Part shown: positions 1 to 64,000 of the stretch, piece after piece
Numbering within the stretch: the stretch's first letter is position 1
How the letters are laid out: every line of letters begins with the position of its first letter
Source of the DNA: Minisyncoccota bacterium
GTDB taxonomy: Bacteria; Patescibacteriota; Minisyncoccia; Phycocordibacterales; CSBR16-119
Assembly (NCBI GenBank): GCA_041389065.1
Contig: JAWKSM010000001.1
Location: 9,461 to 73,460, forward strand
DNA length: 64,000 nt
Direction of reading: 5' to 3'
Notes under the pieces: model-generated
Told to the model about the DNA's origin: nothing
The model's database searches: none
Seen by the model: the letters and a program-made list of their open reading frames with translations, nothing else
Position numbers and translations under genes: made by a program

Positions 1-1
1 C

Positions 2-625
2 CCAACCATGTTCATAGATCTCAACTATACCTTCACGCCATTCGCCATGGTCGAAGCAGGCAAAGCGAACCCAGAGGAAATCGTCGGCACTACGCCAGAT
101 TGTGCCCAGAAAGTGCACCCTGAGGGTGTCACCGTAATCCTTCTTCTTCCAGGTATCGGGGATGAACTCGGGGTTCTTTTTCAAGAACCCAAGCACGCAG
201 GCATTTAGGAGAGGTTTCTCGGCGATCTCCCTTTGAATGTCGTCCTTGCTAACCAACCTAAGTTTCGGTCGGTAAAGAACAACCTTCTTGCCATCGATAT
301 AGAGATCGTTGGGTGATCGTTTTTCGATCAACACTTTCCCTTCGCCAATATGGCTTTCAATCTTCATGCTAGAATTGAGCCACGGCGGCATCGCCTCGCT
401 ATCGAGATCGATGGTGGCAGAAAGCCACTCTGAGCGCTCATACTCCCTAACCCCCACGATCTCGTGTGAGCCTTTAACCAATCCCATCAGATCCTCCTTG
501 CGGATTTGATGAAAACGGTCAATGACGGGCTTGAAACTACCAAACCATCCGAGCCACTTCTTCAGGAGCTCGAGAGAAGATGCAAGGTTTTCACCTAACA
601 TCTCAACGACTTGTGTGTAAGCCAT
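2..625 (-). CDS. Hypothetical protein, N-terminal 208 codons. The ORF continues past the left window edge and is compositionally foreign.
   Basis: Hand translation of the minus strand from the ATG at 625-623 gives 208 sense codons with no stop down to position 2 (MAYTQVVEMLGENLASS...GEWREGIVEIYEHGW). It is absent from the supplied track because it has no in-window stop. It is visibly GC-richer than the flanking AT-rich DNA. A consensus promoter lies at 737-764. Confidence 0.6.
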   Translation of the reverse strand, partial: MAYTQVVEMLGENLASSLELLKKWLGWFGSFKPVIDRFHQIRKEDLMGLVKGSHEIVGVREYERSEWLSATIDLDSEAMPPWLNSSMKIESHIGEGKVLIEKRSPNDLYIDGKKVVLYRPKLRLVSKDDIQREIAEKPLLNACVLGFLKKNPEFIPDTWKKKDYGDTLRVHFLGTIWRSADDFLWVRFACFDHGEWREGIVEIYEHGW

Positions 626-736
626 TGCTATGTGAATTTAGTTACACTGGGCATTATTGCCACAGCTTTTAAAGCTCATAAAGCACTAAAAGCTATGGCA
701 AACGCTCATTTATATATAAAAGTACTTATTATATAT

Positions 737-764
737 ATTATAGCATATTCATTATTTTTGTCAA
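737..764 (-). promoter_or_regulatory. Sigma70-like promoter, TTGACA-16-TATAAT
   Basis: Minus strand reads TTGACAAAAATAATGAATATGCTATAAT (-35 at 764-759, -10 at 742-737). It lies about 110 nt upstream of the ATG at 625. A 12-bp hairpin (about 661-700) sits in the predicted 5' UTR. Confidence 0.5.
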
Positions 765-785
765 TACACGCCCAGTAACCACTTC

Positions 786-982
786 CGACCGTTTTAAATA
801 TTGCGACGCAAAAATAATAGTATTTTGCCTTAGAAAATGATGCTGTTTGAGCCAGAAGAAGAAGTGTATATACACTTCTTCTTCTGGCGAGTTCATCATT
901 TTCTTGGCTCAAAATCTATTATTTTAAGCAATATTTAATTAGGTCTTGAATTTTTGTTACTTTTGCTTCAAGACAAAAGTAA
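786..982 (-). repeat. TCAAACAG-loop structured element, copy 1 (full length)
   Basis: Minus-strand order: 5' AT hairpin TTACTTTTG..CAAAAGTAA (982-957), then CAAAAATTCAAGAC, then the long hairpin at 925-811. The hairpin core is GAAAATGATG-AACTC-GCCAGAAGAAGAAGTG-TATATA-CACTTCTTCTTCTGGC-TCAAACAG-CATCATTTTC (903-833). A tail, GCGTCGCAATATTTAAAAC, follows. Confidence 0.7.
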
Positions 983-991
983 GAGAAAATC

Positions 992-1015
992 AAAAAATCC
1001 CCGAAGGGATTTTTA
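992..1015 (-). terminator. Intrinsic terminator after the T4CP-like gene
   Basis: AAAAATCCC-ttcg-GGGATTTTT hairpin with a T-run on the minus strand, immediately after the stop at 1016-1018. Confidence 0.6.
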
Positions 1016-3748
1016 TTAGAATTTCTCAAATTTCTCCATCACCTCCCCCTCTACTTCATCTCTCGGCCGACCAAATTTCATATATGAAAGTTCTTTTATC
1101 GGATCAACTATCGAATTATTTCCTTGTGGCCAGTTGTCGGTTTTCATACTAAAAGGTTTTGCTGGCTGTCCGCCCATAATCATCGCCATATACGCGTTTC
1201 GGTTATCGAGCTTGATAATATCGGAAACAGTGAAAATTGGTTCAACTCTTTTTTGTAAAGCTTCTGCATCTTCGGCACTAATTCTGAAAATCGCCATCGA
1301 ACCCACGTTACCCAAAACAGCACTTTTAATATTGTCGGGAAGCTGAGCCAAATATTGATGTGCCACATTTAAAGACAGCTTATACTTTCTAGCTTCTGAA
1401 AGGATTGAAGTTATTGAAGGTGTGACAACGTTTTGGAATTCGTCGATATAAAGATAGAAAGGTGAAAAATTTGTTCCAACAGAATCTGCTCGAGATAGCG
1501 CTGCCATTTGAAGCTTACCGACGAGAATAAGTCCGATAAGGTTTGAGTTTATCTCACCAAGTCTTCCCTTTGAAAGGTTCACAAGCAAGATCTTTTTATT
1601 GTCCATAATATCCCGGAAATTAAATGCCGACTTTTCTTGAGTAACTATCGGTCTCATAATTTCGTTTGAGATAAATGTATCAAATTTTGAAGTGATATAC
1701 GGAACGAAGTTTTCAAGACCTTGTTCTCCTTGGGTTGCTTCAGCATTTTTCCAAAATTGCTTTACGAGCGGGTTGTTTGTTTTTGCCAACTTCATATCGC
1801 GGAATTTTTTGTCTGACAAAACACGGCTAATTTCAAGCAAGGTCGAACCTGTTTCTGGATCGTCCATAACCAAGTTTGCACTGTTTTTGAAATATTGTTC
1901 GAACATTGGACCACCGGCTGTTTTCATATCAAAAAGCTGATTGAAAATTCCCATAAGTTCGTTTATCACAAAAGTTTTTTGCTCTGGTCTTGAAATGTCA
2001 TATTCGAGCATGTTTAGTCCCATTGGGCGCGGCGTATATGCTGGATCAAAGTAAATAACATCATCGATTCTTTCTTTTGGAATATTCGCGAGAATCGTTT
2101 CAATATCGTTTCCATGAGGATCGATATAACAAACACCATTTCCAGCTTGGATATCTTGAATAATCATATTCATCATAATTCCAGTTTTTCCTGTTCCTGT
2201 TTGACCGATAATATAAAGGTGTCGAAGCCTGTCTTCTGGCTGCATGAAAACTGGAGTTTCTTTTCCTCTGTAAATATTTGTTCCAAGACGAAGTCCTTCG
2301 AGTGTCATGTTTGTCGGAGCTGGCGCTTGTCCAGCTTTTGATTCTTTCAATTCTGGAGTTGTTGATTCGCTTATTGGGAAGTGAAAAACAGTCGAAAGCT
2401 CTTCGAGGTTTAGTGACATCGATTCTTTTTCGTTTGGAACTCTGAAAGAAAAATTATGCAAAAATACTGGCAAAGAAGATTCTTTTACTCTTTCAAATTT
2501 AAAACTATTTGATTTTGATTTATTAAACTGCTCGAAAGAAGATTCAATATCAGAAACAATATCTTGTGCTCTGTTTTTAGAATGTGCCGAAGCAATAATT
2601 CTGATACTTGTATTCACGACCGTGCTTTTTAGCTTTTTGTTTATAGCTTCAATAGCATCTGTGTCAGCTTCTTTTCTCTCTTCTTCTTTTTCAACTTTTT
2701 TCGGATTGAAAATTCCAACTGCAAAGTTTTTCAGTTCTTTTTTTACGACAGCGTATTCGTCGATAGCATCTTTAAGCTTTTCACCCTTTTTAACTTTTTC
2801 TAAAATCCCAGAAAACTTTTTTATCAAACTCTCACCCATTGGCACCACGACAATCTGAATCGCCGCACCTTCTGAATCGAGCCCGAGTTTTGAAAATGCA
2901 TTTAAAACAGCGTTCATCGGGTCGTGACCAAGCTCATCGTGAGTTGCTATTGGAAAAACATCTTCTTCACGAAGAGTTGCATATGAAGCGACGATTTCAG
3001 AGTCCTGACTAAAAATATTGTAATCATCTGTAACTTCGTTTATCTTTGCGCTGTGATAGAAAGCTAGGATTTGCTTTTCGAGTAATTCCTTTTTTTCTCT
3101 TGGAACAGAAACGTAAATAACCAAGTCGTTTGAATTGTAAGCATTTGCGATTTCAAGAGTGTAATATTGTTTGTCTTTATTGTGTTCACCGCGAGAGATT
3201 GCCTGCATTCCAGAAAGAAACTGCTTCATTCCTGTAATAAAATCAATGAAAGTTCTTTTTTCTTCTTTTACATTTCCTGGCAAAGTAATTTCAAAAAGCG
3301 CAAGATTTAGAGATTTAAATTCTGGTGAAGTCTCTTTTAATCCTGGAATATTTCCACTTGCATGCAAAAATTGAACCAAAAATCTATGAACGTCGTCTTC
3401 GATATGTGGGTTGTTCATTCGAGAAACCAGGTCGAGTGTGTTTTTTATCCCGTGTTCTAAAAGATATCCGTAGATTTCAGACATTTTGTCATCGTGCTCT
3501 TCTGGTTTTAATTTCAAAACAACTTGCTCTGCGTGTTTTTCTTCTGCTTTGTATCCTTTATTTAAAATCTCTTCGCTGTCTAACATTTCATATGCAGAAA
3601 CAGCTTCTCTTGAAACTTCTTCGCGTGATTTTGAAATATTTGATTCACGAAGTTCTTTTTCTCTCTCTTCGATATGTTTACGCAAAAAATCTATCTCCTC
3701 TTCTGGAGAATTAAACTTCGGAGTTTCTTTAAAATATGTACCTTCCAT
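1016..3748 (-). CDS. VirD4/TraD-like type IV coupling-protein-family ATPase with a long N-terminal extension
   Basis: 910-aa ORF. The C-terminal half carries Walker A IIGQTGTGKTG, Walker B YLYIDEFQNV and a downstream LNVAHQYLAQL motif typical of T4CP / TraG-D_C ATPases. No obvious N-terminal TM helices. Confidence 0.75.
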   Translation of the reverse strand: MEGTYFKETPKFNSPEEEIDFLRKHIEEREKELRESNISKSREEVSREAVSAYEMLDSEEILNKGYKAEEKHAEQVVLKLKPEEHDDKMSEIYGYLLEHGIKNTLDLVSRMNNPHIEDDVHRFLVQFLHASGNIPGLKETSPEFKSLNLALFEITLPGNVKEEKRTFIDFITGMKQFLSGMQAISRGEHNKDKQYYTLEIANAYNSNDLVIYVSVPREKKELLEKQILAFYHSAKINEVTDDYNIFSQDSEIVASYATLREEDVFPIATHDELGHDPMNAVLNAFSKLGLDSEGAAIQIVVVPMGESLIKKFSGILEKVKKGEKLKDAIDEYAVVKKELKNFAVGIFNPKKVEKEEERKEADTDAIEAINKKLKSTVVNTSIRIIASAHSKNRAQDIVSDIESSFEQFNKSKSNSFKFERVKESSLPVFLHNFSFRVPNEKESMSLNLEELSTVFHFPISESTTPELKESKAGQAPAPTNMTLEGLRLGTNIYRGKETPVFMQPEDRLRHLYIIGQTGTGKTGIMMNMIIQDIQAGNGVCYIDPHGNDIETILANIPKERIDDVIYFDPAYTPRPMGLNMLEYDISRPEQKTFVINELMGIFNQLFDMKTAGGPMFEQYFKNSANLVMDDPETGSTLLEISRVLSDKKFRDMKLAKTNNPLVKQFWKNAEATQGEQGLENFVPYITSKFDTFISNEIMRPIVTQEKSAFNFRDIMDNKKILLVNLSKGRLGEINSNLIGLILVGKLQMAALSRADSVGTNFSPFYLYIDEFQNVVTPSITSILSEARKYKLSLNVAHQYLAQLPDNIKSAVLGNVGSMAIFRISAEDAEALQKRVEPIFTVSDIIKLDNRNAYMAMIMGGQPAKPFSMKTDNWPQGNNSIVDPIKELSYMKFGRPRDEVEGEVMEKFEKF

Positions 3749-3790
3749 TCCTCTATTGTAGCAAAATAATTTTTATTTAAGAAAAGGAAA

Positions 3791-3814
3791 GCACCTCCGC
3801 ATGTGCGGAGGTGC
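3791..3814 (-). terminator. Hairpin terminator after the 238-aa ORF
   Basis: GCACCTCCGCATGTGCGGAGGTGC is a perfect palindromic GC stem, 20 nt downstream of the minus-strand stop at 3835. Confidence 0.5.
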
Positions 3815-3834
3815 TCAAGATTGTCACGTTTTCA

Positions 3835-4551
3835 TTACCTTTTTGAAGGCTCGTGAACCCAACCTTCACCATTATTGTTAACAACATCTATAAACCATTC
3901 TGTTTTCTCCTCGTCATGGAATATTTTATACTTAACGTAACCCCAGAAATTTTCTTGACGATTCGGATCATCGCCAAAGATATCCTTGGTTACATTTTGA
4001 GGTATTCTTACCCCAATATAAGAATGAAGGTCTGAAATGGTAAAACGAGGTTTTTCAATACCTTGTTTTTTACCATATTTCTCCACCCAATATTCTTCAT
4101 AGTCGCAACGACTTTGGTTTTTTGTATCAAGGAATTCTTTTCCATTCCCAGCATTAAAGCTGTGAAGCATAGTGTGTACCTCATCATCTCTTAAGTTCTG
4201 ACTTACAAAACCAAAAATATGAGAACTCCATTGCTTGCTATTTATCGCAAGATATGACGCCGCAATATGACACGTCCAAGGAACCTCTGGGTCATTGACC
4301 CTGGAGTATACCTTTTTAACTTCTGGGGTTTCGTCTAGAGGTTTTCTGTCAGAAATATCAAATCTCAGTAAATTGGTTTTCCGAAAAAATATATGAACAT
4401 TTTTTACTAAATCCATATTGTAGAAATTCTGCCGCTCTAGAAAGTCGAGTACTTCTTCATCTTTTTGACGATCGAATGAAAAACTACTGGTATCAAAATG
4501 ATTTTTAAAAGATGCAAGGAATTCAAAGGTTTGGTCGAACACGCTACTCAT
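3835..4551 (-). CDS. Hypothetical protein (238 aa)
   Basis: Long ORF with its own candidate promoter (4604-4631) and terminator. I recognise no motif. Confidence 0.65.
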   Translation of the reverse strand: MSSVFDQTFEFLASFKNHFDTSSFSFDRQKDEEVLDFLERQNFYNMDLVKNVHIFFRKTNLLRFDISDRKPLDETPEVKKVYSRVNDPEVPWTCHIAASYLAINSKQWSSHIFGFVSQNLRDDEVHTMLHSFNAGNGKEFLDTKNQSRCDYEEYWVEKYGKKQGIEKPRFTISDLHSYIGVRIPQNVTKDIFGDDPNRQENFWGYVKYKIFHDEEKTEWFIDVVNNNGEGWVHEPSKR

Positions 4552-4603
4552 GCGGTTGAGTTTTAGTTTTCAGCCCTTAAAATCAAAGAGCTTTATTGTT
4601 TTT

Positions 4604-4631
4604 AGTATAGTCATAGAAAGAATAAAAGCAA
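4604..4631 (-). promoter_or_regulatory. Sigma70-like promoter, TTGCTT-16-TATACT
   Basis: Minus strand reads TTGCTTTTATTCTTTCTATGACTATACT, between the map stop and the 238-aa ORF. Confidence 0.4.
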
Positions 4632-4673
4632 GAAAACCAAAAATAAAATATTATTGAGGTTTTTAAAATCAAG

Positions 4674-5435
4674 CTATTTTGTCAACACCTCACAACCATC
4701 CTCAGTCACCAAAATAGTATGTTCAAAATGCGCAGAGATTTTTTCATCGGCAGTTATATAAGTATATTCGTCATCGGTTACAAAAACTTCATCTGTTCCT
4801 AAATTAAGCATTGGTTCAACGGCAATAACCATCCCGGGAACAAGCTCGTCACCTGTTCCAGCCTTTCCGTAATTTGGCACATATGGATCTTCGTGAACAG
4901 AATATCCAACACCATGACCAGAAAGAATTTTTACAATTCCATATCCATAAGGCTCGACAAATTTTTCTATTGCGTTTCCAATATCACCTGTTTTGTTACC
5001 TGGCTTTATTTGTTTTATAGCAACACTCAAAGCCTCTCGTGTTATATTCATGAGCTTTTCTGCTTCTTTTGAAACATTTCCCACCGGAACTGTTATGGCT
5101 GCATCAGTAATCATCCCTTTGTGAACAAGACCCAAATCTAAAGAAACAATATCGCCTTCTTCCAAAACAAAATCAGACGGAATTCCGTGAACAATTTCAT
5201 CATTTACAGAAACACAAAGCGATGCTGGATACGGGTAAGAAACACCTTCTGGGGTGTAGCCAAGAAATGCCGGAGTGTCACCACCTTCGATGATAAGCTG
5301 ATGCGCATATTCGTCGAGCTCTTTTGTTGTCACGCCCGGTGCGACCATGTCAGAAACTTTTTTCAAGATAAAAGCATGGCGTTTTCCGCCCTCTCTAAGT
5401 TTTTCAATATCTTCTTTTGTCTTGATTCTTATCAT
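4674..5435 (-). CDS. map: Methionine aminopeptidase type I
   Basis: 253 aa. Contains conserved metal-ligand blocks (VHGIP, DLGLVHKGMITD, SGHGVGYSVHE, IAVEPM, FEHTILVT). It is in the canonical position after adk. Confidence 0.95.
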   Translation of the reverse strand: MIRIKTKEDIEKLREGGKRHAFILKKVSDMVAPGVTTKELDEYAHQLIIEGGDTPAFLGYTPEGVSYPYPASLCVSVNDEIVHGIPSDFVLEEGDIVSLDLGLVHKGMITDAAITVPVGNVSKEAEKLMNITREALSVAIKQIKPGNKTGDIGNAIEKFVEPYGYGIVKILSGHGVGYSVHEDPYVPNYGKAGTGDELVPGMVIAVEPMLNLGTDEVFVTDDEYTYITADEKISAHFEHTILVTEDGCEVLTK

Positions 5436-5436
5436 T

Positions 5437-6042
5437 TTATTTTGTGCCGAAAATTTTTGAAATTATTTCTTCGTGAACTTTTTCTATTGGTTGCTCACCG
5501 TTTATTTCTATGAAATTAAAATCTCTGCTTTCTCGGAAATAAAACATTGAAGGAATAACGTTCCAGTCGAACCATTCAAGTTTTCTAAGCATATCTTCTT
5601 CTCTGTCGTCGTCTTCTCGTCCTCTTGATTTAAGTCTTTCAAGCGACCACTCTTTTCCTGTTTTTATGTAGATAACATTTGGCTTTTCAAGTCCGTAAAA
5701 CTTTATTGCAGAATCAAGCACAGGTGCTTCGTCTGGTCTTCGGCAAAGTCCATCCAAAATTAAATCTTCTTTTCCAGTGAACCTTTTTTCTAATTCTCCA
5801 GCCCAAAGCCAAATTGGCAAAAAAACCGGCATTAAACCTCCTTCATCCAGAACATTTTTTGTTAGAGAAGATGTGTAGTTATGTTCCCTTCCAATAAAAT
5901 CTCGAAACTTTTGACCAGTTTCGACATACAGAGTTCCGTTGTTTTTATTCTTTTCTAAATATTCTATTAAAAGCTTTGCTTGTGTTCCTTTTCCTGACCC
6001 CGATCTTCCAAAAAATATAAATGTCTGTTGATTGTTTTGCAT
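5437..6042 (-). CDS. adk: Adenylate kinase / nucleoside-monophosphate kinase family
   Basis: 201 aa with P-loop FFGRSGSGKGTQAKLL, in the secY-adk-map position. Confidence 0.8.
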   Translation of the reverse strand: MQNNQQTFIFFGRSGSGKGTQAKLLIEYLEKNKNNGTLYVETGQKFRDFIGREHNYTSSLTKNVLDEGGLMPVFLPIWLWAGELEKRFTGKEDLILDGLCRRPDEAPVLDSAIKFYGLEKPNVIYIKTGKEWSLERLKSRGREDDDREEDMLRKLEWFDWNVIPSMFYFRESRDFNFIEINGEQPIEKVHEEIISKIFGTK

Positions 6043-6098
6043 AATTTAAAATTATTTATAAAGCTAGAATACCAGATTTATAACCTAAAAGCTAACAT

Positions 6099-6126
6099 TT
6101 GACTACTTTGTAAAAATAGATAATAT
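6099..6126 (+). promoter_or_regulatory. Sigma70-like promoter, TTGACT-16-TAATAT
   Basis: TTGACTACTTTGTAAAAATAGATAATAT, 14 nt upstream of the ATG at 6140. Confidence 0.45.
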
Positions 6127-6139
6127 TTAAATAAAAACG

Positions 6140-6598
6140 ATGTTGTACCTACTACCCTTAATCATCCTGTTTTTCCACTACTGGAATTGGATGTGGAAAA
6201 AACTGGAAACCCTTCGTGAAAAAGTAAGGGTGTCCAGGAAAATATATACATACGAACATGAGCGTCAGTTTCTCAGCTTCATCGAGACGGAAAGTGGGTA
6301 CTCAGACACAAGCCTACATTTAGGTTTATACAAAAACCAACCAGAATTCAAAGAGCTGAGTAAAAACAGGTTAAGGTATTTCAAAGCTCTTTACAGATTA
6401 AGAGAAATGCAGAGAGCTATGTTCTTTTTTGAAGATGTCGACATGAACCCAGAAGAAATAGACGATATTGATATTTGGGACATGAAGATGAAATACAAAC
6501 TCGGGATAAATAAGAAAAACTTTTTCTCTTATTACCCCGAGTACATAAGAAGCGTGTTTGGAATCAAAACCACGACCCAAACAAAAAACCCGGCATAG
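6140..6598 (+). CDS. Hypothetical membrane-anchored protein (152 aa), opposite-strand orphan between secY and adk
   Basis: ORF with an N-terminal hydrophobic segment (MLYLLPLIILFFHYWNWMW). It has its own promoter and a bidirectional terminator. Confidence 0.6.
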   Translation: MLYLLPLIILFFHYWNWMWKKLETLREKVRVSRKIYTYEHERQFLSFIETESGYSDTSLHLGLYKNQPEFKELSKNRLRYFKALYRLREMQRAMFFFEDVDMNPEEIDDIDIWDMKMKYKLGINKKNFFSYYPEYIRSVFGIKTTTQTKNPA

Positions 6599-6616
6599 AG
6601 CCGGGAATTTTGTTAT

Positions 6617-6649
6617 TAAAAAGCGCGGGCCTTCGGCCCGCGCTTTTTA
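6617..6649. terminator. Bidirectional intrinsic terminator
   Basis: AAAAAGCGCGGGCCttcGGCCCGCGCTTTTT lies between the convergent 6140..6598 (+) and secY (-), with an A-tract and a T-tract on either side. Confidence 0.65.
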
Positions 6650-6658
6650 AATTCTCTT

Positions 6659-7924
6659 TTAGTATTGTCTCATTGAGATTTGTCCATCAACTTTCTTCAA
6701 TATATCAAGAATAACAGAAACGACAATCAAAAGTGCTGTACCTCCAATCGCCAATGTCTGAATACCTGAAATTTGTTGCAAGATAAACGGTAGAACAGCA
6801 ACCAATCCAAGGAACAACGCACCCATGAAAGTTACTCTTGTAACAATCTTACTGATATATTCTGTTGTAGATGTTCCTGGTCTAATTCCTGGAATAAATG
6901 CTCCATTTTTTTGAAGATTTGTTGCAACTGATTCTGGTTCGAATGTAATCGCTGTGTAGAAATAAGTGAATCCAAACACAAACACAAAGTAAGCTACAGA
7001 ATACCAAAGTGTTGCTTGAGAGAACCAGATAAACCAATTCCCCACAGTTGAAATAATTCCGATATTTGAACTCGCCATAATACCCGAAAGCATTTGCGGC
7101 AAAGAAAGTATCGATAGAGCAAAGATAATCGGCATAACTCCCGCTTGGTTTATTTTAAGTGGAAGATATGAAGATGATTGACCCAAAGCCCCACCTCGAA
7201 CTTGTCTTGCGTAAGTTATTGGAATCAATCTTTCAGCTTCAGTTACCAGAACAACACCGGCAACAATCAAAACAATCGCAGCAAGCAGTGCCAAATATGT
7301 TGGAATTTGTGCTTGTGTGAAAGTAAAGATTAGTTGATTTATTTGTCCAGGAATTGAAGCAACGATACCAGCGAAAATAAGAATTGAAATTCCATTTCCG
7401 ATACCCTTTTCACTTATAAGTTCACCAAGCCAAACAAGGAACATTGATCCAGCTGTTACAACAATAAGTGCAACCGCTTTATCAAAAGAAGTCATTGCTT
7501 CTAAAATTCCTTGACTGTCTAGCAGTTTCAAAAGTGCAAAACCTTGAATTGCTGCAAGTGGAACTGTAAGTATTCTTGAATATTGAGAGAATTTTGTTCT
7601 TCCCGCTTCACCTTCATCGTGGTAAAGAGATTTCAATCGTGGCGACATCATTGTAAGAAGTTGCATCACAATAGAACCTGTAATATAAGGACCAACTCCG
7701 AGCATTACAATCGAAAGCGCAGAAAGTCCTCCACCAGAAAAGATGTTTAGTATTCCCAAAAATTGGCTACCTTGTAGGAAACCTTGAAGTCTGAAAGTGT
7801 CGACTCCAGGTATTGGGATTGAAGAGAGAAGTCTAAAAATAACCAGAATAAACAATACGAATAAAATTCTTTTTCTTATAGACTTATCTTTAAATGCTAT
7901 TTTTATTTTTCTCCAAAAGCTCAT
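6659..7924 (-). CDS. secY: Preprotein translocase subunit SecY
   Basis: 421-aa polytopic protein with the typical SecY N-terminus (RKRILFVLFILVIFRLLSSIPIPGV) and position after rplO. Confidence 0.95.
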   Translation of the reverse strand: MSFWRKIKIAFKDKSIRKRILFVLFILVIFRLLSSIPIPGVDTFRLQGFLQGSQFLGILNIFSGGGLSALSIVMLGVGPYITGSIVMQLLTMMSPRLKSLYHDEGEAGRTKFSQYSRILTVPLAAIQGFALLKLLDSQGILEAMTSFDKAVALIVVTAGSMFLVWLGELISEKGIGNGISILIFAGIVASIPGQINQLIFTFTQAQIPTYLALLAAIVLIVAGVVLVTEAERLIPITYARQVRGGALGQSSSYLPLKINQAGVMPIIFALSILSLPQMLSGIMASSNIGIISTVGNWFIWFSQATLWYSVAYFVFVFGFTYFYTAITFEPESVATNLQKNGAFIPGIRPGTSTTEYISKIVTRVTFMGALFLGLVAVLPFILQQISGIQTLAIGGTALLIVVSVILDILKKVDGQISMRQY

Positions 7925-7932
7925 AATATTTT

Positions 7933-8388
7933 TTATTTAGATTTGATAGTACCTCCGGCTTTAGTGATTCTGTCTTGTGCAGACTGTGAAGCGAAGCATC
8001 CTACAACATTTAATTTCTTAGAAATTTCTCCTGTTGCAAGAATTTTAACTTCTGGGTTCTTCCCTTTTACCAAAGAAATCACACCTTTTCTAACCAAATT
8101 TTTTGGCGAAACAGTTTCTCCGTTTTCAAAACTTGTATCAAGAGCTGAAAGGCTCACAGAAACAGGTTTTACTACAGAACTGTTAAATGTTTTTCCTCGG
8201 TTTTTTCCGTGACCTCGAAGTTTCGGGAACTTCTTAATAATATCACGCATTTGCGGTCTCATACCATGTGAACCGTGTTGACCTTGTCCTTTGTGACCTC
8301 GGCCTGAAGTTTTTCCTCTTTTACCACCTCGGCCAACATCTTTTTTCTTCGGATTTTTTGTTTTTCTTGTAAGATTATTTAGTTGCAT
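7933..8388 (-). CDS. rplO: 50S ribosomal protein L15 (uL15)
   Basis: 151 aa with a Gly/Arg/Lys-rich N-terminus (GRGGKRGKTSGRGHKGQ); spc operon order. Confidence 0.95.
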   Translation of the reverse strand: MQLNNLTRKTKNPKKKDVGRGGKRGKTSGRGHKGQGQHGSHGMRPQMRDIIKKFPKLRGHGKNRGKTFNSSVVKPVSVSLSALDTSFENGETVSPKNLVRKGVISLVKGKNPEVKILATGEISKKLNVVGCFASQSAQDRITKAGGTIKSK

Positions 8389-8398
8389 AGTAGTGTGA

Positions 8399-8989
8399 TT
8401 ATTTACGTGCTTTTAGTTTACCAAAAGCCTTAATAGCAGCTCTAGCATTGTTTAACTGATTCTTACTTCTTGAAAGAATTTTTCCTGATACGTTTTTCAT
8501 ACCAGCAAGATTCAAGATATCTCGAACAGCTCCTCCGGCCACAAGACCTTTTCCTTTGTTTGGCATTAGAAAGATCTCAGAAGCTTTGTATTTTGCCTTT
8601 ACGTCATGAGAAATTGACATTTCTTTTGTAGTCAAAATCTTAATCATATTTTTTCTTGCGTTCGCAACTGCTTTTGATATTGCAAGAGTTGTGTCGTTTG
8701 ATTTACCAAGGCCAATCCCCACAGAACCTTTTCGGTCACCGATTAGCATTGCTACAGAGAAAGAGAATCTTCGTCCTCCAGCCATAACACGAGTAACTCG
8801 TCTTATACTTAGGATTTTTTGATCAAATTCTGGCTTTGGACGTTCTGCAAATTTTCTATTTGGTTTTCTGTCTCCACCTTGTCCTGACTTTCTGCCAAAA
8901 CTTCGTCCACCTCTAAATGGAGGTTTTGTTGACGAAGTTGGAGCTCCAGCAACACCTTCTGTTTTTGTTTGTTTTGTATCTGTTGTCAT
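8399..8989 (-). CDS. rpsE: 30S ribosomal protein S5 (uS5)
   Basis: 196 aa with an R/G-rich N-terminal extension followed by a conserved S5 core (VTRVMAGGRRFSFSVAMLIGD). It is directly followed by rplO, with no L30 gene between them. Confidence 0.95.
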   Translation of the reverse strand: MTTDTKQTKTEGVAGAPTSSTKPPFRGGRSFGRKSGQGGDRKPNRKFAERPKPEFDQKILSIRRVTRVMAGGRRFSFSVAMLIGDRKGSVGIGLGKSNDTTLAISKAVANARKNMIKILTTKEMSISHDVKAKYKASEIFLMPNKGKGLVAGGAVRDILNLAGMKNVSGKILSRSKNQLNNARAAIKAFGKLKARK

Positions 8990-9007
8990 ATATTTTAAGA
9001 AACAAGA

Positions 9008-9358
9008 TTAGAAGTTTAATCCAGCCTCTCGAGCGCTGTCAGCTAAAAGTTTAATTCGACCTGTATAATTAAAACCATTTCTATCAAAAACGATTTCTTT
9101 TATTTTCATTCCAAGTGCACCTTCTGCGATAATTTTACCAACAGAAGAAGCTCTTTCTTTCTTTGTACCTTTAATACCTTTTACGTCAGACGCAGAAATT
9201 AAAGTCTTTCCAGAGTTGTCATCGATAAGCTGAGCGTAAATGTTTTTGTTTGATTTATAAACAGAAAGTCTAGGTCTAGAAGATGTACCAGATACTTTTG
9301 ATCGTATCTTTCTTTTTATTCTAGCTCTTTTTTCTGTTTTAGGATTTTTTGATTTCAT
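9008..9358 (-). CDS. rplR: 50S ribosomal protein L18 (uL18)
   Basis: 116 aa; PRLSVYKSNKNIYAQLIDD and FDRNGFNYTGRIKLLADSAREAGL motifs. Confidence 0.95.
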   Translation of the reverse strand: MKSKNPKTEKRARIKRKIRSKVSGTSSRPRLSVYKSNKNIYAQLIDDNSGKTLISASDVKGIKGTKKERASSVGKIIAEGALGMKIKEIVFDRNGFNYTGRIKLLADSAREAGLNF

Positions 9359-9375
9359 AATACTAAAATAAAATA

Positions 9376-9912
9376 TTAAGCAGACTTCTTACCTTGCTTT
9401 CTTCTAATAAATTCACCGTCATATCTAATACCCTTTCCTTTGTAAGGTTCAGGTTTTTTGTAATCTCTAATTTTCGCAGAGAAAAGACCAACAAGCTCTT
9501 TGTCGATACCAGAAATTGTCATTGTACTTTTTTCTGTTGTAACAGTTAGTCCTTCTGGGATTGGCACCAAAACTTCGTGAGAAAATCCAAGTGACATTTT
9601 TACATTCTTTCCAGAAACTTCCCATTTATAACCAACTCCTTCCACAAGCAATTTCTTTTCAAATCCTTCGTTAACTCCCTTTATCATGTTTTTAACATGA
9701 GAAGCATAAGTTCCCCAAAGTGCTTTCGCAAAATTTGAATCTTTTTGTGGAGCAAATGTTATTTCGCTGCCGTTAATATTAACCACAACAACATCTGTCT
9801 TTAAATCTTTTTTAAGTTCTCCCTTTTTTCCTTTTACAGTAATTACACCACCAGCAAGATTAACATCTGTGCCATTTGGTATTTCTACTATTTGTTTTCC
9901 TACTCTAGACAT
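9376..9912 (-). CDS. rplF: 50S ribosomal protein L6 (uL6)
   Basis: 178 aa; MSRVGKQIVEIP... and YKGKGIRY motifs; operon order. Confidence 0.95.
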   Translation of the reverse strand: MSRVGKQIVEIPNGTDVNLAGGVITVKGKKGELKKDLKTDVVVVNINGSEITFAPQKDSNFAKALWGTYASHVKNMIKGVNEGFEKKLLVEGVGYKWEVSGKNVKMSLGFSHEVLVPIPEGLTVTTEKSTMTISGIDKELVGLFSAKIRDYKKPEPYKGKGIRYDGEFIRRKQGKKSA

Positions 9913-9921
9913 AAAATATAA

Positions 9922-10311
9922 TTACCAAATTTTAAATAATGCTTCTCCGCCGACCAACTCTTTTCGAGCTTCATCACCTGTTAGAACACCTTTTGGTGTT
10001 GAAACAACAAGCAAACCAGCGCCGTTTTTAACAGGTCTGATTTCTTTTGCTTTTATATAAATTCTTCTTGAAGGTTTTGAGATTCTTTCCACGTTTGTAA
10101 CTTTTGGAAGTCTTCCTTCATAAGAAATAGATATTTCAAGAACAGGTTTGTTTTTCTTGTCTGTCTTCTTTGCAATAGTGCCTACGTAATTTTGTTTAGA
10201 AAGACATTCTGCAACTGCATGTCGCAAGTTTGAATAAGGAAGTACAACACTCGCTTTTGATGCTCGTCCTGCATTCTTTATTGTTATTAACATTTCTCCG
10301 ATTTTATCCAT
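9922..10311 (-). CDS. rpsH: 30S ribosomal protein S8 (uS8)
   Basis: 129 aa; DKIGEMLITIKNA and GGEALFKIW termini typical of S8. Confidence 0.95.
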   Translation of the reverse strand: MDKIGEMLITIKNAGRASKASVVLPYSNLRHAVAECLSKQNYVGTIAKKTDKKNKPVLEISISYEGRLPKVTNVERISKPSRRIYIKAKEIRPVKNGAGLLVVSTPKGVLTGDEARKELVGGEALFKIW

Positions 10312-10323
10312 AAAATTTGTAGA

Positions 10324-10593
10324 TTACCAAGAAGATTTTCTAATACCTGGAATTTCTCCTTCATTTGCCAATTCTCGAAACTTGATTCGAGAAAGACCAA
10401 AATCACGAAGAAAACCTTTTCCTCGACCTGTTGCCACGCATCTATTTTTTAGTCTCGATGATGAAGAATTCTTTGGAAGTTTTTGCAAAGCTTCAAAATC
10501 ACCAGAGGCTTTTAGTTCTGCTCGTTTTTTAGCAAATTTTGCGTGAAGTTTTACGCGTTTTGCTTGTCGAGCCAAGACTGATCTTTTTGCCAT
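10324..10593 (-). CDS. rpsN: 30S ribosomal protein S14 (uS14), long form
   Basis: Start re-assigned to the internal ATG at 10593 ([20 protein letters not shown]...GIRKSSW, 89 aa). The 39-codon upstream extension in the track has no S14 similarity. Confidence 0.9.
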
Positions 10594-10749
10594 ATTCTGA
10601 TCTAAACCAAAAGCAAGCTTTTGGTTGTTATTTATAAAAGAAACTGCAATATCTCGTGTTTTTACTTGTATTTTCGAGCCAAATGGCCAGAAAAACACAA
10701 GGAGAAACACGGATTAAACAGGATCTATCAGCTTTTTGCTGATGTTTGT

Positions 10750-10777
10750 ATATTAACAAAAAGGACTAAAAAGTCAA
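10750..10777 (-). promoter_or_regulatory. Sigma70-like promoter, TTGACT-16-TAATAT, re-starting transcription into rpsN
   Basis: Minus strand reads TTGACTTTTTAGTCCTTTTTGTTAATAT. It lies 9 nt outside the 5' hairpin of element copy 2. Confidence 0.45.
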
Positions 10778-10785
10778 TGGGCCTC

Positions 10786-10925
10786 CTTACTTTTTCATTA
10801 CCAAAAAGTAAGCAAAAGGCTAGACCCACACATACCACCTAAAAATAATAGATTTTAAGCTAAGAAAATGATGAACTCGCCCCGCAAAGAAGTGTTTAAT
10901 ACACTTCTTTGCGGGGCTCAAACAG
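10786..10925 (+). repeat. TCAAACAG-loop structured element, copy 2 (5' part only, interrupted)
   Basis: CTTACTTTTT..AAAAAGTAAG hairpin, CTAGACCCACAC motif, then AAAATAATAGATTTTAAGCTAAGAAAATGATG-AACTC-GCCCCGCAAAGAAGTGT-TTAA-TACACTTCTTTGCGGGGC-TCAAACAG. The 3' arm of the outer stem is missing, and Asd-like coding sequence starts at 10926. Confidence 0.7.
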
Positions 10926-11831
10926 GGTGGTTTCAATAGAGACCGGGTCAGAGTCTCTGGATCTTCTCGAAGGGGTGGGCTTACAACCGTTGGAGAACTC
11001 TTGAGCGAACCCCCAAACTTTATTTTGTCTGCCCTACCAGCCAAAGCTGCAAAGGAGATACTTCCTGAGTTTTCTGCAAGAGGCTCAATCGTTATCGATA
11101 AATCCGATGCATTCAGAATGCAGGAAGAGCCGGCTATTAAGTTGATCGTGCCTGAAGTAAATGGGCATTTACTGATAGGAGATGAAAGGATCGTTGCAAG
11201 TCCAAACTGCACAACCACACAACTTGTTGTTGCAATTAATCCCCTTCACAAGGAACTTAGGTTGTCCTCGCTTCACGTTACAACCTTTCAATCTGCAAGC
11301 GGGGCTGGGAAAGAAGGGTCTGAACAACTGCGCAAAGAGTCTCTGCGAATACCCGTTCCGAAAACTGAAATGGTTTTTCGACCACAGCTTTTCAGGAACG
11401 TGGTTCCAGTTTGCGGAAGTATCACAGGAAGCGGTGAAAGTACCGAGGAGCTAAAGATCAAAATGGAAACCAGAAAGATCATGGAGCTCCCCGACCTTCC
11501 GGTCTATGCAACATCGACAAGGGTTGCTGTTGAAAGATCGCACTCAATGTCTGTAGTTGCGAGATTTGAAAAGCCAACAACAGCAGCTTCTGTGATGGAA
11601 ATACTATCTCGAGAAGGTACTGGGGTTGAAATACCCTGTGACAACAGTGAGTATTTCACCGCCTTAGAAGCCTCTGGAGAAAACCTGGTCTATGTTAGCA
11701 GAATTCGCGTAGACAAAGATGATCCAAGAATTGTGAGCCTTTGGGTTGTTGCCGACAACCTAAGAAAAGGTGCGGCACTCAACGCTTGGCAAATAATGAA
11801 AATAATAATGAATCGCAAAGGGTGGTCCTAA
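10926..11831 (+). pseudogene. asd: Aspartate-semialdehyde dehydrogenase, 5'-truncated (no Rossmann GxxGxxG segment, no start codon)
   Basis: Translation shows Asd blocks: VSGSSRRGG, VIDKSDAFRM, LIVPEVN, active-site SPNCTTT, QSASGAG, VERSHS, ADNLRKGAALNA. Similarity continues upstream of the track's TTG start (11001) to about 10926 without any start codon. About 30 N-terminal residues are absent. GC is clearly higher than the host's. Confidence 0.8.
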
Positions 11832-11841
11832 CAGGACCACC
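11821..11841 (+). terminator. Hairpin spanning the asd stop codon
   Basis: GGTGGTCC-taaca-GGACCACC followed by CAATTTTATT. It probably travelled with the asd fragment. Confidence 0.4.
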
Positions 11842-11857
11842 CAATTTTATTAAAAAC

Positions 11858-11881
11858 AAAAACCACCTCTCGGTGGTTTTT
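11858..11881. terminator. Bidirectional intrinsic terminator directly after rplE
   Basis: AAAAACCACC-tctc-GGTGGTTTTT with flanking A- and T-runs, 10 nt from the rplE stop (11891). On the minus strand it would end the transcript inside the spc operon. Confidence 0.6.
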
Positions 11882-11890
11882 GTTTTTGAA

Positions 11891-12457
11891 TTATTTCTTC
11901 TTTTTCTTTGGTTCTGAGACTTTTTTAAATGGCATTCCGATGTGATCAAACAAAGCTTTTGCTTCTGCTTTTGTTTTTGCTGTAGTTGCAATAGTTACCG
12001 CCATTCCGAAAACATCTTTCAATTCTTCATCACCTGTTTCTGGGAAAATAGTGTGTTCGCGAACTCCAAGAGTTAGGTTTCCAATATTGTCGATAATTTT
12101 TGAATCAACTCCTCGGAAGTCTTTTGTTCGTGGAAGAGCAATGTTTATCAGCTTATCAATAAAAGAATACATTTTTTCTCCTCGAAGCGTTACCATCATA
12201 CCGATTGGCTCACCTTGTCTAACTTTGAATTGAGCGATAGATTTCTTTGCTTGTCGCATTGCTGGTTTTTGACCAGTGATTTTTGCAATTCTGTCTGCGA
12301 TAAAAGTGTTTTTGTTTTTATCGTTTCGCATTTTTGAACCAGTTCCCACAGAAATAACCACCTTTGTGATTTTTGGAGCGGCCATAGAATTTTTATAGCC
12401 AAACTCTCCTTTCAAGGCGTTATACGAATCTTTAATTTTTTCTTTTACTGTTTTCAT
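11891..12457 (-). CDS. rplE: 50S ribosomal protein L5 (uL5)
   Basis: 188 aa; conserved L5 blocks (PKITKVVISVGTG, MVTLRGEKMYSFIDKLI). Confidence 0.95.
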   Translation of the reverse strand: MKTVKEKIKDSYNALKGEFGYKNSMAAPKITKVVISVGTGSKMRNDKNKNTFIADRIAKITGQKPAMRQAKKSIAQFKVRQGEPIGMMVTLRGEKMYSFIDKLINIALPRTKDFRGVDSKIIDNIGNLTLGVREHTIFPETGDEELKDVFGMAVTIATTAKTKAEAKALFDHIGMPFKKVSEPKKKKK

Positions 12458-12484
12458 AATATTTATGTGGGTTATATAACAAAA

Positions 12485-12730
12485 CTATTTCTTTGATTTT
12501 GCTGTCTTTTTTGGTGCGTCAGCAAGTTTTACGTTTGAAATATGGATAGCAGCAGGAATTTCGATAATTTGTCCTGGTTGCTTTGTTCCTTTTGCTTTAG
12601 TGTGTCGCTTTTTTATTGCAATACCTTCTACAATAACTTTTGACTCAGCACTTAAAACGCGAAGAACTTTTCCCTTCTTACCTTTATCACTTCCTGTGAT
12701 AACTATTACGTTGTCGTTTTTCTTAATCAT
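12485..12730 (-). CDS. rplX: 50S ribosomal protein L24 (uL24)
   Basis: 81 aa; KKNDNVIVITGSDKGKKGKVLRV KOW motif. Confidence 0.95.
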   Translation of the reverse strand: MIKKNDNVIVITGSDKGKKGKVLRVLSAESKVIVEGIAIKKRHTKAKGTKQPGQIIEIPAAIHISNVKLADAPKKTAKSKK

Positions 12731-12734
12731 AAAA

Positions 12735-13106
12735 TTATAGTACTTCAGGTGCTAAAGAAACAATTTTTTGGTATCCAAGTTCACCAATTTCTCTTGGAAT
12801 AGGACCAAAGATTCTACCCGCTTTTGGTTCTTTCTTTCCTTTATCGATAATAACAACTGCGTTGTCATCAAAACTGATATAAGAACCATCCTTTCTTCTG
12901 AAAGGTTTTCGTTGTCTTACAACAACAGCGTGGTGAACATCTTTTTTCTTGATCATTTTTCGAGGTTCTGCCGACTTTATAGAAATAACAACCAAGTCGC
13001 CGATTTCTGCATATCGTCTTTTTGAACCACCAAGCACTTTGAAAACTTTGGCGTCTTTACCACCTCCGTTGTCTGTTACTTTTACATTTGAGCCATCTTG
13101 TATCAT
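12735..13106 (-). CDS. rplN: 50S ribosomal protein L14 (uL14)
   Basis: 123 aa; MIQDGSNVKVTDNGG...LAPEVL. Confidence 0.95.
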   Translation of the reverse strand: MIQDGSNVKVTDNGGGKDAKVFKVLGGSKRRYAEIGDLVVISIKSAEPRKMIKKKDVHHAVVVRQRKPFRRKDGSYISFDDNAVVIIDKGKKEPKAGRIFGPIPREIGELGYQKIVSLAPEVL

Positions 13107-13116
13107 AAAATTATTG

Positions 13117-13368
13117 TTATTTCTTTATAACAAATCTCTTTGTTTTAGAGATTGGTCGTACTTCTTGTATTTCGACCTTATCGCCCACAGCCGCTGAATT
13201 TAGTTCATCATGAACTTGATATTTCTTATCTTTCTTGAAGAACTTGTGATATTTAGGGTGCTTAACGAATCGTGCAACAGAAACAACCGCAGTCTTGTCG
13301 TTCTTTGTTCCCACGACAACTCCGCGCAATATCTTTGGATTTTTAGTTTTTGTATCTGTTGTTTTCAT
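13117..13368 (-). CDS. rpsQ: 30S ribosomal protein S17 (uS17)
   Basis: 83 aa; LRGVVVGTKNDKTAVVSV...HPKYHKF motif. Confidence 0.95.
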   Translation of the reverse strand: MKTTDTKTKNPKILRGVVVGTKNDKTAVVSVARFVKHPKYHKFFKKDKKYQVHDELNSAAVGDKVEIQEVRPISKTKRFVIKK

Positions 13369-13375
13369 ATTTAAA

Positions 13376-13567
13376 TTATTTACTTAATTCTCTTTTTTTG
13401 ATTTCAGTCAAAATTTTTGAAATGTCTCTTTTAAGATTTGATTGCTTTTTCGTATCTTTGTTTCCTCCGTGCGAAAAAGTAAATTTAATCTTTTGGAGAT
13501 CAGCTCGTCTGCTTTGCAGTTCTTTTGCGAGCTCATCGTTTTTCATTTTGCTAAAATCTTTTCTCAT
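13376..13567 (-). CDS. rpmC: 50S ribosomal protein L29 (uL29)
   Basis: 63 aa; small helical K/E-rich protein in the L16-L29-S17 position. Confidence 0.9.
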   Translation of the reverse strand: MRKDFSKMKNDELAKELQSRRADLQKIKFTFSHGGNKDTKKQSNLKRDISKILTEIKKRELSK

Positions 13568-13568
13568 A

Positions 13569-13997
13569 TTATTTATGTTCTCTTGAAACTATTCTTGTCT
13601 TAACAGGTAGTTTTGTTCCAGCTTTTCGAAGCGCTTCTCTTGAAACAGTTTCTGAAACTCCATCTACTTCAAAGATCATTCTTCCTGGTCTCACCTCAAA
13701 GCAATATCCTTTAAGGTCTCCTTTACCCTTACCCATACCAACTTCAGCAGCCTTTGCAGTTATTGGTCTATCTGGGAAAATTCTGATCCAAATCTTTCCA
13801 ACCTTTGTCAGCTCTCTTACAAGTGCTTTTCTGGCTGATTCGATTTGATTTGAAGTGATTCGTGAAGGAGATTCTGCCTTAAGACCATATGAACCAAAGG
13901 CAAGAGTAATACCTCTTGTATCAGGTCGCAAAAGTCGCGCAGGATTCTTTCTGCCTCTTTGCCATTTTCTGAATTTTACTTTCTTTGGAAATAACAT
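13569..13997 (-). CDS. rplP: 50S ribosomal protein L16 (uL16)
   Basis: 142 aa; MLFPKKVKFRKWQRGR... typical N-terminus. Confidence 0.95.
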   Translation of the reverse strand: MLFPKKVKFRKWQRGRKNPARLLRPDTRGITLAFGSYGLKAESPSRITSNQIESARKALVRELTKVGKIWIRIFPDRPITAKAAEVGMGKGKGDLKGYCFEVRPGRMIFEVDGVSETVSREALRKAGTKLPVKTRIVSREHK

Positions 13998-14007
13998 GGT
14001 AATTTAA

Positions 14008-14673
14008 TTATTTTTTATCTTTATCAAAAACTTCTCCTTTGTAAATCCAAACTTTGATACCGATAACACCGTATGACATATTAGCTCTCTCACGAGCAAA
14101 GTCAACATCGGCTCTAAAAGTCTGAAGAGGAATACTTCCCTTCTTTACATATTCTGTTCTCGCCATATCAGCACCGTTTAGACGACCTCCAATAAGGATT
14201 CTAGCTCCTTTTACTTCTCTAACAGCCATAACTTTTTCAAGTGTTTGCTTTAGAACTCTTCGGAAAGGTAATCTTTTTTCAAGACCTTCTACAATAGAAA
14301 GCGCAACGATCTTTGCATCAGCGTCTGGATTTGAAACTTCAACAATATCGACTTTCAGATCTTCTGGAATAGCAATATCGTTCTTTCTCATCATTTTTAG
14401 AAGATCATCTTTTAGTTTTTTAGCACCTTCACCTTGTCGGCCGATAATAACACCAGGTCGTGATGTTTTGATTATTACTCTGATACCGTTTCGACTTCTT
14501 TCAATTTCAATAACAGAAACAAAAGAGCCTTTTAGTTTCTTCATCAAATATTCTTTAATGAAAATATCTGCTCTCAAAAAGTCTGAGTATTTTTTATCAG
14601 TAGCAAACCATCGAGATTTCCAATCTCTAAGTATTACCATTCTATGTGAATATGGGTGAACTTTCTTTGACAT
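14008..14673 (-). CDS. rpsC: 30S ribosomal protein S3 (uS3)
   Basis: 221 aa; KVHPYSHRMVILRDWKSRWF and KH-domain GRQGEG motif. Confidence 0.95.
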   Translation of the reverse strand: MSKKVHPYSHRMVILRDWKSRWFATDKKYSDFLRADIFIKEYLMKKLKGSFVSVIEIERSRNGIRVIIKTSRPGVIIGRQGEGAKKLKDDLLKMMRKNDIAIPEDLKVDIVEVSNPDADAKIVALSIVEGLEKRLPFRRVLKQTLEKVMAVREVKGARILIGGRLNGADMARTEYVKKGSIPLQTFRADVDFARERANMSYGVIGIKVWIYKGEVFDKDKK

Positions 14674-14676
14674 AAA

Positions 14677-15132
14677 TTATTTATTATCCGCCTTTGGCGC
14701 TACTTTTTTAACAGTTTTTTTTGCGACCTTTTTCTTTGCTGGTGCCTTCTTTTCTGTGTTTTCAACCGGCTTTTCAACCTTTTTTGAATTCTTTTTTGAC
14801 TTCATCAAAGAAGCGTCGGCCAAAGTAACTACAATATTACTTGTTCTTTTGTTGATTCGGTAAGCTGAACCTCTTGCTCGTGGTCGGTATCTTTTTAGAG
14901 TAACACCTTGGTTGATTTCAATATTTTGAACGAAAAGTTCTTGATTTGCATCAAAATTTTCTTTTGCGTTTGAGGCTGCAGAAGCTATTAGTTTTTCGAT
15001 AACTTCAGTTGCTCGTTTTGGCATGAATTTAAGCTTTAGAAGAGCTTCTTCTACTTTTTTACCTTTAACAGAGTCAGCCACTAGGCGAACTTTTCTAGGA
15101 GATTGTCTGTAATTTTTTAATATTGCTTTCAT
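14677..15132 (-). CDS. rplV: 50S ribosomal protein L22 (uL22) with Lys-rich C-terminal tail
   Basis: 151 aa; YRQSPRKVRLVADSVKGK, RPRARGSAYRINKRTSNI. Confidence 0.95.
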   Translation of the reverse strand: MKAILKNYRQSPRKVRLVADSVKGKKVEEALLKLKFMPKRATEVIEKLIASAASNAKENFDANQELFVQNIEINQGVTLKRYRPRARGSAYRINKRTSNIVVTLADASLMKSKKNSKKVEKPVENTEKKAPAKKKVAKKTVKKVAPKADNK

Positions 15133-15152
15133 ACAAATATAAATAGAGATTA

Positions 15153-15497
15153 TTATTTCTTAGCTGATGAAGCTGCTGTTTTAGCTGCTTGTGCTGCTGC
15201 AATTTCAGATTCTTTCTTCTTTTGCTCAAGCTCTTTCATAAGCTTACCTCCGTGTCTGTGGAAAGTTCTTGTAGGAGAAAATTCTCCAAGTCTGTGACCA
15301 ACCATGTCTTCAGAAACAAGAACTTCAATGTGCTTTCGACCATTGTGAACACCAAAGATAAAACCAACCATTTCTGGCGCAATCTGAGAAGATCTTGCCC
15401 AAGTCTTAATAACCCCAGTTTCTTGAGGTTTTTTTCCAGCTATCTTTTTAAGTAGCTTTACGTCTACGTATGGACCTTTTTTAAGTGATCTTGTCAT
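15153..15497 (-). CDS. rpsS: 30S ribosomal protein S19 (uS19)
   Basis: 114 aa; [12 protein letters not shown]...HNGRKH...[13 protein letters not shown]. Confidence 0.95.
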
Positions 15498-15504
15498 AAT
15501 TTAA

Positions 15505-15600
15505 ATGATTAGAATCGAACCTGTCCGAACGGACTTCGTCCGGGCGGGTACATGGCTAGGTCGTGTATCCAAGGCATAGCCTTAGGGTTCACCGCCATCT
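15505..15600 (-). promoter_or_regulatory. GC-rich structured leader immediately upstream of rpsS (function unknown)
   Basis: Minus strand contains a CUAAGGC-UAU-GCCUUGG hairpin (15585-15569), an enclosing GGCGG/CCGCC pairing, and three segments CGGAC-gaa-GUCCG-uu-CGGAC (15542-15523). The middle segment can pair with either neighbour. It is much GC-richer than its surroundings. It contains a GGTTCGATTC T-loop-like string, but no tRNA cloverleaf can be drawn. Confidence 0.4.
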
Positions 15601-15652
15601 CTATATTTAGTTTAATTAGGTAAAAAAATTCCAGCCAAAACTGGATTTGCCT

Positions 15653-15681
15653 ATACTATCAGATAGGGGTTTTGTTGTCAA
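15653..15681 (-). promoter_or_regulatory. Sigma70-like promoter, TTGACA-17-TAGTAT, re-starting transcription into rpsS
   Basis: Minus strand reads TTGACAACAAAACCCCTATCTGATAGTAT, 15 nt outside the 5' hairpin of element copy 3. It is followed by a small CCAG..CTGG hairpin plus a T-run (15644-15621). Confidence 0.45.
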
Positions 15682-15695
15682 ACGATTTTAGACAT

Positions 15696-15916
15696 GTCAC
15701 TTTTTTCTTAGCAAAAAAGTGACCAAAAAGCCAAGACGCAGAAAAATCTAGCTAAAAACACAGGCTTTTTGTTGAGAAAACTGTGAACTCGCTTTTAGCT
15801 CAAACAGCACAGCTTTTCTAGAACAAAAAGCCTGTGTTTTCTTTACGCTATATTTTAAGCGTCGAAAGATTTTAATTTAAAACGAAGCCCCGCACCTTAC
15901 GGCGCGGTCTCAAAAT
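15696..15916 (+). repeat. TCAAACAG-loop structured element, copy 3 (full length, short inner stem)
   Basis: GTCACTTTTTT..AAAAAAGTGAC hairpin, CAAAAAGCCAAGACGCAG, then the long hairpin AACACAGGCTTTTTGTTGAGAAAACTGTG-AACTC-GCT-ttt-AGC-TCAAACAG-CACAGCTTTTCTAGAACAAAAAGCCTGTGTT. The tail is ACGCTATATTTTAAGCGTCGAAAGATTTTAATTTAAAACG. A GCCCCGCACC..GGCGCGG hairpin then follows, followed by CTCAAAAT. Confidence 0.7.
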
Positions 15917-15925
15917 AATAAAACT

Positions 15926-15953
15926 AGACCCCGCGACAGTTGTCGCGGGGTCT
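15926..15953 (-). terminator. Intrinsic terminator after the 120-aa ORF
   Basis: AGACCCCGCGACA-gt-TGTCGCGGGGTCT is a perfect 13-bp stem, 8 nt after the stop at 15961, with a T-rich run on the minus strand. Confidence 0.6.
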
Positions 15954-15960
15954 GATATGA

Positions 15961-16323
15961 CTACTGATTGCCGTTTTGGACAATCTTGTAGAAAAAAAGT
16001 GTGGTCTTGATGTACCCTGCTTCCCTTGGGTCGTGCACATACTTACTTGGATTTGTGTCACGTATATCACCAAAAACAATCTTCTCCACCAAAGCATTTA
16101 CGTGGGTTGCTCCGATATTCTTAGCCTTGGTCCCTGCAAAACGAATAATACTTGGATATGCAGACCACAAAAAGAAACTATTTCTGAAAACTGTCTCTTG
16201 TCGGACAGGCTCGTAAAATTCAAATCCAGAAAAACTATAGCCAAGTGAAATAACAATTTCTCCATCTACAAAAGGTTCTAGCTTAACTAAACCTTCTTTG
16301 TCTGAAGCGATTACTTTTATCAT
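15961..16323 (-). CDS. Hypothetical protein (120 aa), orphan inside the S10 operon
   Basis: Longest ORF in the segment, bracketed by hairpin terminators. No motif recognised. Slightly GC-richer than the r-protein genes, by eye. Confidence 0.55.
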   Translation of the reverse strand: MIKVIASDKEGLVKLEPFVDGEIVISLGYSFSGFEFYEPVRQETVFRNSFFLWSAYPSIIRFAGTKAKNIGATHVNALVEKIVFGDIRDTNPSKYVHDPREAGYIKTTLFFYKIVQNGNQ

Positions 16324-16378
16324 CTTCGGGAGGTTTTAATTAAAGATATGATATTTAAAATCTTTTGTCAAAAATGAA

Positions 16379-16403
16379 GAACCCCGACCATTGGCCGGGG
16401 TTC
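16379..16403 (-). terminator. Hairpin terminator after the 147-aa ORF
   Basis: GAACCCCG..CGGGGTTC stem located between the two orphan ORFs. Confidence 0.45.
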
Positions 16404-16423
16404 GAGGTGTGGTAGAAAGTTCA

Positions 16424-16867
16424 TCAATCAACGTCCGAGGAAACGTTTATTTCCCATGCAGAAGGTGCGCCACTAGGGAAAAATGCAATGAAGAAAGCAG
16501 ATAGTTTATTCCAGAAATTAGGGGTTGAAAACCTTCCTTCTGGAAAAAGGCTCCCGATTGTTGAAGACAAGTGCTTATCCCAGTTCTTCTGAAGGTTGAG
16601 GTGTCTCCTCAGCTCGTGAACAAGACGAGCATATTCTCCATTAACTTTACTTTTATCAATAACCATAAGATCGTCTATCAATGGATGCTCTCCACTTATA
16701 TCGAGTTTGAATTTCCTCACTGGACCAAGCTCATAGAGGAAGCGAAGCCAAAAAGTACAAAGCCATAGCGCAATTCGAGCACCAAAGTTTCCATGACCAA
16801 TCTTAAAGGTCTCAAGACTATAGCGAGCCTTTGCAAACCTGATATGTGATTTGTTTTTCTTTTCCAT
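16424..16867 (-). CDS. Hypothetical protein (147 aa), orphan inside the S10 operon
   Basis: Longest ORF in the segment; the overlapping plus-strand ORF is shorter. No motif recognised. Confidence 0.55.
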   Translation of the reverse strand: MEKKNKSHIRFAKARYSLETFKIGHGNFGARIALWLCTFWLRFLYELGPVRKFKLDISGEHPLIDDLMVIDKSKVNGEYARLVHELRRHLNLQKNWDKHLSSTIGSLFPEGRFSTPNFWNKLSAFFIAFFPSGAPSAWEINVSSDVD

Positions 16868-16916
16868 CTTAGTAAGGTTCTAGTGGTTTTAAATCAATCC
16901 TACAACATAAAAATAC

Positions 16917-16947
16917 AAAAAGCCAGGCCGCAAGGCCTGGCTTTTTG
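16917..16947 (-). terminator. Strong intrinsic terminator directly after rplB
   Basis: AAAAAGCCAGGCC-ttgc-GGCCTGGCTTTTT on the minus strand, about 40 nt after the rplB stop. This position is normally read through into rpsS. Confidence 0.65.
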
Positions 16948-16985
16948 TGTTCTACGTTCCACGTTTTAAGCTTCACGTTTAACGA

Positions 16986-17840
16986 TTATTTTGATCTTTG
17001 TTGATTTCTTTTTGTTTTTCTTCGAGTAACAATAAACTTATCAGAGTATTTCTTCGATCGTCGTGTTTTAACTCCGTAAGCAAGCTTACCGTGTCGTGTC
17101 TTTGGACCTCTTCGAAGACCGATTCCTTGTCGACCTTCACCTCCTCCGTGTGGGTGGTCTACTGGGTTCATGGCCGTACCACGAACTGTAGGTCTGATTC
17201 CAAGCCATCTGTTTCTTCCGGCTTTTCCTCTTTTAACAAGTTTAAATTCAGCGTTTGAAACTTCTCCAACTGTTGCAAAACATGTTGAAGGAACTTTTCT
17301 AATTTCACCTGATGGCATTTTTAGAGAAGTTTTTCCTTCATCGTGAGCAACAACTTGAACGAAAGATCCTGCACCTCTTGCGATTTTTGCACCTCCTTTG
17401 AACTTCAATTCAACGTTGTGAACAAAGTTACCTACAGGAATGTTTACAAGAGCCATTCTGTTTCCAGCTTTTACTTCTGCTTCTTGTGAGACAACAAAAG
17501 TATCGCCAACATTCAACCCTTTTACCGCAAGAACGTATCTCTTTTCTCCATCTTTGTATGAAACAAGAGAGATGAAAGAGTTTCTGTTTGGATCGTATTC
17601 AACAGACTTTACTGTCGCTGGGATATCAAATTTATTATAAGTAAAATCGATATCTCGATATCGTCTCTTGTGTCCACCACCTTGGTGGGGAACAGTTACA
17701 ATACCTCTGTTGTTTCGTCCGCCTTTTTTCTTAAGACCTCGTAGAAGTTTTTTTGTTGGACGTGTGCCCGACAAAGCTTTTCTATAATTTGTTGTCACCA
17801 GGTTTCTTTTACCTGCTGACGTTGGTTTATGTATTTTCAT
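16986..17840 (-). CDS. rplB: 50S ribosomal protein L2 (uL2)
   Basis: 284 aa; GRNNRGIVTVPHQGGGHKRRYR, MNPVDHPHGGGEGR. Confidence 0.97.
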   Translation of the reverse strand: MKIHKPTSAGKRNLVTTNYRKALSGTRPTKKLLRGLKKKGGRNNRGIVTVPHQGGGHKRRYRDIDFTYNKFDIPATVKSVEYDPNRNSFISLVSYKDGEKRYVLAVKGLNVGDTFVVSQEAEVKAGNRMALVNIPVGNFVHNVELKFKGGAKIARGAGSFVQVVAHDEGKTSLKMPSGEIRKVPSTCFATVGEVSNAEFKLVKRGKAGRNRWLGIRPTVRGTAMNPVDHPHGGGEGRQGIGLRRGPKTRHGKLAYGVKTRRSKKYSDKFIVTRRKTKRNQQRSK

Positions 17841-17898
17841 GTTGATTTACAATCTATAATGAATTATCTTTTCTTATTCTCAGATTGTTATATTAATT

Positions 17899-18291
17899 TT
17901 AAACAAACTCTATTTTGTCTCCCTTTTTAAGAAACACATAGGCTTTTTTACCGCCACCTTTTTGTCCAAGAATATTTCTTCGAACAACTCTTTTTGTAGG
18001 AATAGCAGTAATGTTTACTTTTACTGGAGTTACGTTGTACAAAGCTTTTACAGCTTTCATAACTTCAACTTTTGAAGCTCTCGAAGAGATATCAAAAGTG
18101 TAAACATTTTTATCTGATGCATACGCAGCTTTTTCTGTAATTCTTGGATTTGCGATCACAGAACCAGAATCAAAGTTTGATACATTTTCACTCTTAGAAA
18201 TTTTCGCTTTTACTTTTTTGGTTTCTTTAACGACAACTTCTTTTGTTTCTTCTGACTTTTTGTCAGAGTCTTTTTTGTTAAATAATCCCAT
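17899..18291 (-). CDS. rplW: 50S ribosomal protein L23 (uL23) with Lys/Glu-rich N-terminal extension
   Basis: 130 aa; the C-terminal 85 aa form the L23 core (NPRITEKAAY...YTFDIS...KKAYVFLKKGDKIEF). Confidence 0.9.
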   Translation of the reverse strand: MGLFNKKDSDKKSEETKEVVVKETKKVKAKISKSENVSNFDSGSVIANPRITEKAAYASDKNVYTFDISSRASKVEVMKAVKALYNVTPVKVNITAIPTKRVVRRNILGQKGGGKKAYVFLKKGDKIEFV

Positions 18292-18292
18292 A

Positions 18293-18955
18293 TTACTTTA
18301 GCTTAGCTTCTAATGTTTTAATACTTTCTGTCGGGTTAACAATAACCAAGTATCGGTGATTTAGAACATCCAAGATATTTAGATTTCTAATTTCGTTCAC
18401 TTCTACGTGAGGAATATTGTTGAAACTTTTTATTACAGTGTCATCTTTTGAGTCAGTCGCAAAATGAGCAACAACCTTTTTTGAACCCAAAAGTCTTTCA
18501 AATCCTTCGATTTTTCCAAGAGACGTAACTGTGTTGAAAGCTTCTTTTGTCTTAATTTCTGAAGGTGTAATACTGTCCACAAAAAGAATTCTTCCAGCTT
18601 TGAACTTTTCAGACAAAGCAGTGAAAAGGGCTTTCGCATTCATTTTCTTGTTGATCTTCTTTTTGTAGTTTCGAGTATTCTTTGGACCGTGAGCAACTCC
18701 TCCACCAACCCAAATTGGTGATTTTCTGTCTCCGTGTCGTGCTCGTCCTGTTCCTTTTTGTTTCCAAGGTTTCTTACCTGTTCCAGATACTTCTCCTCTA
18801 TCTTTTGTGTGAGCAGTATTTGTTCTTTGGTTAGACATTGTACTTACCACTACTTGGTGAACCAAGTCTGCATTTTTTGGAAGTCCGAAAATAGTTTCTG
18901 GCAGAGAAATATTTCCTGCAACCTCCCCTTTTTTGTTATATATTTTTGCTTCCAT
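18293..18955 (-). CDS. rplD: 50S ribosomal protein L4 (uL4)
   Basis: 220 aa; KPWKQKGTGRARHGDRKSPIWVGGGVAHGPK. Confidence 0.95.
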   Translation of the reverse strand: MEAKIYNKKGEVAGNISLPETIFGLPKNADLVHQVVVSTMSNQRTNTAHTKDRGEVSGTGKKPWKQKGTGRARHGDRKSPIWVGGGVAHGPKNTRNYKKKINKKMNAKALFTALSEKFKAGRILFVDSITPSEIKTKEAFNTVTSLGKIEGFERLLGSKKVVAHFATDSKDDTVIKSFNNIPHVEVNEIRNLNILDVLNHRYLVIVNPTESIKTLEAKLK

Positions 18956-18958
18956 ATA

Positions 18959-19573
18959 TTATCCTTTAATAGTGATAACTGTCCCTCGTCGACCAGGCAA
19001 GGCACCTTTTATAAGTAACTGATTATTTTCAGCATCAACAGCAAGAACTTTTAGGTTTTTTACAGTAACCAAATCAGATCCCATTCTTCCTGCCATTCGA
19101 ATTCCTTTTGCAACACGTCCTCCAGCTCGTCCACCTGATCCACCGATAGAACCAGCTTCTCTTTCAGAGTGCTTTTGTCCGTGTGAGCGTCGTCCTCCAT
19201 GGAAACCATGTCTTTTAACAACACCTTGGAATCCTTTACCTTTAGAAATTCCTGATACAGAAACAGTGTCGCCTGTAGCAAACACAGAAGCGTCAATCTT
19301 GTCGCCAGTATTAAGATTAAGACCTTCCAATCTAAACTCTTTTAGAAGTTTAAAATTTCCAAGATCTTTTACGTGACCTTTTACAGGTTTTGAGATTCTT
19401 GATTCTTTTTGTTCACCAAAACCAAGCTGTACTGCTTCGTATCCATCTTTTTCTTTTGTTTTTTTGTATACCACAGTAACAGGACCAGCGTTCACGATTG
19501 TTGCTGGAAAAACTTGTCCAGCTTCATCGAAGAACTGTGTCATGTTCTGTTTAGTTCCGATTATAAATTTCAT
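18959..19573 (-). CDS. rplC: 50S ribosomal protein L3 (uL3)
   Basis: 204 aa; GKGFQGVVKRHGFHGG motif. Confidence 0.95.
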   Translation of the reverse strand: MKFIIGTKQNMTQFFDEAGQVFPATIVNAGPVTVVYKKTKEKDGYEAVQLGFGEQKESRISKPVKGHVKDLGNFKLLKEFRLEGLNLNTGDKIDASVFATGDTVSVSGISKGKGFQGVVKRHGFHGGRRSHGQKHSEREAGSIGGSGGRAGGRVAKGIRMAGRMGSDLVTVKNLKVLAVDAENNQLLIKGALPGRRGTVITIKG

Positions 19574-19654
19574 AGAAATAGTTAAGTTATCACGACGCCC
19601 CGCTCCTTTTAAGGAATCGGGGTCGTGACATTGTACCTATATTAACTTTGTAAA

Positions 19655-20005
19655 TTACTTCATTGTTACATCAACCTCCACACCTGATGGAAGATTGAGG
19701 TTTGTAAGAGCTTCGATAGTCTTTGCGTTTGGATTCAATATATCGATAAGTCTCTTGTGAGTTCGCATTTCGAATTGTTCTCGTGCGTCTTTGTATACGA
19801 ACGGAGATCTGTTTACTGTGTACTTTTTTATATCAGTAGGCAGTGGAACAGGACCCAAGATTTTTGCGTCATAGCGAAGTGCTGTGTCGATAATTTGTTT
19901 TACCGAATTATCTAAAATCTTGTTTTCGTACGCTCTAACTCGAATGCGAAGCTTTACTTCACCTTCTTTATTTGCGGTTTTTGATTGTGCTTTTTTAGCT
20001 ACCAT
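19655..20005 (-). CDS. rpsJ: 30S ribosomal protein S10 (uS10)
   Basis: 116 aa; [14 protein letters not shown]...GPVPLPT...[24 protein letters not shown]. Confidence 0.95.
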
Positions 20006-20029
20006 ATTAATGAACTGTATTAGTTGGAA

Positions 20030-21226
20030 TTATTTGATGATTTTAACTACAACTCCGGCACCAACTGTTCTTCCTCCTTCTCGCACCGCAAATCTTTGTT
20101 GTTCTTCAAGGGCGATAGGTGCAACCAAGTTTACTTTGATATTTACAGTATCTCCTGGCATAACCATTTCTGTTCCTTCTGGAAGTGTTACTTCACCTGT
20201 TACGTCTGTTGTTCGAAGATAGAATTGTGGTTTGTAACCTTTGAAGAATGGAGTGTGTCGTCCACCTTCTTCTTTCTTTAGAACGTAGATTTCAGCTTCA
20301 AATTCTGTGTGAGGTTTTACTGAACCAACAGCAGCAAGAACTTGTCCTCGGTGAATATCTTCTTTCTTAGTACCTCGTAGTAGAAGTCCAGCGTTGTCTC
20401 CAGCCATACCTTCAGAAAGTTGTTTGTTGAACATTTCAACTCCTGTGATAGTTGTTTTTGTTGTTTCGTGTAGACCAACAATTTCAACTTCTTGACCAAC
20501 TTTGATAACACCTCTTTCAATTTTACCTGTAGCAACAGTTCCTCTTCCTTCGATAGAGAAAATGTCTTCAACTGGCATAAGGAAAGGTTTGTCTAGATCT
20601 CGAACTGGTTCTGGGATGTATGTATCAAGAGCATCCATAAGTTCCATAATCTTTCCAACCCAAGGATCGTTAGGATCTGTAGCTTCAGTAGCTTTTAGAC
20701 CTGATCCCTTAATAACTGGAGTGTTAGCTCCATCGAATCCGTTCTTTGTAAGAAGTTCTCGAATTTCTTCTTCAACAAGCATTACCATTTCTTCGTCTTC
20801 AACCATGTCTACTTTGTTTAGGAAAACAACGAATCTTGGCACACCTACTTGTTTTGCAAGAAGTACGTGTTCACGAGTTTGTGGCATCACACCATCTGTA
20901 GCTGCAACCACTAGGATTGCACCGTCCATTTGTGCGGCACCTGTAATCATGTTTTTGATGTAGTCAGCGTGACCTGGCGCGTCGATGTGCGCGTAGTGTC
21001 GCTTTTCTGTTTCATACTCTTGGTGAGAAAGAGAGATAGTAATACCTCTTTCTTTTTCTTCAGGAGCATTATCGATATCTGCTACTGACTTCATTGAAGC
21101 CATAAACCCCTTAAGCTTTAGAGCGTTAAGGATACCTGCAGTAAGAGTTGTCTTACCGTGGTCAACGTGTCCAATTGTACCCACGTTTACGTGAGGCTTT
21201 GAACGATCAAACATTTCTGCTGCCAT
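20030..21226 (-). CDS. tuf: Elongation factor Tu
   Basis: 398 aa; [22 protein letters not shown]-motifs. Confidence 0.98.
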
Positions 21227-21339
21227 AATATTATATATTGGTTGATGTCTTTAATTTTGTGCACGAGAACTGTGACAAAACCAACGACACCAACATAATT
21301 ACTTAATAATTTACTAATGTGCACTACACATATTTTCAT

Positions 21340-21507
21340 CCTAAAATCGGTTTTTAGGAAACAAAAAGACGCGTAAGTGCGCTGTGGAGTATTGTATATG
21401 AAAAGAGTTGAGGCGTCAAGGAGTTTTTTTCTTTTATTAAATGAAAGGATTTAATTTAAAAAGAAAGCCCCGCAGTCCTTCCGGACTGCGGGGTTTACTC
21501 AAACAAG
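21340..21507 (+). repeat. TCAAACAG-loop structured element, copy 5 (degenerate)
   Basis: CCTAAAA..TTTTAGG hairpin, AAACAAAAAGACGCG, then the tail GAGGCGTCAAGG ... GGATTTAATTTAAAAAGAAA. A GCCCCGCAGTCC-ttcc-GGACTGCGGGG hairpin follows (same GCCCCGCA/TGCGGGG ends as the copy 2 inner stem), followed by TTTA-CTCAAACA-AGG. The long outer hairpin is missing. Confidence 0.5.
21391..21419 (-). promoter_or_regulatory. Sigma70-like promoter, TTGACG-17-TACAAT, reading toward tuf
   Basis: Minus strand reads TTGACGCCTCAACTCTTTTCATATACAAT. The -35 box is the reverse complement of the conserved GCGTCAAGG tail motif of the element. Confidence 0.4.
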
Positions 21508-21517
21508 GAACAGATCA

Positions 21518-21787
21518 CTATGTCAGCATCTGCATCTGGTAGTTGGGTCGGACAACCGTTCCATTGTCGAGAAGAGGTTTCAGGTCAAGCCAGACCAGCT
21601 CATGCAAACGAGGCAACGGGAATTTTGGCTGAGGTAACATCTCAACATCAAGCTTCTCTAGTAGAGCTTTGGCGAGATACTCATTAAGCTCTGACTCATT
21701 TGCGATAGTGTCTCCCTCTAGCCAATCCCGGAAGCGAAAGAGGGATTCCATGAACCCAAGCTTCGATTTCCGAATTGCGCTCATCAT
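21518..21787 (-). CDS. Hypothetical protein (89 aa), orphan between fusA and tuf
   Basis: ORF in a GC-richer segment, downstream of the 62-aa ORF on the same strand in a different frame. Confidence 0.5.
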   Translation of the reverse strand: MMSAIRKSKLGFMESLFRFRDWLEGDTIANESELNEYLAKALLEKLDVEMLPQPKFPLPRLHELVWLDLKPLLDNGTVVRPNYQMQMLT

Positions 21788-21840
21788 GTCACCGTGACAT
21801 AGATGACGGCAACACTCCTGTGGAAGCTGGTTTGACAGAT

Positions 21841-22029
21841 TTAGTATGAAGATGACAGATCTATTACCAGCCTTATCAATAATGCGAGCTTCCCGGACCA
21901 GTAACTCGGAAGTGAGTGGCGCACCTTATGTCCCCAATCATCCTCATATTGAGGTCCAGCGTTTTCGGAATTATCCTGAAAACCCACACGAAATTCGATA
22001 TTCATGGTTACTCCTTCGAGAGTTTTCAT
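21841..22029 (-). CDS. Hypothetical protein (62 aa), orphan between fusA and tuf
   Basis: ORF preceded by the promoter at 22072-22100. It could be a separate small gene or the 5' part of a frameshifted gene continuing in 21518..21787. Confidence 0.4.
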   Translation of the reverse strand: MKTLEGVTMNIEFRVGFQDNSENAGPQYEDDWGHKVRHSLPSYWSGKLALLIRLVIDLSSSY

Positions 22030-22071
22030 GGTGTTTCGTTCTAGTTAGAAGTGCTTTCTTCTTCAAAATTA

Positions 22072-22100
22072 ATATTACTCTTACTAAAAAACTTTTGCAA
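22072..22100 (-). promoter_or_regulatory. Sigma70-like promoter, TTGCAA-17-TAATAT
   Basis: Minus strand reads TTGCAAAAGTTTTTTAGTAAGAGTAATAT, about 40 nt upstream of the ATG at 22029. Confidence 0.45.
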
Positions 22101-22108
22101 GCCAAAAC

Positions 22109-22134
22109 AAAAATCTCCCTCTCGGGAGATTTTT
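22109..22134 (-). terminator. Intrinsic terminator directly after fusA
   Basis: AAAAATCTCCC-gaga-GGGAGATTTTT, 22 nt after the fusA stop. fusA-tuf is normally co-transcribed. Confidence 0.6.
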
Positions 22135-22155
22135 GCTTTTGCTTATTTAAATTAT

Positions 22156-24309
22156 TTAAGCTGTTTGTCTTTTTTTGATTATTTCTTCTGAAACGTTCTT
22201 TGGAACAACATCGTATCGTAGGAATTCCATTGTGAAGTTTCCTCGTCCTGCAGTCATTGATCGAAGATTGTTGATATATCCGAACATTGATGAAAGTGGA
22301 ACAACTGCTTTAATAGCTTGAACCATTCCTCTGTCTTCTGTTCCTTCGATAAGCCCTCTCTTTGATGCAATATCTCCAGTAATGTCTCCCATATATGAGT
22401 GAGGGGCAACAACTTCAACTTTCATCATCGGTTCAAGAATAACAGGACTTGCTTTCTTTGCAGCATCTTGGAAAGCCATTGATGAAGCAATTTTGAACGC
22501 AATTTCAGAAGAGTCCACGTCGTGATACGATCCATCGTATAGATCAACTCGAATATCAGTCATTGGGTATCCAGCAAGAACACCTCTTGCCATTGATTCT
22601 CTAAATCCTTTTTCACAAGCTGGAATATATTCTTGAGGAATAACACCACCTTTGATTGAGTTTACAAATTCCAAACCATCTTCTCTTGAAACGTTCTTTG
22701 GCAAATCTTCTTCAGCCACAGAATAATCAAGTGGAGAAACTCTGATCTTAACGTGACCGTATTGTCCGCGACCTCCTGATTGTTTGATGTATTTATTTTC
22801 AACGTCAGCAGTTCCAGAAATAGTTTCTCGGAAAGCAACTTGTGGAGCACTTGTATTTGCTTCAACAGAAAACTCTCTTTTCATTCTGTCTACGATAATA
22901 TCAAGGTGAAGTTCTCCCATACCAGCGATGATTGTTTCGCCTGTTTCAGGATCTGAAGAAACTCGGAAAGTTGGATCTTCTGCTTGAAGTCTGTTTAGAG
23001 CAAGACCCATTTTTTCTTGGTCTGCTTTTGTCTTTGGTTCAATTCTCATTGAGATAACCGGTTCTGGCGCAACAATCTTTTCAAGCATTATTGGATGATC
23101 TTCATTACAAAGAGTGTCTGATGTTGTTGTATCTTTAAGACCAACAGCAGCAGCGATTTCTCCAGCGTAAACAACCTTCACTTCTTCTCTGTCGTTTGAG
23201 TGCATTCGAAGAATTCTACCGACTCGCTCTTTTATACCTTTTGTAGCGTTGTAAACATAAGAACCTGATTCTAGTTTTCCAGAATATACTCGGATGAAAG
23301 TTAGCTGACCAACGTATGGATCTGATTGAAGCTTGAAAGCCAGTGCAGCAAGCGGGGCTTCGTCAGAAACTTCTCTTTCAACTGTTTCGTTTGTTTCTGG
23401 ATCAATACCTTTTGGTTTTGGAATATCAAGTGGACTTGGAAGATAATCAACAACACCATCCAAAACCAATTGCACTCCTTTGTTCTTTAGAGCTGATCCA
23501 CAAAATACTGGGAAAATTTCATTTTTGATAACAGCAGATCGAAGAGCTTTTTTCAAATCTTCAACAGAAAAATCTGTCTTTCCTTCAAGATATTCTGACA
23601 TCATCGCTTCGTCAGTTTCTACAATTTTTTCTACAAGCTCCATTCGAAGTTTTTCAGCCTCATCTTTGTATTCAGCTGGAATTTCCATTTCTACAATGTC
23701 TTTTCCTTTATCTCCTTCGAACTTATAAGCTTTCATTTTTATAAGATCAATAACAGCTTCGAACTTGTCTTCAAGTCCAATAGGAATTTGAATTCTGACA
23801 GCCTTTTTTGTAAGACGCGCCAAAATACTTTCGAAAGATCTTTCAAAAGAAGCACCTGTTCTGTCTAGTTTGTTAATAAAACAAAGTCGTGGCACGTTTC
23901 CATCATCAGCATATCTCCAGTTTGTTTCTGATTGCGGCTCTACCCCAGCCACTCCATCGAAAACAACAACAGCACCGTCCAAAACTCGAAGAGATCTTTT
24001 CACTTCAATAGTGAAGTCGATGTGACCCGGTGTGTCGATTAGGTTAAACTGACACTTTTTTGAAGTATCTGTTGCAGGCATATATGAAGGGCTCCAAAAT
24101 GCTGTTGTCGCAGCAGAGGCGATAGTGATTCCTCGCTCTCTTTCTTGTTCCATCCAGTCCATCACTGTTTCTCCGTCGTGAACTTCGCCTATTTTGTGAC
24201 TTTCACCAGTATAAAAAAGCACACGTTCTGATGTTGTTGTTTTACCAGCATCGATGTGAGCAATGATTCCAAAATTTCTAACTTTAGCGAGTGGGTAGTC
24301 TCTGTTCAT
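22156..24309 (-). CDS. fusA: Elongation factor G
   Basis: 717 aa; [21 protein letters not shown] motifs and full domain complement. Confidence 0.98.
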
Positions 24310-24419
24310 ATATAAAATTCTTCAATATTTATAAAATAATAATACCTGTTATCACAAGATATAATACATCATAATTATTTAAATATCATTATTAGGAGAT
24401 ATTTATTTTGTATGACGAA

Positions 24420-24890
24420 TTACCAAGCAAAGTGAGCGAAAGCTTTGTTTGCTTCAGCCATTTTGTGGGTATCATCTCGTTTTTTGATAGCAGCACCTTC
24501 GTTGTTGAAAGCTGAGATAATTTCTTCTGTAAGAGCCGTATCCATAGTTACGCCTTTTCTTCCTCGAGCAGCTTCAATAATCCATCGCATTGCAAGTTGT
24601 AGTCTTCTTTCAGCTCTAACTTCTCGTGGAACTTGATAGTTTGCACCACCAACTCTTCGAGATCTTACTTCCATAACTGGAGAAGCATTTTTAAGAGCAC
24701 CATCAAAAACCTCTAAAGGATTTGGGTTTTGTGTTTTTTCAGCAACTTTTTTAAGAGTTTTATAAACAACAGTTTCTGCTGTTGTTCTTTTCCCATCCAA
24801 CATAACATAGTTAATAAACTTAGAGAGTTTCTCTGAGTTATACATTCTGTCAGCTTCTGTTATATTTTTCTTTTTAATTGGTCTTCGCAT
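24420..24890 (-). CDS. rpsG: 30S ribosomal protein S7 (uS7)
   Basis: 156 aa; MRRPIKKKNI...VRSRRVGGANYQVP...AFAHFAW. Confidence 0.95.
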   Translation of the reverse strand: MRRPIKKKNITEADRMYNSEKLSKFINYVMLDGKRTTAETVVYKTLKKVAEKTQNPNPLEVFDGALKNASPVMEVRSRRVGGANYQVPREVRAERRLQLAMRWIIEAARGRKGVTMDTALTEEIISAFNNEGAAIKKRDDTHKMAEANKAFAHFAW

Positions 24891-24895
24891 ATTTT

Positions 24896-25315
24896 TTATT
24901 TAGCAGCTTTTGGTTTTTTAGCACCATATTTACTTCTAGCATTTCTTCTCTTTTCTACTCCACCAGCATCGAGAACTCCTCGAACAACTGTATATCGCAC
25001 ACCAATAAGGTCTTTCACTCTACCTGATCTAAGCATTACCACAGAGTGTTCTTGAATATTGTGTCCTTCTCCTGGAATATATGCTGTTACTTCGTAGTGA
25101 TTAGTCAAACGAACTCTGGCAATTTTTCGAAGCGCTGAGTTTGGCTTCTTTGGAGTTGTTGTTGTAACTTTTGTACAAACACCTCTTTTAAAAGGAGAAG
25201 CGTATGATGTTGGTCTATTTGTAATAGAATTAAAACCACGTCGAAGAGCAAGAGTTTTTACAACTCTTTCTGACTTCTTTCTTCCCTTTTTAACTAATTG
25301 ACTTATTGTTGCCAT
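24896..25315 (-). CDS. rpsL: 30S ribosomal protein S12 (uS12)
   Basis: Start re-assigned to the ATG at 25315 ([14 protein letters not shown]...). Conserved [22 protein letters not shown]. The 22-codon extension in the track is not S12-like. Confidence 0.95.
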
Positions 25316-25408
25316 AATTTGAAAAATAGCCCTTAAAAAGACTAGTCGGCATACTTTACTATGTGTATAAAAAAAATGCAAGTGTTATTTGCAATTTTCA
25401 AAAAGAAA

Positions 25409-25432
25409 GGCCCGCCCCTCATGGGGCGGGCC
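25409..25432 (-). terminator. Intrinsic terminator after T9SS-CTD protein A
   Basis: GGCCCGCCCC-atga-GGGGCGGGCC followed by TTTCTTTTT on the minus strand, 20 nt after the stop at 25452. Confidence 0.6.
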
Positions 25433-25451
25433 ATCATTCTCCCGAAGGAAA

Positions 25452-27293
25452 CTAGTTCAGAACAACCTTCACACTTTCGGTTTCTTGTTCACCGATAATG
25501 ATCAGGTTGTACACACCAGGCGATCCTTTTATGACCACCTGGCTACCACTCCTTTGCACCGAAGCTTCTCGACCGAGATGGTCGAAAGCTTGAATGCTTT
25601 GGAATTCACCCTTGATGTTAATCGCTTCACCCAGTCGAGCTGGGTTCGGATACACCAAGTAGCTGTCTGGTTTTTCAGGCCAGAAGCTGAAAGGTTTGAT
25701 GTTTGAAAAGTCATACGACCCGTCAAGGTCGACAGACTTCAGTCTGTAGAAGCTAAGCCCTTCAAGAGGACTCTCATCCACAAACTCATATTGGATCATC
25801 TGCTGGCTATTACGAGAAGCCTCGACAGACCCAACACTTTCAAACACCCTCCCGTCGACTGATCGCTCGACGTCGAAGTGACTACTTCCTTGCTCGCTGG
25901 CAGTCTGCCAAGTTACAAGCGCGGTTTCGTTTTCTCCTTCGACGTCAAACGAAGCAAGTTCGACAGGAAGAACCTGTCCACACGGCACAACCACAGGCTG
26001 GTAGGAGTCGAGCTCCACCAACGCTTCGGTCATTGTCGTGTTTGTAGTCGTTGGAACGTTTTGCACCTGGTTAAAGAATGCTGGGTAAGCGGTGAGCTCG
26101 ATACTCCCCGCCTCTTCACAAGAGCTAAGCACCAATCCTTGGCTTCCGACCGGCGTCACTATGGACCCAGTCGAAGAGTCTTTGTCTTGGTAACTCAGCA
26201 TTTGGAAGTAAGTGGATTCGATAATCCCCTTTCCCGGGGCGCCTCCACCTTCGTAAACGGTTTTGGTCCACGACGCACCCAAAGTGACTTGATCAACCTT
26301 AGACACGAACGAATACGACATGTCTGGGTCTGGCGACGAATTGATCGCTTGACCAGTCATGTAGATACTCGTTCCGTCGGTAGTTAGGTAACCACCATTG
26401 ACCGTCCAACCCGATGGCGCGAAGATGATGCTTGCGCTAAGCAGGTTCAGGCTGCCGTCAGTGCGGACAAGTCCCAAGTGCTGACTCGATGACCCTCTGT
26501 ATGAGAGAAGGAATCCACCTTGATATGGAACTGCGTCGCGCAGAAACTCATCAGCAGTGGACCCGATGGTTGTTTGCCTGTGGCATACACCCAGGTTATC
26601 AAACACCGTCACCGAAATGTCATACGGACCTCCCGATGTTGGATTGCTCCCGAAAAGGAAAATCGAATCCCCGGAAGCAAAAACTCGTTCAGCATGATGA
26701 CCACCGCTAAGCGATCTATCAACTGACTTCCACCACAGGATGTTTCCCGCAGCGTCGAGCTTGCCGATCATCTGGGTTCTCGTCGAGGACGATGTTCTCT
26801 TTGTCCCAGCAACGATTATCTCACCGCTAGGATTTTCAGAAACCGAAGTCAGAACTTCTGTCGTGTCTCGCGACACAATTGGAGTTCCCAAAACCTTCGC
26901 CCAAATAACGTCGCCAGATTGATTCAGTCTCATCGCCAACGCATCTTGCTGGTATTCGCCAACAATAACGATGTCTCCGTTCGAAGCCAGCAGCATGTCG
27001 TTGAAACGACACGTTGCCATAGCGATATCGCAGGAACTCACCGGAATATATACCAGAGTGTCCGAAAGGGTTTTGGCCCAAACAGTTCCTCCAGCATTGT
27101 GACGTGCCACGAAGGCGTTATCGAAACCGTCCCTGGTGTTGTAACCAGAAACGATGAAGTCTCCACTTACAGGAAGACTCACAATCCTTTGACCAACAAG
27201 AGCTTGCCCTGTGGTCGCCGGATCAAGATTGATCTGCTGAGCTGCCAACTCGAAAGTCAGGAGCCCAAAGGCGAAAACAAGGAAGTTTCTCAT
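25452..27293 (-). CDS. Secreted repeat protein with T9SS type-A C-terminal sorting domain (Por_Secre_tail-like)
   Basis: Start set at the ATG at 27293, giving signal peptide MRNFLVFAFGLLTFELAAQQ. The C-terminus VYPNPARLGEAINIKG...GVYNLIIIGEQETESVKVVLN matches the T9SS CTD pattern. It is preceded by the ELASF...W.T.SE...F.VERS.DG...YRLK..D.DG module common in Bacteroidota. GC and GC3 are clearly higher than the host's. Confidence 0.8.
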   Translation of the reverse strand: MRNFLVFAFGLLTFELAAQQINLDPATTGQALVGQRIVSLPVSGDFIVSGYNTRDGFDNAFVARHNAGGTVWAKTLSDTLVYIPVSSCDIAMATCRFNDMLLASNGDIVIVGEYQQDALAMRLNQSGDVIWAKVLGTPIVSRDTTEVLTSVSENPSGEIIVAGTKRTSSSTRTQMIGKLDAAGNILWWKSVDRSLSGGHHAERVFASGDSIFLFGSNPTSGGPYDISVTVFDNLGVCHRQTTIGSTADEFLRDAVPYQGGFLLSYRGSSSQHLGLVRTDGSLNLLSASIIFAPSGWTVNGGYLTTDGTSIYMTGQAINSSPDPDMSYSFVSKVDQVTLGASWTKTVYEGGGAPGKGIIESTYFQMLSYQDKDSSTGSIVTPVGSQGLVLSSCEEAGSIELTAYPAFFNQVQNVPTTTNTTMTEALVELDSYQPVVVPCGQVLPVELASFDVEGENETALVTWQTASEQGSSHFDVERSVDGRVFESVGSVEASRNSQQMIQYEFVDESPLEGLSFYRLKSVDLDGSYDFSNIKPFSFWPEKPDSYLVYPNPARLGEAINIKGEFQSIQAFDHLGREASVQRSGSQVVIKGSPGVYNLIIIGEQETESVKVVLN

Positions 27294-27364
27294 GGGTTTG
27301 TGTGTTTTATGTGTGAATGTTCGCAAAGTGCGAACGTGTCTTACAATGTACTTTCTCAGCCTCT

Positions 27365-27393
27365 TTTATACCATTTTTGACATAAAAAGTCAA
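27365..27393 (-). promoter_or_regulatory. Sigma70-like promoter, TTGACT-17-TATAAA
   Basis: Minus strand reads TTGACTTTTTATGTCAAAAATGGTATAAA, in the AT-rich spacer upstream of protein A. Confidence 0.4.
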
Positions 27394-27429
27394 GTGTATG
27401 CGTGGATTATAAATTAACCTAAAAAAAAC

Positions 27430-27458
27430 TTGATTTTACTGCTTTTATGTGTTATTAT
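27430..27458 (+). promoter_or_regulatory. Sigma70-like promoter, TTGATT-17-TATTAT
   Basis: TTGATTTTACTGCTTTTATGTGTTATTAT, 28 nt upstream of the ATG at 27487. Confidence 0.4.
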
Positions 27459-27486
27459 TTAGCCGAACAACAAACACCATCAAACG

Positions 27487-28641
27487 ATGAAACAGCTAAC
27501 GCTTCTCTTTGCTTTGATGGTCGCCACCGGCACCTTCAAAGCTTACGCTCAGGATGTCGTCTACACTTTCGAAGCCCCCTGCACGAACACACTTTGCCCT
27601 TCTGACCAATGCCACGGAGTTGGAGTTGCAACCCCAAGCACCCTTAACACAAGCGTTTTCGCTTCTGCAAGCGCGCTAAATCCATCACCCTCCCTAGGAA
27701 CAAGTAGTTCATTTTGTGGAACGGCCATGAATGGATTTGCTGCGGGAAACCCAAACAATCCGAACCGTGCTCGTTGGGCCCAGAACTGGACTAGCTCTAC
27801 TACTATAAACACGAATCACTATTTTGGATTCACTCTTGGAGCAGTTCAAAATGGATACATTTCCATATCAAGAGTGGATTTACAAGACAGTAGAAGTGGA
27901 TCTGGCCCACTAACAATCGAACTTCGTTCAAGTGCAGACAACTTTGCAACAACAATCTGGCAACAAACATTGCCAGACAACACTGGGTGGAGATCTTGGT
28001 CAATAACTACAGGACTACCGAGCTTCTACAACTCTCTGACTTTTAGAATCTATGCATACGCAAGCCAGACGACATCTGGCGCTGCATGGAGGATTGATAA
28101 CGTCAAAGTCTGGGCTTCGGTCACCAACCTCCCTATCGAGCTAATCTCTTTCACTGGAGAAAAGTTTGAACAGGATGTACGACTTCGTTGGAAAACAGCC
28201 AGCGAGCAAGACAACGAGCACTTCACTCTCTTTCGTTCACGGGATGCAATAGACGCAACATCCTGGGAAGAGATTGGAAGAGTTCCTGGAGCAGGAACAA
28301 GTCAGAGTCCTATCGACTACGAGTATGTAGATGAGTCACCGAACATCGGGACAAACTACTACCTTCTTCGTCAAACGGACTTTGATGGAACATTCACCAG
28401 TAGCAACATTGTTGCTGTCGAATTCCTAGCTTCAAAGGACTTCTCAGTGTTCCCAAATCCGACATCGCGTGGTAGCCCCGTCAGAACTTCCAAGAGAATC
28501 GACTTCATTTTCGATGATCTTGGTAAAATGACGAGGTTTGACCCGAACAACATCACACTTGAAGTGCCTGGGGTCTACACCCTGGTCCACCAAAGTGAAA
28601 ACGGTTTTTCGGAAACAATCCGACTAATCGTCACCCCCTAG
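27487..28641 (+). CDS. Secreted protein with T9SS type-A C-terminal sorting domain
   Basis: 384 aa; signal peptide MKQLTLLFALMVATGTFKAYAQD. Contains the same ELISF...RWKTASEQDNEHF...YYLLRQTDFDG module as protein A. The C-terminus is FPNPTSRG...GVYTLVHQSENGFSETIRLIVTP. Confidence 0.8.
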   Translation: MKQLTLLFALMVATGTFKAYAQDVVYTFEAPCTNTLCPSDQCHGVGVATPSTLNTSVFASASALNPSPSLGTSSSFCGTAMNGFAAGNPNNPNRARWAQNWTSSTTINTNHYFGFTLGAVQNGYISISRVDLQDSRSGSGPLTIELRSSADNFATTIWQQTLPDNTGWRSWSITTGLPSFYNSLTFRIYAYASQTTSGAAWRIDNVKVWASVTNLPIELISFTGEKFEQDVRLRWKTASEQDNEHFTLFRSRDAIDATSWEEIGRVPGAGTSQSPIDYEYVDESPNIGTNYYLLRQTDFDGTFTSSNIVAVEFLASKDFSVFPNPTSRGSPVRTSKRIDFIFDDLGKMTRFDPNNITLEVPGVYTLVHQSENGFSETIRLIVTP

Positions 28642-28651
28642 AAATTCTAGG

Positions 28652-28686
28652 AAGACCTTCGCCTCACGGCGAAGGTCTTTTCTTTT
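28652..28686 (+). terminator. Intrinsic terminator after protein B
   Basis: AAGACCTTCGCC-tcac-GGCGAAGGTCTT followed by TTCTTTTT. Confidence 0.65.
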
Positions 28687-28694
28687 TATTTATA

Positions 28695-28722
28695 TTGACA
28701 AAAAATATTTCTGTGATATTAT
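28695..28722 (+). promoter_or_regulatory. Sigma70-like promoter, TTGACA-16-TATTAT
   Basis: TTGACAAAAAATATTTCTGTGATATTAT, 39 nt upstream of the ATG at 28762. Confidence 0.45.
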
Positions 28723-28761
28723 TCAACCAAAACAAACCCCGTCCTTTAACAGAAACAGATC

Positions 28762-30465
28762 ATGAAAAAACTACTGACCATAATCATGACGCTTTGCGTC
28801 TGCTTTGTGTACGCGCAAGACCAGATCAGCTGGGTGCGTTTCCAGTGCGGCGATAGCAGCACGGTGAGATACATCTCACTCGAGGACCGCAAGACCATGT
28901 TCAAGGTGAACATGTCCTGGCCCGAGAATGAAACGCGAGAAGTGTTCCAACACTACAACGACAACCCCATTGGCGTGTCCATGGGGCAAATGCAGGGTGG
29001 TGAATACTTCATCACCCTGGATCACCCTGGTGATAGTATCAATCCAGTAATCGGATACCAGAGCATCTACACTGTCAGACTGGGAACCGCAAATGGGAAT
29101 CACACGGAAGACTGCAATGTCCGCACTGAACCAACACCAGTTATTCAAGCCACTATGAGCACCAGCCCGCTTTCGGGCGGCGGCTCACTCGTAACCATTA
29201 TTGGAAACTCACACACAGCAGACACTGTAGCGAGCAACCATAGTGGTTGGGGCTGGATAAGTAATAGCGAGCTACCATGTAGTCGCCACGAGATCTCCAT
29301 CATCACCGATGTGTTTTCTGAAGACGGCCTGGTGTTTTCGGACACGACGGTATGTGTTCCGGGTGTGCCAACAGACTTCTCTGCTGAGTTTGACTATACG
29401 GGTCCGTACACCATATTGTGCGCGGAAAGCCGAATGGAAAAACGAAGCATGGAAGTTCCTGCCGAATTTCCAACACGAGTTATTGTTCTCAGCAGTCAAA
29501 CGTGTCAGATGGCAGGGCAAGTTCCTCCGAGCATCGAGCTTTTGAGAACTTGTGAAGATGGCACTATCGGCACACCACCGACAACAGGAGACAGAGAGTT
29601 CCTCGTTCGATTCAATATCGATTGGCCGGGCGACGATGAGCAGAAACTCCTCTACTACACCGTCCCGAACAACAATACCGGACTACCGAATTTGGTGAGC
29701 AGTGGACAACTCTTCCATCGTGGGCAAAACTACATCGTGATTGAACACGATGATATTGACCCCGTTTCGGGAAGTGCATACTTCCAGGAATGGCACACCA
29801 AGCTGGCCTTCCGTTACGGTGAGGAGTTCATCTACAGTCAGCTTTTCATCGCGTCGACGGAACCCGCGCCAGTGCTCGAAGGATCGTGGCTCCCTGTAAG
29901 TGGAGACTCGGTGTCGTTCTCTTACCGAGAGCACACGGAACTATCCGAAGCGCTCGGCTGGGGATGGATTCTGGGCATATGTCCAGAATATGAGCTCATA
30001 CTCATCAAACGGGTGACCGATAGCGATGGAGAAACAGTGTTCACGGACACGGTCTTCCTCACTCCGGGAATACCTGTTGATGAAGAAGATGGCTTCCTTT
30101 ATACAGGCAACTCAACCGAGCTCTGCCTTGAACTCGAGATGCAACGCATTCACCTCGCTGATTCGGTTCACTTCGAGCCGCAAACAATCATAACGGTGGA
30201 TGGTGGATGCATTGGAAGCTCGACAGCGATTAGCGAAAGCGAAGGTGTTGCCGAGAACCAAACTCGAATCTTTCCAAACCCAACAACGGGGCGAGAAGTT
30301 CGGATACTCGGAGCCATACCTAGCTCGAAGTGGTCTGTCTTCAGTACATCAGGAAGCCTGGTGTTGACTGGAGCAGGTCAGATGATCGATGTTTCTACGC
30401 TGTCCTCTGGTGTTTACGTGGTGAACATTGAAGGCGGCGCCACTGTTCGGCTTGTCCGACAGTAG
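28762..30465 (+). CDS. Secreted protein with an internal ~240-aa duplication and a T9SS type-A C-terminal sorting domain
   Basis: 567 aa; signal peptide MKKLLTIIMTLCVCFVYAQD. The two halves share TEP(T/A)PV, GWGWI, VF(S/T)DT, PG(V/I)P and YTG blocks. The C-terminus is FPNPTTGREVRILG...GVYVVNIEGGATVRLVRQ. Confidence 0.8.
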   Translation: MKKLLTIIMTLCVCFVYAQDQISWVRFQCGDSSTVRYISLEDRKTMFKVNMSWPENETREVFQHYNDNPIGVSMGQMQGGEYFITLDHPGDSINPVIGYQSIYTVRLGTANGNHTEDCNVRTEPTPVIQATMSTSPLSGGGSLVTIIGNSHTADTVASNHSGWGWISNSELPCSRHEISIITDVFSEDGLVFSDTTVCVPGVPTDFSAEFDYTGPYTILCAESRMEKRSMEVPAEFPTRVIVLSSQTCQMAGQVPPSIELLRTCEDGTIGTPPTTGDREFLVRFNIDWPGDDEQKLLYYTVPNNNTGLPNLVSSGQLFHRGQNYIVIEHDDIDPVSGSAYFQEWHTKLAFRYGEEFIYSQLFIASTEPAPVLEGSWLPVSGDSVSFSYREHTELSEALGWGWILGICPEYELILIKRVTDSDGETVFTDTVFLTPGIPVDEEDGFLYTGNSTELCLELEMQRIHLADSVHFEPQTIITVDGGCIGSSTAISESEGVAENQTRIFPNPTTGREVRILGAIPSSKWSVFSTSGSLVLTGAGQMIDVSTLSSGVYVVNIEGGATVRLVRQ

Positions 30466-30481
30466 CAACAACCCTAATGGG

Positions 30482-30516
30482 AAAGGCCCGGCGCATGCGC
30501 CGGGCCTTTTTGTTTT
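30482..30516 (+). terminator. Intrinsic terminator after protein C, at the right edge of the GC-rich island
   Basis: AAAGGCCCGGCGC-at-GCGCCGGGCCTTT followed by TTGTTTTT. Confidence 0.65.
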
Positions 30517-31316
30517 TAATATTTTGCTTTTGGTTCTTCTTTTGTTTCTTCTGGTTTAACGATAATTCCACTTGGATTCAAATATGTATGCGGAGCAAAG
30601 TTTACAAGATCGTGAGCGTGAAGGTTTTTTTCCTCTGTTGAGAAAAGATGATCACTAATTTCATTTTCTGTAATATTTCCATCAGTTAATGCGCTAGTTC
30701 TAATATAGCTAATATGATCAAGCGTCATTCTCAGGTTTTGAAGTTCAACAAATTGAGAGTTAGAAGTGAAGTTTGCTATAACTTGGAATTGTTTTGTTGC
30801 CCCGGCAGGAATTAAATATGTAGTTACAACAAAAGGATCAGCGTAGTAATTATAAATATATGTATCATTACAATCCAAGCAAACTATATTTTCGTTTGCA
30901 ACAACATCGATCAAAATAGTTGAGTTGTCTGGTCTTGAAACAAATTCACCAGCACTGTTTCGATATTGTGCATCGAATAATTTAAATCCTCCAAAATTAG
31001 TAAAATCTTTAGCATCAGAAATTATTCTAACATCAAAAGTACATTTATTTTTTACAGAAAAGTAAGAAATGAAATTTGAATATCGATATGGATTTCCTTC
31101 TTCATTAGAATAATAATTCATTTTATCCTCGTTATATTTATGCTCTACCTCCAAACAAGTTCTTCTTGTTACCTGGGCGCTTTGGTCGCTATTTTTTATT
31201 TTTTGTTGAACGTTTAAGATTGCCGATGTTTGAACAAGCGAACCAATAAACAAAAGAGATAGGAGACCCATCATCACTTTGTTGTTTTTAATATCTAGTT
31301 TTTTTAATAATCTCAT
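30516..31316 (-). CDS. Hypothetical secreted or membrane-anchored protein (266 aa)
   Basis: N-terminal hydrophobic segment (MMGLLSLLFIGSLVQTSAIL); host-like AT-rich composition; no motif recognised. Confidence 0.65.
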   Translation of the reverse strand: MRLLKKLDIKNNKVMMGLLSLLFIGSLVQTSAILNVQQKIKNSDQSAQVTRRTCLEVEHKYNEDKMNYYSNEEGNPYRYSNFISYFSVKNKCTFDVRIISDAKDFTNFGGFKLFDAQYRNSAGEFVSRPDNSTILIDVVANENIVCLDCNDTYIYNYYADPFVVTTYLIPAGATKQFQVIANFTSNSQFVELQNLRMTLDHISYIRTSALTDGNITENEISDHLFSTEEKNLHAHDLVNFAPHTYLNPSGIIVKPEETKEEPKAKY

Positions 31317-31403
31317 AAAAATTTTTGCTAATAATTTGTTAATTTAATTATATCAGTATTTAAAATTTAAAACTCCCTTTTGTTCTACTTTTGTGGAAAA
31401 TTA

Positions 31404-32534
31404 TTAATTCTGGTTTTCACTCATATTTAAAGCTTCAATTCCGGGCAAAGTTCCAGAAGAAAGAAAATCTAGCATTGCCCCACCTCCGGTTGAGATAAAA
31501 GAGATACTTTTTTCAAGACCTGTTTTTTTAACCAAGGCAACAGTGTCTCCACCACCAACGACAGAAAATACATTCATTTCAGAAATTGTTTTTAAAATTT
31601 CTCTTGAAGACAGATCAAAACCTTCTTCGTAAAGCCCGAGTGGACCATTCCAAAGAATTGTTTTTGCGCCTTTAATTGTTTCTTTTAAATCTTCCAAAGT
31701 TTCGGGTCCCATATCGACAATAATATCTTCTTTCGACAGAGAATTTGGAGATTTTGCTTCTCCTGTTTTTACAATCACATCAAAAGGTATTTTTATATTT
31801 GGTCTATCAAAAAACTTTGCAACATTTACAGATTCATCCAAAAGAGACTTTCCTGTTTCAAAACCAATCTTTTTCATAAAGTTGTTTGCCAGCGCGCCAC
31901 CAATAAAAATATTGTCTGCTATTTTCGAGAACTTTTCTATCAAAGGAACTTTTGTTTCAAACTTTGCACCACCTAAAATAAAAAGAAAAGGTTTTTCTGG
32001 CTCGTCCATTTTTTTCAAACTTTCAACTTCTTTTTGAAACCAAATTCCAGCATAAGAAGGTAAAAACTTTGTAACACCAACAACAGAAGCGTGCTCTCTA
32101 TGAGAAACTGAGAAAGCTTCGTTCACATACAAATCAGCTAAACTCGCCAAATAAGCAGCAAACTCTTCTGTGTTTTTTTCTTCACCCTCGTTGCTTCTTA
32201 GATTTTCTAAAAGAATTATTTGTCCTTCGCTTAAATTTTCTGCAATTCCTAAAACTTCTTCACCATATAAAACTGGAACAAAAGTTACAGCAATAAATTT
32301 CTTCAAATATTCCGCCACAGGTGCTAAAGATTCTTTTGGATCTCTACCAATATGACTTATCAAAACAACTTTCGCCCCCATTGTAGATAAGTGCTTTATA
32401 GTATCCAATGCTTTTTCGATTCTTGTTCCTTCGTTTTCACCAACAGTGCCATCCGGACCAATCGGAACATTGAAGTCCACTCGCACAAGAGCTGTTCTAC
32501 CTCTCAAATTTTTAATCTCAAGAATTGAACGCAT
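31404..32534 (-). CDS. pgk: Phosphoglycerate kinase
   Basis: 376 aa; RVDFNVP N-terminal motif, GGAKFETK, GGGDT-like VVGGGDTV. Confidence 0.95.
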   Translation of the reverse strand: MRSILEIKNLRGRTALVRVDFNVPIGPDGTVGENEGTRIEKALDTIKHLSTMGAKVVLISHIGRDPKESLAPVAEYLKKFIAVTFVPVLYGEEVLGIAENLSEGQIILLENLRSNEGEEKNTEEFAAYLASLADLYVNEAFSVSHREHASVVGVTKFLPSYAGIWFQKEVESLKKMDEPEKPFLFILGGAKFETKVPLIEKFSKIADNIFIGGALANNFMKKIGFETGKSLLDESVNVAKFFDRPNIKIPFDVIVKTGEAKSPNSLSKEDIIVDMGPETLEDLKETIKGAKTILWNGPLGLYEEGFDLSSREILKTISEMNVFSVVGGGDTVALVKKTGLEKSISFISTGGGAMLDFLSSGTLPGIEALNMSENQN

Positions 32535-32535
32535 A

Positions 32536-33312
32536 TTATCTTTTTAGTAAATCTGCTTTTTTAATAATCTCTGTAAACTTTTTTGGATCCAAACTTGCTC
32601 GGCCGACAAGCACTCCATCCACTCCACCACTTTTTAAAATAGATTCAATATTTTTTTCATCAACAGATCCACCGTAGAGGATTTTTGTTGGAGGAACAGA
32701 TTTTGTGTCATATATATCGCTTAAAACTTTTTTGATAAAAATAGAAACTTCAAAAATTTCTTTTACCAAAGGTTCTCTTTTTGCCGAAGCGCCAATAGCC
32801 CAAAGCGGTTCATAAGCAATAACAATATCTTTAATTGATGTTTTTGGTAAACCAGACAAAGAAGACAAGAGTTGTTCTTTTATACTTCCTAAAAATTCTC
32901 CTTTTTCATCACGAGTAGATTCTCCGACACAAATAATCGGCGTAATCATTCCTCGCAAACTTGCCTTTACTTTTTTGTTAACATCTTCGTTTGTTTCCCC
33001 TTCTCTTCTTTTTTCTGAGTGACCGACAATAGAATAAATTACACCAAGATTTTTAAGCTGAAGATAAGAAACATTTCCCGTAAAAGATCCTTCGGCTTCA
33101 GGAAATAGATCTTGAGAACCTAAAACGATTCTGTGTCCAGAAGTTTTTAATTTTTCAAGATAAATAAAAGGCGGACAAATGACTGTCTCTGTATTTCTGG
33201 TTTTGTTTGCAACTTTTTTTATTGAAGAAAAAGTTGCCGATGCAATTTTTGAAGAAACTGGATTCATTTTCCAATTTCCAACAACAAGCCATTTTTGTGT
33301 TTTCTTAACCAT
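32536..33312 (-). CDS. tpiA: Triosephosphate isomerase
   Basis: Start re-assigned to the ATG at 33312 (MVKKTQKWLVVGNWKMN...). Contains VGHSEKR, AYEPLWAIG and YGGSV motifs. It is adjacent to pgk. Confidence 0.93.
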   Translation of the reverse strand: MVKKTQKWLVVGNWKMNPVSSKIASATFSSIKKVANKTRNTETVICPPFIYLEKLKTSGHRIVLGSQDLFPEAEGSFTGNVSYLQLKNLGVIYSIVGHSEKRREGETNEDVNKKVKASLRGMITPIICVGESTRDEKGEFLGSIKEQLLSSLSGLPKTSIKDIVIAYEPLWAIGASAKREPLVKEIFEVSIFIKKVLSDIYDTKSVPPTKILYGGSVDEKNIESILKSGGVDGVLVGRASLDPKKFTEIIKKADLLKR

Positions 33313-33351
33313 AGCAATAATTATATCAGATATTGAAAAACTGATAAAAAC

Positions 33352-33375
33352 AAAAACACCCTTTCGGGTGTTTTT
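33352..33375 (-). terminator. Intrinsic terminator after the glycine-rich giant gene
   Basis: AAAAACACCC-gaaa-GGGTGTTTTT. Confidence 0.6.
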
Positions 33376-33383
33376 GTTTTCTA

Positions 33384-36263
33384 TTACCAAGAGATTCTAA
33401 TTCGTCCGTTTTGTGCTGTTCCTTGGTAAATGTTTTGTGTTGGGTCTGAACAAGTTCTTGGTGCTCCGTTTCCAAATCCAAGAGTTGTTGTTATTGATTC
33501 GCTAGCCAAGTTACATGGACCTGTTGCGCTACCGCTGACAGCAGCAGCACCTTCCTGACCTCGGTTGTAAGTTGAACTGTTTGCAGTAGTATATGTTCCT
33601 TCTGGATTGGCAACATTACCTGCTGTATACATCCATCCACCACCTTTTCCATATCTTAGAGGGATAGTCGTGTTAAATAGGTTTCCACCATAGCCACCCC
33701 ATCCTCCTTCTGCTAAGGCTGAACTTGATCCAGTCAATCTAGTAGTTCCTCCTCTTTCTCCAGGAACTGGAGATGATCCGCTAGTTCCGTTTGCACCCTT
33801 TGCCCCAACAGTGAATTGAAGAGTAGGATTTACAAGGTTTGTTCTAGATATATTTATCTTTTGATATTCTCCAGAACCACCCGCACCTGATTTGTTGTTT
33901 GAACCAGTATAAACTCCACCAGCACCTCCTCCTGCTCCCCAAAGTTCGATTGTGAAGTTTTCTACACCTGCTGGGATAACATTGTTAATTTGGAATGTAG
34001 AAAGTGAGTGTTGTCCAGGTGTATCGAATACAATTTCGCCAGCTTGACTTGTTGTTGGAAGTCCAGAGATTATTACATAACCACTTCCTCCACAACCACC
34101 GCGTCCACCTTTAAAGCTAAATGTGAAAGGTGACATGTTGTAGTATCCTCCGTAACCTCCTCCACCTCCTCCACCTCCATGTCTTGGAGAACCACAGTAT
34201 CCATTTTTACCAAGTCTGTCAGAATATGAATCTGTTCCTCCAGGAGTACCTCCACCTCCACGCGCACTTGTTTGAGATCCGTTTAAGTTAAGTCTAAGGT
34301 CTCCATTTGTGTCATATGACTCACCCCAGCCACCAATACCTCCGCAAGAAACACAAGATGGATTAGAGTTTGGTGTTGCACCTGATTGTCCGTTGAATCC
34401 CCAGTTATAAGCTCCGGTAGAGAGTGCAAGATTTGCATGAGTACCGATTGCAGGAAGACCGTTTATTAAACCTTGTCTAACTGATCCTCCAGGTCCACCA
34501 CCCAAACCTCCGTTAACTGTTGGACCAACTTGAGCTTCTGGTCCACTTGTTGGATCAAAGAATATTGCAGTGTTTCCTCCAGCCTGACCAAAATATGCAT
34601 TGTTATCAATATTAGTTCCTCCTCCAGAAGTCCATTCAGCACCACCTCCACCATTACCACCATAACCGATATTCCAAGTAAGAACATCTCCAGGAACAAC
34701 ATCTACGTCTTCTGTTGAACAATCTCCAGCTGCACCACCTCCACCACCTGAACCACCTGTTCCGATATTATTTGGAGATTGACCAAGATTAGGGTTTCCA
34801 GGAGCTCCGATTCCTCCACCCCCTCCACCTCCTCCAGCACCACAGTATTTGATAGTTACAGTACCGCTAAAGTTAAAGTTGTATTGAGATCCATTATCTT
34901 CTGAAGTAAACATTATTGTTCCATCACCTGCAGGACCACTTACTCCTATTGGAGTTGTTGTTCCCGGAACCGTTGGAGCATCTTCACCTGGAGTTCCAGA
35001 CGGTGGACACATCACAACTTTAAATGATCCTTCTATATAACAAAGATGTTTTACACTTCCGTTTACCCATTGACTGTAAGAAGCGCCATCAAGACCCTCT
35101 AGATACAAGTCACCACCTGTTCCGACATATGTATCTCCTTGAAGCATTGAAAGACCTTGATTTGAAAAAACACCAATACCTTCTGTTGGGTTTGCTAGTT
35201 CCAAAGAACCAATATTTAACCCTGGAGCAAACGGTATTAAGTTATAAGTAAGATTCTTGTTCCATTTAAATGTTCCATCTATGTCCATAGACATCGGGAT
35301 TCTTCCTGGACCAGCGTCTAAAAGAGATGGGTTTGAAATCGGCCCCTTAAACTTAACAGCAGATGAGTTGAAAGTTACATTTTGAGAAGGAGTAAACTGA
35401 CCAAAAACAGTATTACCAGAAGAAACTGTTAAATTATCTGTATTAGAATCACCTAGAACTATATTTGTAGAACTTATGTCTGTAAGATTAGAAATTATCT
35501 TTGTTATATCAGAACTAATTTGAGTAGCACCCAAATTATTTCTACCTATATAACTAGTTGTAGCATCTACTTGGAAAATATTATTTGTAACTATTGTTCT
35601 TGGTATTGCTGGAGAAGATATTGTATCATGTTTTATCCGGTCAGTCGCCTCCCACTGATTTGTCGCACCGTTGTACCACATTGTTTGACCAGCCGTTCCT
35701 GGTGGAAGACCTGGGCCACCTGGATTAACTGTTACGGGTCCTGTTACCCAACATTGACAATCAACATCCCATATAAGAGTATCTCCATCCTCTCCACCAT
35801 CAGGTATTCCTGGCCCCCAAGTTACATTTCCATCTGTATCTGCAGATTTCAAAACTGAACCAGCTTGTGGTTGCGCACTACCAGAAGTAGGTTTGAATCG
35901 TAGTCTACCGAAAATATTTAATTCTGAAGGAGAGTTTTGTAGTCCAACGTTTAACATATTTGTAAAATATGAAGGAACGTAAGACATGAAGAAGTTATTT
36001 TGACCATTTGCAGAGTCGTCGGCAATAAATGGCACGTTAACCGCAGCTCCACCTCTAACATTCAAACCTCCCCCAAGACCAATTCCACCTTGTTTAAATT
36101 GATCTTGAGCACCGATGTTTATCGGAGATGGTGTATTTGTTCCTATAGTCGGAGCCCCGGTTGGAGCAGTCCAGTTGTTTTCTGTTTGCGCAAATAGACT
36201 TGCTGGCACAGAGAATACTGCAACAAACATTAGTAATAAAAATTTTGATAAAAATGTACGCAT
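33384..36263 (-). CDS. Giant secreted glycine-rich protein (959 aa) with repeated GAGGGGG beta-modules
   Basis: Start set at the ATG at 36263 (signal peptide MRTFLSKFLLLMFVAVFSVPASLFAQ). Repeated blocks include TVTIKYCGAGGGGGGGGIGAPG, FTIELWGAGGGAGGVYTG..GAGGSGEY, GGRGGCGGSGYVIISG and GRIRISW. These resemble the bacterial glycine-rich domain family (Pfam Gly_rich, ALK-type GRD). This is recalled from memory and was not searched. Confidence 0.7.
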   Translation of the reverse strand: MRTFLSKFLLLMFVAVFSVPASLFAQTENNWTAPTGAPTIGTNTPSPINIGAQDQFKQGGIGLGGGLNVRGGAAVNVPFIADDSANGQNNFFMSYVPSYFTNMLNVGLQNSPSELNIFGRLRFKPTSGSAQPQAGSVLKSADTDGNVTWGPGIPDGGEDGDTLIWDVDCQCWVTGPVTVNPGGPGLPPGTAGQTMWYNGATNQWEATDRIKHDTISSPAIPRTIVTNNIFQVDATTSYIGRNNLGATQISSDITKIISNLTDISSTNIVLGDSNTDNLTVSSGNTVFGQFTPSQNVTFNSSAVKFKGPISNPSLLDAGPGRIPMSMDIDGTFKWNKNLTYNLIPFAPGLNIGSLELANPTEGIGVFSNQGLSMLQGDTYVGTGGDLYLEGLDGASYSQWVNGSVKHLCYIEGSFKVVMCPPSGTPGEDAPTVPGTTTPIGVSGPAGDGTIMFTSEDNGSQYNFNFSGTVTIKYCGAGGGGGGGGIGAPGNPNLGQSPNNIGTGGSGGGGGAAGDCSTEDVDVVPGDVLTWNIGYGGNGGGGAEWTSGGGTNIDNNAYFGQAGGNTAIFFDPTSGPEAQVGPTVNGGLGGGPGGSVRQGLINGLPAIGTHANLALSTGAYNWGFNGQSGATPNSNPSCVSCGGIGGWGESYDTNGDLRLNLNGSQTSARGGGGTPGGTDSYSDRLGKNGYCGSPRHGGGGGGGGYGGYYNMSPFTFSFKGGRGGCGGSGYVIISGLPTTSQAGEIVFDTPGQHSLSTFQINNVIPAGVENFTIELWGAGGGAGGVYTGSNNKSGAGGSGEYQKINISRTNLVNPTLQFTVGAKGANGTSGSSPVPGERGGTTRLTGSSSALAEGGWGGYGGNLFNTTIPLRYGKGGGWMYTAGNVANPEGTYTTANSSTYNRGQEGAAAVSGSATGPCNLASESITTTLGFGNGAPRTCSDPTQNIYQGTAQNGRIRISW

Positions 36264-36373
36264 GATATTAATAATAAATTTATAAATGCTTCTTATATAA
36301 TAACATTTTTGTATTTGTAAATTGACACTAAACATTTACATTGTGGAAAACTTTTAAAATTTTTTACAAAACA

Positions 36374-36401
36374 AAAACATCTCGCAGTGCGAGATGTTTT
36401 T
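36374..36401 (-). terminator. Intrinsic terminator after the 753-aa gene
   Basis: AAAAACATCTCGC-act-GCGAGATGTTTTT. Confidence 0.6.
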
Positions 36402-36405
36402 GTTT

Positions 36406-38667
36406 TTAGAATTCTTCGTAACCTGGAATATTTGAACCTGGTGCAGGCGGACATTCTGGAGAACCAATTGGACAATCATAGTCTTCGATGACAACGTTTA
36501 CACTATCACTTGCCGATACATTATCATCATTTACACAAGTTAGTGTAAATAGACTTGGGTGATAATAAAACGAAGACTGTGTCATATCAATAACTATTGA
36601 TCCTGAACTTGGTGCAAAACTGTTACCGTCCCAAACACCATTTGCGCCTTGATTATACATACTCGATGTTCCAACACAAGATGTTGCATTTTGAACAGAC
36701 CAACTAATAGTTACAGGTGCTCCAGCAACTGGAAGAAGTTCGTAGTCTGATCCATAATTGTTATCTGGATTAGTAATTACCAAATCAACTACTGGTATTG
36801 GCGCTGCTGGTGGTGCATTTCTTTGAACATTTATAGTATCTGATGCTGGAGGAATTGTAGTTCCGTTGTTTGACTGACAAGTAATTGTAAATCTAATTGG
36901 CGTTACTCCTACTGGCAATGTTGAAACGATCGATGATAGATCAAATCCCGATATAGAGAAGTTTGGATTTGGTCGCGAACCTGTCCATCCAGAAAGACTT
37001 TGGATAACATTATTTACCCTAAATGTTCCCACGCATGAGTTTGGTGCAATTATCGAAGTATTTCCTGAAGTCCAACTTATAGTTCCAGTATCGTAATCCC
37101 CACTTCCGTAAACTATAATATCTTCTTCAACGTCTAGATTAAGTGTTGTTGTCGGAGTTGATGTATTTCTGAAGACAACATTATTTCCATCACCAAAATT
37201 ATTTCCGTCTATATCTGTACAAAGTATTTTGAAGCTAAATGTATCTCCTGCGCCGACTGTTGGTAGCGTCGCAAATTCATGAACATTGTGAACTCCAGAG
37301 TGAGGACCAGCATAGTATCCGTTTGATGCAGTTGGAACAGCTAGGGTTCCGTTGGTCCATCCATTTAGAGATCTTGGAACATCATTGTCGTCATAGAATT
37401 CTCCCGTACAAGCCGCGACTCGTGAAGGGTTTGTGAATGTCCATCGAGGGCTAACGTTGTAATCAACCACACTCTGACTTCCGACAGGCAGTGTATTGTT
37501 TGGCGTAAATCCTGTAACCAAAACAAGACTAACTGTTGGAGCACCAGTATCGTATGTACAGTCACCTGGGATTGTGGCTTGTGGATTATAGTTTGAAGCT
37601 GTGTCATCCATACAACCTTGAACAGCATCAACAACTGTTACTGTTGCAGTTCTTTGTGGAAGCGAAGTTCCATCTGAAGCCTGACAGTTTATTCTATATG
37701 TAGTTGTTTGGTTAATGTTGTTAATTGGGTGACTTCCGATTGGCAAGTTTCCGGCTACTGTGCTGATTGCACCCACGTTTGTGCTGTCTCCACCTGTTGA
37801 TCTCCAGTGAGTATAGTTGCTTGAGTTACTGTATGTATTACATGATACAACTCTTTTTTGTGGAGTATCTATTGCTTCCCAGCGAAGAATTGTACTTCCA
37901 CCTTGTGGAACAACGGTGTTTTGTGCCCAAAAATCAACTCTTGCAACACTTGGAAGTGTTACAGATGTATCACAAAATCGACATTCTGGATTTTTGAAAC
38001 TAATCCAACCAACAACTGGTCCACCCCAGGCCCAACCTGTAAGATCACCTGTTGTTAAGTCAAGTTTTACACCGTAAGACTCCCCACCGTTAAAGTTTAC
38101 ACAGCCATCCCATCCATCGCCAATAGTGTCATCGCCCGCAAGAAACTTTGCCCAACCAGCAACTTTTCTAAAGTTTCCATAAGATGTGTCTGCAATATCA
38201 AGATTTGTAACAGTTGCTACGTTGTTCCAGGCTGAAGGATAGTTTTGCCAACAACTGCTAACTGTCGCATCGTCAAAGACAAGAAAGCCCAGATTGTTGC
38301 TCCAAGCTTCTCCGGACATTTTTCCAAGCTGACTACCTGGCTCTAAATTTATTTTCACTCCCCAAGTTCTGTTTGTACAGTATTCTGGTTCGCAATTGAA
38401 TTTTAGCCATCCACCTCCACCCTGACTAGTGTTTGGATCACTAATACCTGTTCCCATCCATGCAAAACCGTAAACATCTGCCTCACCACGAAGCTCAAGC
38501 CCTCCAGGACCTGTTGGTCTTACTGGCGGATTTACGCTTCCTGGTCCAAGTGTCGCTTCTACAACATTTGCAACAAAGATAAATGACAAGCTAAGCGCAA
38601 TAACGGCAAAAACAGATACGAGTATCTGTTTGCTATATTTCTGAAAAATGTTTCTTAAAAGAGCCAT
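36406..38667 (-). CDS. Large secreted or membrane-anchored repeat protein (753 aa)
   Basis: N-terminal TM/signal segment (ILVSVFAVIALSLSFIFVANVVEA). Shows a recurring G.AW....GW(I/L).F motif (GFAWMG..GGWLKF, GEAWSNNLGFLVF, GWAWGGPVVGWISF), followed by Ig-like Thr/Ser/Asn-rich repeats and a Cys/Pro-rich C-terminus. Confidence 0.7.
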   Translation of the reverse strand: MALLRNIFQKYSKQILVSVFAVIALSLSFIFVANVVEATLGPGSVNPPVRPTGPGGLELRGEADVYGFAWMGTGISDPNTSQGGGGWLKFNCEPEYCTNRTWGVKINLEPGSQLGKMSGEAWSNNLGFLVFDDATVSSCWQNYPSAWNNVATVTNLDIADTSYGNFRKVAGWAKFLAGDDTIGDGWDGCVNFNGGESYGVKLDLTTGDLTGWAWGGPVVGWISFKNPECRFCDTSVTLPSVARVDFWAQNTVVPQGGSTILRWEAIDTPQKRVVSCNTYSNSSNYTHWRSTGGDSTNVGAISTVAGNLPIGSHPINNINQTTTYRINCQASDGTSLPQRTATVTVVDAVQGCMDDTASNYNPQATIPGDCTYDTGAPTVSLVLVTGFTPNNTLPVGSQSVVDYNVSPRWTFTNPSRVAACTGEFYDDNDVPRSLNGWTNGTLAVPTASNGYYAGPHSGVHNVHEFATLPTVGAGDTFSFKILCTDIDGNNFGDGNNVVFRNTSTPTTTLNLDVEEDIIVYGSGDYDTGTISWTSGNTSIIAPNSCVGTFRVNNVIQSLSGWTGSRPNPNFSISGFDLSSIVSTLPVGVTPIRFTITCQSNNGTTIPPASDTINVQRNAPPAAPIPVVDLVITNPDNNYGSDYELLPVAGAPVTISWSVQNATSCVGTSSMYNQGANGVWDGNSFAPSSGSIVIDMTQSSFYYHPSLFTLTCVNDDNVSASDSVNVVIEDYDCPIGSPECPPAPGSNIPGYEEF

Positions 38668-38674
38668 ATAAAAT

Positions 38675-38980
38675 CTATTTTCTTAAAGATTCTAGGATTG
38701 ATGTCTTTTGTTCTTCTGAAAGTGATGTGTTACTTTTACTGTCTTTTTCTATGTCTGCTTTGATTTTTGCTTTTTGATCGGCTGTAAGAGCTGGTTGTGA
38801 ACTTGATGATTTTCTAACTTCATCTAGGATTTTTGCTTTTTGTGAGTCACTAATATTGTTTTGATTGTTTCCAATGTTTATAACATCATTTTTTCTAAGC
38901 AAAAGTGCGATTGCAACAACGATAATAACTCCGGTAACAATAACTACTAATTTTTTGTTGTGAGATTTTTGATTGTCCAT
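38675..38980 (-). CDS. Small single-pass membrane protein (101 aa)
   Basis: TM segment LVVIVTGVIIVVAIALLL, followed by repeated (D/E)QK..I motifs. Confidence 0.6.
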   Translation of the reverse strand: MDNQKSHNKKLVVIVTGVIIVVAIALLLRKNDVINIGNNQNNISDSQKAKILDEVRKSSSSQPALTADQKAKIKADIEKDSKSNTSLSEEQKTSILESLRK

Positions 38981-39079
38981 ATATTTTATAGAGCTTTTAT
39001 TAAATGTTTAACTAATTTAATCATATCATCAGATTTGTTTAGTAGAAGAAAATTTTGCAGACTAATGTGGATATCGATT

Positions 39080-39397
39080 TTAATTATTGTTTTCTTCTGG
39101 AGCTTTTAACGCTTCGTATGCCATCTGATAAAGCTCAGCTTCTGTGTACTGCTTCATCTCACCTTCTGGAGCTTTGAGTTCCTCGTAGGCTTTTTGATAG
39201 AGCTCGGCTTCTGTATATTGTTTCATTTCACCTTCTGGGGCTTTCAGAGCTTCGTATGCTCTGGCATACATTTCTTTCATTACTTTTCTATTTTCAAAAT
39301 GTTTAACCAAAACTATTACAAGAACAATCGCTAAAATAAAAAGGAGAAAGATGAATGTCTTTTTTTCTTTTTGAGATAATTTTACTTGTGACTTCAT
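39080..39397 (-). CDS. Small single-pass membrane protein (105 aa) with 23-aa tandem repeats
   Basis: TM segment FIFLLFILAIVLVIVLV. The C-terminal part is 2.5 copies of AYE.LKAPEGEMKQYTEAELYQ. Confidence 0.6.
   Translation of the reverse strand: MKSQVKLSQKEKKTFIFLLFILAIVLVIVLVKHFENRKVMKEMYARAYEALKAPEGEMKQYTEAELYQKAYEELKAPEGEMKQYTEAELYQMAYEALKAPEENNN
39095..39265 (-). repeat. 69-bp in-frame tandem repeat, about 2.5 copies
   Basis: Units start at 39095, 39164 and 39233 (plus coordinates). The encoded peptide is nearly identical between units, while many third-codon positions differ. Confidence 0.8.
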
Positions 39398-39493
39398 AAT
39401 TATGTAGAATTTTTATTTCTAAAATATTTAACAAAATAATTATAACACTCTTATTTCTAAAAAAATTTATATAAAAGCACTATTGTGGATAAT

Positions 39494-39522
39494 TTGACCA
39501 AATCAAAAAAATAATTTATGAT
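39494..39522 (+). promoter_or_regulatory. Sigma70-like promoter, TTGACC-17-TATGAT, upstream of nusA
   Basis: TTGACCAAATCAAAAAAATAATTTATGAT, 77 nt upstream of the ATG at 39599. Confidence 0.4.
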
Positions 39523-39598
39523 AGTTTATGTAAATTGTCCTGCACCTGCCGGACTTTTTTTAATGAATTAAGGGGTATTACAATTAAATATAAACAAT

Positions 39599-40804
39599 AT
39601 GTTAGATTTAAAAGCTTTAAAGTCGGCATTACTACAACTAGAAGAAGAAAAGAAAATACCAAAGGAGAAAATCGTTGATGCGATTGAACAATCTTTGGCT
39701 GCCGCATATAAAAAAGACTATGGAAAGAAAGGTCAAATAGTTCGAGTAAAGCTCGATCTTGATTCTGGTGCAACAGAATTTTATCAAGTTAAAATCGTTG
39801 TGGACGAATCGACTGTTCGATTTCTTGAAGAAGATGAAAATATTGAAGACTTCTTGGAAGAAAACACAGAAAATCTCGAAGAAGATGTAAAACCAGTTTT
39901 CAATCCTGAAAAACACATTCTTTTAGCTGATGCGAAGAAAATTAAAACTGATGCAAAACTAGACGAAGAAATTATATTCCCTCTTGAAATGAAGGATGAT
40001 TTTGGTCGTGTTGCAGCGCAAACAGCAAAACAAGTTATTATCCAAAGAATCAGAGAAGCTGAGCGAGGAGCTGTAATGGAAGAATATGGTGATCAAGAAG
40101 GAGAAATTGTAAATGGAATCGTTCAAAAAGTAGAACGAGGTATTGTTTTTGTTGATTTCAATAAAGCGACAGGAATAATCCCACGAGAAGAACAAATTTT
40201 CGGAGAACGATTTGTTACAGGACAAAGAATTAAAGCATATCTAACAAAGGTTGAAGAAGGTCACAGAGGAATTAATCTTTTCCTTTCGAGAACACATCCT
40301 AAATTCATTGAAAGACTATTTGAAGTTGAAGCGCCAGAAATCGCAAACGGAATTGTGGAAATAAGAAGTATTGCGCGAGAAGCTGGAGCAAGATCAAAGA
40401 TTGCTGTTTTTTCACACGATAGCAACGTAGACCCGATTGGAGCATGTGTTGGACAAAGAGGTGTAAGAGTTACGACAGTAATGAACGAACTTGGAGGAGA
40501 AAAAATCGATATTATTCCTTGGAGTGAAAATCCTGAAGAATTTGTTGCATCTGCAATATCTCCTGCGAAAATACTTTCTATTAAGACAACTACGAAGAAA
40601 AACGAAGAAGGTGTTGAAGAAAAAGTTGCAGAGATTGAAGTTGCAAATGATCAGCTTTCATTGGCTATTGGAAAAGGTGGACAAAATGTACGACTTGCTG
40701 CAAAGCTAACTGGATGGAAAATTGATATTAAAGGAGGAGAGGCAGAAGAAGCCCCAGAAGTAGAAGGTGTTGAAGAAGAAAATGAATCAGGTGAAGAAGA
40801 ATAA
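39599..40804 (+). CDS. nusA: Transcription termination/antitermination factor NusA
   Basis: 401 aa with an S1 domain (GEIVNGIVQKVERGIVFVDF), two KH domains (DPIGACVGQRGVRV; LAIGKGGQNVRLAAKLTGWKIDI) and an acidic tail. Confidence 0.95.
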   Translation: MLDLKALKSALLQLEEEKKIPKEKIVDAIEQSLAAAYKKDYGKKGQIVRVKLDLDSGATEFYQVKIVVDESTVRFLEEDENIEDFLEENTENLEEDVKPVFNPEKHILLADAKKIKTDAKLDEEIIFPLEMKDDFGRVAAQTAKQVIIQRIREAERGAVMEEYGDQEGEIVNGIVQKVERGIVFVDFNKATGIIPREEQIFGERFVTGQRIKAYLTKVEEGHRGINLFLSRTHPKFIERLFEVEAPEIANGIVEIRSIAREAGARSKIAVFSHDSNVDPIGACVGQRGVRVTTVMNELGGEKIDIIPWSENPEEFVASAISPAKILSIKTTTKKNEEGVEEKVAEIEVANDQLSLAIGKGGQNVRLAAKLTGWKIDIKGGEAEEAPEVEGVEEENESGEEE

Positions 40805-40828
40805 TATTATTTTTAACTTAATTAATAT

Positions 40829-41368
40829 ATGAATCTTTGGCACGAAGTATCAAAAGGTGAAAATATTCCAGAAGCAATAAATGTAATTATCGAAATACCG
40901 AAAAATTCACCGAACAAATATGAGATTGATAAAGAAACTGGATTGATTAGCCTTGATCGAGCAAACTACAGCTCTGCACCCTACCCTTTTGATTATGGAT
41001 TTGTTCCGCAAACACTTTGGGAAGATGGTGATCCGCTTGATGTTGTTGTTTTAACGACTTTCCCACTGCATCCAGGAATACTTGTGAAATCAAGACCTGT
41101 GGCTGTTATGGAAATGATAGACGATGGCGAATCTGACTATAAAATTATTGCAGTTCCAGTAGATGATAAAAGATGGGACGATACACATGATTTGGGAGAT
41201 TTGAACAAACACATGGTAAAAGAATTTGTTCACTTCTTTGAAACATACAAAGAATTAAAGAAGGGGCAAAAAGATATTGTGAAAATCCCGAAAATCTCTG
41301 GAAAGAAAGAAGCAATGGAAGCTGTACTTAAATCAATCGAGATTTATAACGAAAAATTTGGGAAGTAA
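40829..41368 (+). CDS. ppa: Inorganic pyrophosphatase (family I)
   Basis: 179 aa; EIPKNSPNKYEIDKETG, YPFDYGFVPQT, DGDPLDVVVL. Confidence 0.95.
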   Translation: MNLWHEVSKGENIPEAINVIIEIPKNSPNKYEIDKETGLISLDRANYSSAPYPFDYGFVPQTLWEDGDPLDVVVLTTFPLHPGILVKSRPVAVMEMIDDGESDYKIIAVPVDDKRWDDTHDLGDLNKHMVKEFVHFFETYKELKKGQKDIVKIPKISGKKEAMEAVLKSIEIYNEKFGK

Positions 41369-41372
41369 TAAG

Positions 41373-41410
41373 AAAGGACGGCGCGCGAAGCGCGCCGTCC
41401 TTTCTCTTTA
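41373..41410 (+). terminator. Intrinsic terminator after ppa
   Basis: AAAGGACGGCGCGC-gaa-GCGCGCCGTCCTTT followed by CTCTTT. Confidence 0.6.
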
Positions 41411-41465
41411 CCAAAAAACAGAAAAATTATACAATTTGAATATTATCAGATTAAGACAAAAAACA

Positions 41466-42110
41466 ATGAAAAAATATAAATATTTAATAGTTATTGCTCT
41501 ATTTTTTGGATTATTCCCTTCACAAGGAAATGCTGAAATTGGAGTAAGAGCAGAATCAAAAGTAAAGGTAGAATCGTCATCAGAAAGTAAAATAGATTTA
41601 AGAAAATTAGATCTACAAAAAAGATTGTTTCAAGAAAACAACAAAGATGAAAGAGGAGAATTTATGAAAGCTAGAGAAGCATTTATGAACGCAAGTTCTG
41701 AAACTCGAAATATGTTAAGAAATGAATTTCGAGGAAAGTTTGTTGCAAGATTTGAATACGCACAAAAAAAACTAGCAGAATTTCAATCAAGAATGGATGT
41801 TAAATTAGAAGAAGAAGCAAAGGCTGGCGTAGATACAACTCTTGCAGAAGCAAAACTTGAAGAATCAATTTCTTTTATGGCAAAAATTGAAGCAGACGTG
41901 TCAAAACTTCAGTCAATATTAAATGAAAAATATTCTGAAGAAGAAAGAGCTGCAAAAAAAGAAGAAGTTAAAAAGTTGGTTGAAGATCTAAAAACAAATA
42001 TTAAAGCATCTCACAACGCACTAAAAGAATCTTTCAAAGAACTAAGAGCTGCGATAAAAGCAAAGATGGAAGTCGAAACATCTGTAGAAATTAATACTTC
42101 AGTAAACTAA
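41466..42110 (+). CDS. Secreted coiled-coil protein (214 aa)
   Basis: Start re-assigned to the ATG at 41466 (signal peptide MKKYKYLIVIALFFGLFPSQGNAE). The track's upstream extension overlaps the ppa terminator. Confidence 0.65.
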   Translation: MKKYKYLIVIALFFGLFPSQGNAEIGVRAESKVKVESSSESKIDLRKLDLQKRLFQENNKDERGEFMKAREAFMNASSETRNMLRNEFRGKFVARFEYAQKKLAEFQSRMDVKLEEEAKAGVDTTLAEAKLEESISFMAKIEADVSKLQSILNEKYSEEERAAKKEEVKKLVEDLKTNIKASHNALKESFKELRAAIKAKMEVETSVEINTSVN

Positions 42111-42117
42111 AAATAAA

Positions 42118-42381
42118 ATGGAACAAGAGAAAAAAGGCGGAAAATTTGGAGTTGTTTTGGTGATAATTATTATTTTGGGAATAGCTTTATACTATTTCAA
42201 AAATAAAGAAGAAGTTCCGACAAATAACACAGAACAAGAAGCAAGCCAAACCATGGAAGAAAACCAAAGTATGACTCAAGAAGAAAATACTTCTGTCGAA
42301 TCGAGCACAAGTCTTGAAACAGAAGTTGAAAATCTTGATACAAATTTTGAAGACATGAATTCAGAAGATCTAGATGTGTAA
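42118..42381 (+). CDS. Small membrane-anchored acidic protein (87 aa)
   Basis: TM segment FGVVLVIIIILGIALYYF followed by an E/T/N-rich tail. Confidence 0.55.
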   Translation: MEQEKKGGKFGVVLVIIIILGIALYYFKNKEEVPTNNTEQEASQTMEENQSMTQEENTSVESSTSLETEVENLDTNFEDMNSEDLDV

Positions 42382-42385
42382 AAAG

Positions 42386-42420
42386 AAAAATCGCCGACAC
42401 AGTCGGCGATTTTTCTTTTT
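42386..42420 (+). terminator. Intrinsic terminator
   Basis: AAAAATCGCCGAC-ac-AGTCGGCGATTTTT followed by CTTTTT. Confidence 0.6.
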
Positions 42421-42480
42421 ATTGGACAAAAAACTACATATAAGTAATATACAGATATATTCACTTAATTTAAAAGTCAG

Positions 42481-43539
42481 ATGAAAATACAAAACCTAGA
42501 AATAAACAAAAAAGACAAGTCTATAATCGAAATCAAAGGAGAAGTTGATACTTCTGATTTTGAGGCTTCTCGAGAAGAAGCAATAGAAAAACTTTCTTCG
42601 CATGTTGAAGTTGATGGCTTCCGAAAAGGAAAAGTTCCAAAAGAAATGGCAATCAAAAAATTGGGAGATCAGATTATCCTTGAAGAAATGGCGCAAATAA
42701 CTCTTTCAAAGGCATATCCGCAAATTGTTACAGAAAACAAAATTGACGCTATTGGATATCCGCAAATCAGTATCACAAAATTAGCAAAAGGAAATCCTCT
42801 TGGTTTTACTATTTTAACTGCAGTTATTCCAGAAATTAATCTTCCTGACTACAAAAATCTTGCAAAAGATTTGAACAAAAATTCTGAAACTGCAGAAGTT
42901 AAAGACGAAGAATACGAAGGATTTATAAAACAAATTAAAAGAGCAAAAGCTCACGATGATTTTCACAAAGCAAATCCTGATGTAAAAGGACACGATCATC
43001 CGGAAACAAAAGACGAAGATTTGCCAGAGCTTGATTTGGAATATTTGAAAACTCTTGGAAACTTTGAAGACATGGCAGACTTTGAGAAAAAAGTTAGAGC
43101 CGATATTTTAAAAGATAAAGAATTTAGATTGAAAGAAAAAAATCGACTAGCTTTGATTGAGAAAATCGAACAAGAAACAAAAATTGATGTTCCAGAAATT
43201 TTGATAAATAGTGAAATTGAGAAAATTGTTGCCCGAATGAAAAGTGATGTCGAAAGAATGGGATTGAAATACGAAGATTATCTAAAAAGTCTTGGGAAAA
43301 ATGAAGAAGAGATGCGAAAAGATTTCAGAGGTGACGCAGAAAAAAGAGCAAAGATTCAAATGATTGTTGGAGAAATTGCAGTTAAAGAAAATATCAAGCC
43401 AGACGCAGAAAAAGTAAAAGAAGAGATTAAAAAAGTAATGGATGCTTATAAAGATGCTGATGAAAACAGCGTTAGGATGTATGTAGAAAGTGTGCTGATA
43501 AATGAAGAGGTGTTTTTGTTTTTGGAGAATCAAAAATAG
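42481..43539 (+). CDS. tig: Trigger factor lacking the FKBP/PPIase domain
   Basis: 352 aa. Has the N-terminal ribosome-binding domain with the GFRKGKVP signature and a C-terminal arm domain. The stretch where the ~90-aa PPIase domain normally sits is replaced by a short His/Asp-rich linker directly before LPELDLEYLK. Confidence 0.85.
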   Translation: MKIQNLEINKKDKSIIEIKGEVDTSDFEASREEAIEKLSSHVEVDGFRKGKVPKEMAIKKLGDQIILEEMAQITLSKAYPQIVTENKIDAIGYPQISITKLAKGNPLGFTILTAVIPEINLPDYKNLAKDLNKNSETAEVKDEEYEGFIKQIKRAKAHDDFHKANPDVKGHDHPETKDEDLPELDLEYLKTLGNFEDMADFEKKVRADILKDKEFRLKEKNRLALIEKIEQETKIDVPEILINSEIEKIVARMKSDVERMGLKYEDYLKSLGKNEEEMRKDFRGDAEKRAKIQMIVGEIAVKENIKPDAEKVKEEIKKVMDAYKDADENSVRMYVESVLINEEVFLFLENQK

Positions 43540-43550
43540 TTTTATATCAG

Positions 43551-43571
43551 AAAGCCCGAAAGGGCTTTTTT
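43551..43571 (+). terminator. Intrinsic terminator after tig
   Basis: AAAGCCC-gaaa-GGGCTTTTTT. Confidence 0.6.
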
Positions 43572-43642
43572 GATTTTTCTTTAAAAGTATTAATTTACTT
43601 TTTTCATAAAAATCTCCTTTTGTTTTTCCTTAAAATATCTCC

Positions 43643-43955
43643 TTACTTTTTTCATGATAAAAAAGTAACAAAAAATCTAGACCCACACTTCACACTTAAA
43701 ATACCATCTTTCTTTTCCCTTGAAGGAAAAGAAACAAAAGTTCAAGACGCAGAAAAATATATCTAAAATTTATTCAATTTTGGCTAAGAAAGTGATGAAC
43801 TCGCCCGAAAAAGAAGTGTCTATACACTTCTTTTTCGGGCTCAAACAGCATCACTTTCTAAAGCAAATTAAATAAATTTTCGGACGATATATTTTAAGCG
43901 TCAAGGGATTTTAATTAAAAAGAATAAGGGCGACCCCGGTGAGGGTCGCCCTTTT
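43643..43955 (+). repeat. TCAAACAG-loop structured element, copy 4 (full length, duplicated 5' module, own terminator)
   Basis: TTACTTTTTT..AAAAAAGTAA hairpin; CTAGACCCACAC motif; a second hairpin TTCTTTTCC..GGAAAAGAA; TTCAAGACGCAG. The long hairpin follows: AAAATTTATTCAATTTTGGCTAAGAAAGTGATG-AACTC-GCCCGAAAAAGAAGTG-TCTATA-CACTTCTTTTTCGGGC-TCAAACAG-CATCACTTTCTAAAGCAAATTAAATAAATTTT. The tail is GACGATATATTTTAAGCGTCAAGGGATTTTAATTAAAAAG. It ends in GGGCGACCC..GGGTCGCCC plus TTTT (43928-43955). Confidence 0.75.
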
Positions 43956-44099
43956 AGTTCTGCACCCATGGTGCAAGGAGCTTGGTTTACTCCTTTTTGT
44001 GGCTATGCCAAGTGTGGTTCCTTAGGTTACGGATTTTCATTCCGACCCAGGCACGTGGCGTGGTTTAGCTCATCGTTCGCCACGAGACGATGAACTTCT

Positions 44100-44609
44100 T
44101 CAACACAGCAGCGTAAGCGTCCAGCCAGGGCGCACCATCACCCACACCATCCGGTGCGAATGCAGGGCGGCCGCGGTGCTCACGTTCACATGGTTGAAGC
44201 TGTTGTCGCCGTTCATGATCATGCAGCTGCACGATCGTTCAGGCTCCAGCACCACCATGCGGCCGCTGCTCACGTTCACCAACTTGTCGAAGTTCAGGTC
44301 CAGGTTCGTACACATATTGAAGTTCTTCGTGTGGTCGCTCGAGGCGAAACCGGTGTTGCCGACCGTATGATCGGATCGGTGCACCACGGTCTCCTGGCCG
44401 CTGACTTGCGCGAATGCGCTGCAATACTTGTTGGTGATGCTGGCCAGGAAGATCCCTTGCTCGGGCATGATCTGGTCGGCCGATGCGCTGCTGTTGTCGA
44501 CTACTTCGATGTTGTCCACCTTCGGCCCCGTGTCGGGTGCCGAGAAGGCGGGTTTGACACTGAACGCCAAGCCGGCGATCAGTGCCATGATTCCAATGTG
44601 CATCTTCAT
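44100..44609 (-). CDS. Hypothetical secreted protein (169 aa) in a very GC-rich foreign segment
   Basis: Signal peptide MKMHIGIMALIAGLAFSVKPAFSA and strongly G/C-ending codons. The overlapping ORFs on both strands look like high-GC artefacts. The promoter at 44661-44688 points into it. Confidence 0.6.
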   Translation of the reverse strand: MKMHIGIMALIAGLAFSVKPAFSAPDTGPKVDNIEVVDNSSASADQIMPEQGIFLASITNKYCSAFAQVSGQETVVHRSDHTVGNTGFASSDHTKNFNMCTNLDLNFDKLVNVSSGRMVVLEPERSCSCMIMNGDNSFNHVNVSTAAALHSHRMVWVMVRPGWTLTLLC

Positions 44610-44636
44610 GGTATGAAGGGATTTGTTGCGTCGGAT

Positions 44637-44649
44637 TGTTTGAGCCCGA
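44637..44649 (-). repeat. Inverted partial copy of the element core (TCGGGCTCAAACA)
   Basis: Minus strand reads GAGTCGGGCTCAAACAATCCGAC. The 13 nt TCGGGCTCAAACA are identical to the copy 4 core at 43835-43847 but in opposite orientation, on the far side of the GC-rich segment. Confidence 0.55.
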
Positions 44650-44660
44650 CTCTGGGAGGA

Positions 44661-44688
44661 AGTATAGCATATTATAAAAACTTGTCAA
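44661..44688 (-). promoter_or_regulatory. Sigma70-like promoter, TTGACA-16-TATACT
   Basis: Minus strand reads TTGACAAGTTTTTATAATATGCTATACT. It shares TTGACAA and AATATGCTATA, at the same spacing, with the promoter at 737-764. Confidence 0.45.
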
Positions 44689-44754
44689 GCATTTTATTTT
44701 ATGGTATAGTCAAAAACGTATAAAACCATTATTTATCAACATATTTTAAATACC

Positions 44755-45345
44755 ATGTTAATACCAACAGTAATCGAAAAAACACATAACGGCGAACGAG
44801 CATACGATATTTATTCTCGCCTTCTAAAGGAGAGAATCGTCTTTCTTGGAATGGGAGTTGAAGAAAATTCATCGAGTAATGTAATTGCACAGCTTCTTTT
44901 TTTAGAGTCAGAAGATCCTAAAAAAGATATTTATCTTTATATAAACTCACCAGGAGGAAACGTAAAGGATGGTCTTGCAATAATAGACACAATGAATCAC
45001 ATAAAACCAGATGTGGCGACTGTGTGTGTCGGGATGGCAGCTTCAATGGGCGCAGTAATTCTTTCAGCTGGTGCAAAAGGTAAAAGATTTATACTGCCAA
45101 ACGCCGAGGTTATGATTCACCAACCATTAGGTGGAGTTGAAGGTCAAGCTTCTGATATTGCTATTACTGCGGAAAGAATTATAAAAACAAAAGCAAAACT
45201 TAATAGAATTTTGGCAGAAAATACTGGTCAGAAAATAGAAAAAGTTGAAAAAGATGGAGACCGAGATTATTGGATGGATGCAAAAGACGCTCTAAAATAC
45301 GGAATCGTGGACAAAATAATGGAAAAACCAAAATCTAAGAAATAA
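44755..45345 (+). CDS. clpP: ATP-dependent Clp protease proteolytic subunit
   Basis: 196 aa; [19 protein letters not shown], catalytic [11 protein letters not shown] and MIHQPLGG blocks. Confidence 0.97.
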
Positions 45346-45358
45346 TTAAATAAAACGC

Positions 45359-45388
45359 GGCGGGGCGCTTCGCGCCCCGCCTCTTTTT
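45359..45388. terminator. Bidirectional terminator between clpP and the T4SS-like operon
   Basis: GGCGGGGCGC-ttc-GCGCCCCGCC with flanking A/T runs, between convergent genes. Confidence 0.6.
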
Positions 45389-45393
45389 ATTCC

Positions 45394-46986
45394 CTACAAC
45401 TTGCTCAAATCAATCCCGTAAAGATTTAAGTCGTGTTTGTTAGTAAATATAAAGTAATCTTCTTTTTGATTTACCATTGGATTTGTCATGTCTAACTGAT
45501 TTGCGGTCTTTGCAGTATCTAAAATAATTTTTGCAGTATTTGTTGTTGCGTCAACTTTCCAAAGCATGTCTCTAAACAAAGTTTCTCCTTTGTACCAATC
45601 ATCAGGGAAAAGAGAGAGCGGCATCGCGCCCGGGGCGCCACAATAAATTGTTTTACTATCTGTTGTCCAAACACATTTTTCTGGAAGAGTTGTTGGAGAA
45701 AAATCTGATATCTTCCCTGTTGCAATATTTAGCAACAAAGTTTTAAGCGATCCGTTTTCATATGAACTATAGATAACCATTTTCCCATCAGGACTAACAT
45801 TTGTAGTGAGACCGTTTACATTTGAGATTATATTTCTCATGCTGTTGTTCTTTATATCCAAAATATACGAATTGCCAGGATATTTACCCGACGCCCTCGT
45901 TGTCAAAGAAACTGTATTTTCGTTTATCCATTGTGGAATAAAATCTGAAAACTTAGAATTCCAAACTTTTTTTGTTTGCTTTGTTTTAAAATCATAAACA
46001 TAACCAGCCGATCCAGAAGATTCTTTTGTTAGATAGAAAACTTTTTGACCACTTAAAAGCGGCGAAACAAAAGAAATTTTGTTATTCAAAAGCGTTGTTT
46101 CTATGGTCGAATAACTTCGAGCTGTTTCAGTTTCGATGGCTGGTTTTTTGATTGAAGCTACAATATTTTCAACAACTCCATCTTTTAAATATCTCATCAG
46201 AACAGAACTTTTTGAATTATCAAAATATGCTTCATAAACTCTTGCAACCTGAGAACTAGTAATCCTTGTAAGAGGCTCACTAATTTTTGTTGTTTTGTCA
46301 TAAATATATCCATTTGCGCGATCAACAAACCGAACAAATTCTACAGTTTCTTTTTCTGGAGCTTTTGTTGTTTTTGGTGCAATACCCTGAAACTCATTTA
46401 ATTTTCTGTATGTTCCGCTTCCAACAACCCCATCCGGAGTAAGTCCATTTTTTTCTTGAAATTCGATAACAGCATTTTTAAGATTTGTATCAAAGGCGTT
46501 GTCTATTGTGAGCGAAGGTGAAGGAGTTTGTCTATTCAAAACTGTTTTTATGTCAGCAACTTCTTTTCTATCGTCGCCAAATTTAAGTGAAGGATATCCT
46601 GTAAAATCATAACCCTCTACAAGATTTGCGGAAACTTCTTCCGGAAGTTTTATCTCACGTTCAACATACATAAAAGTTGCGCCGGCAACAGGTTCTTCAC
46701 TTATCTTTTTCAAAGTTGAAGAATCGTCATTTGATACGAAGTCGACAGCAATTGGTGTTTTTGTATTTTCTTCTTCGTTTGTTTGATTGTTCTGAGAATT
46801 TGAATTGTTTCCCCCGCTTCCACCGATTGAAGTGTCGTCAGAATCTATTCCAAACGGGTTTTCAATATTTGTTTGAATTTGAGTCGCATCTTTTTTATTT
46901 TTCGCCCGCACAAGAATAACGCCAAGAATAACCAAGCCGATAGCAAGAACTGATACAAGTAAAATTTTAAAAAGTTTTTGTGACAT
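45394..46986 (-). CDS. Membrane-anchored protein with a peptidoglycan-binding domain and a probable beta-propeller C-terminal region
   Basis: Start taken at the ATG at 46986 (MSQKLFKILLVSVLAIGLVILGVILV). Contains a PG_binding_1-like block (LKNAVIEFQEKNGLTPDGVVGSGTYRKL). The C-terminal 300 aa have repeated TolB-like strand patterns. It is the last gene of the operon. Confidence 0.7.
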   Translation of the reverse strand: MSQKLFKILLVSVLAIGLVILGVILVRAKNKKDATQIQTNIENPFGIDSDDTSIGGSGGNNSNSQNNQTNEEENTKTPIAVDFVSNDDSSTLKKISEEPVAGATFMYVEREIKLPEEVSANLVEGYDFTGYPSLKFGDDRKEVADIKTVLNRQTPSPSLTIDNAFDTNLKNAVIEFQEKNGLTPDGVVGSGTYRKLNEFQGIAPKTTKAPEKETVEFVRFVDRANGYIYDKTTKISEPLTRITSSQVARVYEAYFDNSKSSVLMRYLKDGVVENIVASIKKPAIETETARSYSTIETTLLNNKISFVSPLLSGQKVFYLTKESSGSAGYVYDFKTKQTKKVWNSKFSDFIPQWINENTVSLTTRASGKYPGNSYILDIKNNSMRNIISNVNGLTTNVSPDGKMVIYSSYENGSLKTLLLNIATGKISDFSPTTLPEKCVWTTDSKTIYCGAPGAMPLSLFPDDWYKGETLFRDMLWKVDATTNTAKIILDTAKTANQLDMTNPMVNQKEDYFIFTNKHDLNLYGIDLSKL

Positions 46987-46994
46987 GGTTTTAA

Positions 46995-48542
46995 TTATTG
47001 AAAGGTAATGTGCCAATGCTGATTTGTAGTATTACTTGTAGCCCCAGATGGTTCAGCATAAAATCTACCAACTCCTGAAATATTTATTGTGGCACCTCTG
47101 GGGAAATTAGGACTTTCATTTGGTCCACCAGGCAAAGATGTAAGATAAGAATTTAAAGATTGTGTCGCCCGCATATCTACAATTTTTTTATTTGGACCAT
47201 GAGTTGTGTGTAACCACGCCTCACTTCCACCGGTTATAACTATCTCACAATTACATGAATTTTTGAAGTTTATTATTTGAGAAATAAGATCAGAGGCAGG
47301 ACCTTCGAAATAAACAGAAGTACAACCAGAACCACCGGCGGTTGGAGAACAATCGTTTGATGTATTTACTGTAATGCCTGCTGCAGCCAACTGACTTCTT
47401 TGAGCAGAGTCACTTGGCCAAGGCATTCCTTGAAGTATTGGCTGGCCACCAAGACTTGCTGTTGGAGCAATATTTGTTCCTGGCGTAGCATTACCATTAT
47501 TCCACTCTTTTGTTGGTCCATCTAGAGAAACTGCTGGTATAGTCAAATTCAAATCCTCAGCAAGATTTGGGTTTATTGTATTTAATATGACCCAAGCACC
47601 CAGAGCTAAAACAAGTCCAATAATCGCGTTTATTATATATTCCTTACCCTTCCCCTTTCCTCCAAAAGACTCAGATGTAACGTAAGTTATACCACCAACA
47701 ACAATCATTATTAAAGCCAAAATTCCAGCGATTACAATAAGCAAGGTAAAAAGTGATTCAAACCATTGACCCAAATTTGGGTTTCCTGTAAATCCTGGAA
47801 GCGGAGCAAGCGGCTCGGTGGAATAATCGTCGGAGATTACACTTGTTGGTGTACCAGTAACGCCAGTAGGGTGGGTTGTAATATCAATAGTTTCTGTGTT
47901 TGTCGAACAAATATTAGGTGCGCCATAGTCTAAAACATTTGGCGCAACACCAGCACCCTGAGGACAACCAAGTCTCCAATCTTCATCGCAAAAATAGTCA
48001 CACTCATAATCAATATTTAATCCAGATGAATCAATAGCAAAAATTTGTGGGCTGCCAGTAGCACTTGTGTTATATATTTTTAATGAAAGCTGGCAATCAT
48101 CAACTCCCGCCAACCACTCACAAGAACCAAGATTACCCTCTTCTCCAACAATAAGGGGAATTGTAAAATTACTGTTTGTTGTTTCAAAATTTACGAAACC
48201 ACCTTGAGTAGATGTTGAACCAGCCTGCTTAATTCTCACACGGAAATTTTGTATATCATATATTTCAATCCCTGGTGCCCCTAAATTACCTATAAGATCT
48301 AGGTCTAGGTTTTGAATTACAAAATTTAGAACATTTCCTGCCTGAGTATCACAGTTTTGTGTTTGGACATCAAAATAAATATATGGAGGAGTCTCGTCAC
48401 TATATTCGTTTATAGTAAACCATCCCGGCGGTCTTGCGTTAAATGATGATATTTCGCAAGCTTCTGCGCTAACTCCAGAAAATACAAAAAAGCCGAGAGA
48501 TAGCGTGAAAACAAAAATTATTTTTTTAAAAAAATTATTCAT
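46995..48542 (-). CDS. Secreted protein with an internal T4SS_pilin-like two-helix module and a C-terminal putative cell-wall hydrolase-like domain
   Basis: 515 aa; signal peptide. The two-TM hairpin LFTLLIVIAGILALIMIVVGGITYVTSESFGGKGKGKEYIINAIIGLVLALGAWVI matches the CPR T4SS pilin pattern (GG..Y.TS.G...K.....I.GL). The C-terminal GGSEAWLHTTHGPNKKIVDMR is reminiscent of LAS/VanY-type H..H..D motifs, but this is a weak call. Confidence 0.65.
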   Translation of the reverse strand: MNNFFKKIIFVFTLSLGFFVFSGVSAEACEISSFNARPPGWFTINEYSDETPPYIYFDVQTQNCDTQAGNVLNFVIQNLDLDLIGNLGAPGIEIYDIQNFRVRIKQAGSTSTQGGFVNFETTNSNFTIPLIVGEEGNLGSCEWLAGVDDCQLSLKIYNTSATGSPQIFAIDSSGLNIDYECDYFCDEDWRLGCPQGAGVAPNVLDYGAPNICSTNTETIDITTHPTGVTGTPTSVISDDYSTEPLAPLPGFTGNPNLGQWFESLFTLLIVIAGILALIMIVVGGITYVTSESFGGKGKGKEYIINAIIGLVLALGAWVILNTINPNLAEDLNLTIPAVSLDGPTKEWNNGNATPGTNIAPTASLGGQPILQGMPWPSDSAQRSQLAAAGITVNTSNDCSPTAGGSGCTSVYFEGPASDLISQIINFKNSCNCEIVITGGSEAWLHTTHGPNKKIVDMRATQSLNSYLTSLPGGPNESPNFPRGATINISGVGRFYAEPSGATSNTTNQHWHITFQ

Positions 48543-49503
48543 TGCTTAAAAAATTTAATCGAAGAGTTCTTCCGTTTTTTTGTAAAAGCTGTGCTGAGTT
48601 GTCTGTACCAAAACCAAGATCAATACTATTTACGTTGTTTGCAATTGAAAGAATTATACTATTTTTTGTTTCTGTTGGTGTTACTCGACGATTAATCCTC
48701 CATTCTGTTTTCAAAGAAGGGTCATTTAAATTATTAGTGAAAATAAAATATGGCTCAGCAACAATATTTAAAGTTTTTTTAGAAAATGTTTGATTGTCTT
48801 TTATTGCTTTGTTGTAAAGTGGTCCATACGCAAGACTATTTTCATAGAAATGAAGTTCTGATGAAGCCGGCGCAATAGAAGCGCTTTTTGCAAGAGATCT
48901 TGAAAAACCTGTAGCAGAAACTTCAACCCTATTTTCTTTATCCAAAACCGAAGGTGAATAAACAAAACTATTTACTCCATAACCAGATTGACCAGGCGCA
49001 TTTGATCCATCTTTTCGCCAAGCATAGACAAAAAGGCTTGGATCTAGAACATAACCTCTTTCATTTTTAATTTGAGGAATTGCGACAACTCTGATACTTG
49101 AACCCTTTATTGGGGTAATTTTTCCTTTATAAAATGGTGGTTCATAAGCCCCAACAACCTCCCACAAAACGTCGACAGAAGAAGGATTTATTCTTATAGT
49201 TTGCCCTACTACTTGATTGTTTACTTTTACAGACACTCTAATAGTGTTGCCATTTTCACCGATTAAAAAATTATAGCTTTTCATCCCAACACCTTTTCTG
49301 TCGAATTTTCCATCTTTATACCAAGAAACTTCAGCATTGTTTATATCAATATCAAAAGAAGAAACTGTAACCGAAACATTGTCGCCGGTAGCAGGATAAA
49401 GAGAGGAAGCTCGAAGCTCAATAGACTCAGCGTGAGAAAAATTTGGTACAACTAAAAAAAGAAAAGTGACAAAAATAAATTTCTTTAACAAAGATGTACT
49501 CAT
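48535..49503 (-). CDS. Hypothetical secreted protein (322 aa)
   Basis: Signal peptide FIFVTFLFLVVPNFSHAE. It overlaps the downstream gene by 8 nt, which suggests translational coupling. Confidence 0.65.
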   Translation of the reverse strand: MSTSLLKKFIFVTFLFLVVPNFSHAESIELRASSLYPATGDNVSVTVSSFDIDINNAEVSWYKDGKFDRKGVGMKSYNFLIGENGNTIRVSVKVNNQVVGQTIRINPSSVDVLWEVVGAYEPPFYKGKITPIKGSSIRVVAIPQIKNERGYVLDPSLFVYAWRKDGSNAPGQSGYGVNSFVYSPSVLDKENRVEVSATGFSRSLAKSASIAPASSELHFYENSLAYGPLYNKAIKDNQTFSKKTLNIVAEPYFIFTNNLNDPSLKTEWRINRRVTPTETKNSIILSIANNVNSIDLGFGTDNSAQLLQKNGRTLRLNFLSNE

Positions 49504-49509
49504 AATATT

Positions 49510-49734
49510 TTATGAATTTAATTCTTCTTCAACTTCTTTTTCAATATTCGATATTTCTCCTGAAATTGCTTCAACTTTTCCCAACTGCTTCTCAATCTTG
49601 TCTTTCGATTCTTCAAGTTCTTTTATCAGACCAATACCTTTTGCAATATCTTCTTTAACATGCTTTAAATCATCTAATTCTTTTTGAACTTCTTTCTTTT
49701 TCAGACCAAGTTTTTCTTGAATTTTTACAAGCAT
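49510..49734 (-). CDS. Small coiled-coil protein (74 aa)
   Basis: K/E-rich heptad-like sequence in an operon position. Confidence 0.5.
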   Translation of the reverse strand: MLVKIQEKLGLKKKEVQKELDDLKHVKEDIAKGIGLIKELEESKDKIEKQLGKVEAISGEISNIEKEVEEELNS

Positions 49735-49760
49735 TCCTCGAAGACCTGTAACTTTTTCAT

Positions 49761-50165
49761 TTAAAGATGTTGTTTTTGGTTCGTCTTTTGTCCAACTGTT
49801 TGATTAAATTCTTGTTCTAGGTCAGACACGCTTGCTGAAGGTTCCTCTTTTTTAGGTTCTGGTGCTTTAGACTGGTCGGTTTTTGGAGCTTGTGAATTTT
49901 GACCTATAGAAGCATCAGAATTATTTTTATCCATTTGCTCTTTTAGTAAATTCAAATCTTCTTTGTTTTCATTTGAAACAAAATTTAAACCTATTTTTTT
50001 AAGGTCTGGATCGTCACCGACCGGTGGCGCACTATCAATATCTACAAATGTTTCCCCTTTTTCCTCTGAAGACAAATCTACTCCGGCGTTATGAAGAGTA
50101 TCTTTTTCACCTCCAGTAATATTCGTTTCTTCTGTTGTTTTTTTATCTGTATCCATTGCTAACAT
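49761..50165 (-). CDS. Acidic, probably disordered protein (134 aa)
   Basis: Low-complexity D/E/K/T-rich ORF directly downstream of VirB4. Confidence 0.5.
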   Translation of the reverse strand: MLAMDTDKKTTEETNITGGEKDTLHNAGVDLSSEEKGETFVDIDSAPPVGDDPDLKKIGLNFVSNENKEDLNLLKEQMDKNNSDASIGQNSQAPKTDQSKAPEPKKEEPSASVSDLEQEFNQTVGQKTNQKQHL

Positions 50166-50207
50166 TATAGCAAGAGATTTCGAAAAAGCGTCTAAATATT
50201 GTGAATT

Positions 50208-52274
50208 CTAGTCTTGTTCTAGGAACATCTTTTCAAGCTCTTCTATTTCAGAATCGAGCTTTTTTCGTTCGTCGTCCATAAAGTCCGCATCTGATTTTGA
50301 CTCTTGTTTTGATGATTTTTCGGGTTTTGACTCTGAAACTTCAACTTTTTCTGGTTTTTCTTCAAAAACCTCTTCTTGAACCAGACTTTCTTCTGGTTTT
50401 TCCGATCTTTCGTATGAAATATTTGGTATTTCTTCCCTTTCAGATTCACCTTCTTCTTGCAAATATTCTTCTTTTGCCTTTTTTATGGCCAAAATCTGCG
50501 ATGGGTCGGAAGTAATAATTTGATCTTCGGTGTATGAAGCGATAATTTTAATAGCAACGTGCTTTAGTCCAGCAAAGAATATTCCCTCTCCGACTTCGGA
50601 CTCCAAAAGAAGATATTTTTCTTCGTCTGTAAGATTGAACACTTTTTGAAGAGCGTCGGCAGAACTTGTGGACTGCTTCAAAAGAAGTTGCATTGAAGAG
50701 TTTGTCACGATTGGCATTCCGTATGGAGAATTAATGAAGTCGTTCACGTCTTGAGTGATAGTCGAAAGACCGAGATAGTATTTTCTACCTCTTTTTGCGA
50801 TTGAATAAAGAAAACTTGCGGTGTCTTCTGATTTCATCATCCACCAAGCCTCGTCCACAATCAAAAGTCGCTTTTTTAGATTTTTTCTAACAGCGTTCCA
50901 GATAAAGTGAGTAATAATATACATCGCAACTGGCTTTAGGTCGTCTTCCATATCTCGAACAGAGAAAACAATAAACTTTCTGTTTATATCAACATTTGTT
51001 GGCTGGTTTAGGAAATTTTTCCATGTTCCTTGAGTATATTTCAAAAGTCTTGTAACCACAGATTCACTTCCTTCAAGCCCAGAAAGAACCATTTCAAAAT
51101 CAGAAAGAAGCGGTGGTTCGATATTTGCAAAATCAGAACCAGCTGAAATATCTTTCATTGCGTACGTTTCTGTAATCGCTTTGTCGATAAGAGCATCTTC
51201 TTCTGGTGTAAGTCCGCCGAGCATAATTCGGAAAAGTCCAACAAGCTGAATCGTGTTACTTCGCAAAACATCTTCTGCGGTTTCGTCACCTGTCGGCATT
51301 GGCAAATCAAAAGGATTTATATGGTGTTCAGAAGAAAGAGAAATATTAAAATATCTTCCGCCAATAGCTTCGGCTAAATATTCGTATTCGCGTTCTGGGT
51401 CGATAACAATAACTTCTGCGTCAAACATCAGAGTTCTCAAAATTTCAAGTTTTGTTGAATAAGATTTACCAGAACCAGACTTGGCAAAGGTAACAGAGTT
51501 GTAGTTTTCAAGAGAAAATCTATCGAAAATTATAAGTGATGAATTGTGTCTGTTTACACCATAAAGAATTCCTTTGTCAGAAGACAAGTCAAAAGAAACA
51601 AAAGGAAACAGACTCGAAAGTGGTTCAGAGTTTAGCTTTTGGTGAATAGCAAGAAAGTCGTTTCCTGTTGGAATCACACTGTTAAAACCAACATCCTGTT
51701 GGAAAAGTGCTGGTTTAATGTAGACAAGTTTTGACTCAAGCATCGATTTTACTTCGCTTTCTATTTTTGAAAGTTCTTTTTCTGAATCTTCATAAATTGT
51801 TATATACAAACCAACGTCGAACATTTTTTGTTGCGCTTGTTGAAGGCTGTCTCGCAAACTCTCCAAGTCTTGATACGCAGTATCCAAAACAGGATCACGA
51901 ACCAAACCTTTTGATTCACGAACATTTATCTGACTTTGAACTTCGGCAACCTTCTTTTGAAATTTCTTCAAAATATCTTCTGTGTTTATGTTATGAATAT
52001 GAATTGCAACATCAAAAATTTTATCCAAGTTGATTATTGGAGTGAACCAGTTGTCAGACAGATATCTTGGATAAGAAATAACAAAATATGTTCTTGTTAT
52101 CTTATCTCCAAGATTTAAGTTTTTTGGCGAAACTTTTAAAGCAGATGGCGCTAAAATATCTTGAAGCTCGAGAGTCGCAGCTTCATAAATTTCTTTTGGC
52201 AAAACTGGCATTATTTCACGCTTTTTTGAACCAGATTTAGTATTTGATTTTAAGAAATTATCAAACAATCCCAT
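50208..52274 (-). CDS. virB4: VirB4/TrbE/CagE-family T4SS ATPase
   Basis: 688 aa; Walker A FAKSGSGKSYSTK, Walker B LLIVDEAWWMM, and the typical VirB4 N-terminal domain pattern (YFVISYPRYLSDNWF). Confidence 0.85.
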   Translation of the reverse strand: MGLFDNFLKSNTKSGSKKREIMPVLPKEIYEAATLELQDILAPSALKVSPKNLNLGDKITRTYFVISYPRYLSDNWFTPIINLDKIFDVAIHIHNINTEDILKKFQKKVAEVQSQINVRESKGLVRDPVLDTAYQDLESLRDSLQQAQQKMFDVGLYITIYEDSEKELSKIESEVKSMLESKLVYIKPALFQQDVGFNSVIPTGNDFLAIHQKLNSEPLSSLFPFVSFDLSSDKGILYGVNRHNSSLIIFDRFSLENYNSVTFAKSGSGKSYSTKLEILRTLMFDAEVIVIDPEREYEYLAEAIGGRYFNISLSSEHHINPFDLPMPTGDETAEDVLRSNTIQLVGLFRIMLGGLTPEEDALIDKAITETYAMKDISAGSDFANIEPPLLSDFEMVLSGLEGSESVVTRLLKYTQGTWKNFLNQPTNVDINRKFIVFSVRDMEDDLKPVAMYIITHFIWNAVRKNLKKRLLIVDEAWWMMKSEDTASFLYSIAKRGRKYYLGLSTITQDVNDFINSPYGMPIVTNSSMQLLLKQSTSSADALQKVFNLTDEEKYLLLESEVGEGIFFAGLKHVAIKIIASYTEDQIITSDPSQILAIKKAKEEYLQEEGESEREEIPNISYERSEKPEESLVQEEVFEEKPEKVEVSESKPEKSSKQESKSDADFMDDERKKLDSEIEELEKMFLEQD

Positions 52275-52275
52275 A

Positions 52276-52911
52276 TTATTCTTTACTAAAATTTACTTTT
52301 GCTTCAGCATCGCCTGGATTAAATACTTTGTAAAACAATTCAACTTCTTCGTCCGTTTTTAAAGCTACGGTTCTCACACCAACACGAGAAAGCCCTTGTT
52401 GCACAAGAGAAACTCTTTGCTCAAGCTGTGAACGATATGTTTCGAATTCCGCTTTTTTATCTTTTTCAATATTTGAACTCGGTAAAATTTTTCCCAAAAG
52501 TCCGCCAGAAGTTACAAGATTTGCGGGAGTATACGGAACAATAATAAAAAAGTGCTTTGTCATAATATTTACATTGTCAGTAAAATTTTGAATAAACTGC
52601 ATGTATTCTTGTGTTTGAACTTTCAAAAGAGGTTCTGTTTGATTTTTAAGTTTTTCTTCAAGCGTTGCAAGATATGAAGTAACGTCATATTTTCTTGATT
52701 GGATAGAAATTTGAACAGAAAAATCTAAAGTGTTTAAGAAATTTTGAAACTGCATAATAATAGCATTTTGTTCATCTTCGGACTTTAGAGAAATGTTTAC
52801 AGAAGACGCCATTAAAACAGATCGCAATCCACCATCTTTCAAAACAACGATTCCATCTTGAATCTCTTTTATTGGTACAAATTCTTGTGATGCACGTGCG
52901 TTTAATGCCAT
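52276..52911 (-). CDS. Protein resembling the extreme N-terminal segment of Gram-positive-type VirB4 ATPases (separate ORF)
   Basis: 211 aa. FVPIKEIQDGIVVLKDGGLRSVLMASSVNISLKSEDEQNAIIMQFQNFLNTL matches the P.eeI.dG...tkdG.y..il.v..iNf.l.s..Eq pattern that normally opens VirB4-like proteins of Firmicutes-type conjugation systems. Its stop (TAA) is separated by 1 nt from the virB4 ATG. Confidence 0.6.
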   Translation of the reverse strand: MALNARASQEFVPIKEIQDGIVVLKDGGLRSVLMASSVNISLKSEDEQNAIIMQFQNFLNTLDFSVQISIQSRKYDVTSYLATLEEKLKNQTEPLLKVQTQEYMQFIQNFTDNVNIMTKHFFIIVPYTPANLVTSGGLLGKILPSSNIEKDKKAEFETYRSQLEQRVSLVQQGLSRVGVRTVALKTDEEVELFYKVFNPGDAEAKVNFSKE

Positions 52912-52951
52912 GATAAGTAAATAAGGTTACTTTGTATATTCTATCACACAA

Positions 52952-53368
52952 CTACTTCTGTCTTTTGTTCATATCCAAAACATCAAGACTCCATGAAATG
53001 TCTTTTAATTTATTTTCTGTTAGCTTTGGTAAATTTGAATCCAAAGAAGGTCCTGATTTTTTACTTGGAAGAACTTTTTCTTTTTTAGGTGCGCGTTGTT
53101 TCCAAACAAAAAGCTTACTTCTAAAAAAATATATAAAAGATGATTGTAAAACTTCAGAAAAATCTCGACCATTTACTTTGTAAAAAGTAAGCGCCAAAGC
53201 AAGACCGACAACAGCAATAATCAAAGGAACTGCAATAAAAATTGGCAGAACTTTGTAAAAAACATAACCACCGCCGGCACCACCCAAAAGATAGATGAAC
53301 TGCTTAAAAGTAAACGGGCCAAAAATTTTATCTTCAATCTCGATAAATTGTGGAACTTGAAATCTCAT
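52952..53368 (-). CDS. PrgI/VirB3-like small membrane protein
   Basis: Start re-assigned to the ATG at 53368 (MRFQVPQFIEIEDKIFGPFTFKQFIYLLGG...), followed by two TM helices. It is in the classic position just upstream of VirB4. Confidence 0.65.
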   Translation of the reverse strand: MRFQVPQFIEIEDKIFGPFTFKQFIYLLGGAGGGYVFYKVLPIFIAVPLIIAVVGLALALTFYKVNGRDFSEVLQSSFIYFFRSKLFVWKQRAPKKEKVLPSKKSGPSLDSNLPKLTENKLKDISWSLDVLDMNKRQK

Positions 53369-53411
53369 ACTTATATTATAGTAAAGTGTTTTAAAAGTAG
53401 TAAGTGGAAAG

Positions 53412-53436
53412 AAAAAATCCCTCACGGGATTTTTTC
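53412..53436 (-). terminator. Terminator-like hairpin inside the T4SS-like operon
   Basis: AAAAAATCCC-gtga-GGGATTTTTT, between the 211-aa acidic protein gene and the PrgI-like gene. Confidence 0.45.
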
Positions 53437-53437
53437 T

Positions 53438-54073
53438 TTATTCAATAGGTTCACGATAAGGATCAAATTTTATTTCTGGAATTTTTATCACATTATCTTT
53501 TACTTGTTGCTCTGGAACATTTTGTGGTTCTTTTTTCTCTATGACAATCTCTGGATTTGGCTCTGGTTTTGGTGTTGGGATATTTTCTGGCACCGGCTTT
53601 TCTTCTACTGGTGGTTTTGGTTTTGGTCTATTGTCGACCATTGTTTGAATATTTCTTTTTTCTGTTTTCGGCCTGTAATTTTCATCCAAATCAACGCCAG
53701 CGTGGTGAAGTTCATCTTTTTCTTCATCGGCCATAATCTCGCCTGTCGCAACTTTTTCATAATGAATCTTCAGCGCATCTCTTATTTTTGAAAAAAGTTT
53801 GCTATTTATTTCATCAACAATATTTACAAGTTCGTCGTCACTTAATCCTGTTCGTTTTTGAACATTTTCAGGGAAATCTTTTGGATGTTCGAGGCCAATC
53901 ATTGTCAAAATAGTTTCAATAGAAAGCACGTCAATATCGTCTATATGCATTTTGTGTTCACGTCCAATATTAAACACAATCCTTTCCCAATCGGAACCTT
54001 TAATAGCATTCCGAACCTCTTCGGGAATATTTTGCATTTGCTCTTCTATTAACTTTTTTTGATTTTCATCCAT
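53438..54073 (-). CDS. Acidic hypothetical protein (211 aa)
   Basis: ORF in an operon position with a Pro/Glu/Lys-rich C-terminal half. Confidence 0.6.
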   Translation of the reverse strand: MDENQKKLIEEQMQNIPEEVRNAIKGSDWERIVFNIGREHKMHIDDIDVLSIETILTMIGLEHPKDFPENVQKRTGLSDDELVNIVDEINSKLFSKIRDALKIHYEKVATGEIMADEEKDELHHAGVDLDENYRPKTEKRNIQTMVDNRPKPKPPVEEKPVPENIPTPKPEPNPEIVIEKKEPQNVPEQQVKDNVIKIPEIKFDPYREPIE

Positions 54074-54076
54074 GTT

Positions 54077-56179
54077 TTATTGTTTATTTTCTTTCTTATC
54101 TTCGTCTTTTGGTTTTTCTTCTTTCTTGTCTTCGTCTTTCTTTTCTTTTTGTTGCTCTTCCATATATTCTCGAGCAGCCCTTTCTGCTTTTTCTTTTTTA
54201 GTCTCATCTTTTATTGACCTTATTTTATCAGCAGTCTGTTTTGCATTACCGGTTGCAATGTTATACGGATTAAATACATTTTTTATCCAACCATCTTCAA
54301 CTGTTCTTGCGTACTCATCTCTACGCCTTTTCTTTTCTTCCTCAACACTCATTGATTTACCCTTAAATTCATCACTGTTTTTAATATCTTCTATTGCTTT
54401 TTCTTTTTCAGAAATTTTTACTTTTATTTTTTCCTGCTTACTTTGAAGTTCTACTATCTCATTAGATTCTTGCTCTGTTCTAACTTCTGGGCCAAGGTCT
54501 TTTAGTTCATTTAGTCTTTTATCAATTCTTTCTTCTTCAATTCTGGAAACTTTAAGTTCTTTTTCTTCATTATCAATCTTTTCTTTATAGACCTTGCTCC
54601 TGCTCTCTATCTCTTTTTTCTCAAAACTAGAAACATTTGATAAATCTTTTGCCATTTCAATCTTCTGTTTCTCTTTTTCTTCTTCATATTTCTTTCGGCT
54701 TTGATCAGAGCCTTTACCAAAATTAAACTTATCTCCACCAAAACCTGTCATTCCATAAGTTAAACCAGTTCCAGCTTGTCGAGAAATCCAACCTGGTATT
54801 CCTTTTGCTTTTGAAGCATTCCGAATATCTAAACTGCTCTCACTAACCTTTTTAAGTGCATTTCGCTGAACCATCAGTTGCCACTTATTTAAACCTTTAG
54901 CATCTGTAATTCTTTGCTCAAACCTACCACTTTCAAGTGCACCTTTTGCAACCCTACCCACTGTAGCCCGCCCCGCAAAAGCAGTTGCGCCCAGCGCTGC
55001 ACCTCCAACAACCCCAAGAGCTTTTCCAACCATGCCTTTTACCATTCCGCCAAGTTTTCCAGCCATACTTTCTGTTGTGCTTTTTGCAATTTGTAATAAC
55101 GTTATTATAAAAATAAAAGGAATAAAAACCCTCATCAAATTAATAAAAATATCACCGCCTTCTACGGGAAGAAGGTCTGAACTACTGCCAATAATAGTTA
55201 GGAAAGAAATAGTTAGATACAAGAAAAATATAAAGACTGGCGCCATAAAAGAAAGCTTTATAACATTATCCTTCCATGAATCAAAGCTCATATCTTTAAA
55301 TATTGAACCACTTCCTGGAACAGCTAAAGTAACGAAAGCTATCGGCGAGAAAATCATTGCGAACCAGAGACCAATAACTCTGGCAACAAAATACAAACAA
55401 ACTGAAAGGAATGTCCAGGCGAGTATTAAGTTAACGATGACCATTAATATAAATACACCGAAAATTGTACCTTCTTTTCCAGCAAAGCTCGGGGTTACTT
55501 CTCCGGCAAACCCGCCCGTTTGTGCATTATATTCACCAATAAAATTACTTACCCCTTTTTGAAAAACAGCATCACTTAAAATTTTCTGAGGATTTATTTT
55601 ATCTACAAGCCCAAATGTTATTGATTTGTAATTTTCTACGTCGCCATAAGTCTGATCATTTTCAATAACAATACTGCCATAAAAAGCTCGAGCCAAAATA
55701 TTTCCAGCGTCTATGACAATTTTAGTAAAAAACAAACTGAAGTTTAAAAGAAGAGCAACGATAATTAAAGTTGGGATGTACTTTTTAGAGCTCGATCCAA
55801 GAATATGCCTTATCGCAAGATACAAAAGAGTAAAAATGAAAGCAATGTTTGAAATATCTCTAATCAGCCCCCAACCTTTTGTAATAAATTCAGCTTGATA
55901 AGCATTTGAGTCCAAGCTATATCCCAAGAAAAAGTCTAGGACTTTAGCGGTTAGCCCAACCAACAAAAAGCTTGGTTCGAGAATAACATTGTAAAAAGCA
56001 TATAAAAGACAGTTTGCTGAAAATACATTAGCGGTAGCACAATTTTCATTCACAGCATTTTCAATATCAGAATTAACACTCAATGGTGTGGTTTGCGCAT
56101 GCACAAAAGTAGCAGGATAGGCAAAATATCCAGAAAAAACAACAAATATTAAAGCGATAACGGTTGCTATTTTTTTCAT
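54077..56179 (-). CDS. Polytopic membrane protein, VirB6/TrbL-like, with a ~230-aa Lys/Glu-rich coiled-coil tail
   Basis: 700 aa with a signal peptide, at least 6 predicted TM helices and a Gly-rich loop (GKLGGMVKGMVGKALGVVGGAALGATAFAG). Its size and position are typical of the T4SS channel subunit. Confidence 0.6.
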   Translation of the reverse strand: MKKIATVIALIFVVFSGYFAYPATFVHAQTTPLSVNSDIENAVNENCATANVFSANCLLYAFYNVILEPSFLLVGLTAKVLDFFLGYSLDSNAYQAEFITKGWGLIRDISNIAFIFTLLYLAIRHILGSSSKKYIPTLIIVALLLNFSLFFTKIVIDAGNILARAFYGSIVIENDQTYGDVENYKSITFGLVDKINPQKILSDAVFQKGVSNFIGEYNAQTGGFAGEVTPSFAGKEGTIFGVFILMVIVNLILAWTFLSVCLYFVARVIGLWFAMIFSPIAFVTLAVPGSGSIFKDMSFDSWKDNVIKLSFMAPVFIFFLYLTISFLTIIGSSSDLLPVEGGDIFINLMRVFIPFIFIITLLQIAKSTTESMAGKLGGMVKGMVGKALGVVGGAALGATAFAGRATVGRVAKGALESGRFEQRITDAKGLNKWQLMVQRNALKKVSESSLDIRNASKAKGIPGWISRQAGTGLTYGMTGFGGDKFNFGKGSDQSRKKYEEEKEKQKIEMAKDLSNVSSFEKKEIESRSKVYKEKIDNEEKELKVSRIEEERIDKRLNELKDLGPEVRTEQESNEIVELQSKQEKIKVKISEKEKAIEDIKNSDEFKGKSMSVEEEKKRRRDEYARTVEDGWIKNVFNPYNIATGNAKQTADKIRSIKDETKKEKAERAAREYMEEQQKEKKDEDKKEEKPKDEDKKENKQ

Positions 56180-56254
56180 TATACGCAGATGAAATCTACT
56201 GTATAAAATTATAACATTGTTATTAAAAACAAAGAGTTTTTTATGTGTAAATCC

Positions 56255-58645
56255 CTAGAAAAGAGATTGCAAAATATTGGCAAATGTTTGAGTGCTTGTT
56301 GTTGGAACAGTTATATTTTGACCATTAAATCCTGACAAGTCTATTTGTCCTGTATCGTCACCAAAACTTAAGTTGCTTAGATAGTGGTTTTGGTTTGGTG
56401 CTGGAATTGCAGAGAAAGAGGCGTTTTGAGAAATCGATGGATATGGATATGGAATTCTTTCGTTTAGTCCAGCATAGTTTACTGAAGTAACTTCTTGAAT
56501 ACATTGGTTTATATAGTTGTTTGCGGCAAATGTCTGAGATTCGTATAGTAAAATATCTTGCCCAAGTTGGTTTAGCTGTGATTCGTTTACTAAAACACCT
56601 TGGTTAATAACTTGATTTAATAAAGATGAGATTGTTTGCATTTCAGGACTACTAGAATCAGCCTGTTGTTCTGGAGTAAGTGCAGCCATCTGACTTTGGA
56701 TAAGTTGAAGTTGCGGCATCACAGACACAATTCCGGTTATTTGATTTTGTAATTCTGTAACCCTATCTGAAAGCTGAGTTATTTGTGAGTAAAGATTTGT
56801 GGCAATTGGTCGAACGGTCGGGATTGTACCAGAAGTAGGATAAGCAGAAATCATTGCCTGTCTATAACCTGAAAAAACATAGTTTATAAAAGCAATAAAT
56901 TGATTGTAGTCAGGAACAACAGAGTCTTGAATATTAATTCCTGTCATTATTTCAACTTGATCAGCATAATAACTTGCTGTTTGACCAGAATAAACACCGC
57001 CTACAATATTTTCTAAATTTATTTGTCCATTTTCATACCATCTTGGGTTTGGTCCAGGAATACAATAATCAAGGGTTCTTATATCTCTTACTAGTGTGTT
57101 GATTGAATCAATAGCGCTTCCAGCTTGAAGAAGATAGTTTTGTTGAATCTGCAAAAGGTTTTCATTACCACCCCCTCCCGATGTTCCACCGACACCAGAA
57201 ACACCATTAAGAATATCTTGAGTTGATGGCTGACTATAATTTGAACCAAAATCGGGATCGTTTGCTTGTGCCCAAAGAGCGTTATAGTTTGGAGAATTTG
57301 GATCAGAACTATAGTTTCCATCTGTTCTTTGGAATGATCTAAGTCCACGCTCTGCAAATTGAGCAATAAGGGCATCAAAGATAAGTCCGAGGTTCTCGTT
57401 TACTTCATCACCCAGCTCTAAACTTCTAAGATGAGAACCGAGTGCGTGAGTTGTTTGCTCTGCAATAAATCTCCCAGGAGTAACTGTCTCCCATTGTGCA
57501 CAATGACTTCTTTGAATATACCAATTAATCATCTCTCTTCTTGCATCTATACTTGTCACATCAGAAAGCTCATTTTGAACAGCCTCAGGAAATAAATCAA
57601 AAACCTCATTTGGATCTGTGTTTGATGACAGAACACTATAATCACCCATATATAGAGGATCGGTTCTACTTATATAATCATCTTCGCCAGTTTCTGAAGC
57701 ACGGCAAATTCTTTGATTTAAAAGCCCTCCAGATTCTTGTAATTCTTTTGCAAAATTTGCAGCAACAGTTACATTTGTACCAGCTGTTTGACGAGCCAAG
57801 TGATTTGTTGCCATTAAATAATTTCCAAAAACATTGTTGTTTGGCTGAGCAAAAGCTCGATAACCCGCCCATCCGCCGACACTAAACCTTGCCTGGAAGT
57901 TTTCATAAGTGGCATATTGATTTCCATGCTGAAGAACTTGATTTAAAGAAAAACGAAGGTTGTCTTGCACAGTATTTTGGACTGTAAGCAAAATTGTTTC
58001 TGAAATAATTCGACCAAAAGGATAGTCTGCAGGGTTTACAGAAAACCAACCAGTAAAACCAGTGATTTCATCTTTTGCAATTTGTTCAAAAAAATTTTGC
58101 CTATCTTCTGGATAAAATGGATTACCATCAAAACCACTATTTATCCACTCGACAGTCATAAATGTTATTTTATCGATAGCTTTTAGAGCTAAATATCTGG
58201 CTATAAGGTCTAAACATTCTTCTTTAAAATTTCCTAAAGTATTTTCTACATCTATCTTTGTTGATTCTACTTTCGTTGTTACGATATGAGCATCATCTAC
58301 TACTGGAACTTTTGGGGCGGGCGTTGTACCATCAACGATACTGGTTGGGTCTATTCCGACCAAAGGCTCTGCCGCATCTCCAACTGCATCCACGGCAGCC
58401 TCTTCCCCTTTTCTTGCAAGTGCGGCTGCAGCCTTTGCAGCCTTTCTTTTAGTAAAATAGGTAACGGTACATCCAGCCGCAACAGCAGCAATCCCGCCCG
58501 CAGTTCCAGTAGCATTAGCGTTGCCACTCCCAGAAAAAAGTTGGGCATTCACTTTTTGTGGATAAAAAGAAAAGCTTGAAACAAAGAATACTGAAAACAA
58601 AAGAAGCGATGAAATTATTTTTTTAAATGTAAAATTAATACTCAT
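56255..58645 (-). CDS. Large secreted or membrane-anchored hypothetical protein (796 aa)
   Basis: N-terminal signal plus a hydrophobic segment (GGIAAVAAGCTVTYF). No motif recognised. Operon position. Confidence 0.65.
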   Translation of the reverse strand: MSINFTFKKIISSLLLFSVFFVSSFSFYPQKVNAQLFSGSGNANATGTAGGIAAVAAGCTVTYFTKRKAAKAAAALARKGEEAAVDAVGDAAEPLVGIDPTSIVDGTTPAPKVPVVDDAHIVTTKVESTKIDVENTLGNFKEECLDLIARYLALKAIDKITFMTVEWINSGFDGNPFYPEDRQNFFEQIAKDEITGFTGWFSVNPADYPFGRIISETILLTVQNTVQDNLRFSLNQVLQHGNQYATYENFQARFSVGGWAGYRAFAQPNNNVFGNYLMATNHLARQTAGTNVTVAANFAKELQESGGLLNQRICRASETGEDDYISRTDPLYMGDYSVLSSNTDPNEVFDLFPEAVQNELSDVTSIDARREMINWYIQRSHCAQWETVTPGRFIAEQTTHALGSHLRSLELGDEVNENLGLIFDALIAQFAERGLRSFQRTDGNYSSDPNSPNYNALWAQANDPDFGSNYSQPSTQDILNGVSGVGGTSGGGGNENLLQIQQNYLLQAGSAIDSINTLVRDIRTLDYCIPGPNPRWYENGQINLENIVGGVYSGQTASYYADQVEIMTGINIQDSVVPDYNQFIAFINYVFSGYRQAMISAYPTSGTIPTVRPIATNLYSQITQLSDRVTELQNQITGIVSVMPQLQLIQSQMAALTPEQQADSSSPEMQTISSLLNQVINQGVLVNESQLNQLGQDILLYESQTFAANNYINQCIQEVTSVNYAGLNERIPYPYPSISQNASFSAIPAPNQNHYLSNLSFGDDTGQIDLSGFNGQNITVPTTSTQTFANILQSLF

Positions 58646-58659
58646 AATAATTACCCCAA

Positions 58660-59547
58660 TTATATACTATATTCTATGAAATATTTTTTAAAAGAATCAA
58701 TATTGCTTACGATGCGACTTGAATATTCATCGTATTGACTCAAATAAGACATTACCCTTACTGGATCATCTTCAATAAAAACCACACTTTGGACTATCTC
58801 TGACATTTTATATAGATTGTTTATATAAGACAGATGAAGACCAGCATTACTATTTGGAACATTCATTGACAACAAGCCATTTATTAAACTATTTATATAA
58901 GACATATAACTTCCAAGCTCAGCTAAAGCATCCTTGTCTGTTGGGTCTTGCATAACATAAGCAATAAGAGTTAATTCGTTTGCTTCTGGGGCATCCAGAC
59001 TGTTGAAAAGTTGTGAAATATTATCTTTGTATTGCAAAACAGATATACCTGAAAGTTTCAGATCAGCTAAAGAATACTTGTCTTTTATACTAAAATTTTG
59101 AATTGATTGACTTATACCATTTGAAACATTATCTACTGCATCCTGATTAAAACCCCCGTTTTGATTTAAAACCGATGCAGTAGTGAAAAATTGTTTTGCG
59201 AAAGCCTCTGTTTCGTTTGACGGATCAGCCTTGTAGGACTCGTCAAAATCGCTTGTTTTTCTTTTATTTTCAACATACTTTTTGTCATCTATTCCGTCAC
59301 CGTCTGTGTCTTTCAATGTTGAATTTGTTCCCCATAAAGCCTCTTCCCAATCATAAAGACCGTCACCGTCTGTGTCTTGTGAAAAATAATCTTGATTTTG
59401 ACTTGAAGCAATAGTTTTTTCTGATAAATTATTATTCCAAACTGTTTTTTTATTTATAATTTTACCAACAAAAAAAATAACTAGTCCACCTAAAACCGCG
59501 AGGAAGATTATTCTAACAAATTGTTTACTTGGTAAATATTTTTGCAT
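58660..59547 (-). CDS. Membrane-anchored protein with thrombospondin type-3-like Ca-binding repeats
   Basis: Start taken at the ATG at 59547 (MQKYLPSKQFVRIIFLAVLGGLVIFFVG). Contains DTDGDGLYDWEE and DTDGDGIDDKKY repeats. Confidence 0.65.
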   Translation of the reverse strand: MQKYLPSKQFVRIIFLAVLGGLVIFFVGKIINKKTVWNNNLSEKTIASSQNQDYFSQDTDGDGLYDWEEALWGTNSTLKDTDGDGIDDKKYVENKRKTSDFDESYKADPSNETEAFAKQFFTTASVLNQNGGFNQDAVDNVSNGISQSIQNFSIKDKYSLADLKLSGISVLQYKDNISQLFNSLDAPEANELTLIAYVMQDPTDKDALAELGSYMSYINSLINGLLSMNVPNSNAGLHLSYINNLYKMSEIVQSVVFIEDDPVRVMSYLSQYDEYSSRIVSNIDSFKKYFIEYSI

Positions 59548-59551
59548 AATT

Positions 59552-59932
59552 TTATGCTGGTAAATCAATAGGAACAGAGGTTCCAAATATGGTCGCCTTA
59601 AAAACAGGCATCACCGTTCCAGCCGGCGGGATACCGACAGTACAATCTGGTATTGGTGTTGGTAAATATAGACCAAGTATCCAAGCACCCGGCACAGTTT
59701 GTCCGAAAGCTTGAGGTCCTGGAACCTCAGCAAAAGGTCCAACAATAGTAGCGCCAGATGGAACAACTATAAAAGGACTTGTTGGCTCTAGAGCTGTTGG
59801 GCAAATTGCTCCTGGTATGGGAGCCGTGGTAATTAGTCCACCAAAAGGAATAAGTGGAGAAGCTTGCGCAAAAGCGCTTTCGGCAAAGACACCAAAAACC
59901 AGGACAAAAGAAAGAAATATGATTTTTCTCAT
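59552..59932 (-). CDS. Small secreted Pro/Gly-rich protein (126 aa), first gene of the T4SS-like operon
   Basis: Start taken at the ATG at 59932 (signal peptide MRKIIFLSFVLVFGVFAESAFAQA). The mature part is rich in P/G/A/T/V and contains two Cys. Confidence 0.55.
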   Translation of the reverse strand: MRKIIFLSFVLVFGVFAESAFAQASPLIPFGGLITTAPIPGAICPTALEPTSPFIVVPSGATIVGPFAEVPGPQAFGQTVPGAWILGLYLPTPIPDCTVGIPPAGTVMPVFKATIFGTSVPIDLPA

Positions 59933-59973
59933 ATTGTCATTATATAACAAAGAAAAAACTTGTTATGTGGATA

Positions 59974-60747
59974 TTAGACAAGTTTTAATATTTCCATCCA
60001 ATCTGAGATTTTCAACTTTTCAGCTCTTATATTTTCATCCAAATTTAAAGATTTTAAAGCGTTTTCAGTCTTTTCTTTAGAAAACCCATTTTGAGACAAG
60101 TTTTTCAAAAGAGTCTTTCTTTTCTGAGAAAAACCAGATTTTACCAATTTAAAGAATTTTTCTTTATCTTTTTTAGATAAATCATTTTTTATATTATCGA
60201 TAAGTAAAATAGCTGAGTCTACTTTAGGCTCTGGAGAAAAATATCTAGCTGGTATTTTACTTATAAATTTTGGTTCACCAAAAACTCTAACACTCATCGA
60301 AAGAATACTTTCTTTTTCGTCACGAGCAACAATCCTCTCGGCAACCTCCTTTTGGATTATTACCGCCATGTTTTGTGGCTTATGAGAAGAATCTAAAAAT
60401 TTTTCTAAGATCGCTCCAGTTATATAAAAAGGAATGTTTGCAACAACCTTGTAAACTTTTGGTAAATTTGAAAGGTCAAAAGTTAAAACATCGTCAGTCA
60501 GCAAAACAAGTTTTTTTGATTTTATTTCTTGACTAAACTTTTCTTCCAAGATTGGAATCAAATCTTTGTCTTTTTCGATAGCAATAACTTTTCCAGCCGA
60601 CTCCAATATTTTTTCTGTCAGCGCGCCCTTCCCTGGACCAATCTCAACAACAACATCTTTTTCAGATATTTTTGCAGCCGAAACAATATCTTTCAAAGCT
60701 TTGTTAGATTTTAAGAAATTTTGCCCTAAGTGTTTTTTAGCTTTCAT
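59974..60747 (-). CDS. rsmA: 16S rRNA (adenine1518/1519-N6) dimethyltransferase
   Basis: 257 aa; KKHLGQNFL, VVEIGPGKGALT, ANIPFYIT motifs. Confidence 0.93.
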   Translation of the reverse strand: MKAKKHLGQNFLKSNKALKDIVSAAKISEKDVVVEIGPGKGALTEKILESAGKVIAIEKDKDLIPILEEKFSQEIKSKKLVLLTDDVLTFDLSNLPKVYKVVANIPFYITGAILEKFLDSSHKPQNMAVIIQKEVAERIVARDEKESILSMSVRVFGEPKFISKIPARYFSPEPKVDSAILLIDNIKNDLSKKDKEKFFKLVKSGFSQKRKTLLKNLSQNGFSKEKTENALKSLNLDENIRAEKLKISDWMEILKLV

Positions 60748-60752
60748 GTAAC

Positions 60753-62681
60753 TTAAATATACACAATATTGTTTCCAAATCCACTACTGTCGCGTTCTTC
60801 TCGATGAACAAATTCTTCTGGAATATCTTCCAAAAATTCTGACGGAAAACGAACTTCAGTATTTCCAAAAACCATTCGAATTGTCGCATAGCTCAAGAAA
60901 AGTTTTTTCTTTGACCTTGTAACGGCAACATAGAAAAGTCTTCTCTCTTCTTCTTCGTTATAATCTTTATTCATTGATTTTTTCCCGTGCGGAAACAGGT
61001 CGTCTTCCAATCCAACGATAAAAACATGATCGAACTCAAGACCTTTTGAAGCGTGAACCGTCATAAGCTTTACACCATTTTTGGGCTTTTTCTTTACTGT
61101 TTCGCTAAGTGAATCTTGATCAGAAGCCAAAGCCGCCTCTTCGAGCAAAAGCTCTATCCCTTCTGTTTCTTTAAGTTCGTCGTATTTTGTGGCAAAAGTC
61201 ACAAGTTCTTTTACGTTTTCAAGTCTTTCCAAATCTTCTTCAAGTCCAGAATTTAACAAAGAATCTTGTATGCCAGATTCTTTAATCGCAAAAGCAACAG
61301 ATTCCGAAGGCTTGTGTGTTTCAATATAATTTTTTATTTTTTCAAGCGATTCATAAAAACTTTTTATTTTTAACTTTGTTTTTATCGGAAGTGAAGACTC
61401 TTGCCCACTAAAAAATTTATCGAGTGTAGTTTTTCCCAGACCTCTTTTTGGTTCGTTGATTATTCTCTTTACATCAGAAAGTGAATCTGGATTTAAACTC
61501 GCCCTGATATACGAAAGAACATCTTTAATTTCTTTTCGATCAAAAAACCGAACACCCAAAACTTGGTATGGGATTGAATATTTAAGCATGTATTCTTCAA
61601 AAAGTCGTGACTGAAAATTCGCCCGATAAAGCACGGCGATATTATTTGGATCAATTCCTTTGTCCAACATTTCTGTTATTTTATCCGCAACAAATTCAGC
61701 TTCGTATTTATCATTGTAAGCTTCAAAAACAGAAATGAGCTCACCATCTTCGTTTTCTGTAAACAAATTTTTATCTTTTCGTTGTTTGTTTTTTTTAATA
61801 ATGTTATTTGCAACTTCAATAATATTTTTTGTTGAACGATAATTTTGTTCGAGTAAAACAACTTCAGCACCAGGATAATCTTCTTCAAAATTTAAAATAT
61901 TTGTGATATCAGCCCCACGCCAACTGTAAATATTTTGATCTGAATCACCAACCACGCAAATATTTTTATACTTTTTTGCGAGAAGTTTTGTCAAAAGATA
62001 TTGAACGGTGTTTGTGTCCTGATATTCGTCAACGTGAATATATTTCCAAAGTTCTTGATACTTTTCCAAAATATCTTTATTTTCTTCAAACAAACGAACA
62101 GTTTTTAAAATCAAATCATCAAAATCCAGACCTTTTTCTTTAGTCTTTTTTTCTTCGTATTTTTGCCAAACACGAGCGATAACTTGAGCTCCGTACGAAG
62201 CTGCATTTTTACCAAACTCTTCCAAGCTTGTGTAATTATTTTTTTGATTTGAAATAACGCTTTTGAACATTCTGACCGGACTTTGCTTTGGATCAATATT
62301 TAAGTCTTTTAAAACTTCTCGGAAAATTGAATTTGTATCTGCGTCGTCCAAAATTACAAAGTGGCGATTTAAGCCAATTCTTTCTGCATTGTCGCGCAAA
62401 ATTTTTACCGAAAGAGAGTGAAAAGTTGCGATCATCGGTTTCGACAAAAGTCCGCGAGGAATCATTTCAGAAACTCTTGTAGACATTTCTTTTGCAGCTT
62501 TATTTGTAAAAGTAACAGCTAAAATATTTTCTGGTGAGACACCTTTTTGAATAAGGTGAATAATTCTGTGTGTTACGGTTTTTGTTTTTCCAGCACCGGC
62601 CCCAGCAACAATCAAAAGTGGACCTTCGGTATGAAGAACAGCTTTTTTTTGACGTTCGTTTAGAGAATTTAAGTAATCCAT
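60753..62681 (-). CDS. UvrD/PcrA-family ATP-dependent DNA helicase
   Basis: Start taken at the ATG at 62681 (MDYLNSLNERQKKAV...). Walker A AGAGAGKTKT, DEYQDTN, and a VHASKGLEF motif VI-like block. Confidence 0.9.
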   Translation of the reverse strand: MDYLNSLNERQKKAVLHTEGPLLIVAGAGAGKTKTVTHRIIHLIQKGVSPENILAVTFTNKAAKEMSTRVSEMIPRGLLSKPMIATFHSLSVKILRDNAERIGLNRHFVILDDADTNSIFREVLKDLNIDPKQSPVRMFKSVISNQKNNYTSLEEFGKNAASYGAQVIARVWQKYEEKKTKEKGLDFDDLILKTVRLFEENKDILEKYQELWKYIHVDEYQDTNTVQYLLTKLLAKKYKNICVVGDSDQNIYSWRGADITNILNFEEDYPGAEVVLLEQNYRSTKNIIEVANNIIKKNKQRKDKNLFTENEDGELISVFEAYNDKYEAEFVADKITEMLDKGIDPNNIAVLYRANFQSRLFEEYMLKYSIPYQVLGVRFFDRKEIKDVLSYIRASLNPDSLSDVKRIINEPKRGLGKTTLDKFFSGQESSLPIKTKLKIKSFYESLEKIKNYIETHKPSESVAFAIKESGIQDSLLNSGLEEDLERLENVKELVTFATKYDELKETEGIELLLEEAALASDQDSLSETVKKKPKNGVKLMTVHASKGLEFDHVFIVGLEDDLFPHGKKSMNKDYNEEEERRLFYVAVTRSKKKLFLSYATIRMVFGNTEVRFPSEFLEDIPEEFVHREERDSSGFGNNIVYI

Positions 62682-62703
62682 GAAAGATACTATAGCATAA
62701 AAC

Positions 62704-62729
62704 AAAAATCTCCCGAGCGGGAGATTTTT
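62704..62729 (-). terminator. Intrinsic terminator
   Basis: AAAAATCTCCC-gctc-GGGAGATTTTT. The stem is identical to the one after fusA (22109-22134). Confidence 0.6.
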
Positions 62730-62735
62730 GTTTTA

Positions 62736-63965
62736 TTATTTTTGAGCTTTTTCGTAAACCAGCATTATCTTATATTCTCCTGTAGCGTCTACCCTAACCG
62801 CAATTTGATCAACAAGCTTACCTAATATTTTTTCATTTTGATTTTTAGCAACAAGCAACTCTTTTAATACCGTACTTTGATCCTTTCCTTGTTCATAGAA
62901 ACCAATATATCTTTCTCCAAAAGTTGAAACGTTTCCAGAAACTTTTGGTTTCCCATATAATTCAACAGCTTTTTTGAAAGCGGCGCTATCTCTGTCAATT
63001 AAATCATTTGAGGTTTTTACGATTTCCAAATCATCTATTTTTATAATGTTTGGATTCTTTGAAACACTTGGCGCCTCTTCAGTAGAAACAGTACTTGGAT
63101 TTATTCTCGGGTCTACTTGATTATCGGTACTGAAGTACGTTGTAGGTTTTCCGCCCATTCTTTCAATTATTGAAGGTTTGTATCCACTGTTGAAAGCTCC
63201 GTTTGTTTTCAAGCTAACATCTCGGCCTAATCTATAAACATCGTTTTTTAAGAAAGTTGCTTGATCGGCTGTTAAGTTGCCAGCTGGCGCATCCAAAACA
63301 TTTTTCTTTGCAAGAAACTCTTCGATAAGTTTTCCATTGTCTCTTAAAGTTTTTATTGCAAAAGAATCTGTTTTCGCAAGAAGTGTTGTTCCAGAAAGAT
63401 CTTTATTAAGAAAAGATGCTGGATTTCTTCTAAACTTCAAAACTTCATCGGAAATCATTTTTGAAGTATCGATTCCAACTATTTTTCCATCAGGAGAAGT
63501 TAAGAATTTATATTCACCGCGAACAGGCGAAACTCCAAACTCAGTCGGAACAGGTTTTTCATACCAAGATTTTGGTTCTTGTGTGGGGGGTTCAAGTCTT
63601 GTTCTTACATAACCTTCGTTTACTTGTGCTGGACCTCTATATGAAGAATTTTCTGCAAAAGAACTTGTTTCAAGACTTGGATTTTTTTCCGCTAAAGGAT
63701 TTGCTTCAACTTTAGCCGTGTTTCCTGAGTCAAAAAATCTTCTTTCTGACTCAACAGGAGAAACGCCTTCCACTCCTTTTGGAACATACATTTCATCTGT
63801 TCCGTTTAATCCCACAAATCTTACAACTCCCTTTGAATCAATAGAAAGACCTTCGCCCTTCATTATCGCGGCGCTTTCATTTACTTCACCTGGATTGTAA
63901 ACTCCCCACTCTTTTGCCAAAACGTGCGGATTTTTTGACATAAATTCTTGGTATTGTGCCGGCAT
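62736..63965 (-). CDS. Hypothetical protein (at least 409 aa; may extend past the right window edge)
   Basis: ORF from the track. The 11 in-frame codons upstream of the ATG at 63965 (up to 64000) contain no stop, so the true start may lie outside the window. Confidence 0.6.
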   Translation of the reverse strand: MPAQYQEFMSKNPHVLAKEWGVYNPGEVNESAAIMKGEGLSIDSKGVVRFVGLNGTDEMYVPKGVEGVSPVESERRFFDSGNTAKVEANPLAEKNPSLETSSFAENSSYRGPAQVNEGYVRTRLEPPTQEPKSWYEKPVPTEFGVSPVRGEYKFLTSPDGKIVGIDTSKMISDEVLKFRRNPASFLNKDLSGTTLLAKTDSFAIKTLRDNGKLIEEFLAKKNVLDAPAGNLTADQATFLKNDVYRLGRDVSLKTNGAFNSGYKPSIIERMGGKPTTYFSTDNQVDPRINPSTVSTEEAPSVSKNPNIIKIDDLEIVKTSNDLIDRDSAAFKKAVELYGKPKVSGNVSTFGERYIGFYEQGKDQSTVLKELLVAKNQNEKILGKLVDQIAVRVDATGEYKIMLVYEKAQK

Positions 63966-64000
63966 ATTTGCGCCAAATCGAAGTTTGAGTTTGTCTTGTA

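Follow-up and report, generated by a model that had tools for sequence, protein, structure and literature searches.

A predicted frameshifted gene, X, between fusA and tuf in a Minisyncoccota bacterium

Layout of the fusA-tuf spacer

The window analysed here, i.e., the whole 64-kb stretch of DNA, retains the usual str gene order (rpsL-rpsG-fusA-...-tuf-rpsJ-rplC) but departs from the usual unit in carrying, between fusA and tuf, an additional gene that has a predicted promoter and terminator to itself. The upstream neighbour, fusA (22156-24309, minus strand), was assigned as an ORF with EF-G homology; its 717-aa product is 86-94% identical to the EF-G of three related loci (L084, L085, and L089), the products of which carry EF-G Pfam domains. 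The downstream neighbour, tuf (20030-21226, minus strand), encodes a 398-aa EF-Tu with at most 80% identity to Parcubacteria EF-Tu. Within the 929-nt spacer that separates them lie two small ORFs, one of 62 aa (ORF62; 21841-22029, minus strand) and one of 89 aa (ORF89; 21518-21787, minus strand), which differ in frame and are separated by 53 nt, as a preliminary description of this DNA had noted. All features named in that description could be located where it had placed them, with the significance of its sequence motifs being judged separately below.

Immediately behind fusA, folding predicts an intrinsic terminator (22108-22135, minus strand), a bidirectional-looking hairpin followed by a T-run (-28.2 kcal/mol, z -7.6), in agreement with the earlier proposal that a terminator ends fusA; a look-alike matching at 32/36 nt is present at 62699-62734. 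The 3' T-run stops 7 nt short of the -35 box belonging to a predicted promoter, TTGCAA-17-TAATAT (22072-22100, minus strand; -35 at 22100-22095, -10 at 22077-22072), an arrangement that resembles published inter-operon terminator-promoter juxtapositions. Past the two ORFs, a second predicted intrinsic terminator (21458-21493, minus strand) is formed by an 11-bp GC-rich stem, a GGAA loop, and a T-run; its hairpin, CCCCGCAGTCC-GGAA-GGACTGCGGGG plus T-run (21493-21468, minus strand; -26.7 kcal/mol, z -5.1), is that which had been said to close the cassette, and is more stable than shuffled sequences. Both hairpins thus display the hallmarks of Rho-independent termination, i.e., a GC-rich stem-loop, a T-run, and a stability exceeding that of shuffles.

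Between the second terminator and tuf, a candidate promoter facing tuf, TTGACG-17-TACAAT (21391-21419, minus strand), was likewise present as previously described. It is suggested by 10/12 consensus positions and by its location, being the sole such site on the minus strand of this interval. A generic promoter scan of the region returned sites no more numerous than in shuffled sequence, so that the tuf promoter is proposed from its position; the same scan does not flag the promoter ahead of the ORFs because only 8/12 positions match. Between the candidate tuf promoter and the start codon, a putative structured leader of ~165 nt (21227-21390, minus strand) folds at -47.4 kcal/mol compared to -27.8 +/- 3.7 for shuffles (z -5.3); an Rfam search with this leader gave no match. 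Neither tRNA nor tmRNA was found.

Two ORFs as the halves of one gene

Joining ORF62 and ORF89 across a -1 shift yields a 170-aa protein, designated X (21518-22029, minus strand), for which there are eight full-length, uninterrupted homologues at 38-99% identity. The joined translation, a check that had been suggested for this pair, retrieves five of these directly (P0001-P0005; 93-40% identity, 95-100% coverage), with P0006 and P0008 found additionally by exhaustive and profile searches. ORF62 holds X residues 1-46 followed by a 16-residue out-of-frame tail, while the frame of ORF89, open from 21925, carries the remainder. Homologues align colinearly over the junction (SYWSG/EARIIDK), the family profile matches the two window fragments separately (7e-64 and 5e-23), and coding periodicity (G1/GC1-GC2-GC3) first follows the frame of ORF62 and then, from near 21930-21900, that of ORF89. 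Because homologues of the joined protein are full-length and continuous, we take the two ORFs to be one frameshifted gene, and these comparisons confirm that they are the two halves of a single gene of ~170 residues. Matches to X first appeared with the joined translation only; word-indexed protein searches, exact-sequence look-ups, and metagenome and viral scans with ORF62 or ORF89 alone were empty. The negative outcome with gene fragments was therefore misleading.

The preliminary description had left the choice between a toxin-antitoxin-like pair and one frameshifted gene, of which the latter stands, given the continuous homologues. Two small neighbouring same-strand ORFs under one promoter do have the outward form of such a pair, but the two are colinear pieces of one protein family, ORF62 ends in 16 residues of out-of-frame read-through, and searches of Pfam, PADLOC, NCBIfam, and PHROGs for toxin, antitoxin, or defence families matched neither ORF nor whole X; profile searches of the small ORFs (Pfam, PHROGs), also suggested beforehand, were thus without yield for either. 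A type II toxin-antitoxin module needs two distinct proteins, and here the ORFs correspond to one that is uninterrupted in eight relatives; we accord this reading practically no likelihood. Hardly any more can be granted to the notion that the segment, a GC-rich island within an AT-rich spacer, encodes a structured noncoding RNA instead of a protein, as Rfam searches (at gathering thresholds and permissive E-values) gave terminator-like noise only, set against codon periodicity, conservation at the protein level down to 38% identity, and purifying selection on X (dN/dS 0.16 versus L084).

The break itself maps to 21892-21894 (minus strand), where the window reads GGG in place of the GGGG of the intact allele (tccggg[g]aagct). 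One contig, L083, is 97% identical over window positions 22248-21445 and reads GGGG at this point; apart from the indel, X differs from the L083 gene (P0001) by one nonsynonymous and no synonymous substitution over 513 nt. The missing G may mark a very recent null allele; recent pseudogenes that arise through homopolymer indels offer a parallel, the change in X being likewise of one base within a G run. Alternatively, the assembly may contain a miscalled base at this point. Under the second option, an error in a 4-base homopolymer would conceal a gene that is intact and expressed here, consistent with a difference from L083 amounting to a one-base change in run length and one nonsynonymous substitution, with X being otherwise under purifying selection, and with the lack of further disabling mutations in X. 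On the other hand, a run of four bases is short for systematic error, no other conserved gene of the 64-kb window appears broken (long ORFs run uninterrupted through fusA, tuf, and the ribosomal protein genes), and a truncated asd fragment in the window indicates that this genome does contain gene remnants. We thus regard an assembly error as possible, yet clearly the less probable of the two origins.

A functional split, in which programmed ribosomal frameshifting or phase variation of the G run controls X, is very improbable. The break does fall in a homopolymer and a -1 shift does restore the joined frame, but the ORF is continuous in each of the eight homologues, that with 99% identity included, and the other family members do not conserve the G run. 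Moreover, the site (TCC GGG AAG) does not fit the X XXY YYZ heptamer pattern, such that a programmed -1 frameshift was rejected for want of both a slippery sequence and a split conserved among homologues; as for phase variation, known contingency tracts are far longer than 3-4 bases. X is thus best read from its sequence as an ordinary broken lineage-specific gene and not as a toxin-antitoxin pair.

The X family is very rare, comprising the window sequence and eight relatives among ~5.8 billion clustered and 1.84 billion representative proteins (with three true relatives among the latter), and by these searches would be restricted to one small group within the Parcubacteria-type Patescibacteria. 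Its members are acidic and hydrophilic (pI 4.9-5.5). Searches of Pfam, NCBIfam, PADLOC, PHROGs, and PDB sequences with the family alignment were empty; phages and plasmids queried by tblastn, and viral contigs scanned with the family profile, likewise yielded no match, and no paralogue occurs in the window or in 80 EF-Tu loci of other bacteria. AlphaFold2 models from 7- and 8-sequence alignments were unusable (mean pLDDT 43 and 41, respectively), and the 8-sequence alignment contains no invariant His. In its tiny family and lack of a known domain X resembles lineage-specific orphan (ORFan) genes, from which it differs in having an unusually well-defined context, a promoter invariant across 38-99% protein identity, and persistent linkage to translation genes. 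As the upstream neighbour is a translation gene (fusA or rplE) in 7/8 lineages, we tentatively suggest that X is an accessory cytoplasmic protein tied to the translation apparatus, with structural and family searches having given no clue in support of any biochemical role. In deeper relatives, a 90-aa membrane protein convergent to X was observed; it has no homologue in the window and belongs to no Pfam family.

Position, composition, and the question of mobility

Comparison of the fusA-tuf spacer among relatives, as had been recommended, places X directly behind fusA in six lineages (the window, L083, L084, L085/86, L089/90, and L092). EF-G identity to the window in these loci declines from 94% in L084 (88 aligned residues) to 89% in L085 (332) and 86% in L089 (714); the divergence of X ranks as does that of fusA, and X dS is never lower than fusA dS, so that recent exchange is not indicated. 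Elsewhere, X sits between rplE and rpsN in L081/L091, a close relative with ribosomal proteins 68-93% identical to those of the window, and in L087/88 the gene upstream of X is not fusA; X has thus moved at least once. Across these sites its control signals are well kept: at 8/8 homologous loci, encoding proteins 38-99% identical, the -35 box, the 17-nt spacing, and T1, A2, and T6 of the -10 box (TAnnnT) are invariant, lending weight to the promoter originally proposed. A hairpin equivalent to the fusA terminator precedes the X promoter in 7/8 loci, and the X terminator hairpin is conserved in L081, L083, and L084.

The segment had also been called foreign and GC-richer. The latter holds: at 45-48% GC, the segment lies at the 93rd percentile of 500-nt windows, the mean of the whole window being 37.7%. 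At third codon positions, X has a GC3 of 0.50 compared to 0.265 +/- 0.087 for 61 window ORFs, and X GC3 (0.49-0.54) remains far higher than in the low-GC hosts that carry it (the window, L083, L084, and L087). Host codon-usage log-odds failed to separate coding from noncoding sequence in the segment because X does not follow host codon preferences. Composition is thus atypical, but recent import does not fit a gene found behind fusA in six lineages with divergence parallel to that of fusA; X is therefore better regarded as an old resident of the clade. Recently acquired foreign DNA was rejected on the same grounds, as neither patchy presence nor a divergence lower than that of fusA accompanies the atypical composition. 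The lasting high GC3 is nonetheless unexpected for a long-resident gene, and counts against the explanation that we favour.

The spacer had further been thought to contain a degenerate element copy. The element, a 220-nt repeat, is real: four copies are present in the window, it forms a long imperfect palindrome with covarying stems, and each window copy adjoins an atypical or orphan gene. A full copy lies directly 3' of the X terminator in L083 and L081, that of L083 starting exactly at the site equivalent to window positions 21413-21465, where a candidate right-end remnant or junction (no strand assigned) consists of GCGTCAAGG, a 26-nt insert, and GATTTAATTTAAAAAGAA. The 9-mer GCGTCAAGG occurs twice in the window versus 0.21 times expected, and a 22-nt stretch beside the X terminator resembles the right flank of the element with a score reached by 5/500 shuffles. 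For the left end, 402/500 shuffles reach the score obtained against the spacer, i.e., not above chance; a search with the element profile (nhmmer --max, E up to 100) gave no match in 21227-22155, and upon alignment of the spacer the element core (the central hairpin with its conserved GAACTCGC / GCTCAAACAG loop) is absent. What survives of the proposed copy, namely, the right-end stretch, GCGTCAAGG, and the full copy in L083, would weakly suggest a terminal remnant of ~50 nt at most. A loop motif that had been emphasized, CTCAAACA(AGG), is at chance level, with 3 matches at one mismatch or fewer compared to 1.8 expected.

In being a palindrome with several copies per genome located beside atypical genes, the 220-nt element is comparable to MITE-, REP-, or attC-like intergenic repeats; the X-tuf spacer differs in retaining only ~50 nt from the right extremity of the element. 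Inspection of the conserved loops of the element by eye revealed no integron core sites (GTTRRRY / RYYYAAC), and literature searches retrieved no description of integron-like systems in Patescibacteria.

These observations bear on whether X might belong, as cargo or as mobility gene, to a small mobile cassette, a promoter-gene-terminator module that would move among intergenic sites close to terminators in the translation gene cluster, either together with the 220-nt element or by recombination at it. The module (22140 to 21458) recurs with 70% identity at the rplE-rpsN site of L081/L091, GC3 is atypical, the full element follows the X terminator in L083 and L081 with an end remnant in the window, all window copies of the element adjoin atypical or orphan genes, and strains nearly identical in X differ in the presence of the element. 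Countering this are a single X copy per locus with no paralogue in the window, the absence of X from phage, plasmid, and viral collections, the lack of any transposase, recombinase, or nuclease family match or of an invariant His (hence no HUH or HNH), and a divergence that follows fusA with dS no lower than that of fusA. The left "end" may also be the generic terminator of whatever gene lies upstream; as all terminators of the genome look alike, the upstream hairpin was downgraded as a part of any mobile module. We consider such mobility unlikely.

Two known kinds of mobile gene are instructive in this regard. Minimal insertion sequences of the IS200/IS605 type are ~700 bp long and carry one small gene with hairpins at both ends, the left one acting as a terminator. 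The X unit is alike in spanning ~680 nt from hairpin to hairpin, with one small ORF between a terminator-like upstream hairpin and a second hairpin downstream; it differs in having no Y1/HUH transposase signature, Pfam match, or invariant His, and in a divergence that follows the host gene, and one copy is present in the 64-kb window. Free-standing homing endonuclease genes (e.g., seg and mob of phage T4) insert between conserved genes, and X is similarly small, has its own promoter, and lies between highly conserved genes at two different intergenic sites, but has no GIY-YIG, HNH, or LAGLIDADG match and is not in viral collections.

A broader proposal, still improbable but slightly less so, is that X and other atypical genes within conserved operons of this genome are cargo of an undescribed Parcubacteria cassette system. 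These others comprise the asd fragment at the rplE-rpsN junction, two orphan ORFs in the rplB-rpsS gap, GC-rich ORFs in the tig-clpP gap, and, where the window begins on the left, a further GC-rich ORF. Were such a system to exist, the covarying 220-nt element would be the recombination or insertion site beside terminators, and each insert would carry, or precede, a promoter from which transcription of the essential gene further downstream begins anew.

Separate transcription of fusA, X, and tuf

The explanation that we favour, and which we consider probable as a whole, is that the spacer holds one monocistronic gene for an acidic, soluble protein of ~170 residues, placed directly behind the fusA terminator, and flanked by independently transcribed neighbours. 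Transcripts of fusA would stop at 22108-22135, and X would be transcribed alone from a sigma-70-type promoter (TTGCAA-17-TAnnnT) through an untranslated leader of ~42 nt without a Shine-Dalgarno sequence and the coding sequence to a strong intrinsic terminator. Expression of tuf would then be restarted, most likely from TTGACG-17-TACAAT via the structured ~165-nt leader. With the X unit inside str, the rpsL-rpsG-fusA-tuf order would thus be cut into separate transcription units. The one-base deletion (GGGG to GGG, 21892-21894) would split X into the 62-aa and 89-aa ORFs, and X itself may be dispensable. The activities of both promoters and both terminators are predicted from sequence conservation, folding, and position.

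For annotation, these findings mean that a single frameshifted gene should take the place of the two hypothetical ORFs, which should not be counted as a toxin-antitoxin pair. The structured palindromic repeat that accompanies such inserts, and that differs between near-identical strains, merits an analysis of its own. The fusA-tuf gap is at least 359 nt and filled with unrelated cargo in 19/21 Patescibacteria-type relatives, compared to at most 346 nt, and mostly <170 nt, in 23 other bacteria; in Parcubacteria-type genomes, unrelated lineage-specific genes routinely occupy a junction that is tight in most bacteria, and EF-Tu expression would therefore have to be uncoupled from fusA there. Literature searches retrieved no description of a fusA-X-tuf locus; X represents a new protein family, known from metagenomes only, with an invariant promoter and a persistent address beside translation genes in one Parcubacteria clade.

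X as a single frameshifted gene

On the minus strand of the low-GC window (37.7%), the gene order is rpsL, rpsG, fusA (22156-24309), a 929-nt spacer, tuf (20030-21226), rpsJ, and rplC; the encoded EF-Tu shares at most 80% identity with EF-Tu of Nomurabacteria, Kaiserbacteria, and other Parcubacteria-type MAGs. The hairpins, promoter sequences, and ORF pair of the preliminary description were all found where it had placed them: a hairpin and T-run 3' of fusA (22108-22135; -28.2 kcal/mol, z -7.6), a candidate promoter TTGCAA-17-TAATAT (22100-22072), ORF62 (21841-22029) and ORF89 (21518-21787) in separate frames with 53 nt between them, a second strong terminator (21493-21468; z -5.1), and a candidate tuf promoter TTGACG-17-TACAAT (21419-21391). 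The segment is indeed GC-richer, its 45-48% GC lying at the 93rd percentile among the window's 500-nt windows.

Queried separately, ORF62 and ORF89 had no match in Pfam, PHROGs, a 5.8-billion-cluster protein set, metagenome contigs, or viral contigs. A single shifted gene was suspected because the ORF89 frame stays open upstream as far as 21925 and the codon-position signal (G at position 1; GC1 > GC2) follows the ORF62 frame from 22029 to ~21910, then the ORF89 frame to 21518. The joined 170-aa translation retrieved five full-length proteins (93, 71, 65, 47, and 40% identity); two further relatives (P0006 and P0008) came from an exhaustive HMMER search and from one with the profile, and a metagenome scan recovered one homologous locus in another copy. 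The family alignment is unbroken across the junction (...PSYWSG/EARIIDK...). Contig L083 is 97% identical to window 22248-21445 and has TCCGGGGAAGCT where the window has TCCGGGAAGCT; the remaining differences over the 513-nt gene are one nonsynonymous and none synonymous. Given the uninterrupted homologues, the colinear alignment, and the L083 comparison, ORF62 and ORF89 are a single gene, X, with a 1-base deletion in the G run at 21892-21894. The preliminary description had left the choice between a toxin-antitoxin-like pair and one frameshifted gene; the joined translation, with its full-length relatives, settles it for the latter, and the toxin-antitoxin pair is refuted, both ORFs being pieces of X. 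Programmed frameshifting is unlikely, since every relative is continuous, the shift site lacks a slippery heptamer, and other members do not keep the G run. The missing G may be an assembly error rather than a biological change, although none of the other conserved genes in the window looks broken.

The X family is extremely small (three true relatives in 1.84 billion representative proteins; seven protein clusters altogether), with nothing in Pfam, NCBIfam, PADLOC, PHROGs, PDB sequences, phage genomes, or plasmids. A weak fourth match (P0007), a 581-aa repeat protein aligned over residues 59-101 only, was rejected as a true relative. The proteins are acidic (pI 4.9-5.5), hydrophilic, and without membrane segments, and they keep the N-terminus MKTLEGVT and C-terminus KPLLDxGxxxRPNYQMEML down to 38% identity; dN/dS against L084, the closest relative whose sequence extends beyond X, is 0.16. 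Two AlphaFold2 models of X had mean pLDDT values of 43 and 41.

Transcription signals and the fusA-tuf gap

At 8/8 X loci, TTGCAA is followed by exactly 17 nt ending in GAG and then by TAnnnT, 23-42 nt 5' of the ATG, a pattern that stays constant though the proteins diverge to 38% identity. A generic promoter scan misses it (8/12 positions matched). This phylogenetic footprint across eight loci supports the earlier assignment of TTGCAA-17-TAATAT as the X promoter and is the best evidence that the predicted promoter is real. A terminator hairpin lies directly upstream of the X unit in seven of the eight loci, and a strong terminator lies 3' of X in every one. The first ATG of X lacks a Shine-Dalgarno sequence, as does that of tuf; the GGAG 5' of X Met9 is part of conserved EGV codons. 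From the flanking terminators and conserved X promoter, three transcription units (fusA, X, and tuf) are expected in this genome, with X transcribed alone and fusA and tuf uncoupled. Transcription of tuf would restart from its own promoter at 21391-21419, TTGACG-17-TACAAT being the only good candidate on the tuf strand within the 240 nt available. The putative 169-nt tuf leader (21227-21395, minus strand) contains two long hairpins (-47.4 kcal/mol; z -5.3 vs shuffles) and has no Rfam match.

Terminators of this genome are built almost alike, with AAAAA before and TTTTT after a 6-7 bp GC stem capped by a GAGA-type loop, as at 22104-22139, 62699-62734, 11852-11887, and 33346-33381; the fusA terminator agrees with its look-alike at 62699-62734 at 32/36 nt, and such likeness can mimic repeat-element ends. 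Elsewhere, ~60 nt 5' of rpsN, downstream of a TTGACx-17-TAwTAT promoter, are nearly the same in the window (~10715-10775, minus strand) and L081 (4440-4540), and this conserved leader is probably part of the 128-aa "rpsN" ORF that starts with GTG in the window.

Comparison of the spacer in relatives, as the preliminary description had proposed, found the gap to be usually 0.4-4 kb long in Patescibacteria-type genomes, with unrelated cargo. Of the 36 loci closest in EF-Tu (L001-L036; mostly Patescibacteria), 21 carry fusA upstream, and the gap measures 359-4111 nt in 19 of these; in 23 other bacteria it measures 10-346 nt, mostly <170 nt. Cargo in these relatives is varied and includes a response regulator, a DUF805 protein, orphans, large proteins, and a small protein (KKTGDRIIVFD...YVxMSLxEYEKL) that recurs in eight loci and resembles Phd/YefM antitoxins below threshold; none of it is related to X. 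An occupied junction is thus normal in the group, with X as one lineage's occupant.

Residence and relocation of X

The description of X as foreign stands as regards composition, with a GC3 of 0.49-0.54 (window, L083, L084, and L087) vs a mean of 0.265 +/- 0.087 for 61 window ORFs. Recent import does not stand: (i) X lies directly 3' of fusA in the window, L083, L084, L085/86, L089/90, and L092; (ii) its order of divergence is that of EF-G (L084, 94%; L085, 89%; L089, 86% identity to the window's, with L084 and L085 represented by the C-terminal 88 and 332 residues only); and (iii) at synonymous sites it is never less diverged than the neighbouring fusA. Most simply, X already followed fusA in the clade ancestor and evolves fast, a reading that leaves unaccounted for the high GC3 persisting in low-GC hosts. 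X has also moved at least once, because in L081/L091 (ribosomal proteins 68-93% identical to the window's) its promoter-gene-terminator block, which matches window 22140-21458 at 70% identity, is found between rplE and rpsN, and in L087/88 the gene upstream is not fusA. X was absent among 80 EF-Tu loci of other bacteria, and no paralogue was found within the 64-kb window.

Directly after X in deeper-branching relatives is a convergent gene for a conserved 90-96-aa protein (L085:1768-1977, L086:1213-1485, L087:776-1066, L089:8602-8877, and L092:1115-1387), by appearance a membrane protein, lysine-rich in its N-terminal part and hydrophobic in its C-terminal part; it belongs to no Pfam family, and the window encodes no homologue. 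The gene after X in L084 (1004-1591) encodes an ART-PolyVal ADP-ribosyltransferase-domain protein (Pfam 1.1e-9), not tuf. In several relatives, the X unit is bordered by short TAGC/CTAG-rich spacers that have stops in every frame (L083:170-200, L087:55-100 and 735-775, L089:8575-8600, and L092:1080-1110).

These comparisons establish that X is a single gene with one indel, that its protein, promoter, and terminators are conserved, and that it is syntenic with fusA. X would be dispensable in the window strain. That X acts with the translation apparatus is a low-confidence guess, made from its position behind a translation gene, fusA or rplE, in the seven of eight lineages whose upstream neighbour was identified (all but L087/88). 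Among known systems, the nearest parallel is the conserved str/S10/spc operon cluster, in which terminators and promoters adjoin each other between operons (PMC6735719); here the insertion lies within the str unit. With IS200-type elements and with free-standing homing endonuclease genes X shares size and placement only, the defining enzymes being absent; nor is X a toxin-antitoxin module.

The palindromic element and its neighbours

The element is real, a ~220-nt repeat with a long imperfect palindrome (compensatory changes in 23/48 pairs), invariant loop sequences GAACTCGC and GCTCAAACAG, and a small covarying hairpin at one end; it has no Rfam family match and is confined to the closest relatives among the 92 loci covered. 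Copies lie at 770-990 (reverse), 10777-11002, 15689-15880, and 43701-43918 in the window, at L083:808-958, and, just 3' of X, at L081:4197-4360. The degenerate copy described between fusA and tuf is another matter, as a profile search of that spacer found no copy and the left end is not detectable. What is present is a 22-nt stretch adjoining the X terminator (21443-21465) that resembles the right flank, with a score reached by 5/500 shuffles, and, 26 nt beyond it, GCGTCAAGG, which occurs twice in the window vs 0.2 expected and, as the preliminary description noted, coincides with the -35 box of the candidate tuf promoter. The CTCAAACA motif occurs at chance level. In L083, with X almost identical, a full copy begins at exactly the corresponding point and is nearly identical to window copy 15689-15880. 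The window spacer would thus hold at most a terminal remnant, or be an unoccupied junction, and the element evidently turns over even among strains very close to one another, those with near-identical X differing in its presence.

For the biology of X, the main alternative is a cassette-like system that would be linked to this element and carry X as its cargo, as would fit the finding that every copy in the window abuts an atypical gene; however, no mobility enzyme, multiple X copies, or recent transfer of X was seen. Inside the spc ribosomal-protein operon, on the opposite strand, a 5'-truncated aspartate-semialdehyde dehydrogenase (asd) fragment (11001-11831, plus strand; Pfam Semialdhyde_dhC 4.5e-34, NAD domain matched at its tail only) adjoins a copy between rplE (11891-12457) and rpsN (10324-10710), the gap that holds X in L081. 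Two orphan ORFs of 120 and 147 aa (15961-16323 and 16424-16867, both minus; GC3 0.35-0.38; no Pfam match), with a copy after them, break the S10 operon between rplB and rpsS. Between tig (42481-43539) and clpP (44755-45345), another copy is directly followed by a strongly GC-rich segment (44100-44723), where a 169-aa minus-strand ORF with no Pfam match overlaps plus-strand ORFs of 187-189 aa. A GC-rich (48%) ORF (1-700, minus) that extends past the window's left edge lies downstream of a 910-aa gene (1016-3748) and is preceded by a perfect TTGACA-17-TATAAT promoter and a copy. The three genes directly upstream of rpsL (25452-30465) have a GC3 of 0.45-0.56 and encode proteins with signal-peptide-like N-termini; in L089, the equivalent place is taken by large proteins of secreted type.

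Overall, we regard X as a lineage-specific orphan gene of a familiar kind, freshly frameshifted in the window. A more promising lead than X is the palindromic element, together with its association with inserts in conserved operons.

Follow-up and report, generated by a model that had tools for sequence, protein, structure and literature searches.

A non-coding, structured repeat carried in several copies on a Patescibacteria chromosome was found to belong to a family whose structured members number more than 100 and span at least ten phyla, rather than to the family of five that an earlier note on this DNA had counted. The family of small, widespread repeats is apparently undescribed so far, and the explanation that we place first, at about even confidence, is that its members are non-coding, non-autonomous, MITE-like foldback repeats. 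The stretch of DNA analysed here, referred to as the window, is 64 000 nucleotides long.

Element copies and architecture

An apex covariance model was run over the whole window as a census of copies, and the inventory came to three intact copies, one copy cut directly after TCAAACAG and one remnant (Table 1). The model gave exactly three full matches, each with an E value of about 1e-13, at 15769–15823(+) (52.8 bits, E = 8e-14), 43781–43864(+) (51.3 bits, E = 2.5e-13) and 827–910(−) (50.4 bits), and it also matched the truncated copy 2 at 10874–10925. All remaining scores were at noise level and came from ordinary terminators, and no match to the core pattern is expected from 100 shuffles of the window. 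Four copies with the core are therefore present among the five first listed, but 'copy 4' is reduced to a remnant, as 21340–21420 is the promoter and leader of tuf on the opposite strand and not part of the element. The region 21228–21420 aligns at 79 % identity with the tuf upstream region of the element-free relative L133, and the relative L135 has a full element at the position of the remnant.

Table 1. Element copies, their parts and their positions in the window
Feature	Position	Strand	Description	Basis
Copy 1	787..983	-	Hairpin with pseudoknot, rod and apex (AACTC 893-889, TCAAACAG 850-843); end at AAAACGGTC	Sequence and covariance model
Copy 2	10786..10925	+	Hairpin, 5' arm and apex; break exactly after TCAAACAG	Sequence, truncated covariance-model match
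Copy 3	15696..15863	+	Hairpin 15696-15723, rod 15735-15863; AACTC 15786-15790 and TCAAACAG 15800-15807	Sequence and covariance model
Copy 3 tail and two GC hairpins	15864..15953	+		Terminator scan
Remnant	21421..21507	+	Tail and GC hairpin only; part of the earlier 'copy 4'	
Extra partial 5' module ahead of copy 5	43643..43708	+	Hairpin, AAAAAATCTAGACC, CACACTTCACACTTAAAATA	Direct repeat D13
Copy 5 5' module	43709..43748	+	Polypyrimidine/polypurine hairpin 43709-43734, linker CAAAAG, then TTCAAG	Sequence
Copy 5 rod hairpin	43746..43902	+	GACGC to GCGTC, several internal loops	Minimum-free-energy fold
Copy 5 apex	43798..43848	+	AACTC 43798-43802 opposite TCAAACAG 43841-43848	Covariance-model match
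Copy 5 tail and GC hairpin	43903..43955	+	Tail AAGGGATTTTAATTAAAAAG, GC hairpin 43926-43953	Terminator scan, both strands

Three parts make up an intact copy: an AT hairpin on the 5' side that forms a pseudoknot, a rod of ~160 nt, itself a hairpin, and an apex at the rod tip, where AACTC lies opposite TCAAACAG and the two enclose a GC-closed hairpin whose length varies. The tail (TATATTTTAAGCGTC) and the CAAAAA..AGAC motif had been listed as separate parts; both sequences are present, but they form the two strands of a single rod base (GACGC...GCGTC). The pseudoknot arises from pairing between the loop of this copy type's AT hairpin and the ..TCAAGAC segment; in copy 5 it joins TTCAAG to the hairpin loop CTTGAA, and the 5' hairpin of this copy was also picked up by the terminator scan. 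The copy 5 region folds with a minimum free energy of −102 kcal/mol (z = −11.7), and its rod arms, set against those of copy 1, pair at 81 % over 164 nt.

Several copies are broken or rearranged. The extra module ahead of copy 5, which is of the copy 2 type and repeats 10791–10844 at 80 % identity, ends inside the 5' arm of its own rod, while copy 2 is fused to an aspartate-semialdehyde dehydrogenase pseudogene without its N-terminus; the reading frame is open throughout this junction and the Pfam Semialdhyde_dh match begins at profile position 69/121. A further copy, in L122, is a mosaic whose arms derive from different copy types. Because of these truncated and mosaic copies, the long palindrome looks like a recombination hot spot in the Patescibacteria lineage.

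The tail and GC hairpin seen with copy 5 also accompany other window copies and occur in L135. This GC hairpin is a bidirectional terminator with the stronger T-tract on the minus strand, and the hairpin at 15926–15953, 3' of copy 3, is the minus-strand terminator of an inserted 120-aa ORF; copy 1 has no GC hairpin and is followed by an outward TTGACA/TATAAT promoter. The attached 3' GC hairpins are thus GC-rich hairpins followed by a T-run and are truly terminator-like, and the copies do lie between terminators and promoters, both of which could be taken to indicate a mere family of long palindromic terminators or insulators without a specific partner, with a core due to chance or composition. 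We regard this as highly improbable and already contradicted: no T-run follows the rod, the apex or the AT hairpin, the covariance model separates these parts from every terminator of the window by the E values given above, and the 21-nt core is found in over 100 structured settings in different phyla with invariant loop strands and covarying stems.

Covariation and conservation

The order of parts and the paired stem changes that the earlier note had described are present in the sequences of copies 1, 2, 3 and 5, and AACTC and TCAAACAG are, as it stated, unchanged in all four core-retaining copies. When six Patescibacteria-type copies were aligned (four from the window, with those of L128 and L069), 15 of the 47 predicted stem pairs had changed on both sides. 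The covariation held with more copies: 92.3 % of apex stem cells were paired, whereas shuffles gave 60.6 % and a slid partner no more than 50 %, and double-change cells in the apex alignment numbered 135 versus 39. The stems covary and the loop strands stay constant, and this is a structured element and not a simple repeat, as had been proposed.

Across the family, a rod of 150–300 nt bears the apex at its tip, and an outer stem of 8–10 bp and a GC-closed inner hairpin of 3–40 nt flank the AACTC / TCAAACAG strands. Among the covariance-model matches, AACTC is invariant and the 3' loop has the consensus TCA[A/G]ACA[G/A]. The inner hairpin stem ranges from 3 bp (or none) to ~17 bp between the unchanged loop strands, copy 5 having a GC-closed hairpin of 17 bp and copy 3 only a minimal GC TTTTA GC; since its length varies in this way, the motif must be read folded and single-stranded, which agrees with the earlier note. 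The pseudoknotted, triplex-capable hairpin 5' of the rod was found in Bacteroidota, Comamonadaceae and Patescibacteria. Its distance to the apex is fixed at 46–51 nt in AT-rich lineages (Bacteroidota, Patescibacteria and a phage contig) and is 65–79 nt in Comamonadaceae, and the pseudoknot loop and its partner covary between lineages (CTTGAT/ATCAAG, CTTGAC/GTCAAG, CTTGAA/TTCAAG and GGCCGCC/GGCGGCC). Foot sequences vary by lineage, being GACGC/GCGTC here and GTAGTG in one Bacteroidales subfamily.

The copy in L128, at the same locus as copy 1, is 96.4 % identical to it, compared to 79.8 % for the flanking gene and 56.5 % for the adjoining non-coding DNA, and all of its differences are structure-neutral. 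This looks like purifying selection at the level of the host, although reinvasion or gene conversion could also yield it. A copy 90 % identical to the copy 1 type occurs at an unrelated locus in L069.

Such conservation is one of several features that suggest a structured ncRNA, either a free sRNA or a cis module, whose apex loop a conserved RNA-binding protein would bind and one end of which would be shielded by a U.A-U triple-helix pseudoknot; MITE-like spread would be secondary, as in a bacterial SINE. Pseudoknot, linker, rod and apex make up a complex architecture whose size is conserved, and in three Acidovorax variants the linker mirrors the stem's purine strand. Inner loops of 6 nt frequently read C(UGCG)G, which is a closure of the UNCG type. 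Among arm mismatches, those that the reverse strand would form as G-U are in 2 : 1 excess (217 versus 111, many of these counts from related Filimonas copies), which also counts against the MITE-like explanation, and two mismatches in the pseudoknot read A.C on the forward strand and G.U on the reverse. However, the best-aligned stem, that of the apex, is almost without G-U pairs (5 among ~380 paired cells), and orientation relative to flanking genes is unbiased (27 versus 19), which together argue against a cis-acting RNA. In the Patescibacteria lineage the element lies downstream of a terminator and beside an outward-facing promoter, and in a reading of the sequences of that lineage neither strand of the element was seen to have a conserved promoter. 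A candidate reverse-strand promoter in the tail (TTGACG-17-GAAAAT) was found by the scan in copy 5 only and was judged unconserved in copy 3, copy 1 and L135. Tandem arrays and target-site duplications, moreover, are features of DNA, and we consider the ncRNA explanation possible but doubtful.

Distribution of the family

The 21-nt core returned more than 118 matches across phyla, nearly all structured, compared to about 8 expected by our own estimate, and the apex covariance model gave 121 matches in 100 loci. Members were found in Bacteroidota, Pseudomonadota, Bacillota, Desulfobacterota, Verrucomicrobiota, Omnitrophota, Ignavibacteriota, Margulisiibacteriota, Patescibacteria and others, in both orientations, on chromosomes, one plasmid and one phage contig, the last also carrying portal and terminase genes. 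In Geofilum the element forms tandem arrays. On plasmid pAT6 it lies between cas5d and cas7d, and this member was the single match (40 nt) in a plasmid BLAST with copy 5 as query. A metagenome scan with a window-specific 20-mer gave 11 matches, 9 of which were due to chance and lay in coding DNA.

Rfam 15 was tested at both gathering and E-value thresholds. The whole window had no match at the gathering threshold, 18 diverse element-bearing loci matched only unrelated RNase P and tRNA, and a Tannerella copy had no match. Sub-threshold scores were those of generic hairpins or terminators (MicX, 33.7 bits with 75 needed; BTnc060, 22.9 with 228.9 needed). The earlier note had matched the element to no ncRNA or repeat family, and no Rfam family matches it; the members in Filimonas are MITEs with 9-bp duplications. 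A literature search by sequence strings and descriptive terms found no relevant report of the element.

Mobility and neighbouring genes

The element is short (~200–310 bp, up to 390 bp), lacks a conserved ORF and is multi-copy, with 3–5 copies in the 64-kb window and at least 17 in one Filimonas MAG, as is typical of MITEs. The copies of this MAG have a terminal inverted repeat, CATTGTTGTCCGAGTAAG, and 9-bp AT-rich target duplications; their 9-bp flanks match at 6.8/9 positions on average compared to 2.6/9 in the control, and in three copies the flanks are identical at 9/9. The Filimonas members are classical MITEs. In flavobacteria, visual inspection suggested an inverted repeat of another sequence. 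Neither terminal inverted repeats nor target duplications were recognized in the copies of the window or of its relatives.

A co-occurring recombinase or transposase, as envisaged in the earlier note, was not found: no transposase, recombinase or integrase is present in the window, and a Pfam scan of 150 neighbouring ORFs revealed no enriched transposase or recombinase family. No particular gene accompanies the copies, as judged from the neighbouring ORFs of ~120 copies elsewhere, among which there was no Y1 transposase, TnpA or TnpB, and when ORFs near copies were clustered all against all, the only groups to emerge were housekeeping genes and orthologous neighbours in Acinetobacter. An autonomous relative with the same ends and a transposase was also sought in the Filimonas loci (8 kb each) and none was found; the extra inverted-repeat matches there represent a rod-deleted derivative or chance.

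Association with foreign DNA

Each copy in the window had been described as having foreign DNA on its 3' side, and these flanks are indeed GC-rich for the genome (percentiles 88, 94, 77, 89 and 100 of 600-nt windows). In the Patescibacteria lineage, the copies occupy three gaps within the ribosomal-protein cluster, where they lie between a terminator and the promoter that follows. The gaps compared in relatives were fusA–tuf, L2–S19 and L5–S14, with tig–clpP as a further gap of this kind in the window. In two relatives those three gaps hold unrelated accessory genes, whether or not the element is present: L135 carries it in two of the gaps, whereas L133 has none. As variable genes fill the same gaps in the element-free L133, the association is positional and not causal, and foreign genes accumulate independently in the gaps that hold the element.

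This result bears on whether the element is an ssDNA recombination site, similar to an integron attC or to an IS200/IS91-type end, at which cleavage in the apical loop captures or delivers cassettes. The GC-rich accessory DNA 3' of every window copy would fit such a site, as would the identical orientation in all five hot-spot cases (window and L135), the L122 mosaic and copy 2, whose break at the exact 3' edge of TCAAACAG joins it to a foreign pseudogene. In addition, the 5-nt inner loops are GNA triloops on the reverse strand, closed by C-G, and a C-G-closed GNA triloop is a very stable type of DNA hairpin. Apart from the filled gaps of L133, however, integrase and HUH genes are absent from the window and not enriched near copies, attC R/L boxes are absent, and orientation relative to local GC skew is unbiased (39 versus 55), giving no replication-strand bias. 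Most copies in other phyla are without cargo, and those of Filimonas have 9-bp duplications. A recombination site of this type is therefore unlikely.

Comparison with known systems

The closest known systems are the bacterial hairpin MITEs (Correia of Neisseria, ERIC/IRU, RUP and Nezha), which are likewise small, non-coding, multi-copy, intergenic foldback elements, present in either orientation, also inside operons, and without a transposase of their own. They share terminal inverted repeats and target duplication with the Filimonas copies. To our knowledge, MITE families are limited to a genus or family and have conserved ends. The present element differs in its internal apical motif of ~21 nt, conserved in at least ten phyla while ends and stems differ, and in its pseudoknot module and fixed-length rod.

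REP and REPIN sequences, which are mobilized by RAYT, are also intergenic hairpin repeats that have no gene of their own and are moved in trans, and one Bacteroidales/Geofilum subfamily of the element starts GTAGTG...CACTAC in a REPIN-like manner. In REPINs, however, the foot is conserved (a GTAG or CGTC tag) and the tip variable, the reverse of the arrangement seen here, and REP sequences are not known to be common to several phyla. The element has no constant foot tag and no RAYT-like gene near its copies, and this identity was rejected.

Integron attC sites resemble the element in conserving structure over sequence, in their variable length, in lying amid variable genes and in using unpaired bases of a folded single strand as recognition features. 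The element is longer, has a pseudoknot module and occurs in gaps that variable genes also fill without it; R''/R' (RYYYAAC/GTTRRRY) boxes, a window integrase and a cassette array are lacking and the copies are dispersed. The omega RNA of TnpB/IscB and the bridge RNA of IS110 are structured modules with pseudoknots or internal loops that are carried by mobile elements across phyla, yet they adjoin a protein gene and their guides vary by target, whereas the element has invariant loops and no adjacent gene; the Rfam HEARO and IS605-orfB motifs had no match in it.

Palindrome elements derived from IS200/IS605 were rejected because the ends of the element are dissimilar, GC-skew bias is absent, neither TnpA nor TnpB is among its neighbours and the Filimonas copies have inverted repeats and duplications. 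A retron or other reverse-transcriptase ncRNA was rejected, as the window has no reverse transcriptase and none was among the 25 families that neighbouring ORFs matched most often. Variable spacing, phyletic range and the absence of an adjacent gene were inconsistent with a boxA/nut-like antiterminator (reverse strand UGCUGUUUGAGC), an RpoE-type promoter (GAACTC...TCAAAC), IHF, dif/Xer, hix and LexA sites, a kink-turn, loop E or T-arm mimic, similarity to tracrRNA, 6S RNA or SRP RNA, and single-strand origins of rolling-circle plasmids or F-type ssDNA promoters.

Interpretation and significance

The MITE-like explanation draws further support from presence and absence in relatives (L135 versus L133) and from the other-locus copy in L069. 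Under this explanation the element would be mobilized in trans, and its apical loop may be a docking site read folded and single-stranded, as ssDNA or an extruded cruciform and with less likelihood as RNA; a trans-acting factor that reads the apex would be needed for propagation. Against it, neither an autonomous partner nor a trans-acting protein was found, and inverted repeats and target duplications are clean in one lineage only. The ends of a MITE are normally its best-conserved part, but across phyla the internal motif of this element is conserved better than its ends, for which ordinary MITE biology gives no explanation. The L128 copy is conserved as if under host selection, and the combination of pseudoknot and triplex-compatible linker is more typically an RNA feature.

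We suggest, tentatively, that apex, pseudoknot/triplex module and fixed-length rod could together be the recognition scaffold of an undescribed system, either a new kind of transposition or recombination machinery that reads folded ssDNA or a structured mobile RNA (a bacterial SINE) to which a widely shared protein binds. In either form, such a scaffold would explain an internal motif conserved above the ends across at least ten phyla.

In summary, the gaps between the most conserved genes of Patescibacteria are hot spots both for foreign genes and for repeats of this element. If truly undescribed, the family would rank with the most widespread structured repeats of bacteria. Loop invariance over this range implies that the partner is either universal or transferred with great promiscuity, and this partner would represent a new mobilization mechanism or a new RNA–protein system. 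The apex covariance model could aid in annotating many unexplained intergenic hairpins and breaks in MAG assemblies.

The element as a folded hairpin

The sequences that the earlier note described for copies 1, 2, 3 and 5 of the repeat (see table) are present as stated; the observation is right in substance, and support was found for reading them as a hairpin that folds and is specifically recognised. The copy 5 region forms a single long hairpin (-102 kcal/mol; z = -11.7 against shuffles), and its rod, which is ~160 nt long, is bounded in this copy by GACGC (43746) and GCGTC (43902). The motifs originally listed as parts of the element were found, but folding places two of them, 'CAAAAA..AGAC' and the 'tail' TATATTTTAAGCGTC, together as the two strands of the rod foot rather than as separate parts. 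At the rod tip lies the apex, in which AACTC stands opposite TCAAACAG; its inner hairpin is GC-closed and its outer stem measures ~10 bp. A pseudoknot topology arises from complementarity between the 5' AT hairpin loop and the segment immediately preceding the rod, the matching sequences being GTCTTGAA/TTCAAGAC for copy 1 and CTTGAA/TTCAAG for copy 5. This module was found in 45/125 instances, its loop covaries with its partner segment, and its distance from the apex is constant at 46-51 nt in Bacteroidota, Patescibacteria and a phage contig, and 65-79 nt in Comamonadaceae. Three sequence variants in Acidovorax have a linker that mirrors the stem's purine strand; this fits a triple helix, although a direct repeat does almost as well, the sequence being of low complexity.

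Thirty-two apex sequences, all from other organisms, were built into a covariance model, which gave three full matches in the window (E about 1e-13 apiece) plus the truncated copy 2; the rest of its matches there were ordinary terminators at noise level. An additional partial 5' module, of the copy 2 type, precedes copy 5. The degenerate copy 4 was upheld in part: its tail and GC hairpin are element-like, but the remainder is the tuf promoter and leader, with homology to those of an element-free relative.

In the alignment of the 32 apex sequences, standard pairs occupied 92.3% of cells, compared to 60.6% in shuffles and <=50% with the partner slid, and 135 cells had changed on both sides, against 39 in the control. 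All four Watson-Crick pair types occurred at seven of the ten outer pairs, and three or more at nine. A G-C pair beside the loop, elsewhere invariant, has become A-T through a double change in L135, a patescibacterial relative. AACTC was constant in all 121 model matches and variation in the 3' strand was limited to TCA[A/G]ACA[G/A], a conservation that was partly selected for, as the sequences were collected by the motif or by a motif-derived model. The stem of the inner hairpin measures between 3 bp and about 17 bp, and is missing in one phage-contig copy; the invariant strands thus meet only in a folded single strand, and the apex is not readable as a fixed-spacing duplex site.

Occurrence in other genomes

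The pattern TGAACTCGC-N(5-35)-GCTCAAACAGCA had at least 118 matching stretches at one genome per species, compared to ~8 expected by chance on our own estimate. A few of these fell inside genes by chance (L011, L089 and L117); in nearly all others the outer stem was paired and the rod long. Among the hosts are members of the Bacteroidota (Chitinophagaceae, Flavobacteriaceae, Marinilabiliales, Tannerella, Proteiniphilum, Cyclobacteriaceae), Pseudomonadota (Acidovorax, Variovorax, Ramlibacter, Achromobacter, Azoarcus, Acinetobacter), Bacillota (Tindallia, Blautia, Peptoniphilus and other Clostridia), Patescibacteria (Magasanikbacteria, Komeilibacteria), Ignavibacteriota, Desulfobacterota, Myxococcota, Verrucomicrobiota, Omnitrophota and Margulisiibacteriota. 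One copy lies between cas5d and cas7d on the Aureibacter plasmid pAT6, three are in a phage contig whose genes include those for portal, terminase and capsid, and head-to-tail arrays of units occur in a Bacteroidales MAG and in Geofilum rhodophaeum.

Arrays of 4-6 units each lie at L107 3300-4260, L100 760-1470 and L007 40-1060, with a period of 168-218 nt (about 230-430 nt in L007); no unique spacers separated the units inspected in L100 and L107. A Desulfobacterales MAG has eight element-bearing contigs (L031, L037, L046, L049, L066, L103, L105 and L110), at least five of which end inside or directly beside the apex, and the repeat appears to break short-read assemblies. At an Acidovorax locus (L036, about 130-200; element at reverse-complement position 5441), the element is split after CTAG by an insert that opens with a putative ORF resembling, by eye, the N-terminus of an IS5-family transposase (MRKQLRDEQWKRIEGLLPGK...).

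Genomic setting and variable gaps

Genes of the window lie mostly on the minus strand, the nearest homologues of its L2 are labelled Patescibacteria, and no recombinase or transposase was among the genes identified in the 64 kb. The ribosomal cluster is broken by inserted blocks of 0.9-1.5 kb at fusA-tuf, L2-S19 and L5-S14, and a further block of 1.2 kb occupies the tig-clpP gap. Terminator and promoter scans, together with the sequences, gave the block order in operon direction: core gene, terminator, accessory DNA, terminator, element (reverse complement), sigma-70-like promoter, next core gene. Each gap block has its own terminator. In the window, after each of the three ribosomal blocks the promoter drives the next core gene, and the cluster appears to be split into separate transcription units by the terminator and promoter of the blocks. 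The S14 ORF as mechanically called has 128 aa, compared to 89 aa in relatives, and a downstream codon is probably the real start, in which case the promoter-to-gene leader would be longer.

Features of the window and their positions (strand in brackets where given)
Feature	Position
Copy 1	786-982 (-)
S14 ORF, as mechanically called	10324-10710 (-)
Hypervariable gap block	10711-11890
Copy 2, truncated	10786-10925 (+)
Aspartate-semialdehyde dehydrogenase pseudogene	10926-11831 (+)
Hypervariable gap block	15498-16985
Copy 3	15696-15916 (+)
EF-Tu	20030-21226
Hypervariable gap block	21227-22155
Homology to tuf promoter and leader	21228-21420
Copy 4, as first described	21340-21507 (+)
Element-like part of copy 4	21421-21507
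EF-G	22156-24309
GC-rich block upstream of S12	25400-30500
983-aa ORF	33384-36335 (-)
Glycine-rich repeats	33900-34850
105-aa ORF	39080-39397 (-)
Tandem repeats	39094-39300
Trigger factor	42481-43539
Partial 5' module before copy 5	43643-43708
Copy 5	43643-43955 (+)
169-aa ORF	44100-44609 (-)
Promoters of 169-aa ORF and clpP	44661-44710
ClpP	44755-45345
Closely alike terminators	11852-11887, 22104-22139, 33346-33381, 62699-62734
S12, S7	
S10 through SecY (S10/spc cluster)	
NusA	
Type IV secretion genes	

In the accessory DNA of the blocks, the aspartate-semialdehyde dehydrogenase pseudogene, antisense between the L5 and S14 genes, is without ~20-25 N-terminal codons and is joined to copy 2 exactly 3' of TCAAACAG. 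A 169-aa ORF, likewise accessory, in ~57% GC DNA has an N-terminus that reads in translation like a signal peptide; its near-consensus promoter is back to back with, and overlaps, that of clpP, the two having a common palindromic -35 (CTTGACAAG). No Pfam family was found for the accessory ORFs of 147 and 120 aa.

Foreign DNA had been reported on the 3' side of every copy. The flanks are indeed GC-rich (percentiles of 88, 94, 77, 89 and 100 within the window for the five copies), but this is a property of the insertion sites, as was seen when the window was compared with two relatives, L133 and L135 (L2 proteins 93% and 88% identical). Both have additional ORFs in the same three ribosomal gaps. 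Across the three genomes, no similarity was detectable among the inserted ORFs, none had a Pfam family save the dehydrogenase pseudogene fragment of the window, and only the terminator edge and the promoter/leader edge were conserved at each gap. In L135, full elements occupy the fusA-tuf and L2-S19 gaps, placed and oriented as in the window, and the L133 gaps hold no element, with a terminator-to-promoter distance of 16-30 nt. Since the ORFs vary with or without the element, the gaps are hot spots for variable DNA regardless of it. The highly conserved flanking genes may supply homology for recombination of incoming DNA, and AT-rich terminator-to-promoter spacers would be rare harmless places for insertion in a compact genome. 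A free-standing 84-aa GIY-YIG ORF (L135 1689-1943), directly 5' of the S12 gene, fits with selfish genes occupying gaps between conserved genes.

Elsewhere in the window, a block of ~5 kb upstream of S12, at 44-52% GC compared to 37% for the window, looks like a foreign island; its ORFs are of 624, 384 and 567 aa, the last with a C-terminal sorting domain of the Por_Secre_tail (type IX secretion) type, unexpected in Patescibacteria. Four closely alike bidirectional terminators (AAAACAAAAA-stem-loop-stem-TTTTTGTTTT) come after unrelated genes, two of which share 89-94% identity. A 105-aa ORF contains three tandem 69-nt repeats (78-86% identity), and a 983-aa ORF that matches Pfam Gly_rich_2 contains a highly repetitive glycine-rich stretch (GGN-type, 9-nt period).

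DNA or RNA

The element may be read as DNA or as RNA. In favour of RNA, its architecture is complex and loops of the 6-nt class are UNCG-like, yet in the best-aligned stem only 5 of ~380 paired cells are G-U, which speaks against a cis-acting RNA. Arm mismatches of the G-U-on-reverse-strand type are in 2:1 excess (217 vs 111, many from related Filimonas copies), and two mismatches in the pseudoknot, A.C on the forward strand, are G.U on the reverse; both observations are in keeping with RNA. A cis-acting role is nevertheless at odds with the neutral orientation to flanking genes (27 vs 19, with 8/27 from a single orthologous Acinetobacter locus) and, in the window lineage, with a position directly downstream of a terminator and with sequences in which a conserved promoter was seen on neither strand. 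Orientation relative to GC skew was without detected bias (39 vs 55), which is evidence against a mechanism linked to the lagging-strand template.

Mobility

Every copy in a Filimonas MAG is an element of 360-390 bp with terminal inverted repeats of 18 bp (CATTGTTGTCCGAGTAAG), and its 9-bp AT-rich flanks are 9/9 identical in three copies, with a mean of 6.8/9 compared to 2.6/9 in the control. One derivative with the same ends is shorter, having lost the rod between short direct repeats. Flavobacterial copies seem, from their sequences, to end differently. Neighbour-ORF clustering and a Pfam scan of 150 neighbour ORFs found no shared transposase, recombinase, HUH or reverse-transcriptase family.

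Among patescibacterial loci, a repeat sharing 90% identity with copy 1 occurs in L069 at an unrelated locus; the same -35 region comes after it and, beyond that, a different small gene. L122 is a mosaic, with a hairpin of copy 3 type, a 5' arm of copy 5 type and a 3' arm of copy 1 type. L128 carries copy 1 at the corresponding locus, and the element is 96.4% identical, compared to 79.8% for the adjacent gene and 56.5% for adjacent non-coding DNA; all differences in the element are structure-neutral, one being a compensatory pair, and this conservation points to purifying selection or, alternatively, to a circulating element having recently replaced the copy. In copy 2, in the partial module of copy 5, in L122 and in what is left of copy 4 after loss of the rod, the breakpoints fall at or within the rod, which suggests that the palindrome itself favours rearrangement.

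The element is classed with known MITEs, as a structured foldback MITE, although these do not explain its internal motif, which is conserved better than its ends across phyla. It behaves like a non-autonomous mobile element, a member of a very large cross-phylum family.

Follow-up and report, generated by a model that had tools for sequence, protein, structure and literature searches.

A GC-rich, hypervariable gene between clpP and tig in Paceibacterota

Between the genes tig and clpP of a Patescibacteria genome lies a segment that is much richer in GC than its neighbours. Is it a recent insertion of foreign DNA or a resident gene, and what keeps it GC-rich? We analysed a window of 64 kb (the whole stretch of DNA considered here). 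Among its 128 bins of 500 nt, bin 44001-44500 has the highest GC content (0.578; the runner-up has 0.528), in agreement with the first-pass annotation, which had placed the maximum between tig and clpP. The segment contains an ORF, here called X, with the following features.

44100..44609, minus strand: coding sequence of X, 169 aa, with homologs and with all gap runs in frame
44541-44609, minus strand: predicted signal peptide of X, aa 1-23, read from the sequence
44661..44688, minus strand: promoter of X, with -35 box TTGACA (44683-44688), 16-nt spacer and extended -10 box TGCTATACT (44661-44669)
44682..44710, plus strand: divergent clpP promoter from the promoter scan, TTGTCA-17-TATAGT with TG, overlapping the -35 box of X back to back
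44630..44650, minus strand: 5'UTR hairpin of type A, GTCGGGCTCAAACAATCCGAC, with a 6-bp stem and a 9-nt loop, containing a 13-mer at 44637-44649
44610..44629, minus strand: A/C-rich unstructured leader GCAACAAATCCCTTCATACC up to the ATG, without a Shine-Dalgarno box
43956..44099, minus strand: GC-rich structured 3'UTR of type A, with one hairpin immediately past the stop codon and another, GGAATGAAAATCC, both seen when the whole transcript is folded
43926..43953, minus strand: intrinsic terminator of X, a bidirectional hairpin with a 12-bp stem (8 GC pairs) and a T-tail

The gene and its transcript

The GC content of X is 0.586, and its three codon positions have 0.51, 0.42 and 0.835. The strong preference for G/C-ending codons noticed at first pass is thus confirmed, as the GC3 of the host genes in the window is 0.16-0.38 (about 0.23). 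In a nucleotide alignment blind to codons, all 163 gap runs within the coding sequence are multiples of 3; the gap runs in the UTRs split 53/39/49 in the same alignment. The composition has a strong 3-nt periodicity, and most variation of the HRSDH block falls on third codon positions. Since all gap runs of the coding sequence are in frame, X is a real protein-coding gene. A check for G4 motifs gave no more than three GGG runs, counted on the coding strand. Gene callers sometimes choose the antisense ORF (contigs L024 and L025), which is a practical point for annotation.

The N-terminus, MKMHIGIMALIAGLAFSVKPAFS followed by AP, reads by eye as a signal peptide of the Sec type, as the first-pass annotation had proposed. 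The pattern MKxxxxSMGLLAxxAFSPQPAFS/APDTGP, with the cleavage site at the slash, is retained (again by eye) across the family, which has only ~25 members and keeps both the Sec-like N-terminus and the ORF despite strong divergence. Other conserved motifs are APDTGPKVDN, GQETVxHRSDH and ERSCSCMIMNG, and there is a cysteine at the C-terminus. X would encode a small Sec-secreted protein of ~145 aa after cleavage. A search for family and fold, also proposed at first pass, yielded homologs but no known domain or fold: neither X nor its family alignment had a credible match among Pfam, NCBIfam, PHROG or PDB profiles, and AlphaFold2 with 10 and 26 sequences produced no confident fold (pLDDT 40.7 and 47.6). 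The match to 2a3m in the PDB profile search (E = 0.016) and the CUB-repeat protein P0021 were judged spurious.

The promoter of X matches the consensus at 11 of 12 positions and has the additional TG (promoter scan); it is nearly invariant in all 14 aligned loci. Only two sites of the pattern TTGACA-N11-15-TGNTAWAMT occur in 64 kb, against 0.04 expected: TTGACAAGTTTTTATAATATGCTATACT at 44661-44688 and TTGACAAAAATAATGAATATGCTATAAT at 737-764, both on the minus strand. Thus the earlier observation of one promoter type upstream of two unrelated genes holds. The second gene, a GC-rich ORF at the left edge of the window (2-625, minus strand), had been taken for foreign. It is instead a member of a family of DGR variable (target) proteins and, like X, is GC-rich over its whole length. 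Other GC-rich ORFs of the window lie at 25452-30465. The suggestion of a promoter module placed in front of unrelated cargo is not supported. The -35 hexamer of X overlaps the conserved clpP promoter, whose GACTATAnCAT block is present in every aligned locus, and thus the X promoter is embedded in the control region of a core gene.

The position of the 5'UTR hairpin is filled across alleles by at least four hairpin types of unrelated sequence, all of which fold. The AAACCAAATCC-like leader upstream of the ATG is retained across alleles; a Shine-Dalgarno sequence was seen at no gene of this genome. The 3'UTR is exchanged as a module jointly with the C-terminus. Transcription of X would start from a near-consensus extended -10 sigma-70 promoter whose -35 region is also part of the divergent promoter of clpP, and the predicted transcript, from about 44653 to 43926, would carry a 5'-proximal hairpin at its start and hairpins with a strong terminator at its 3' end. 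This architecture suggests a stable, highly expressed mRNA.

The position of X and the long-hairpin element

The gene order T4SS_pilin, PG_binding, clpP(-), X(+), tig(-) was observed in all ten resolved contexts from related Paceibacterota contigs (L001, L002, L005, L007, L009, L011, L018, L019, L020 and the window), the loci having been retrieved via X or via identical ClpP, so that clade members without X would escape. Four contigs encode an identical ClpP, and all four carry X. Matches to X are few: a set of 1.84e9 representatives yields 21 proteins, and a set of 5.8e9 proteins yields 24. The latter gave no member of the family from any context other than clpP-tig of Paceibacterota. No X-like sequence was found in phage, plasmid and IMG/VR collections. 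The first-pass annotation had explained X by a recent foreign insertion, and had itself named a lineage-specific family of normally high GC content as evidence to the contrary. The tig-clpP spacer of the relatives does hold X in each of the resolved contexts, and the family is lineage-specific and GC-rich in 14 of 14 copies. Judging by gene order and family distribution, X is resident in one clade of Paceibacterota and specific to that lineage.

On the tig side, X is followed by a repeated element.

43734..43912, plus strand: copy 4 of the long-hairpin element, a repeat of ~180 nt with a covariance-model match of 196.8 bits and an asymmetric conserved loop AACTCG / GCTCAAACAG

The element has compensatory changes in 29 of 51 pairs, and a copy lies between X and tig at every X locus whose sequence extends there. 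The 13-mer TCGGGCTCAAACA occurs exactly at 43835-43847 (plus strand), within this copy, and at 44637-44649 (minus strand), and with one mismatch at 844-856 (minus strand), that is, three matches in the window against 0.09 expected. The exact inverted recurrence reported earlier is real, but only 9 nt of it belong to the conserved core of the element. This 9-mer, GCTCAAACA, has five occurrences in the window (four element cores and the 44637 site) against 0.76 expected; the remaining 4 nt match the stem of copy 4, and that stem differs between lineages. The window and L005 have the 13-mer of the 5'UTR in exact form, and L014, L007 and L002 in near-exact form; in L001, L006/8/10, L011 and L012/13 an unrelated hairpin takes its place. 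The comparison of alleles indicates that the right-hand 13-mer is a short shared loop motif within one of several interchangeable 5'UTR hairpins and not a terminal inverted repeat. The supposed bracketing of X by inverted element cores is not supported, as the right-hand copy is the stem and loop of a replaceable hairpin.

GTTRRRY and RYYYAAC cores are absent from both strands of 43900-44760, and the longest direct k-mer common to both boundaries of X, sought as a target-site duplication, is 6 nt. No integrase (Phage_integrase), transposase or reverse transcriptase was present among the Pfam families listed (25 of 32 in one listing) for window ORFs of at least 120 aa, and in L005 and L007 gene order places no IntI tyrosine recombinase within ~10 kb of X. 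Terminal inverted repeats are not common to all carriers of X: the match is just 13 nt long and is lacking in several alleles. Mobile-element hallmarks are, by these searches, absent from the X locus.

Variability and GC content of the alleles

The identity between these genomes is 89-99% for ClpP and 30-84% for X, and the dN/dS ratio is about 0.01-0.06 for clpP and 0.58-0.90 for X. The X protein seems to be under diversifying or very relaxed selection, and diversifying selection may be the cause of its variability. A ratio near 1 is also compatible with a protein under little constraint.

The alleles of X are mosaics, in which blocks of ~100% identity stand beside blocks of 24-57% (sliding-identity table). 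Two segments illustrate this.

44290..44369, minus strand: main variable mid-block, TGFASSDHTKNFNMCTNLDLNF in the allele of the window, exchanged as a unit between alleles
44400..44449, minus strand: site of a short exchange tract of ~37 nt, which in L024 is of the L013 type and has flanks identical to the window

The identity of the mid-block to the window is 45-57% in L005, L012 and L016 and 90-95% in L013, with neighbouring blocks at 89-100%. The patch of ~37 nt, matching L013-type alleles, is the sole difference between L024 and the allele of the window. Two differing alleles (L012 and L016) come from one sample, and contigs L006 and L010 both terminate within X. A search with the X unit (blastn-short) found no second X-like copy (silent cassette) in the 64-kb window, and each of the three matching genomes of relatives shows one X locus. 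The block comparison establishes the mosaicism of these alleles. On these comparisons, the diversity of X is reshuffled by homologous recombination among co-occurring strains and species, in tracts from ~37 nt up to several hundred nt. Exchange is anchored at short conserved blocks and at the two conserved flanks, namely the clpP promoter and, opposite to it, the long-hairpin element.

Despite this variability, composition is retained. The GC content of the 14 copies is 0.55-0.60 and their GC3 is 0.70-0.85, against 0.31-0.38 in the flanks. At 4-fold degenerate sites the GC content is 0.76 in X, 0.18 in clpP and 0.14 in tig; the differences at these sites amount to 0.21 in X versus 0.42 in clpP and 0.44 in tig. 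The synonymous divergence of the flanking genes between lineages is 0.9-2.6, while the GC3 of X stays at 0.70 or above. The rare third-position variants in X comprise 19 S>W, one W>S and 13 S>S changes (S denotes G/C, W denotes A/T). Neutral decay should have erased a GC3 of ~0.8, and thus some force retains GC. High expression alone does not demand high GC, since highly expressed core genes (ribosomal proteins, EF-Tu) are AT-rich here.

The persistence of high GC in X is a direct result of these comparisons; what retains it can be proposed. The whole transcribed unit is kept at ~58% GC (GC3 ~0.8) inside genomes of ~35% GC. A fixation bias must counteract the AT-biased mutational input, and candidate forces are selection on RNA or DNA and GC-biased repair of recombination heteroduplexes. 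More speculatively, and we consider this possible at best, a process specific to such loci keeps the transcripts of hypervariable genes at GC3 ~0.7-0.85 amid ~0.2, acting both on X and on the unrelated DGR target family, by strong GC-biased repair at a recombination hotspot or by transcript-templated write-back. If true, this would define a class of GC-rich variable genes, and no example known from bacteria of GC maintained by something other than mutation would be more extreme. To our knowledge, no effect of GC-biased conversion of this size has been described in bacteria, and our literature search brought up no work on hypervariable genes of high GC content in Patescibacteria.

Alternative readings, known analogues and possible roles

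We regard it as probable that X is a resident gene combining secretion of its product, a strong promoter, diversification by recombination and GC content held by fixation bias. Several other explanations have to be weighed against this. A foreign cassette of recent acquisition, which the element had mobilised or captured and which is bracketed by inverted cores and supplied with a portable promoter, could account for the exact 13-mer on both sides of X with its excess over expectation, for the GC-rich DNA that adjoins three of the window's four element copies, for the truncated Asd fragment that begins directly after CTCAAACAG at element copy 2, and for the promoter type shared with the GC-rich ORF at the left edge. 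However, the conserved synteny of the X slot, GC-rich throughout in the relatives examined, contradicts it; besides, the hairpin bearing the 13-mer is swapped for unrelated ones in other alleles, just 9 of the 13 nt are conserved core, the X promoter overlaps that of clpP, and there is no target-site duplication, attC-type core or recombinase among the listed families. This reading is exceedingly unlikely. In another reading, a GC-rich reservoir outside the sampled sequences, for instance a host bacterium, a plasmid or a phage, repeatedly supplied whole or partial X units to this slot, possibly via the GCTCAAACA core shared with the element. The GC-rich domain is exactly the unit that can be replaced, beginning with the 5'UTR hairpin and ending with the terminator; ~100% identical blocks are shared by genomes with a clpP dS of at least 0.3; 4-fold sites are less diverged in X than in the flanking genes; and GCTCAAACA is found both at the 5' junction of X and at the junction of element copy 2 with the Asd fragment. 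On the other hand, the search of 5.8e9 proteins, with its 24 matches, gave no family member from another context than clpP-tig of Paceibacterota, the phage, plasmid and viral sets contained none, GCTCAAACA is lacking in most 5'UTR types, and the listed window families include no recombinase. We consider such import unlikely. Finally, the segment could be a GC-rich structured non-coding RNA with a strong promoter and terminator and an incidental ORF. The whole transcript folds with a z-score of -5.3, three copies of the coding sequence reach -3.6 to -3.7, substitutions are equally frequent at the three codon positions, and AlphaFold gives no confident fold. But the folding excess is uneven across alleles of the coding sequence (z from -0.5 to -3.7) and missing in L007 and L008, Rfam has no match at the gathering score (weak hairpin-like matches appear only in E-value mode), and ARAGORN finds no tRNA. 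The ORF and the signal peptide are retained in ~25 very divergent members, the composition is periodic, and the exclusively in-frame indels (163 of 163) lead us to reject this explanation, which is barely credible.

The remaining two explanations concern the source of the variability. A reverse transcriptase, DGR-like or other, could copy the whole X transcript and write it back, shaping both variability and composition. The only other gene with this promoter type (2-625, minus strand) is of a DGR variable family and GC-rich gene-wide, the GC-rich domain of X coincides with its transcript, and AAC codons are frequent in X. However, whereas L021 contains a clean VR/TR pair for the left-edge target family (a positive control), no TR-like copy of X is present in the 64-kb window; the DGR of the left-edge gene, with its TR, is expected to the left of the window. 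In L005 and L007, the 10 kb to each side of X contain no reverse transcriptase gene, and RVT_1 is absent from the listed window families, the neighbours of X being clpP, tig and T4SS-like genes. Differences between X alleles include indels and extend beyond adenine positions. X as a DGR target is rejected for the window because it lacks a TR-like copy there and its variation is not adenine-specific, and write-back in the wider sense is very unlikely. It is also quite unlikely, though somewhat less so, that X is real and most of its mosaicism is an artefact of metagenome assembly, in which paths switch between strains at conserved blocks. Many X alleles are on contigs of 0.7-1.8 kb, contigs break off inside X, and L012 links X to rpoB via the repeated element; some mosaics could be assembly chimeras, since most alleles sit on short metagenomic contigs. 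However, block types recur in different combinations across independent samples and assemblers, and distinct alleles are found on long contigs (104-174 kb). The patch in L024 is hard to explain as a chimera, because it is flanked by window-type sequence and its ~37 nt fall short of the k-mer length of 141 that the contig name implies.

The favoured reading, a resident gene shuffled by recombination, has several partial analogues. The vlsE gene of Borrelia encodes a hypervariable exported protein, has a GC content far above that of a very AT-rich genome, and varies by replacement of short tracts between conserved blocks. X is similarly GC-rich and hypervariable, with predicted secretion, and segmental replacement of the vls or pilE type is observed in it as the L024 patch. 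However, vls has an adjacent array of silent cassettes on the same replicon and a strong GC skew, whereas X has no second copy in the 64-kb window and a skew of 0.017. Unlike in vls, exchange of X appears to occur between genomes and not within one. Pneumococcal pspA and the Neisseria genes porB, tbpB and opa are mosaic genes of surface or secreted proteins, shuffled by transformation and homologous recombination. They share with X the conserved flanks and internal anchors, the near-identical or very divergent blocks, and divergence far beyond that of neighbouring housekeeping genes. They match the composition of their own genomes, whereas X keeps a GC3 of ~0.8 amid ~0.23.

DGR target proteins are, like X, hypervariable and lineage-restricted, and the family at 2-625 (minus strand) has the same promoter type, a 5'UTR hairpin and gene-wide GC richness; X differs in having neither a TR/VR pair nor a nearby reverse transcriptase, and in variation that is gene-wide, includes indels and is not restricted to adenines. 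Integron cassettes resemble X as replaceable units that lie 3' of a fixed promoter and whose own 3' end is structured. However, no IntI was found for X, there are no attC cores (43900-44760), and the unit has its own terminator and is always of one gene family. GC-biased gene conversion reportedly operates in bacteria, where its effects amount to a few percent of GC3. The agreement with X lies in a recombining locus, a GC3 above mutational equilibrium, and rare variants that are mostly S>W; the difference lies in the GC3 gap of ~0.6 and in its limitation to one transcript.

The X locus may serve as a natural experiment on what, beyond mutation bias, sets the GC content of bacteria: X is at GC3 ~0.8 and its neighbours, a few dozen bases away, at ~0.2, across lineages with saturated synonymous sites. 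Population metagenomics could tell selection from GC-biased conversion at this locus. CPR bacteria (Patescibacteria) probably live in attachment to host cells, and few of the molecules that mediate this contact are known. As X is small, apparently secreted, hypervariable, shuffled by recombination, seemingly transcribed from a strong promoter and conserved in its position beside a T4SS-like cluster, it is a good candidate for a factor facing the host or phages.

The GC-rich gene between tig and clpP

The highest-GC bin of the window, which belongs to an AT-rich genome (about 35% GC overall), is 44001-44500 (0.578; the runner-up bin has 0.528). It lies between the genes of trigger factor and ClpP, assigned by Pfam, where the first-pass annotation had seen a GC peak and a 169-aa ORF with G/C-ending codons. 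The ORF, below named X, has GC content 0.586, with 0.51/0.42/0.835 at the three codon positions, against a GC3 of 0.16-0.38 in the other genes of the window. The features of the locus are:

44100-44609, minus strand: X, NCBI locus tag R3B39_00330, Candidatus Paceibacterota MAG
44630-44650, minus strand: 5'UTR hairpin GTCGGGCTCAAACAATCCGAC, a few bases downstream of the -10 box
44661-44688, minus strand: promoter of X with the palindromic -35 hexamer CTTGACAAG
44682-44710, plus strand: divergent promoter of clpP, TTGTCA-17-TATAGT

X is protein-coding. When transcription units were aligned as nucleotides, ignoring codons, all gap runs in the CDS were multiples of three (163/163), and those in the UTRs were split 53/39/49 by frame. 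About 25 very divergent members retain the ORF, together with a signal-peptide-like N-terminus (MKK..LSMGLLA..AFSPQPAFS/APDTGP) and the motifs GQETVxHRSDH and RSC. No family was matched by the protein in Pfam, NCBIfam, PHROG or PDB, nor by X in Rfam, and AlphaFold models (pLDDT 40.7 and 47.6) have no confident fold. No Shine-Dalgarno sequences were found upstream of any gene in the whole 64-kb window; since the genome uses none, their absence before X is uninformative. The ATG is preceded by an A/C-rich leader (AAACCAAATCC) common to the X alleles. In two related contigs (L024, 3-593, and L025, 311-874) the gene callers chose an antisense ORF of 187-196 aa, whose GC content peaks at codon position 1, over X, an annotation pitfall that comes with high GC3. 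Neither tRNA genes nor Rfam families at gathering score were found in the 64-kb window.

Residency of X and its flanking sequences

Only 10 relatives of X were found in a search of 5.8 billion proteins; profile searches gave 21 matches in 1.84 billion representatives and 24 in 5.8 billion proteins. The gene order T4SS_pilin, PG_binding_1, clpP(-), X(+), long-hairpin element, tig(-) is common to every resolvable context, being present in the related loci L001, L002, L005, L007, L009, L011, L018, L019 and L020. Four contigs with ClpP identical to that of the window also have X in the same gene order. In 14 copies examined as DNA, the GC content is 0.55-0.60 and GC3 is 0.70-0.85, with flanks at 0.31-0.38. 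No family members were found in phage, plasmid and IMG/VR collections. X is resident, not a recent arrival: the earlier reading of it as foreign cargo gives way to a lineage-specific family that is normally GC-rich (14/14 copies).

Some contigs depart from this order. In one lineage, represented by the independent contigs L006 and L010, which both terminate inside X, the clpP-X block joins the nusA-ppa side in reversed orientation, indicating an inversion of the segment from tig to clpP. In L012 (960-1744), rpoB takes the place of tig after X and the element, reflecting either a rearrangement or an assembly jump via the repeated element.

This element forms a hairpin about 180 nt long, in which the asymmetric internal loop (AACTCG / GCTCAAACAG) is conserved and the apical stem varies between copies and lineages. 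Compensatory changes were observed in 29 of 51 element pairs, and no Rfam match was found. A covariance model located four copies:

778-957, minus strand: copy 1
10811-10925, plus strand: copy 2, right arm missing
15723-15873, plus strand: copy 3
43734-43912, plus strand: copy 4, between X and tig

Every X locus reaching that far has one copy between X and tig. Directly after the CTCAAACAG core of copy 2 there is an N-terminally truncated fragment of aspartate-semialdehyde dehydrogenase (10926-11840, GC 0.455), which suggests insertion of foreign DNA at this core.

The first-pass annotation had X bracketed by inverted element cores because a 13-mer recurs on both its sides. The repeat itself is real, with exact copies at 43835(+) and 44637(-), and a copy with one mismatch at 844(-). 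However, the right-hand copy lies within the 5'UTR hairpin, and other alleles have a different hairpin at exactly the same position: GGTCAGGCATTCGGTCTGATC in L001, its near-identical variant GATCAGGCATTCAGTCTGATC in L011, CAAGTAGGCAATGTCGCTTACTTG in L012 and L013, and a fourth type in L006, L008 and L010 (7/7 sequences tested fold). Thus the 13-mer hairpin is an interchangeable 5' module rather than a terminal repeat. The conserved element core within the 13-mer is only GCTCAAACA, which occurs five times in the window, in the four element cores and the loop of the X 5'UTR; the additional TCGG matches the variable apical stem of copy 4. The region 43900-44760 contains no GTTRRRY / RYYYAAC cores, the two boundaries of X have no direct repeat longer than 6 nt in common, and no integrase, transposase or reverse transcriptase is among the Pfam families listed for the window ORFs. 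The element belongs stably to the X locus and does not bracket X. The conserved slot, the constant GC richness and the absence of these mobile-element hallmarks make a captured foreign cassette very unlikely.

A portable promoter module had also been proposed. Indeed, the pattern TTGACA-N11-15-TGNTAWAMT has only two matches in 64 kb (0.04 expected), those of X and of an unrelated GC-rich ORF at the left edge of the window (737-764). However, the X promoter has its -35 hexamer in common with the divergent clpP promoter, and the region is nearly invariant in all loci; hence it forms part of a core gene's control region. The palindromic -35 hexamer used by both promoters explains the strong conservation of the clpP-X spacer.

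Mosaic alleles and retention of GC

Between these genomes ClpP is 89-99% identical and X 30-84%. The dN/dS ratio is 0.58-0.90 for X and about 0.01-0.06 for clpP, and differences between X alleles are even across the three codon positions (e.g. 0.31/0.32/0.37). The divergence is block-wise. The window allele and L005 are 100% identical in alignment columns 240-400, 45-55% in the next 80 columns, then 89-100%, and finally 24-43% in the C-terminus and 3'UTR. With L012, the 5'UTR hairpin is 40% identical and the region from column 560 to the terminator 100%; with L013, the first block is 28-75% and the middle 90-100% identical. Identical block types in different combinations occur in independent samples and assemblers, and a single sample yields two alleles (L012, L016). 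In L024, whose clpP has 98.6% nucleotide identity to that of the window, X departs from the window allele at a single stretch of about 37 nt, which contains a 3-nt indel and agrees with the L013, L014, L025 and L026 alleles. The contig name implies a k-mer of 141, longer than this patch, making an assembly chimera unlikely. From these alignments we conclude that homologous recombination probably shuffles X alleles in both short and long tracts. Since the 64-kb window contains no second X-like copy and the scanned relatives have one X locus each, the exchange seems to take place between genomes, without silent cassettes as donors. Palindromes (CGATCG, TGCAGCTGCA, ATGATCAT) are dense in the DNA block of X with the highest conservation (44211-44240, ERSCSCMIMN), which could serve as an anchor for recombination or as a group of restriction-type sites.

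Synonymous divergence of clpP and tig between lineages is saturated (0.9-2.6). By a two-state estimate (equilibrium GC3 about 0.22, 0.6-1.0 synonymous substitutions per site per lineage, starting GC3 0.85) a neutral X should have dropped to a GC3 of about 0.3-0.4, whereas all 14 copies have at least 0.70. GC at four-fold sites is 0.76 in X, with differences in 21% of comparisons, against 0.18 and 42% in clpP and 0.14 and 44% in tig. Among rare third-position variants (S, G or C; W, A or T), 19 are S>W, one is W>S and 13 are S>S. As elsewhere in the genome, mutation input in X runs towards AT, with an excess of GC-neutral changes. The 5'UTR hairpin and 3'UTR are likewise GC-rich, so that the domain extends from transcript start to terminator, and the force retaining G/C must act on the entire transcribed unit. 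One candidate is selection acting on the stability or structure of the mRNA; for folding, three X alleles have z-scores of -3.6 to -3.7, another three of -0.5 to -1.7, and clpP has -0.5. Other candidates are GC-biased repair of frequent recombination heteroduplexes and continual import from an unsampled GC-rich pool.

Other GC-rich genes and the proposed role of X

The left-edge ORF, described earlier as foreign, has six relatives:

2-625, minus strand: protein P0033, 219 aa, NCBI R3B39_00080, promoter 737-764(-)

Its homolog in the related locus L021 (region 2244-4794) has a C-terminal variable repeat (2788-2908) and a template repeat (3282-3402), every difference falling on a template adenine, with an Avd-like ORF and an RVT_1 reverse transcriptase in the same locus. 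P0033 is therefore the variable protein of a diversity system of this type (DGR); the template and reverse transcriptase for the window copy would lie left of the window. GC richness in this family extends along the full gene (GC 0.54 and GC3 0.68-0.71, where the contigs have GC 0.33-0.40), and it has a 5'UTR hairpin and the promoter CTTGACAAAAAGGTATTAAATATGCTATAAT; so two unrelated hypervariable families of this group, X and P0033, are alike in being GC-rich, in their promoter type and in having a 5' hairpin. An element copy was found upstream of another DGR-target homolog (L022, 1630-1809).

A GC-rich island amid core genes (25452-30465, 0.47-0.52) is probably acquired DNA. One of its three ORFs (28762-30465) has a T9SS Por_Secre_tail sorting domain, with TATTGACAAAAAATATTTCTGTGATATTAT upstream at 28693-28722; for the other two, Pfam gave no match. 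The rise at 33500-35000, within the gene of a 983-aa protein with a Gly_rich_2 domain (33384-36335, minus strand), is due to the amino acid composition of GGX-type repeats, GC3 being only 0.20.

The comparisons establish that X is resident, coding, mosaic and persistently GC-rich. As to expression level, secretion and function, we infer from sequence that X would be transcribed from a strong extended -10 promoter, its mRNA being protected by the 5' hairpin and by 3' hairpins with the terminator. Translation would proceed without a Shine-Dalgarno box, as for all genes here, and Sec would export the protein, leaving a mature form of about 145 aa exposed outside the cell. Its diversity would be redistributed by recombination at conserved anchor blocks. 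Mosaic surface-protein genes are among the closest analogues, although X differs from them in composition. The Borrelia vls locus is another and is GC-rich, like X, but X has no GC skew, and neither the 64-kb window nor the scanned relatives showed silent cassettes.

The finding is real and unusual, though not in the way first proposed. X represents a new family of narrow distribution: its proteins are hypervariable, shuffled by recombination and putatively secreted, and its transcript is held GC-rich throughout its length within AT-rich genomes. Its diversification and its conserved position beside a T4SS-like cluster (VirB4/TraG, PrgI, pilin, PG-binding protein) suggest that it may act where the cell is in contact with host cells, phages or neighbours.
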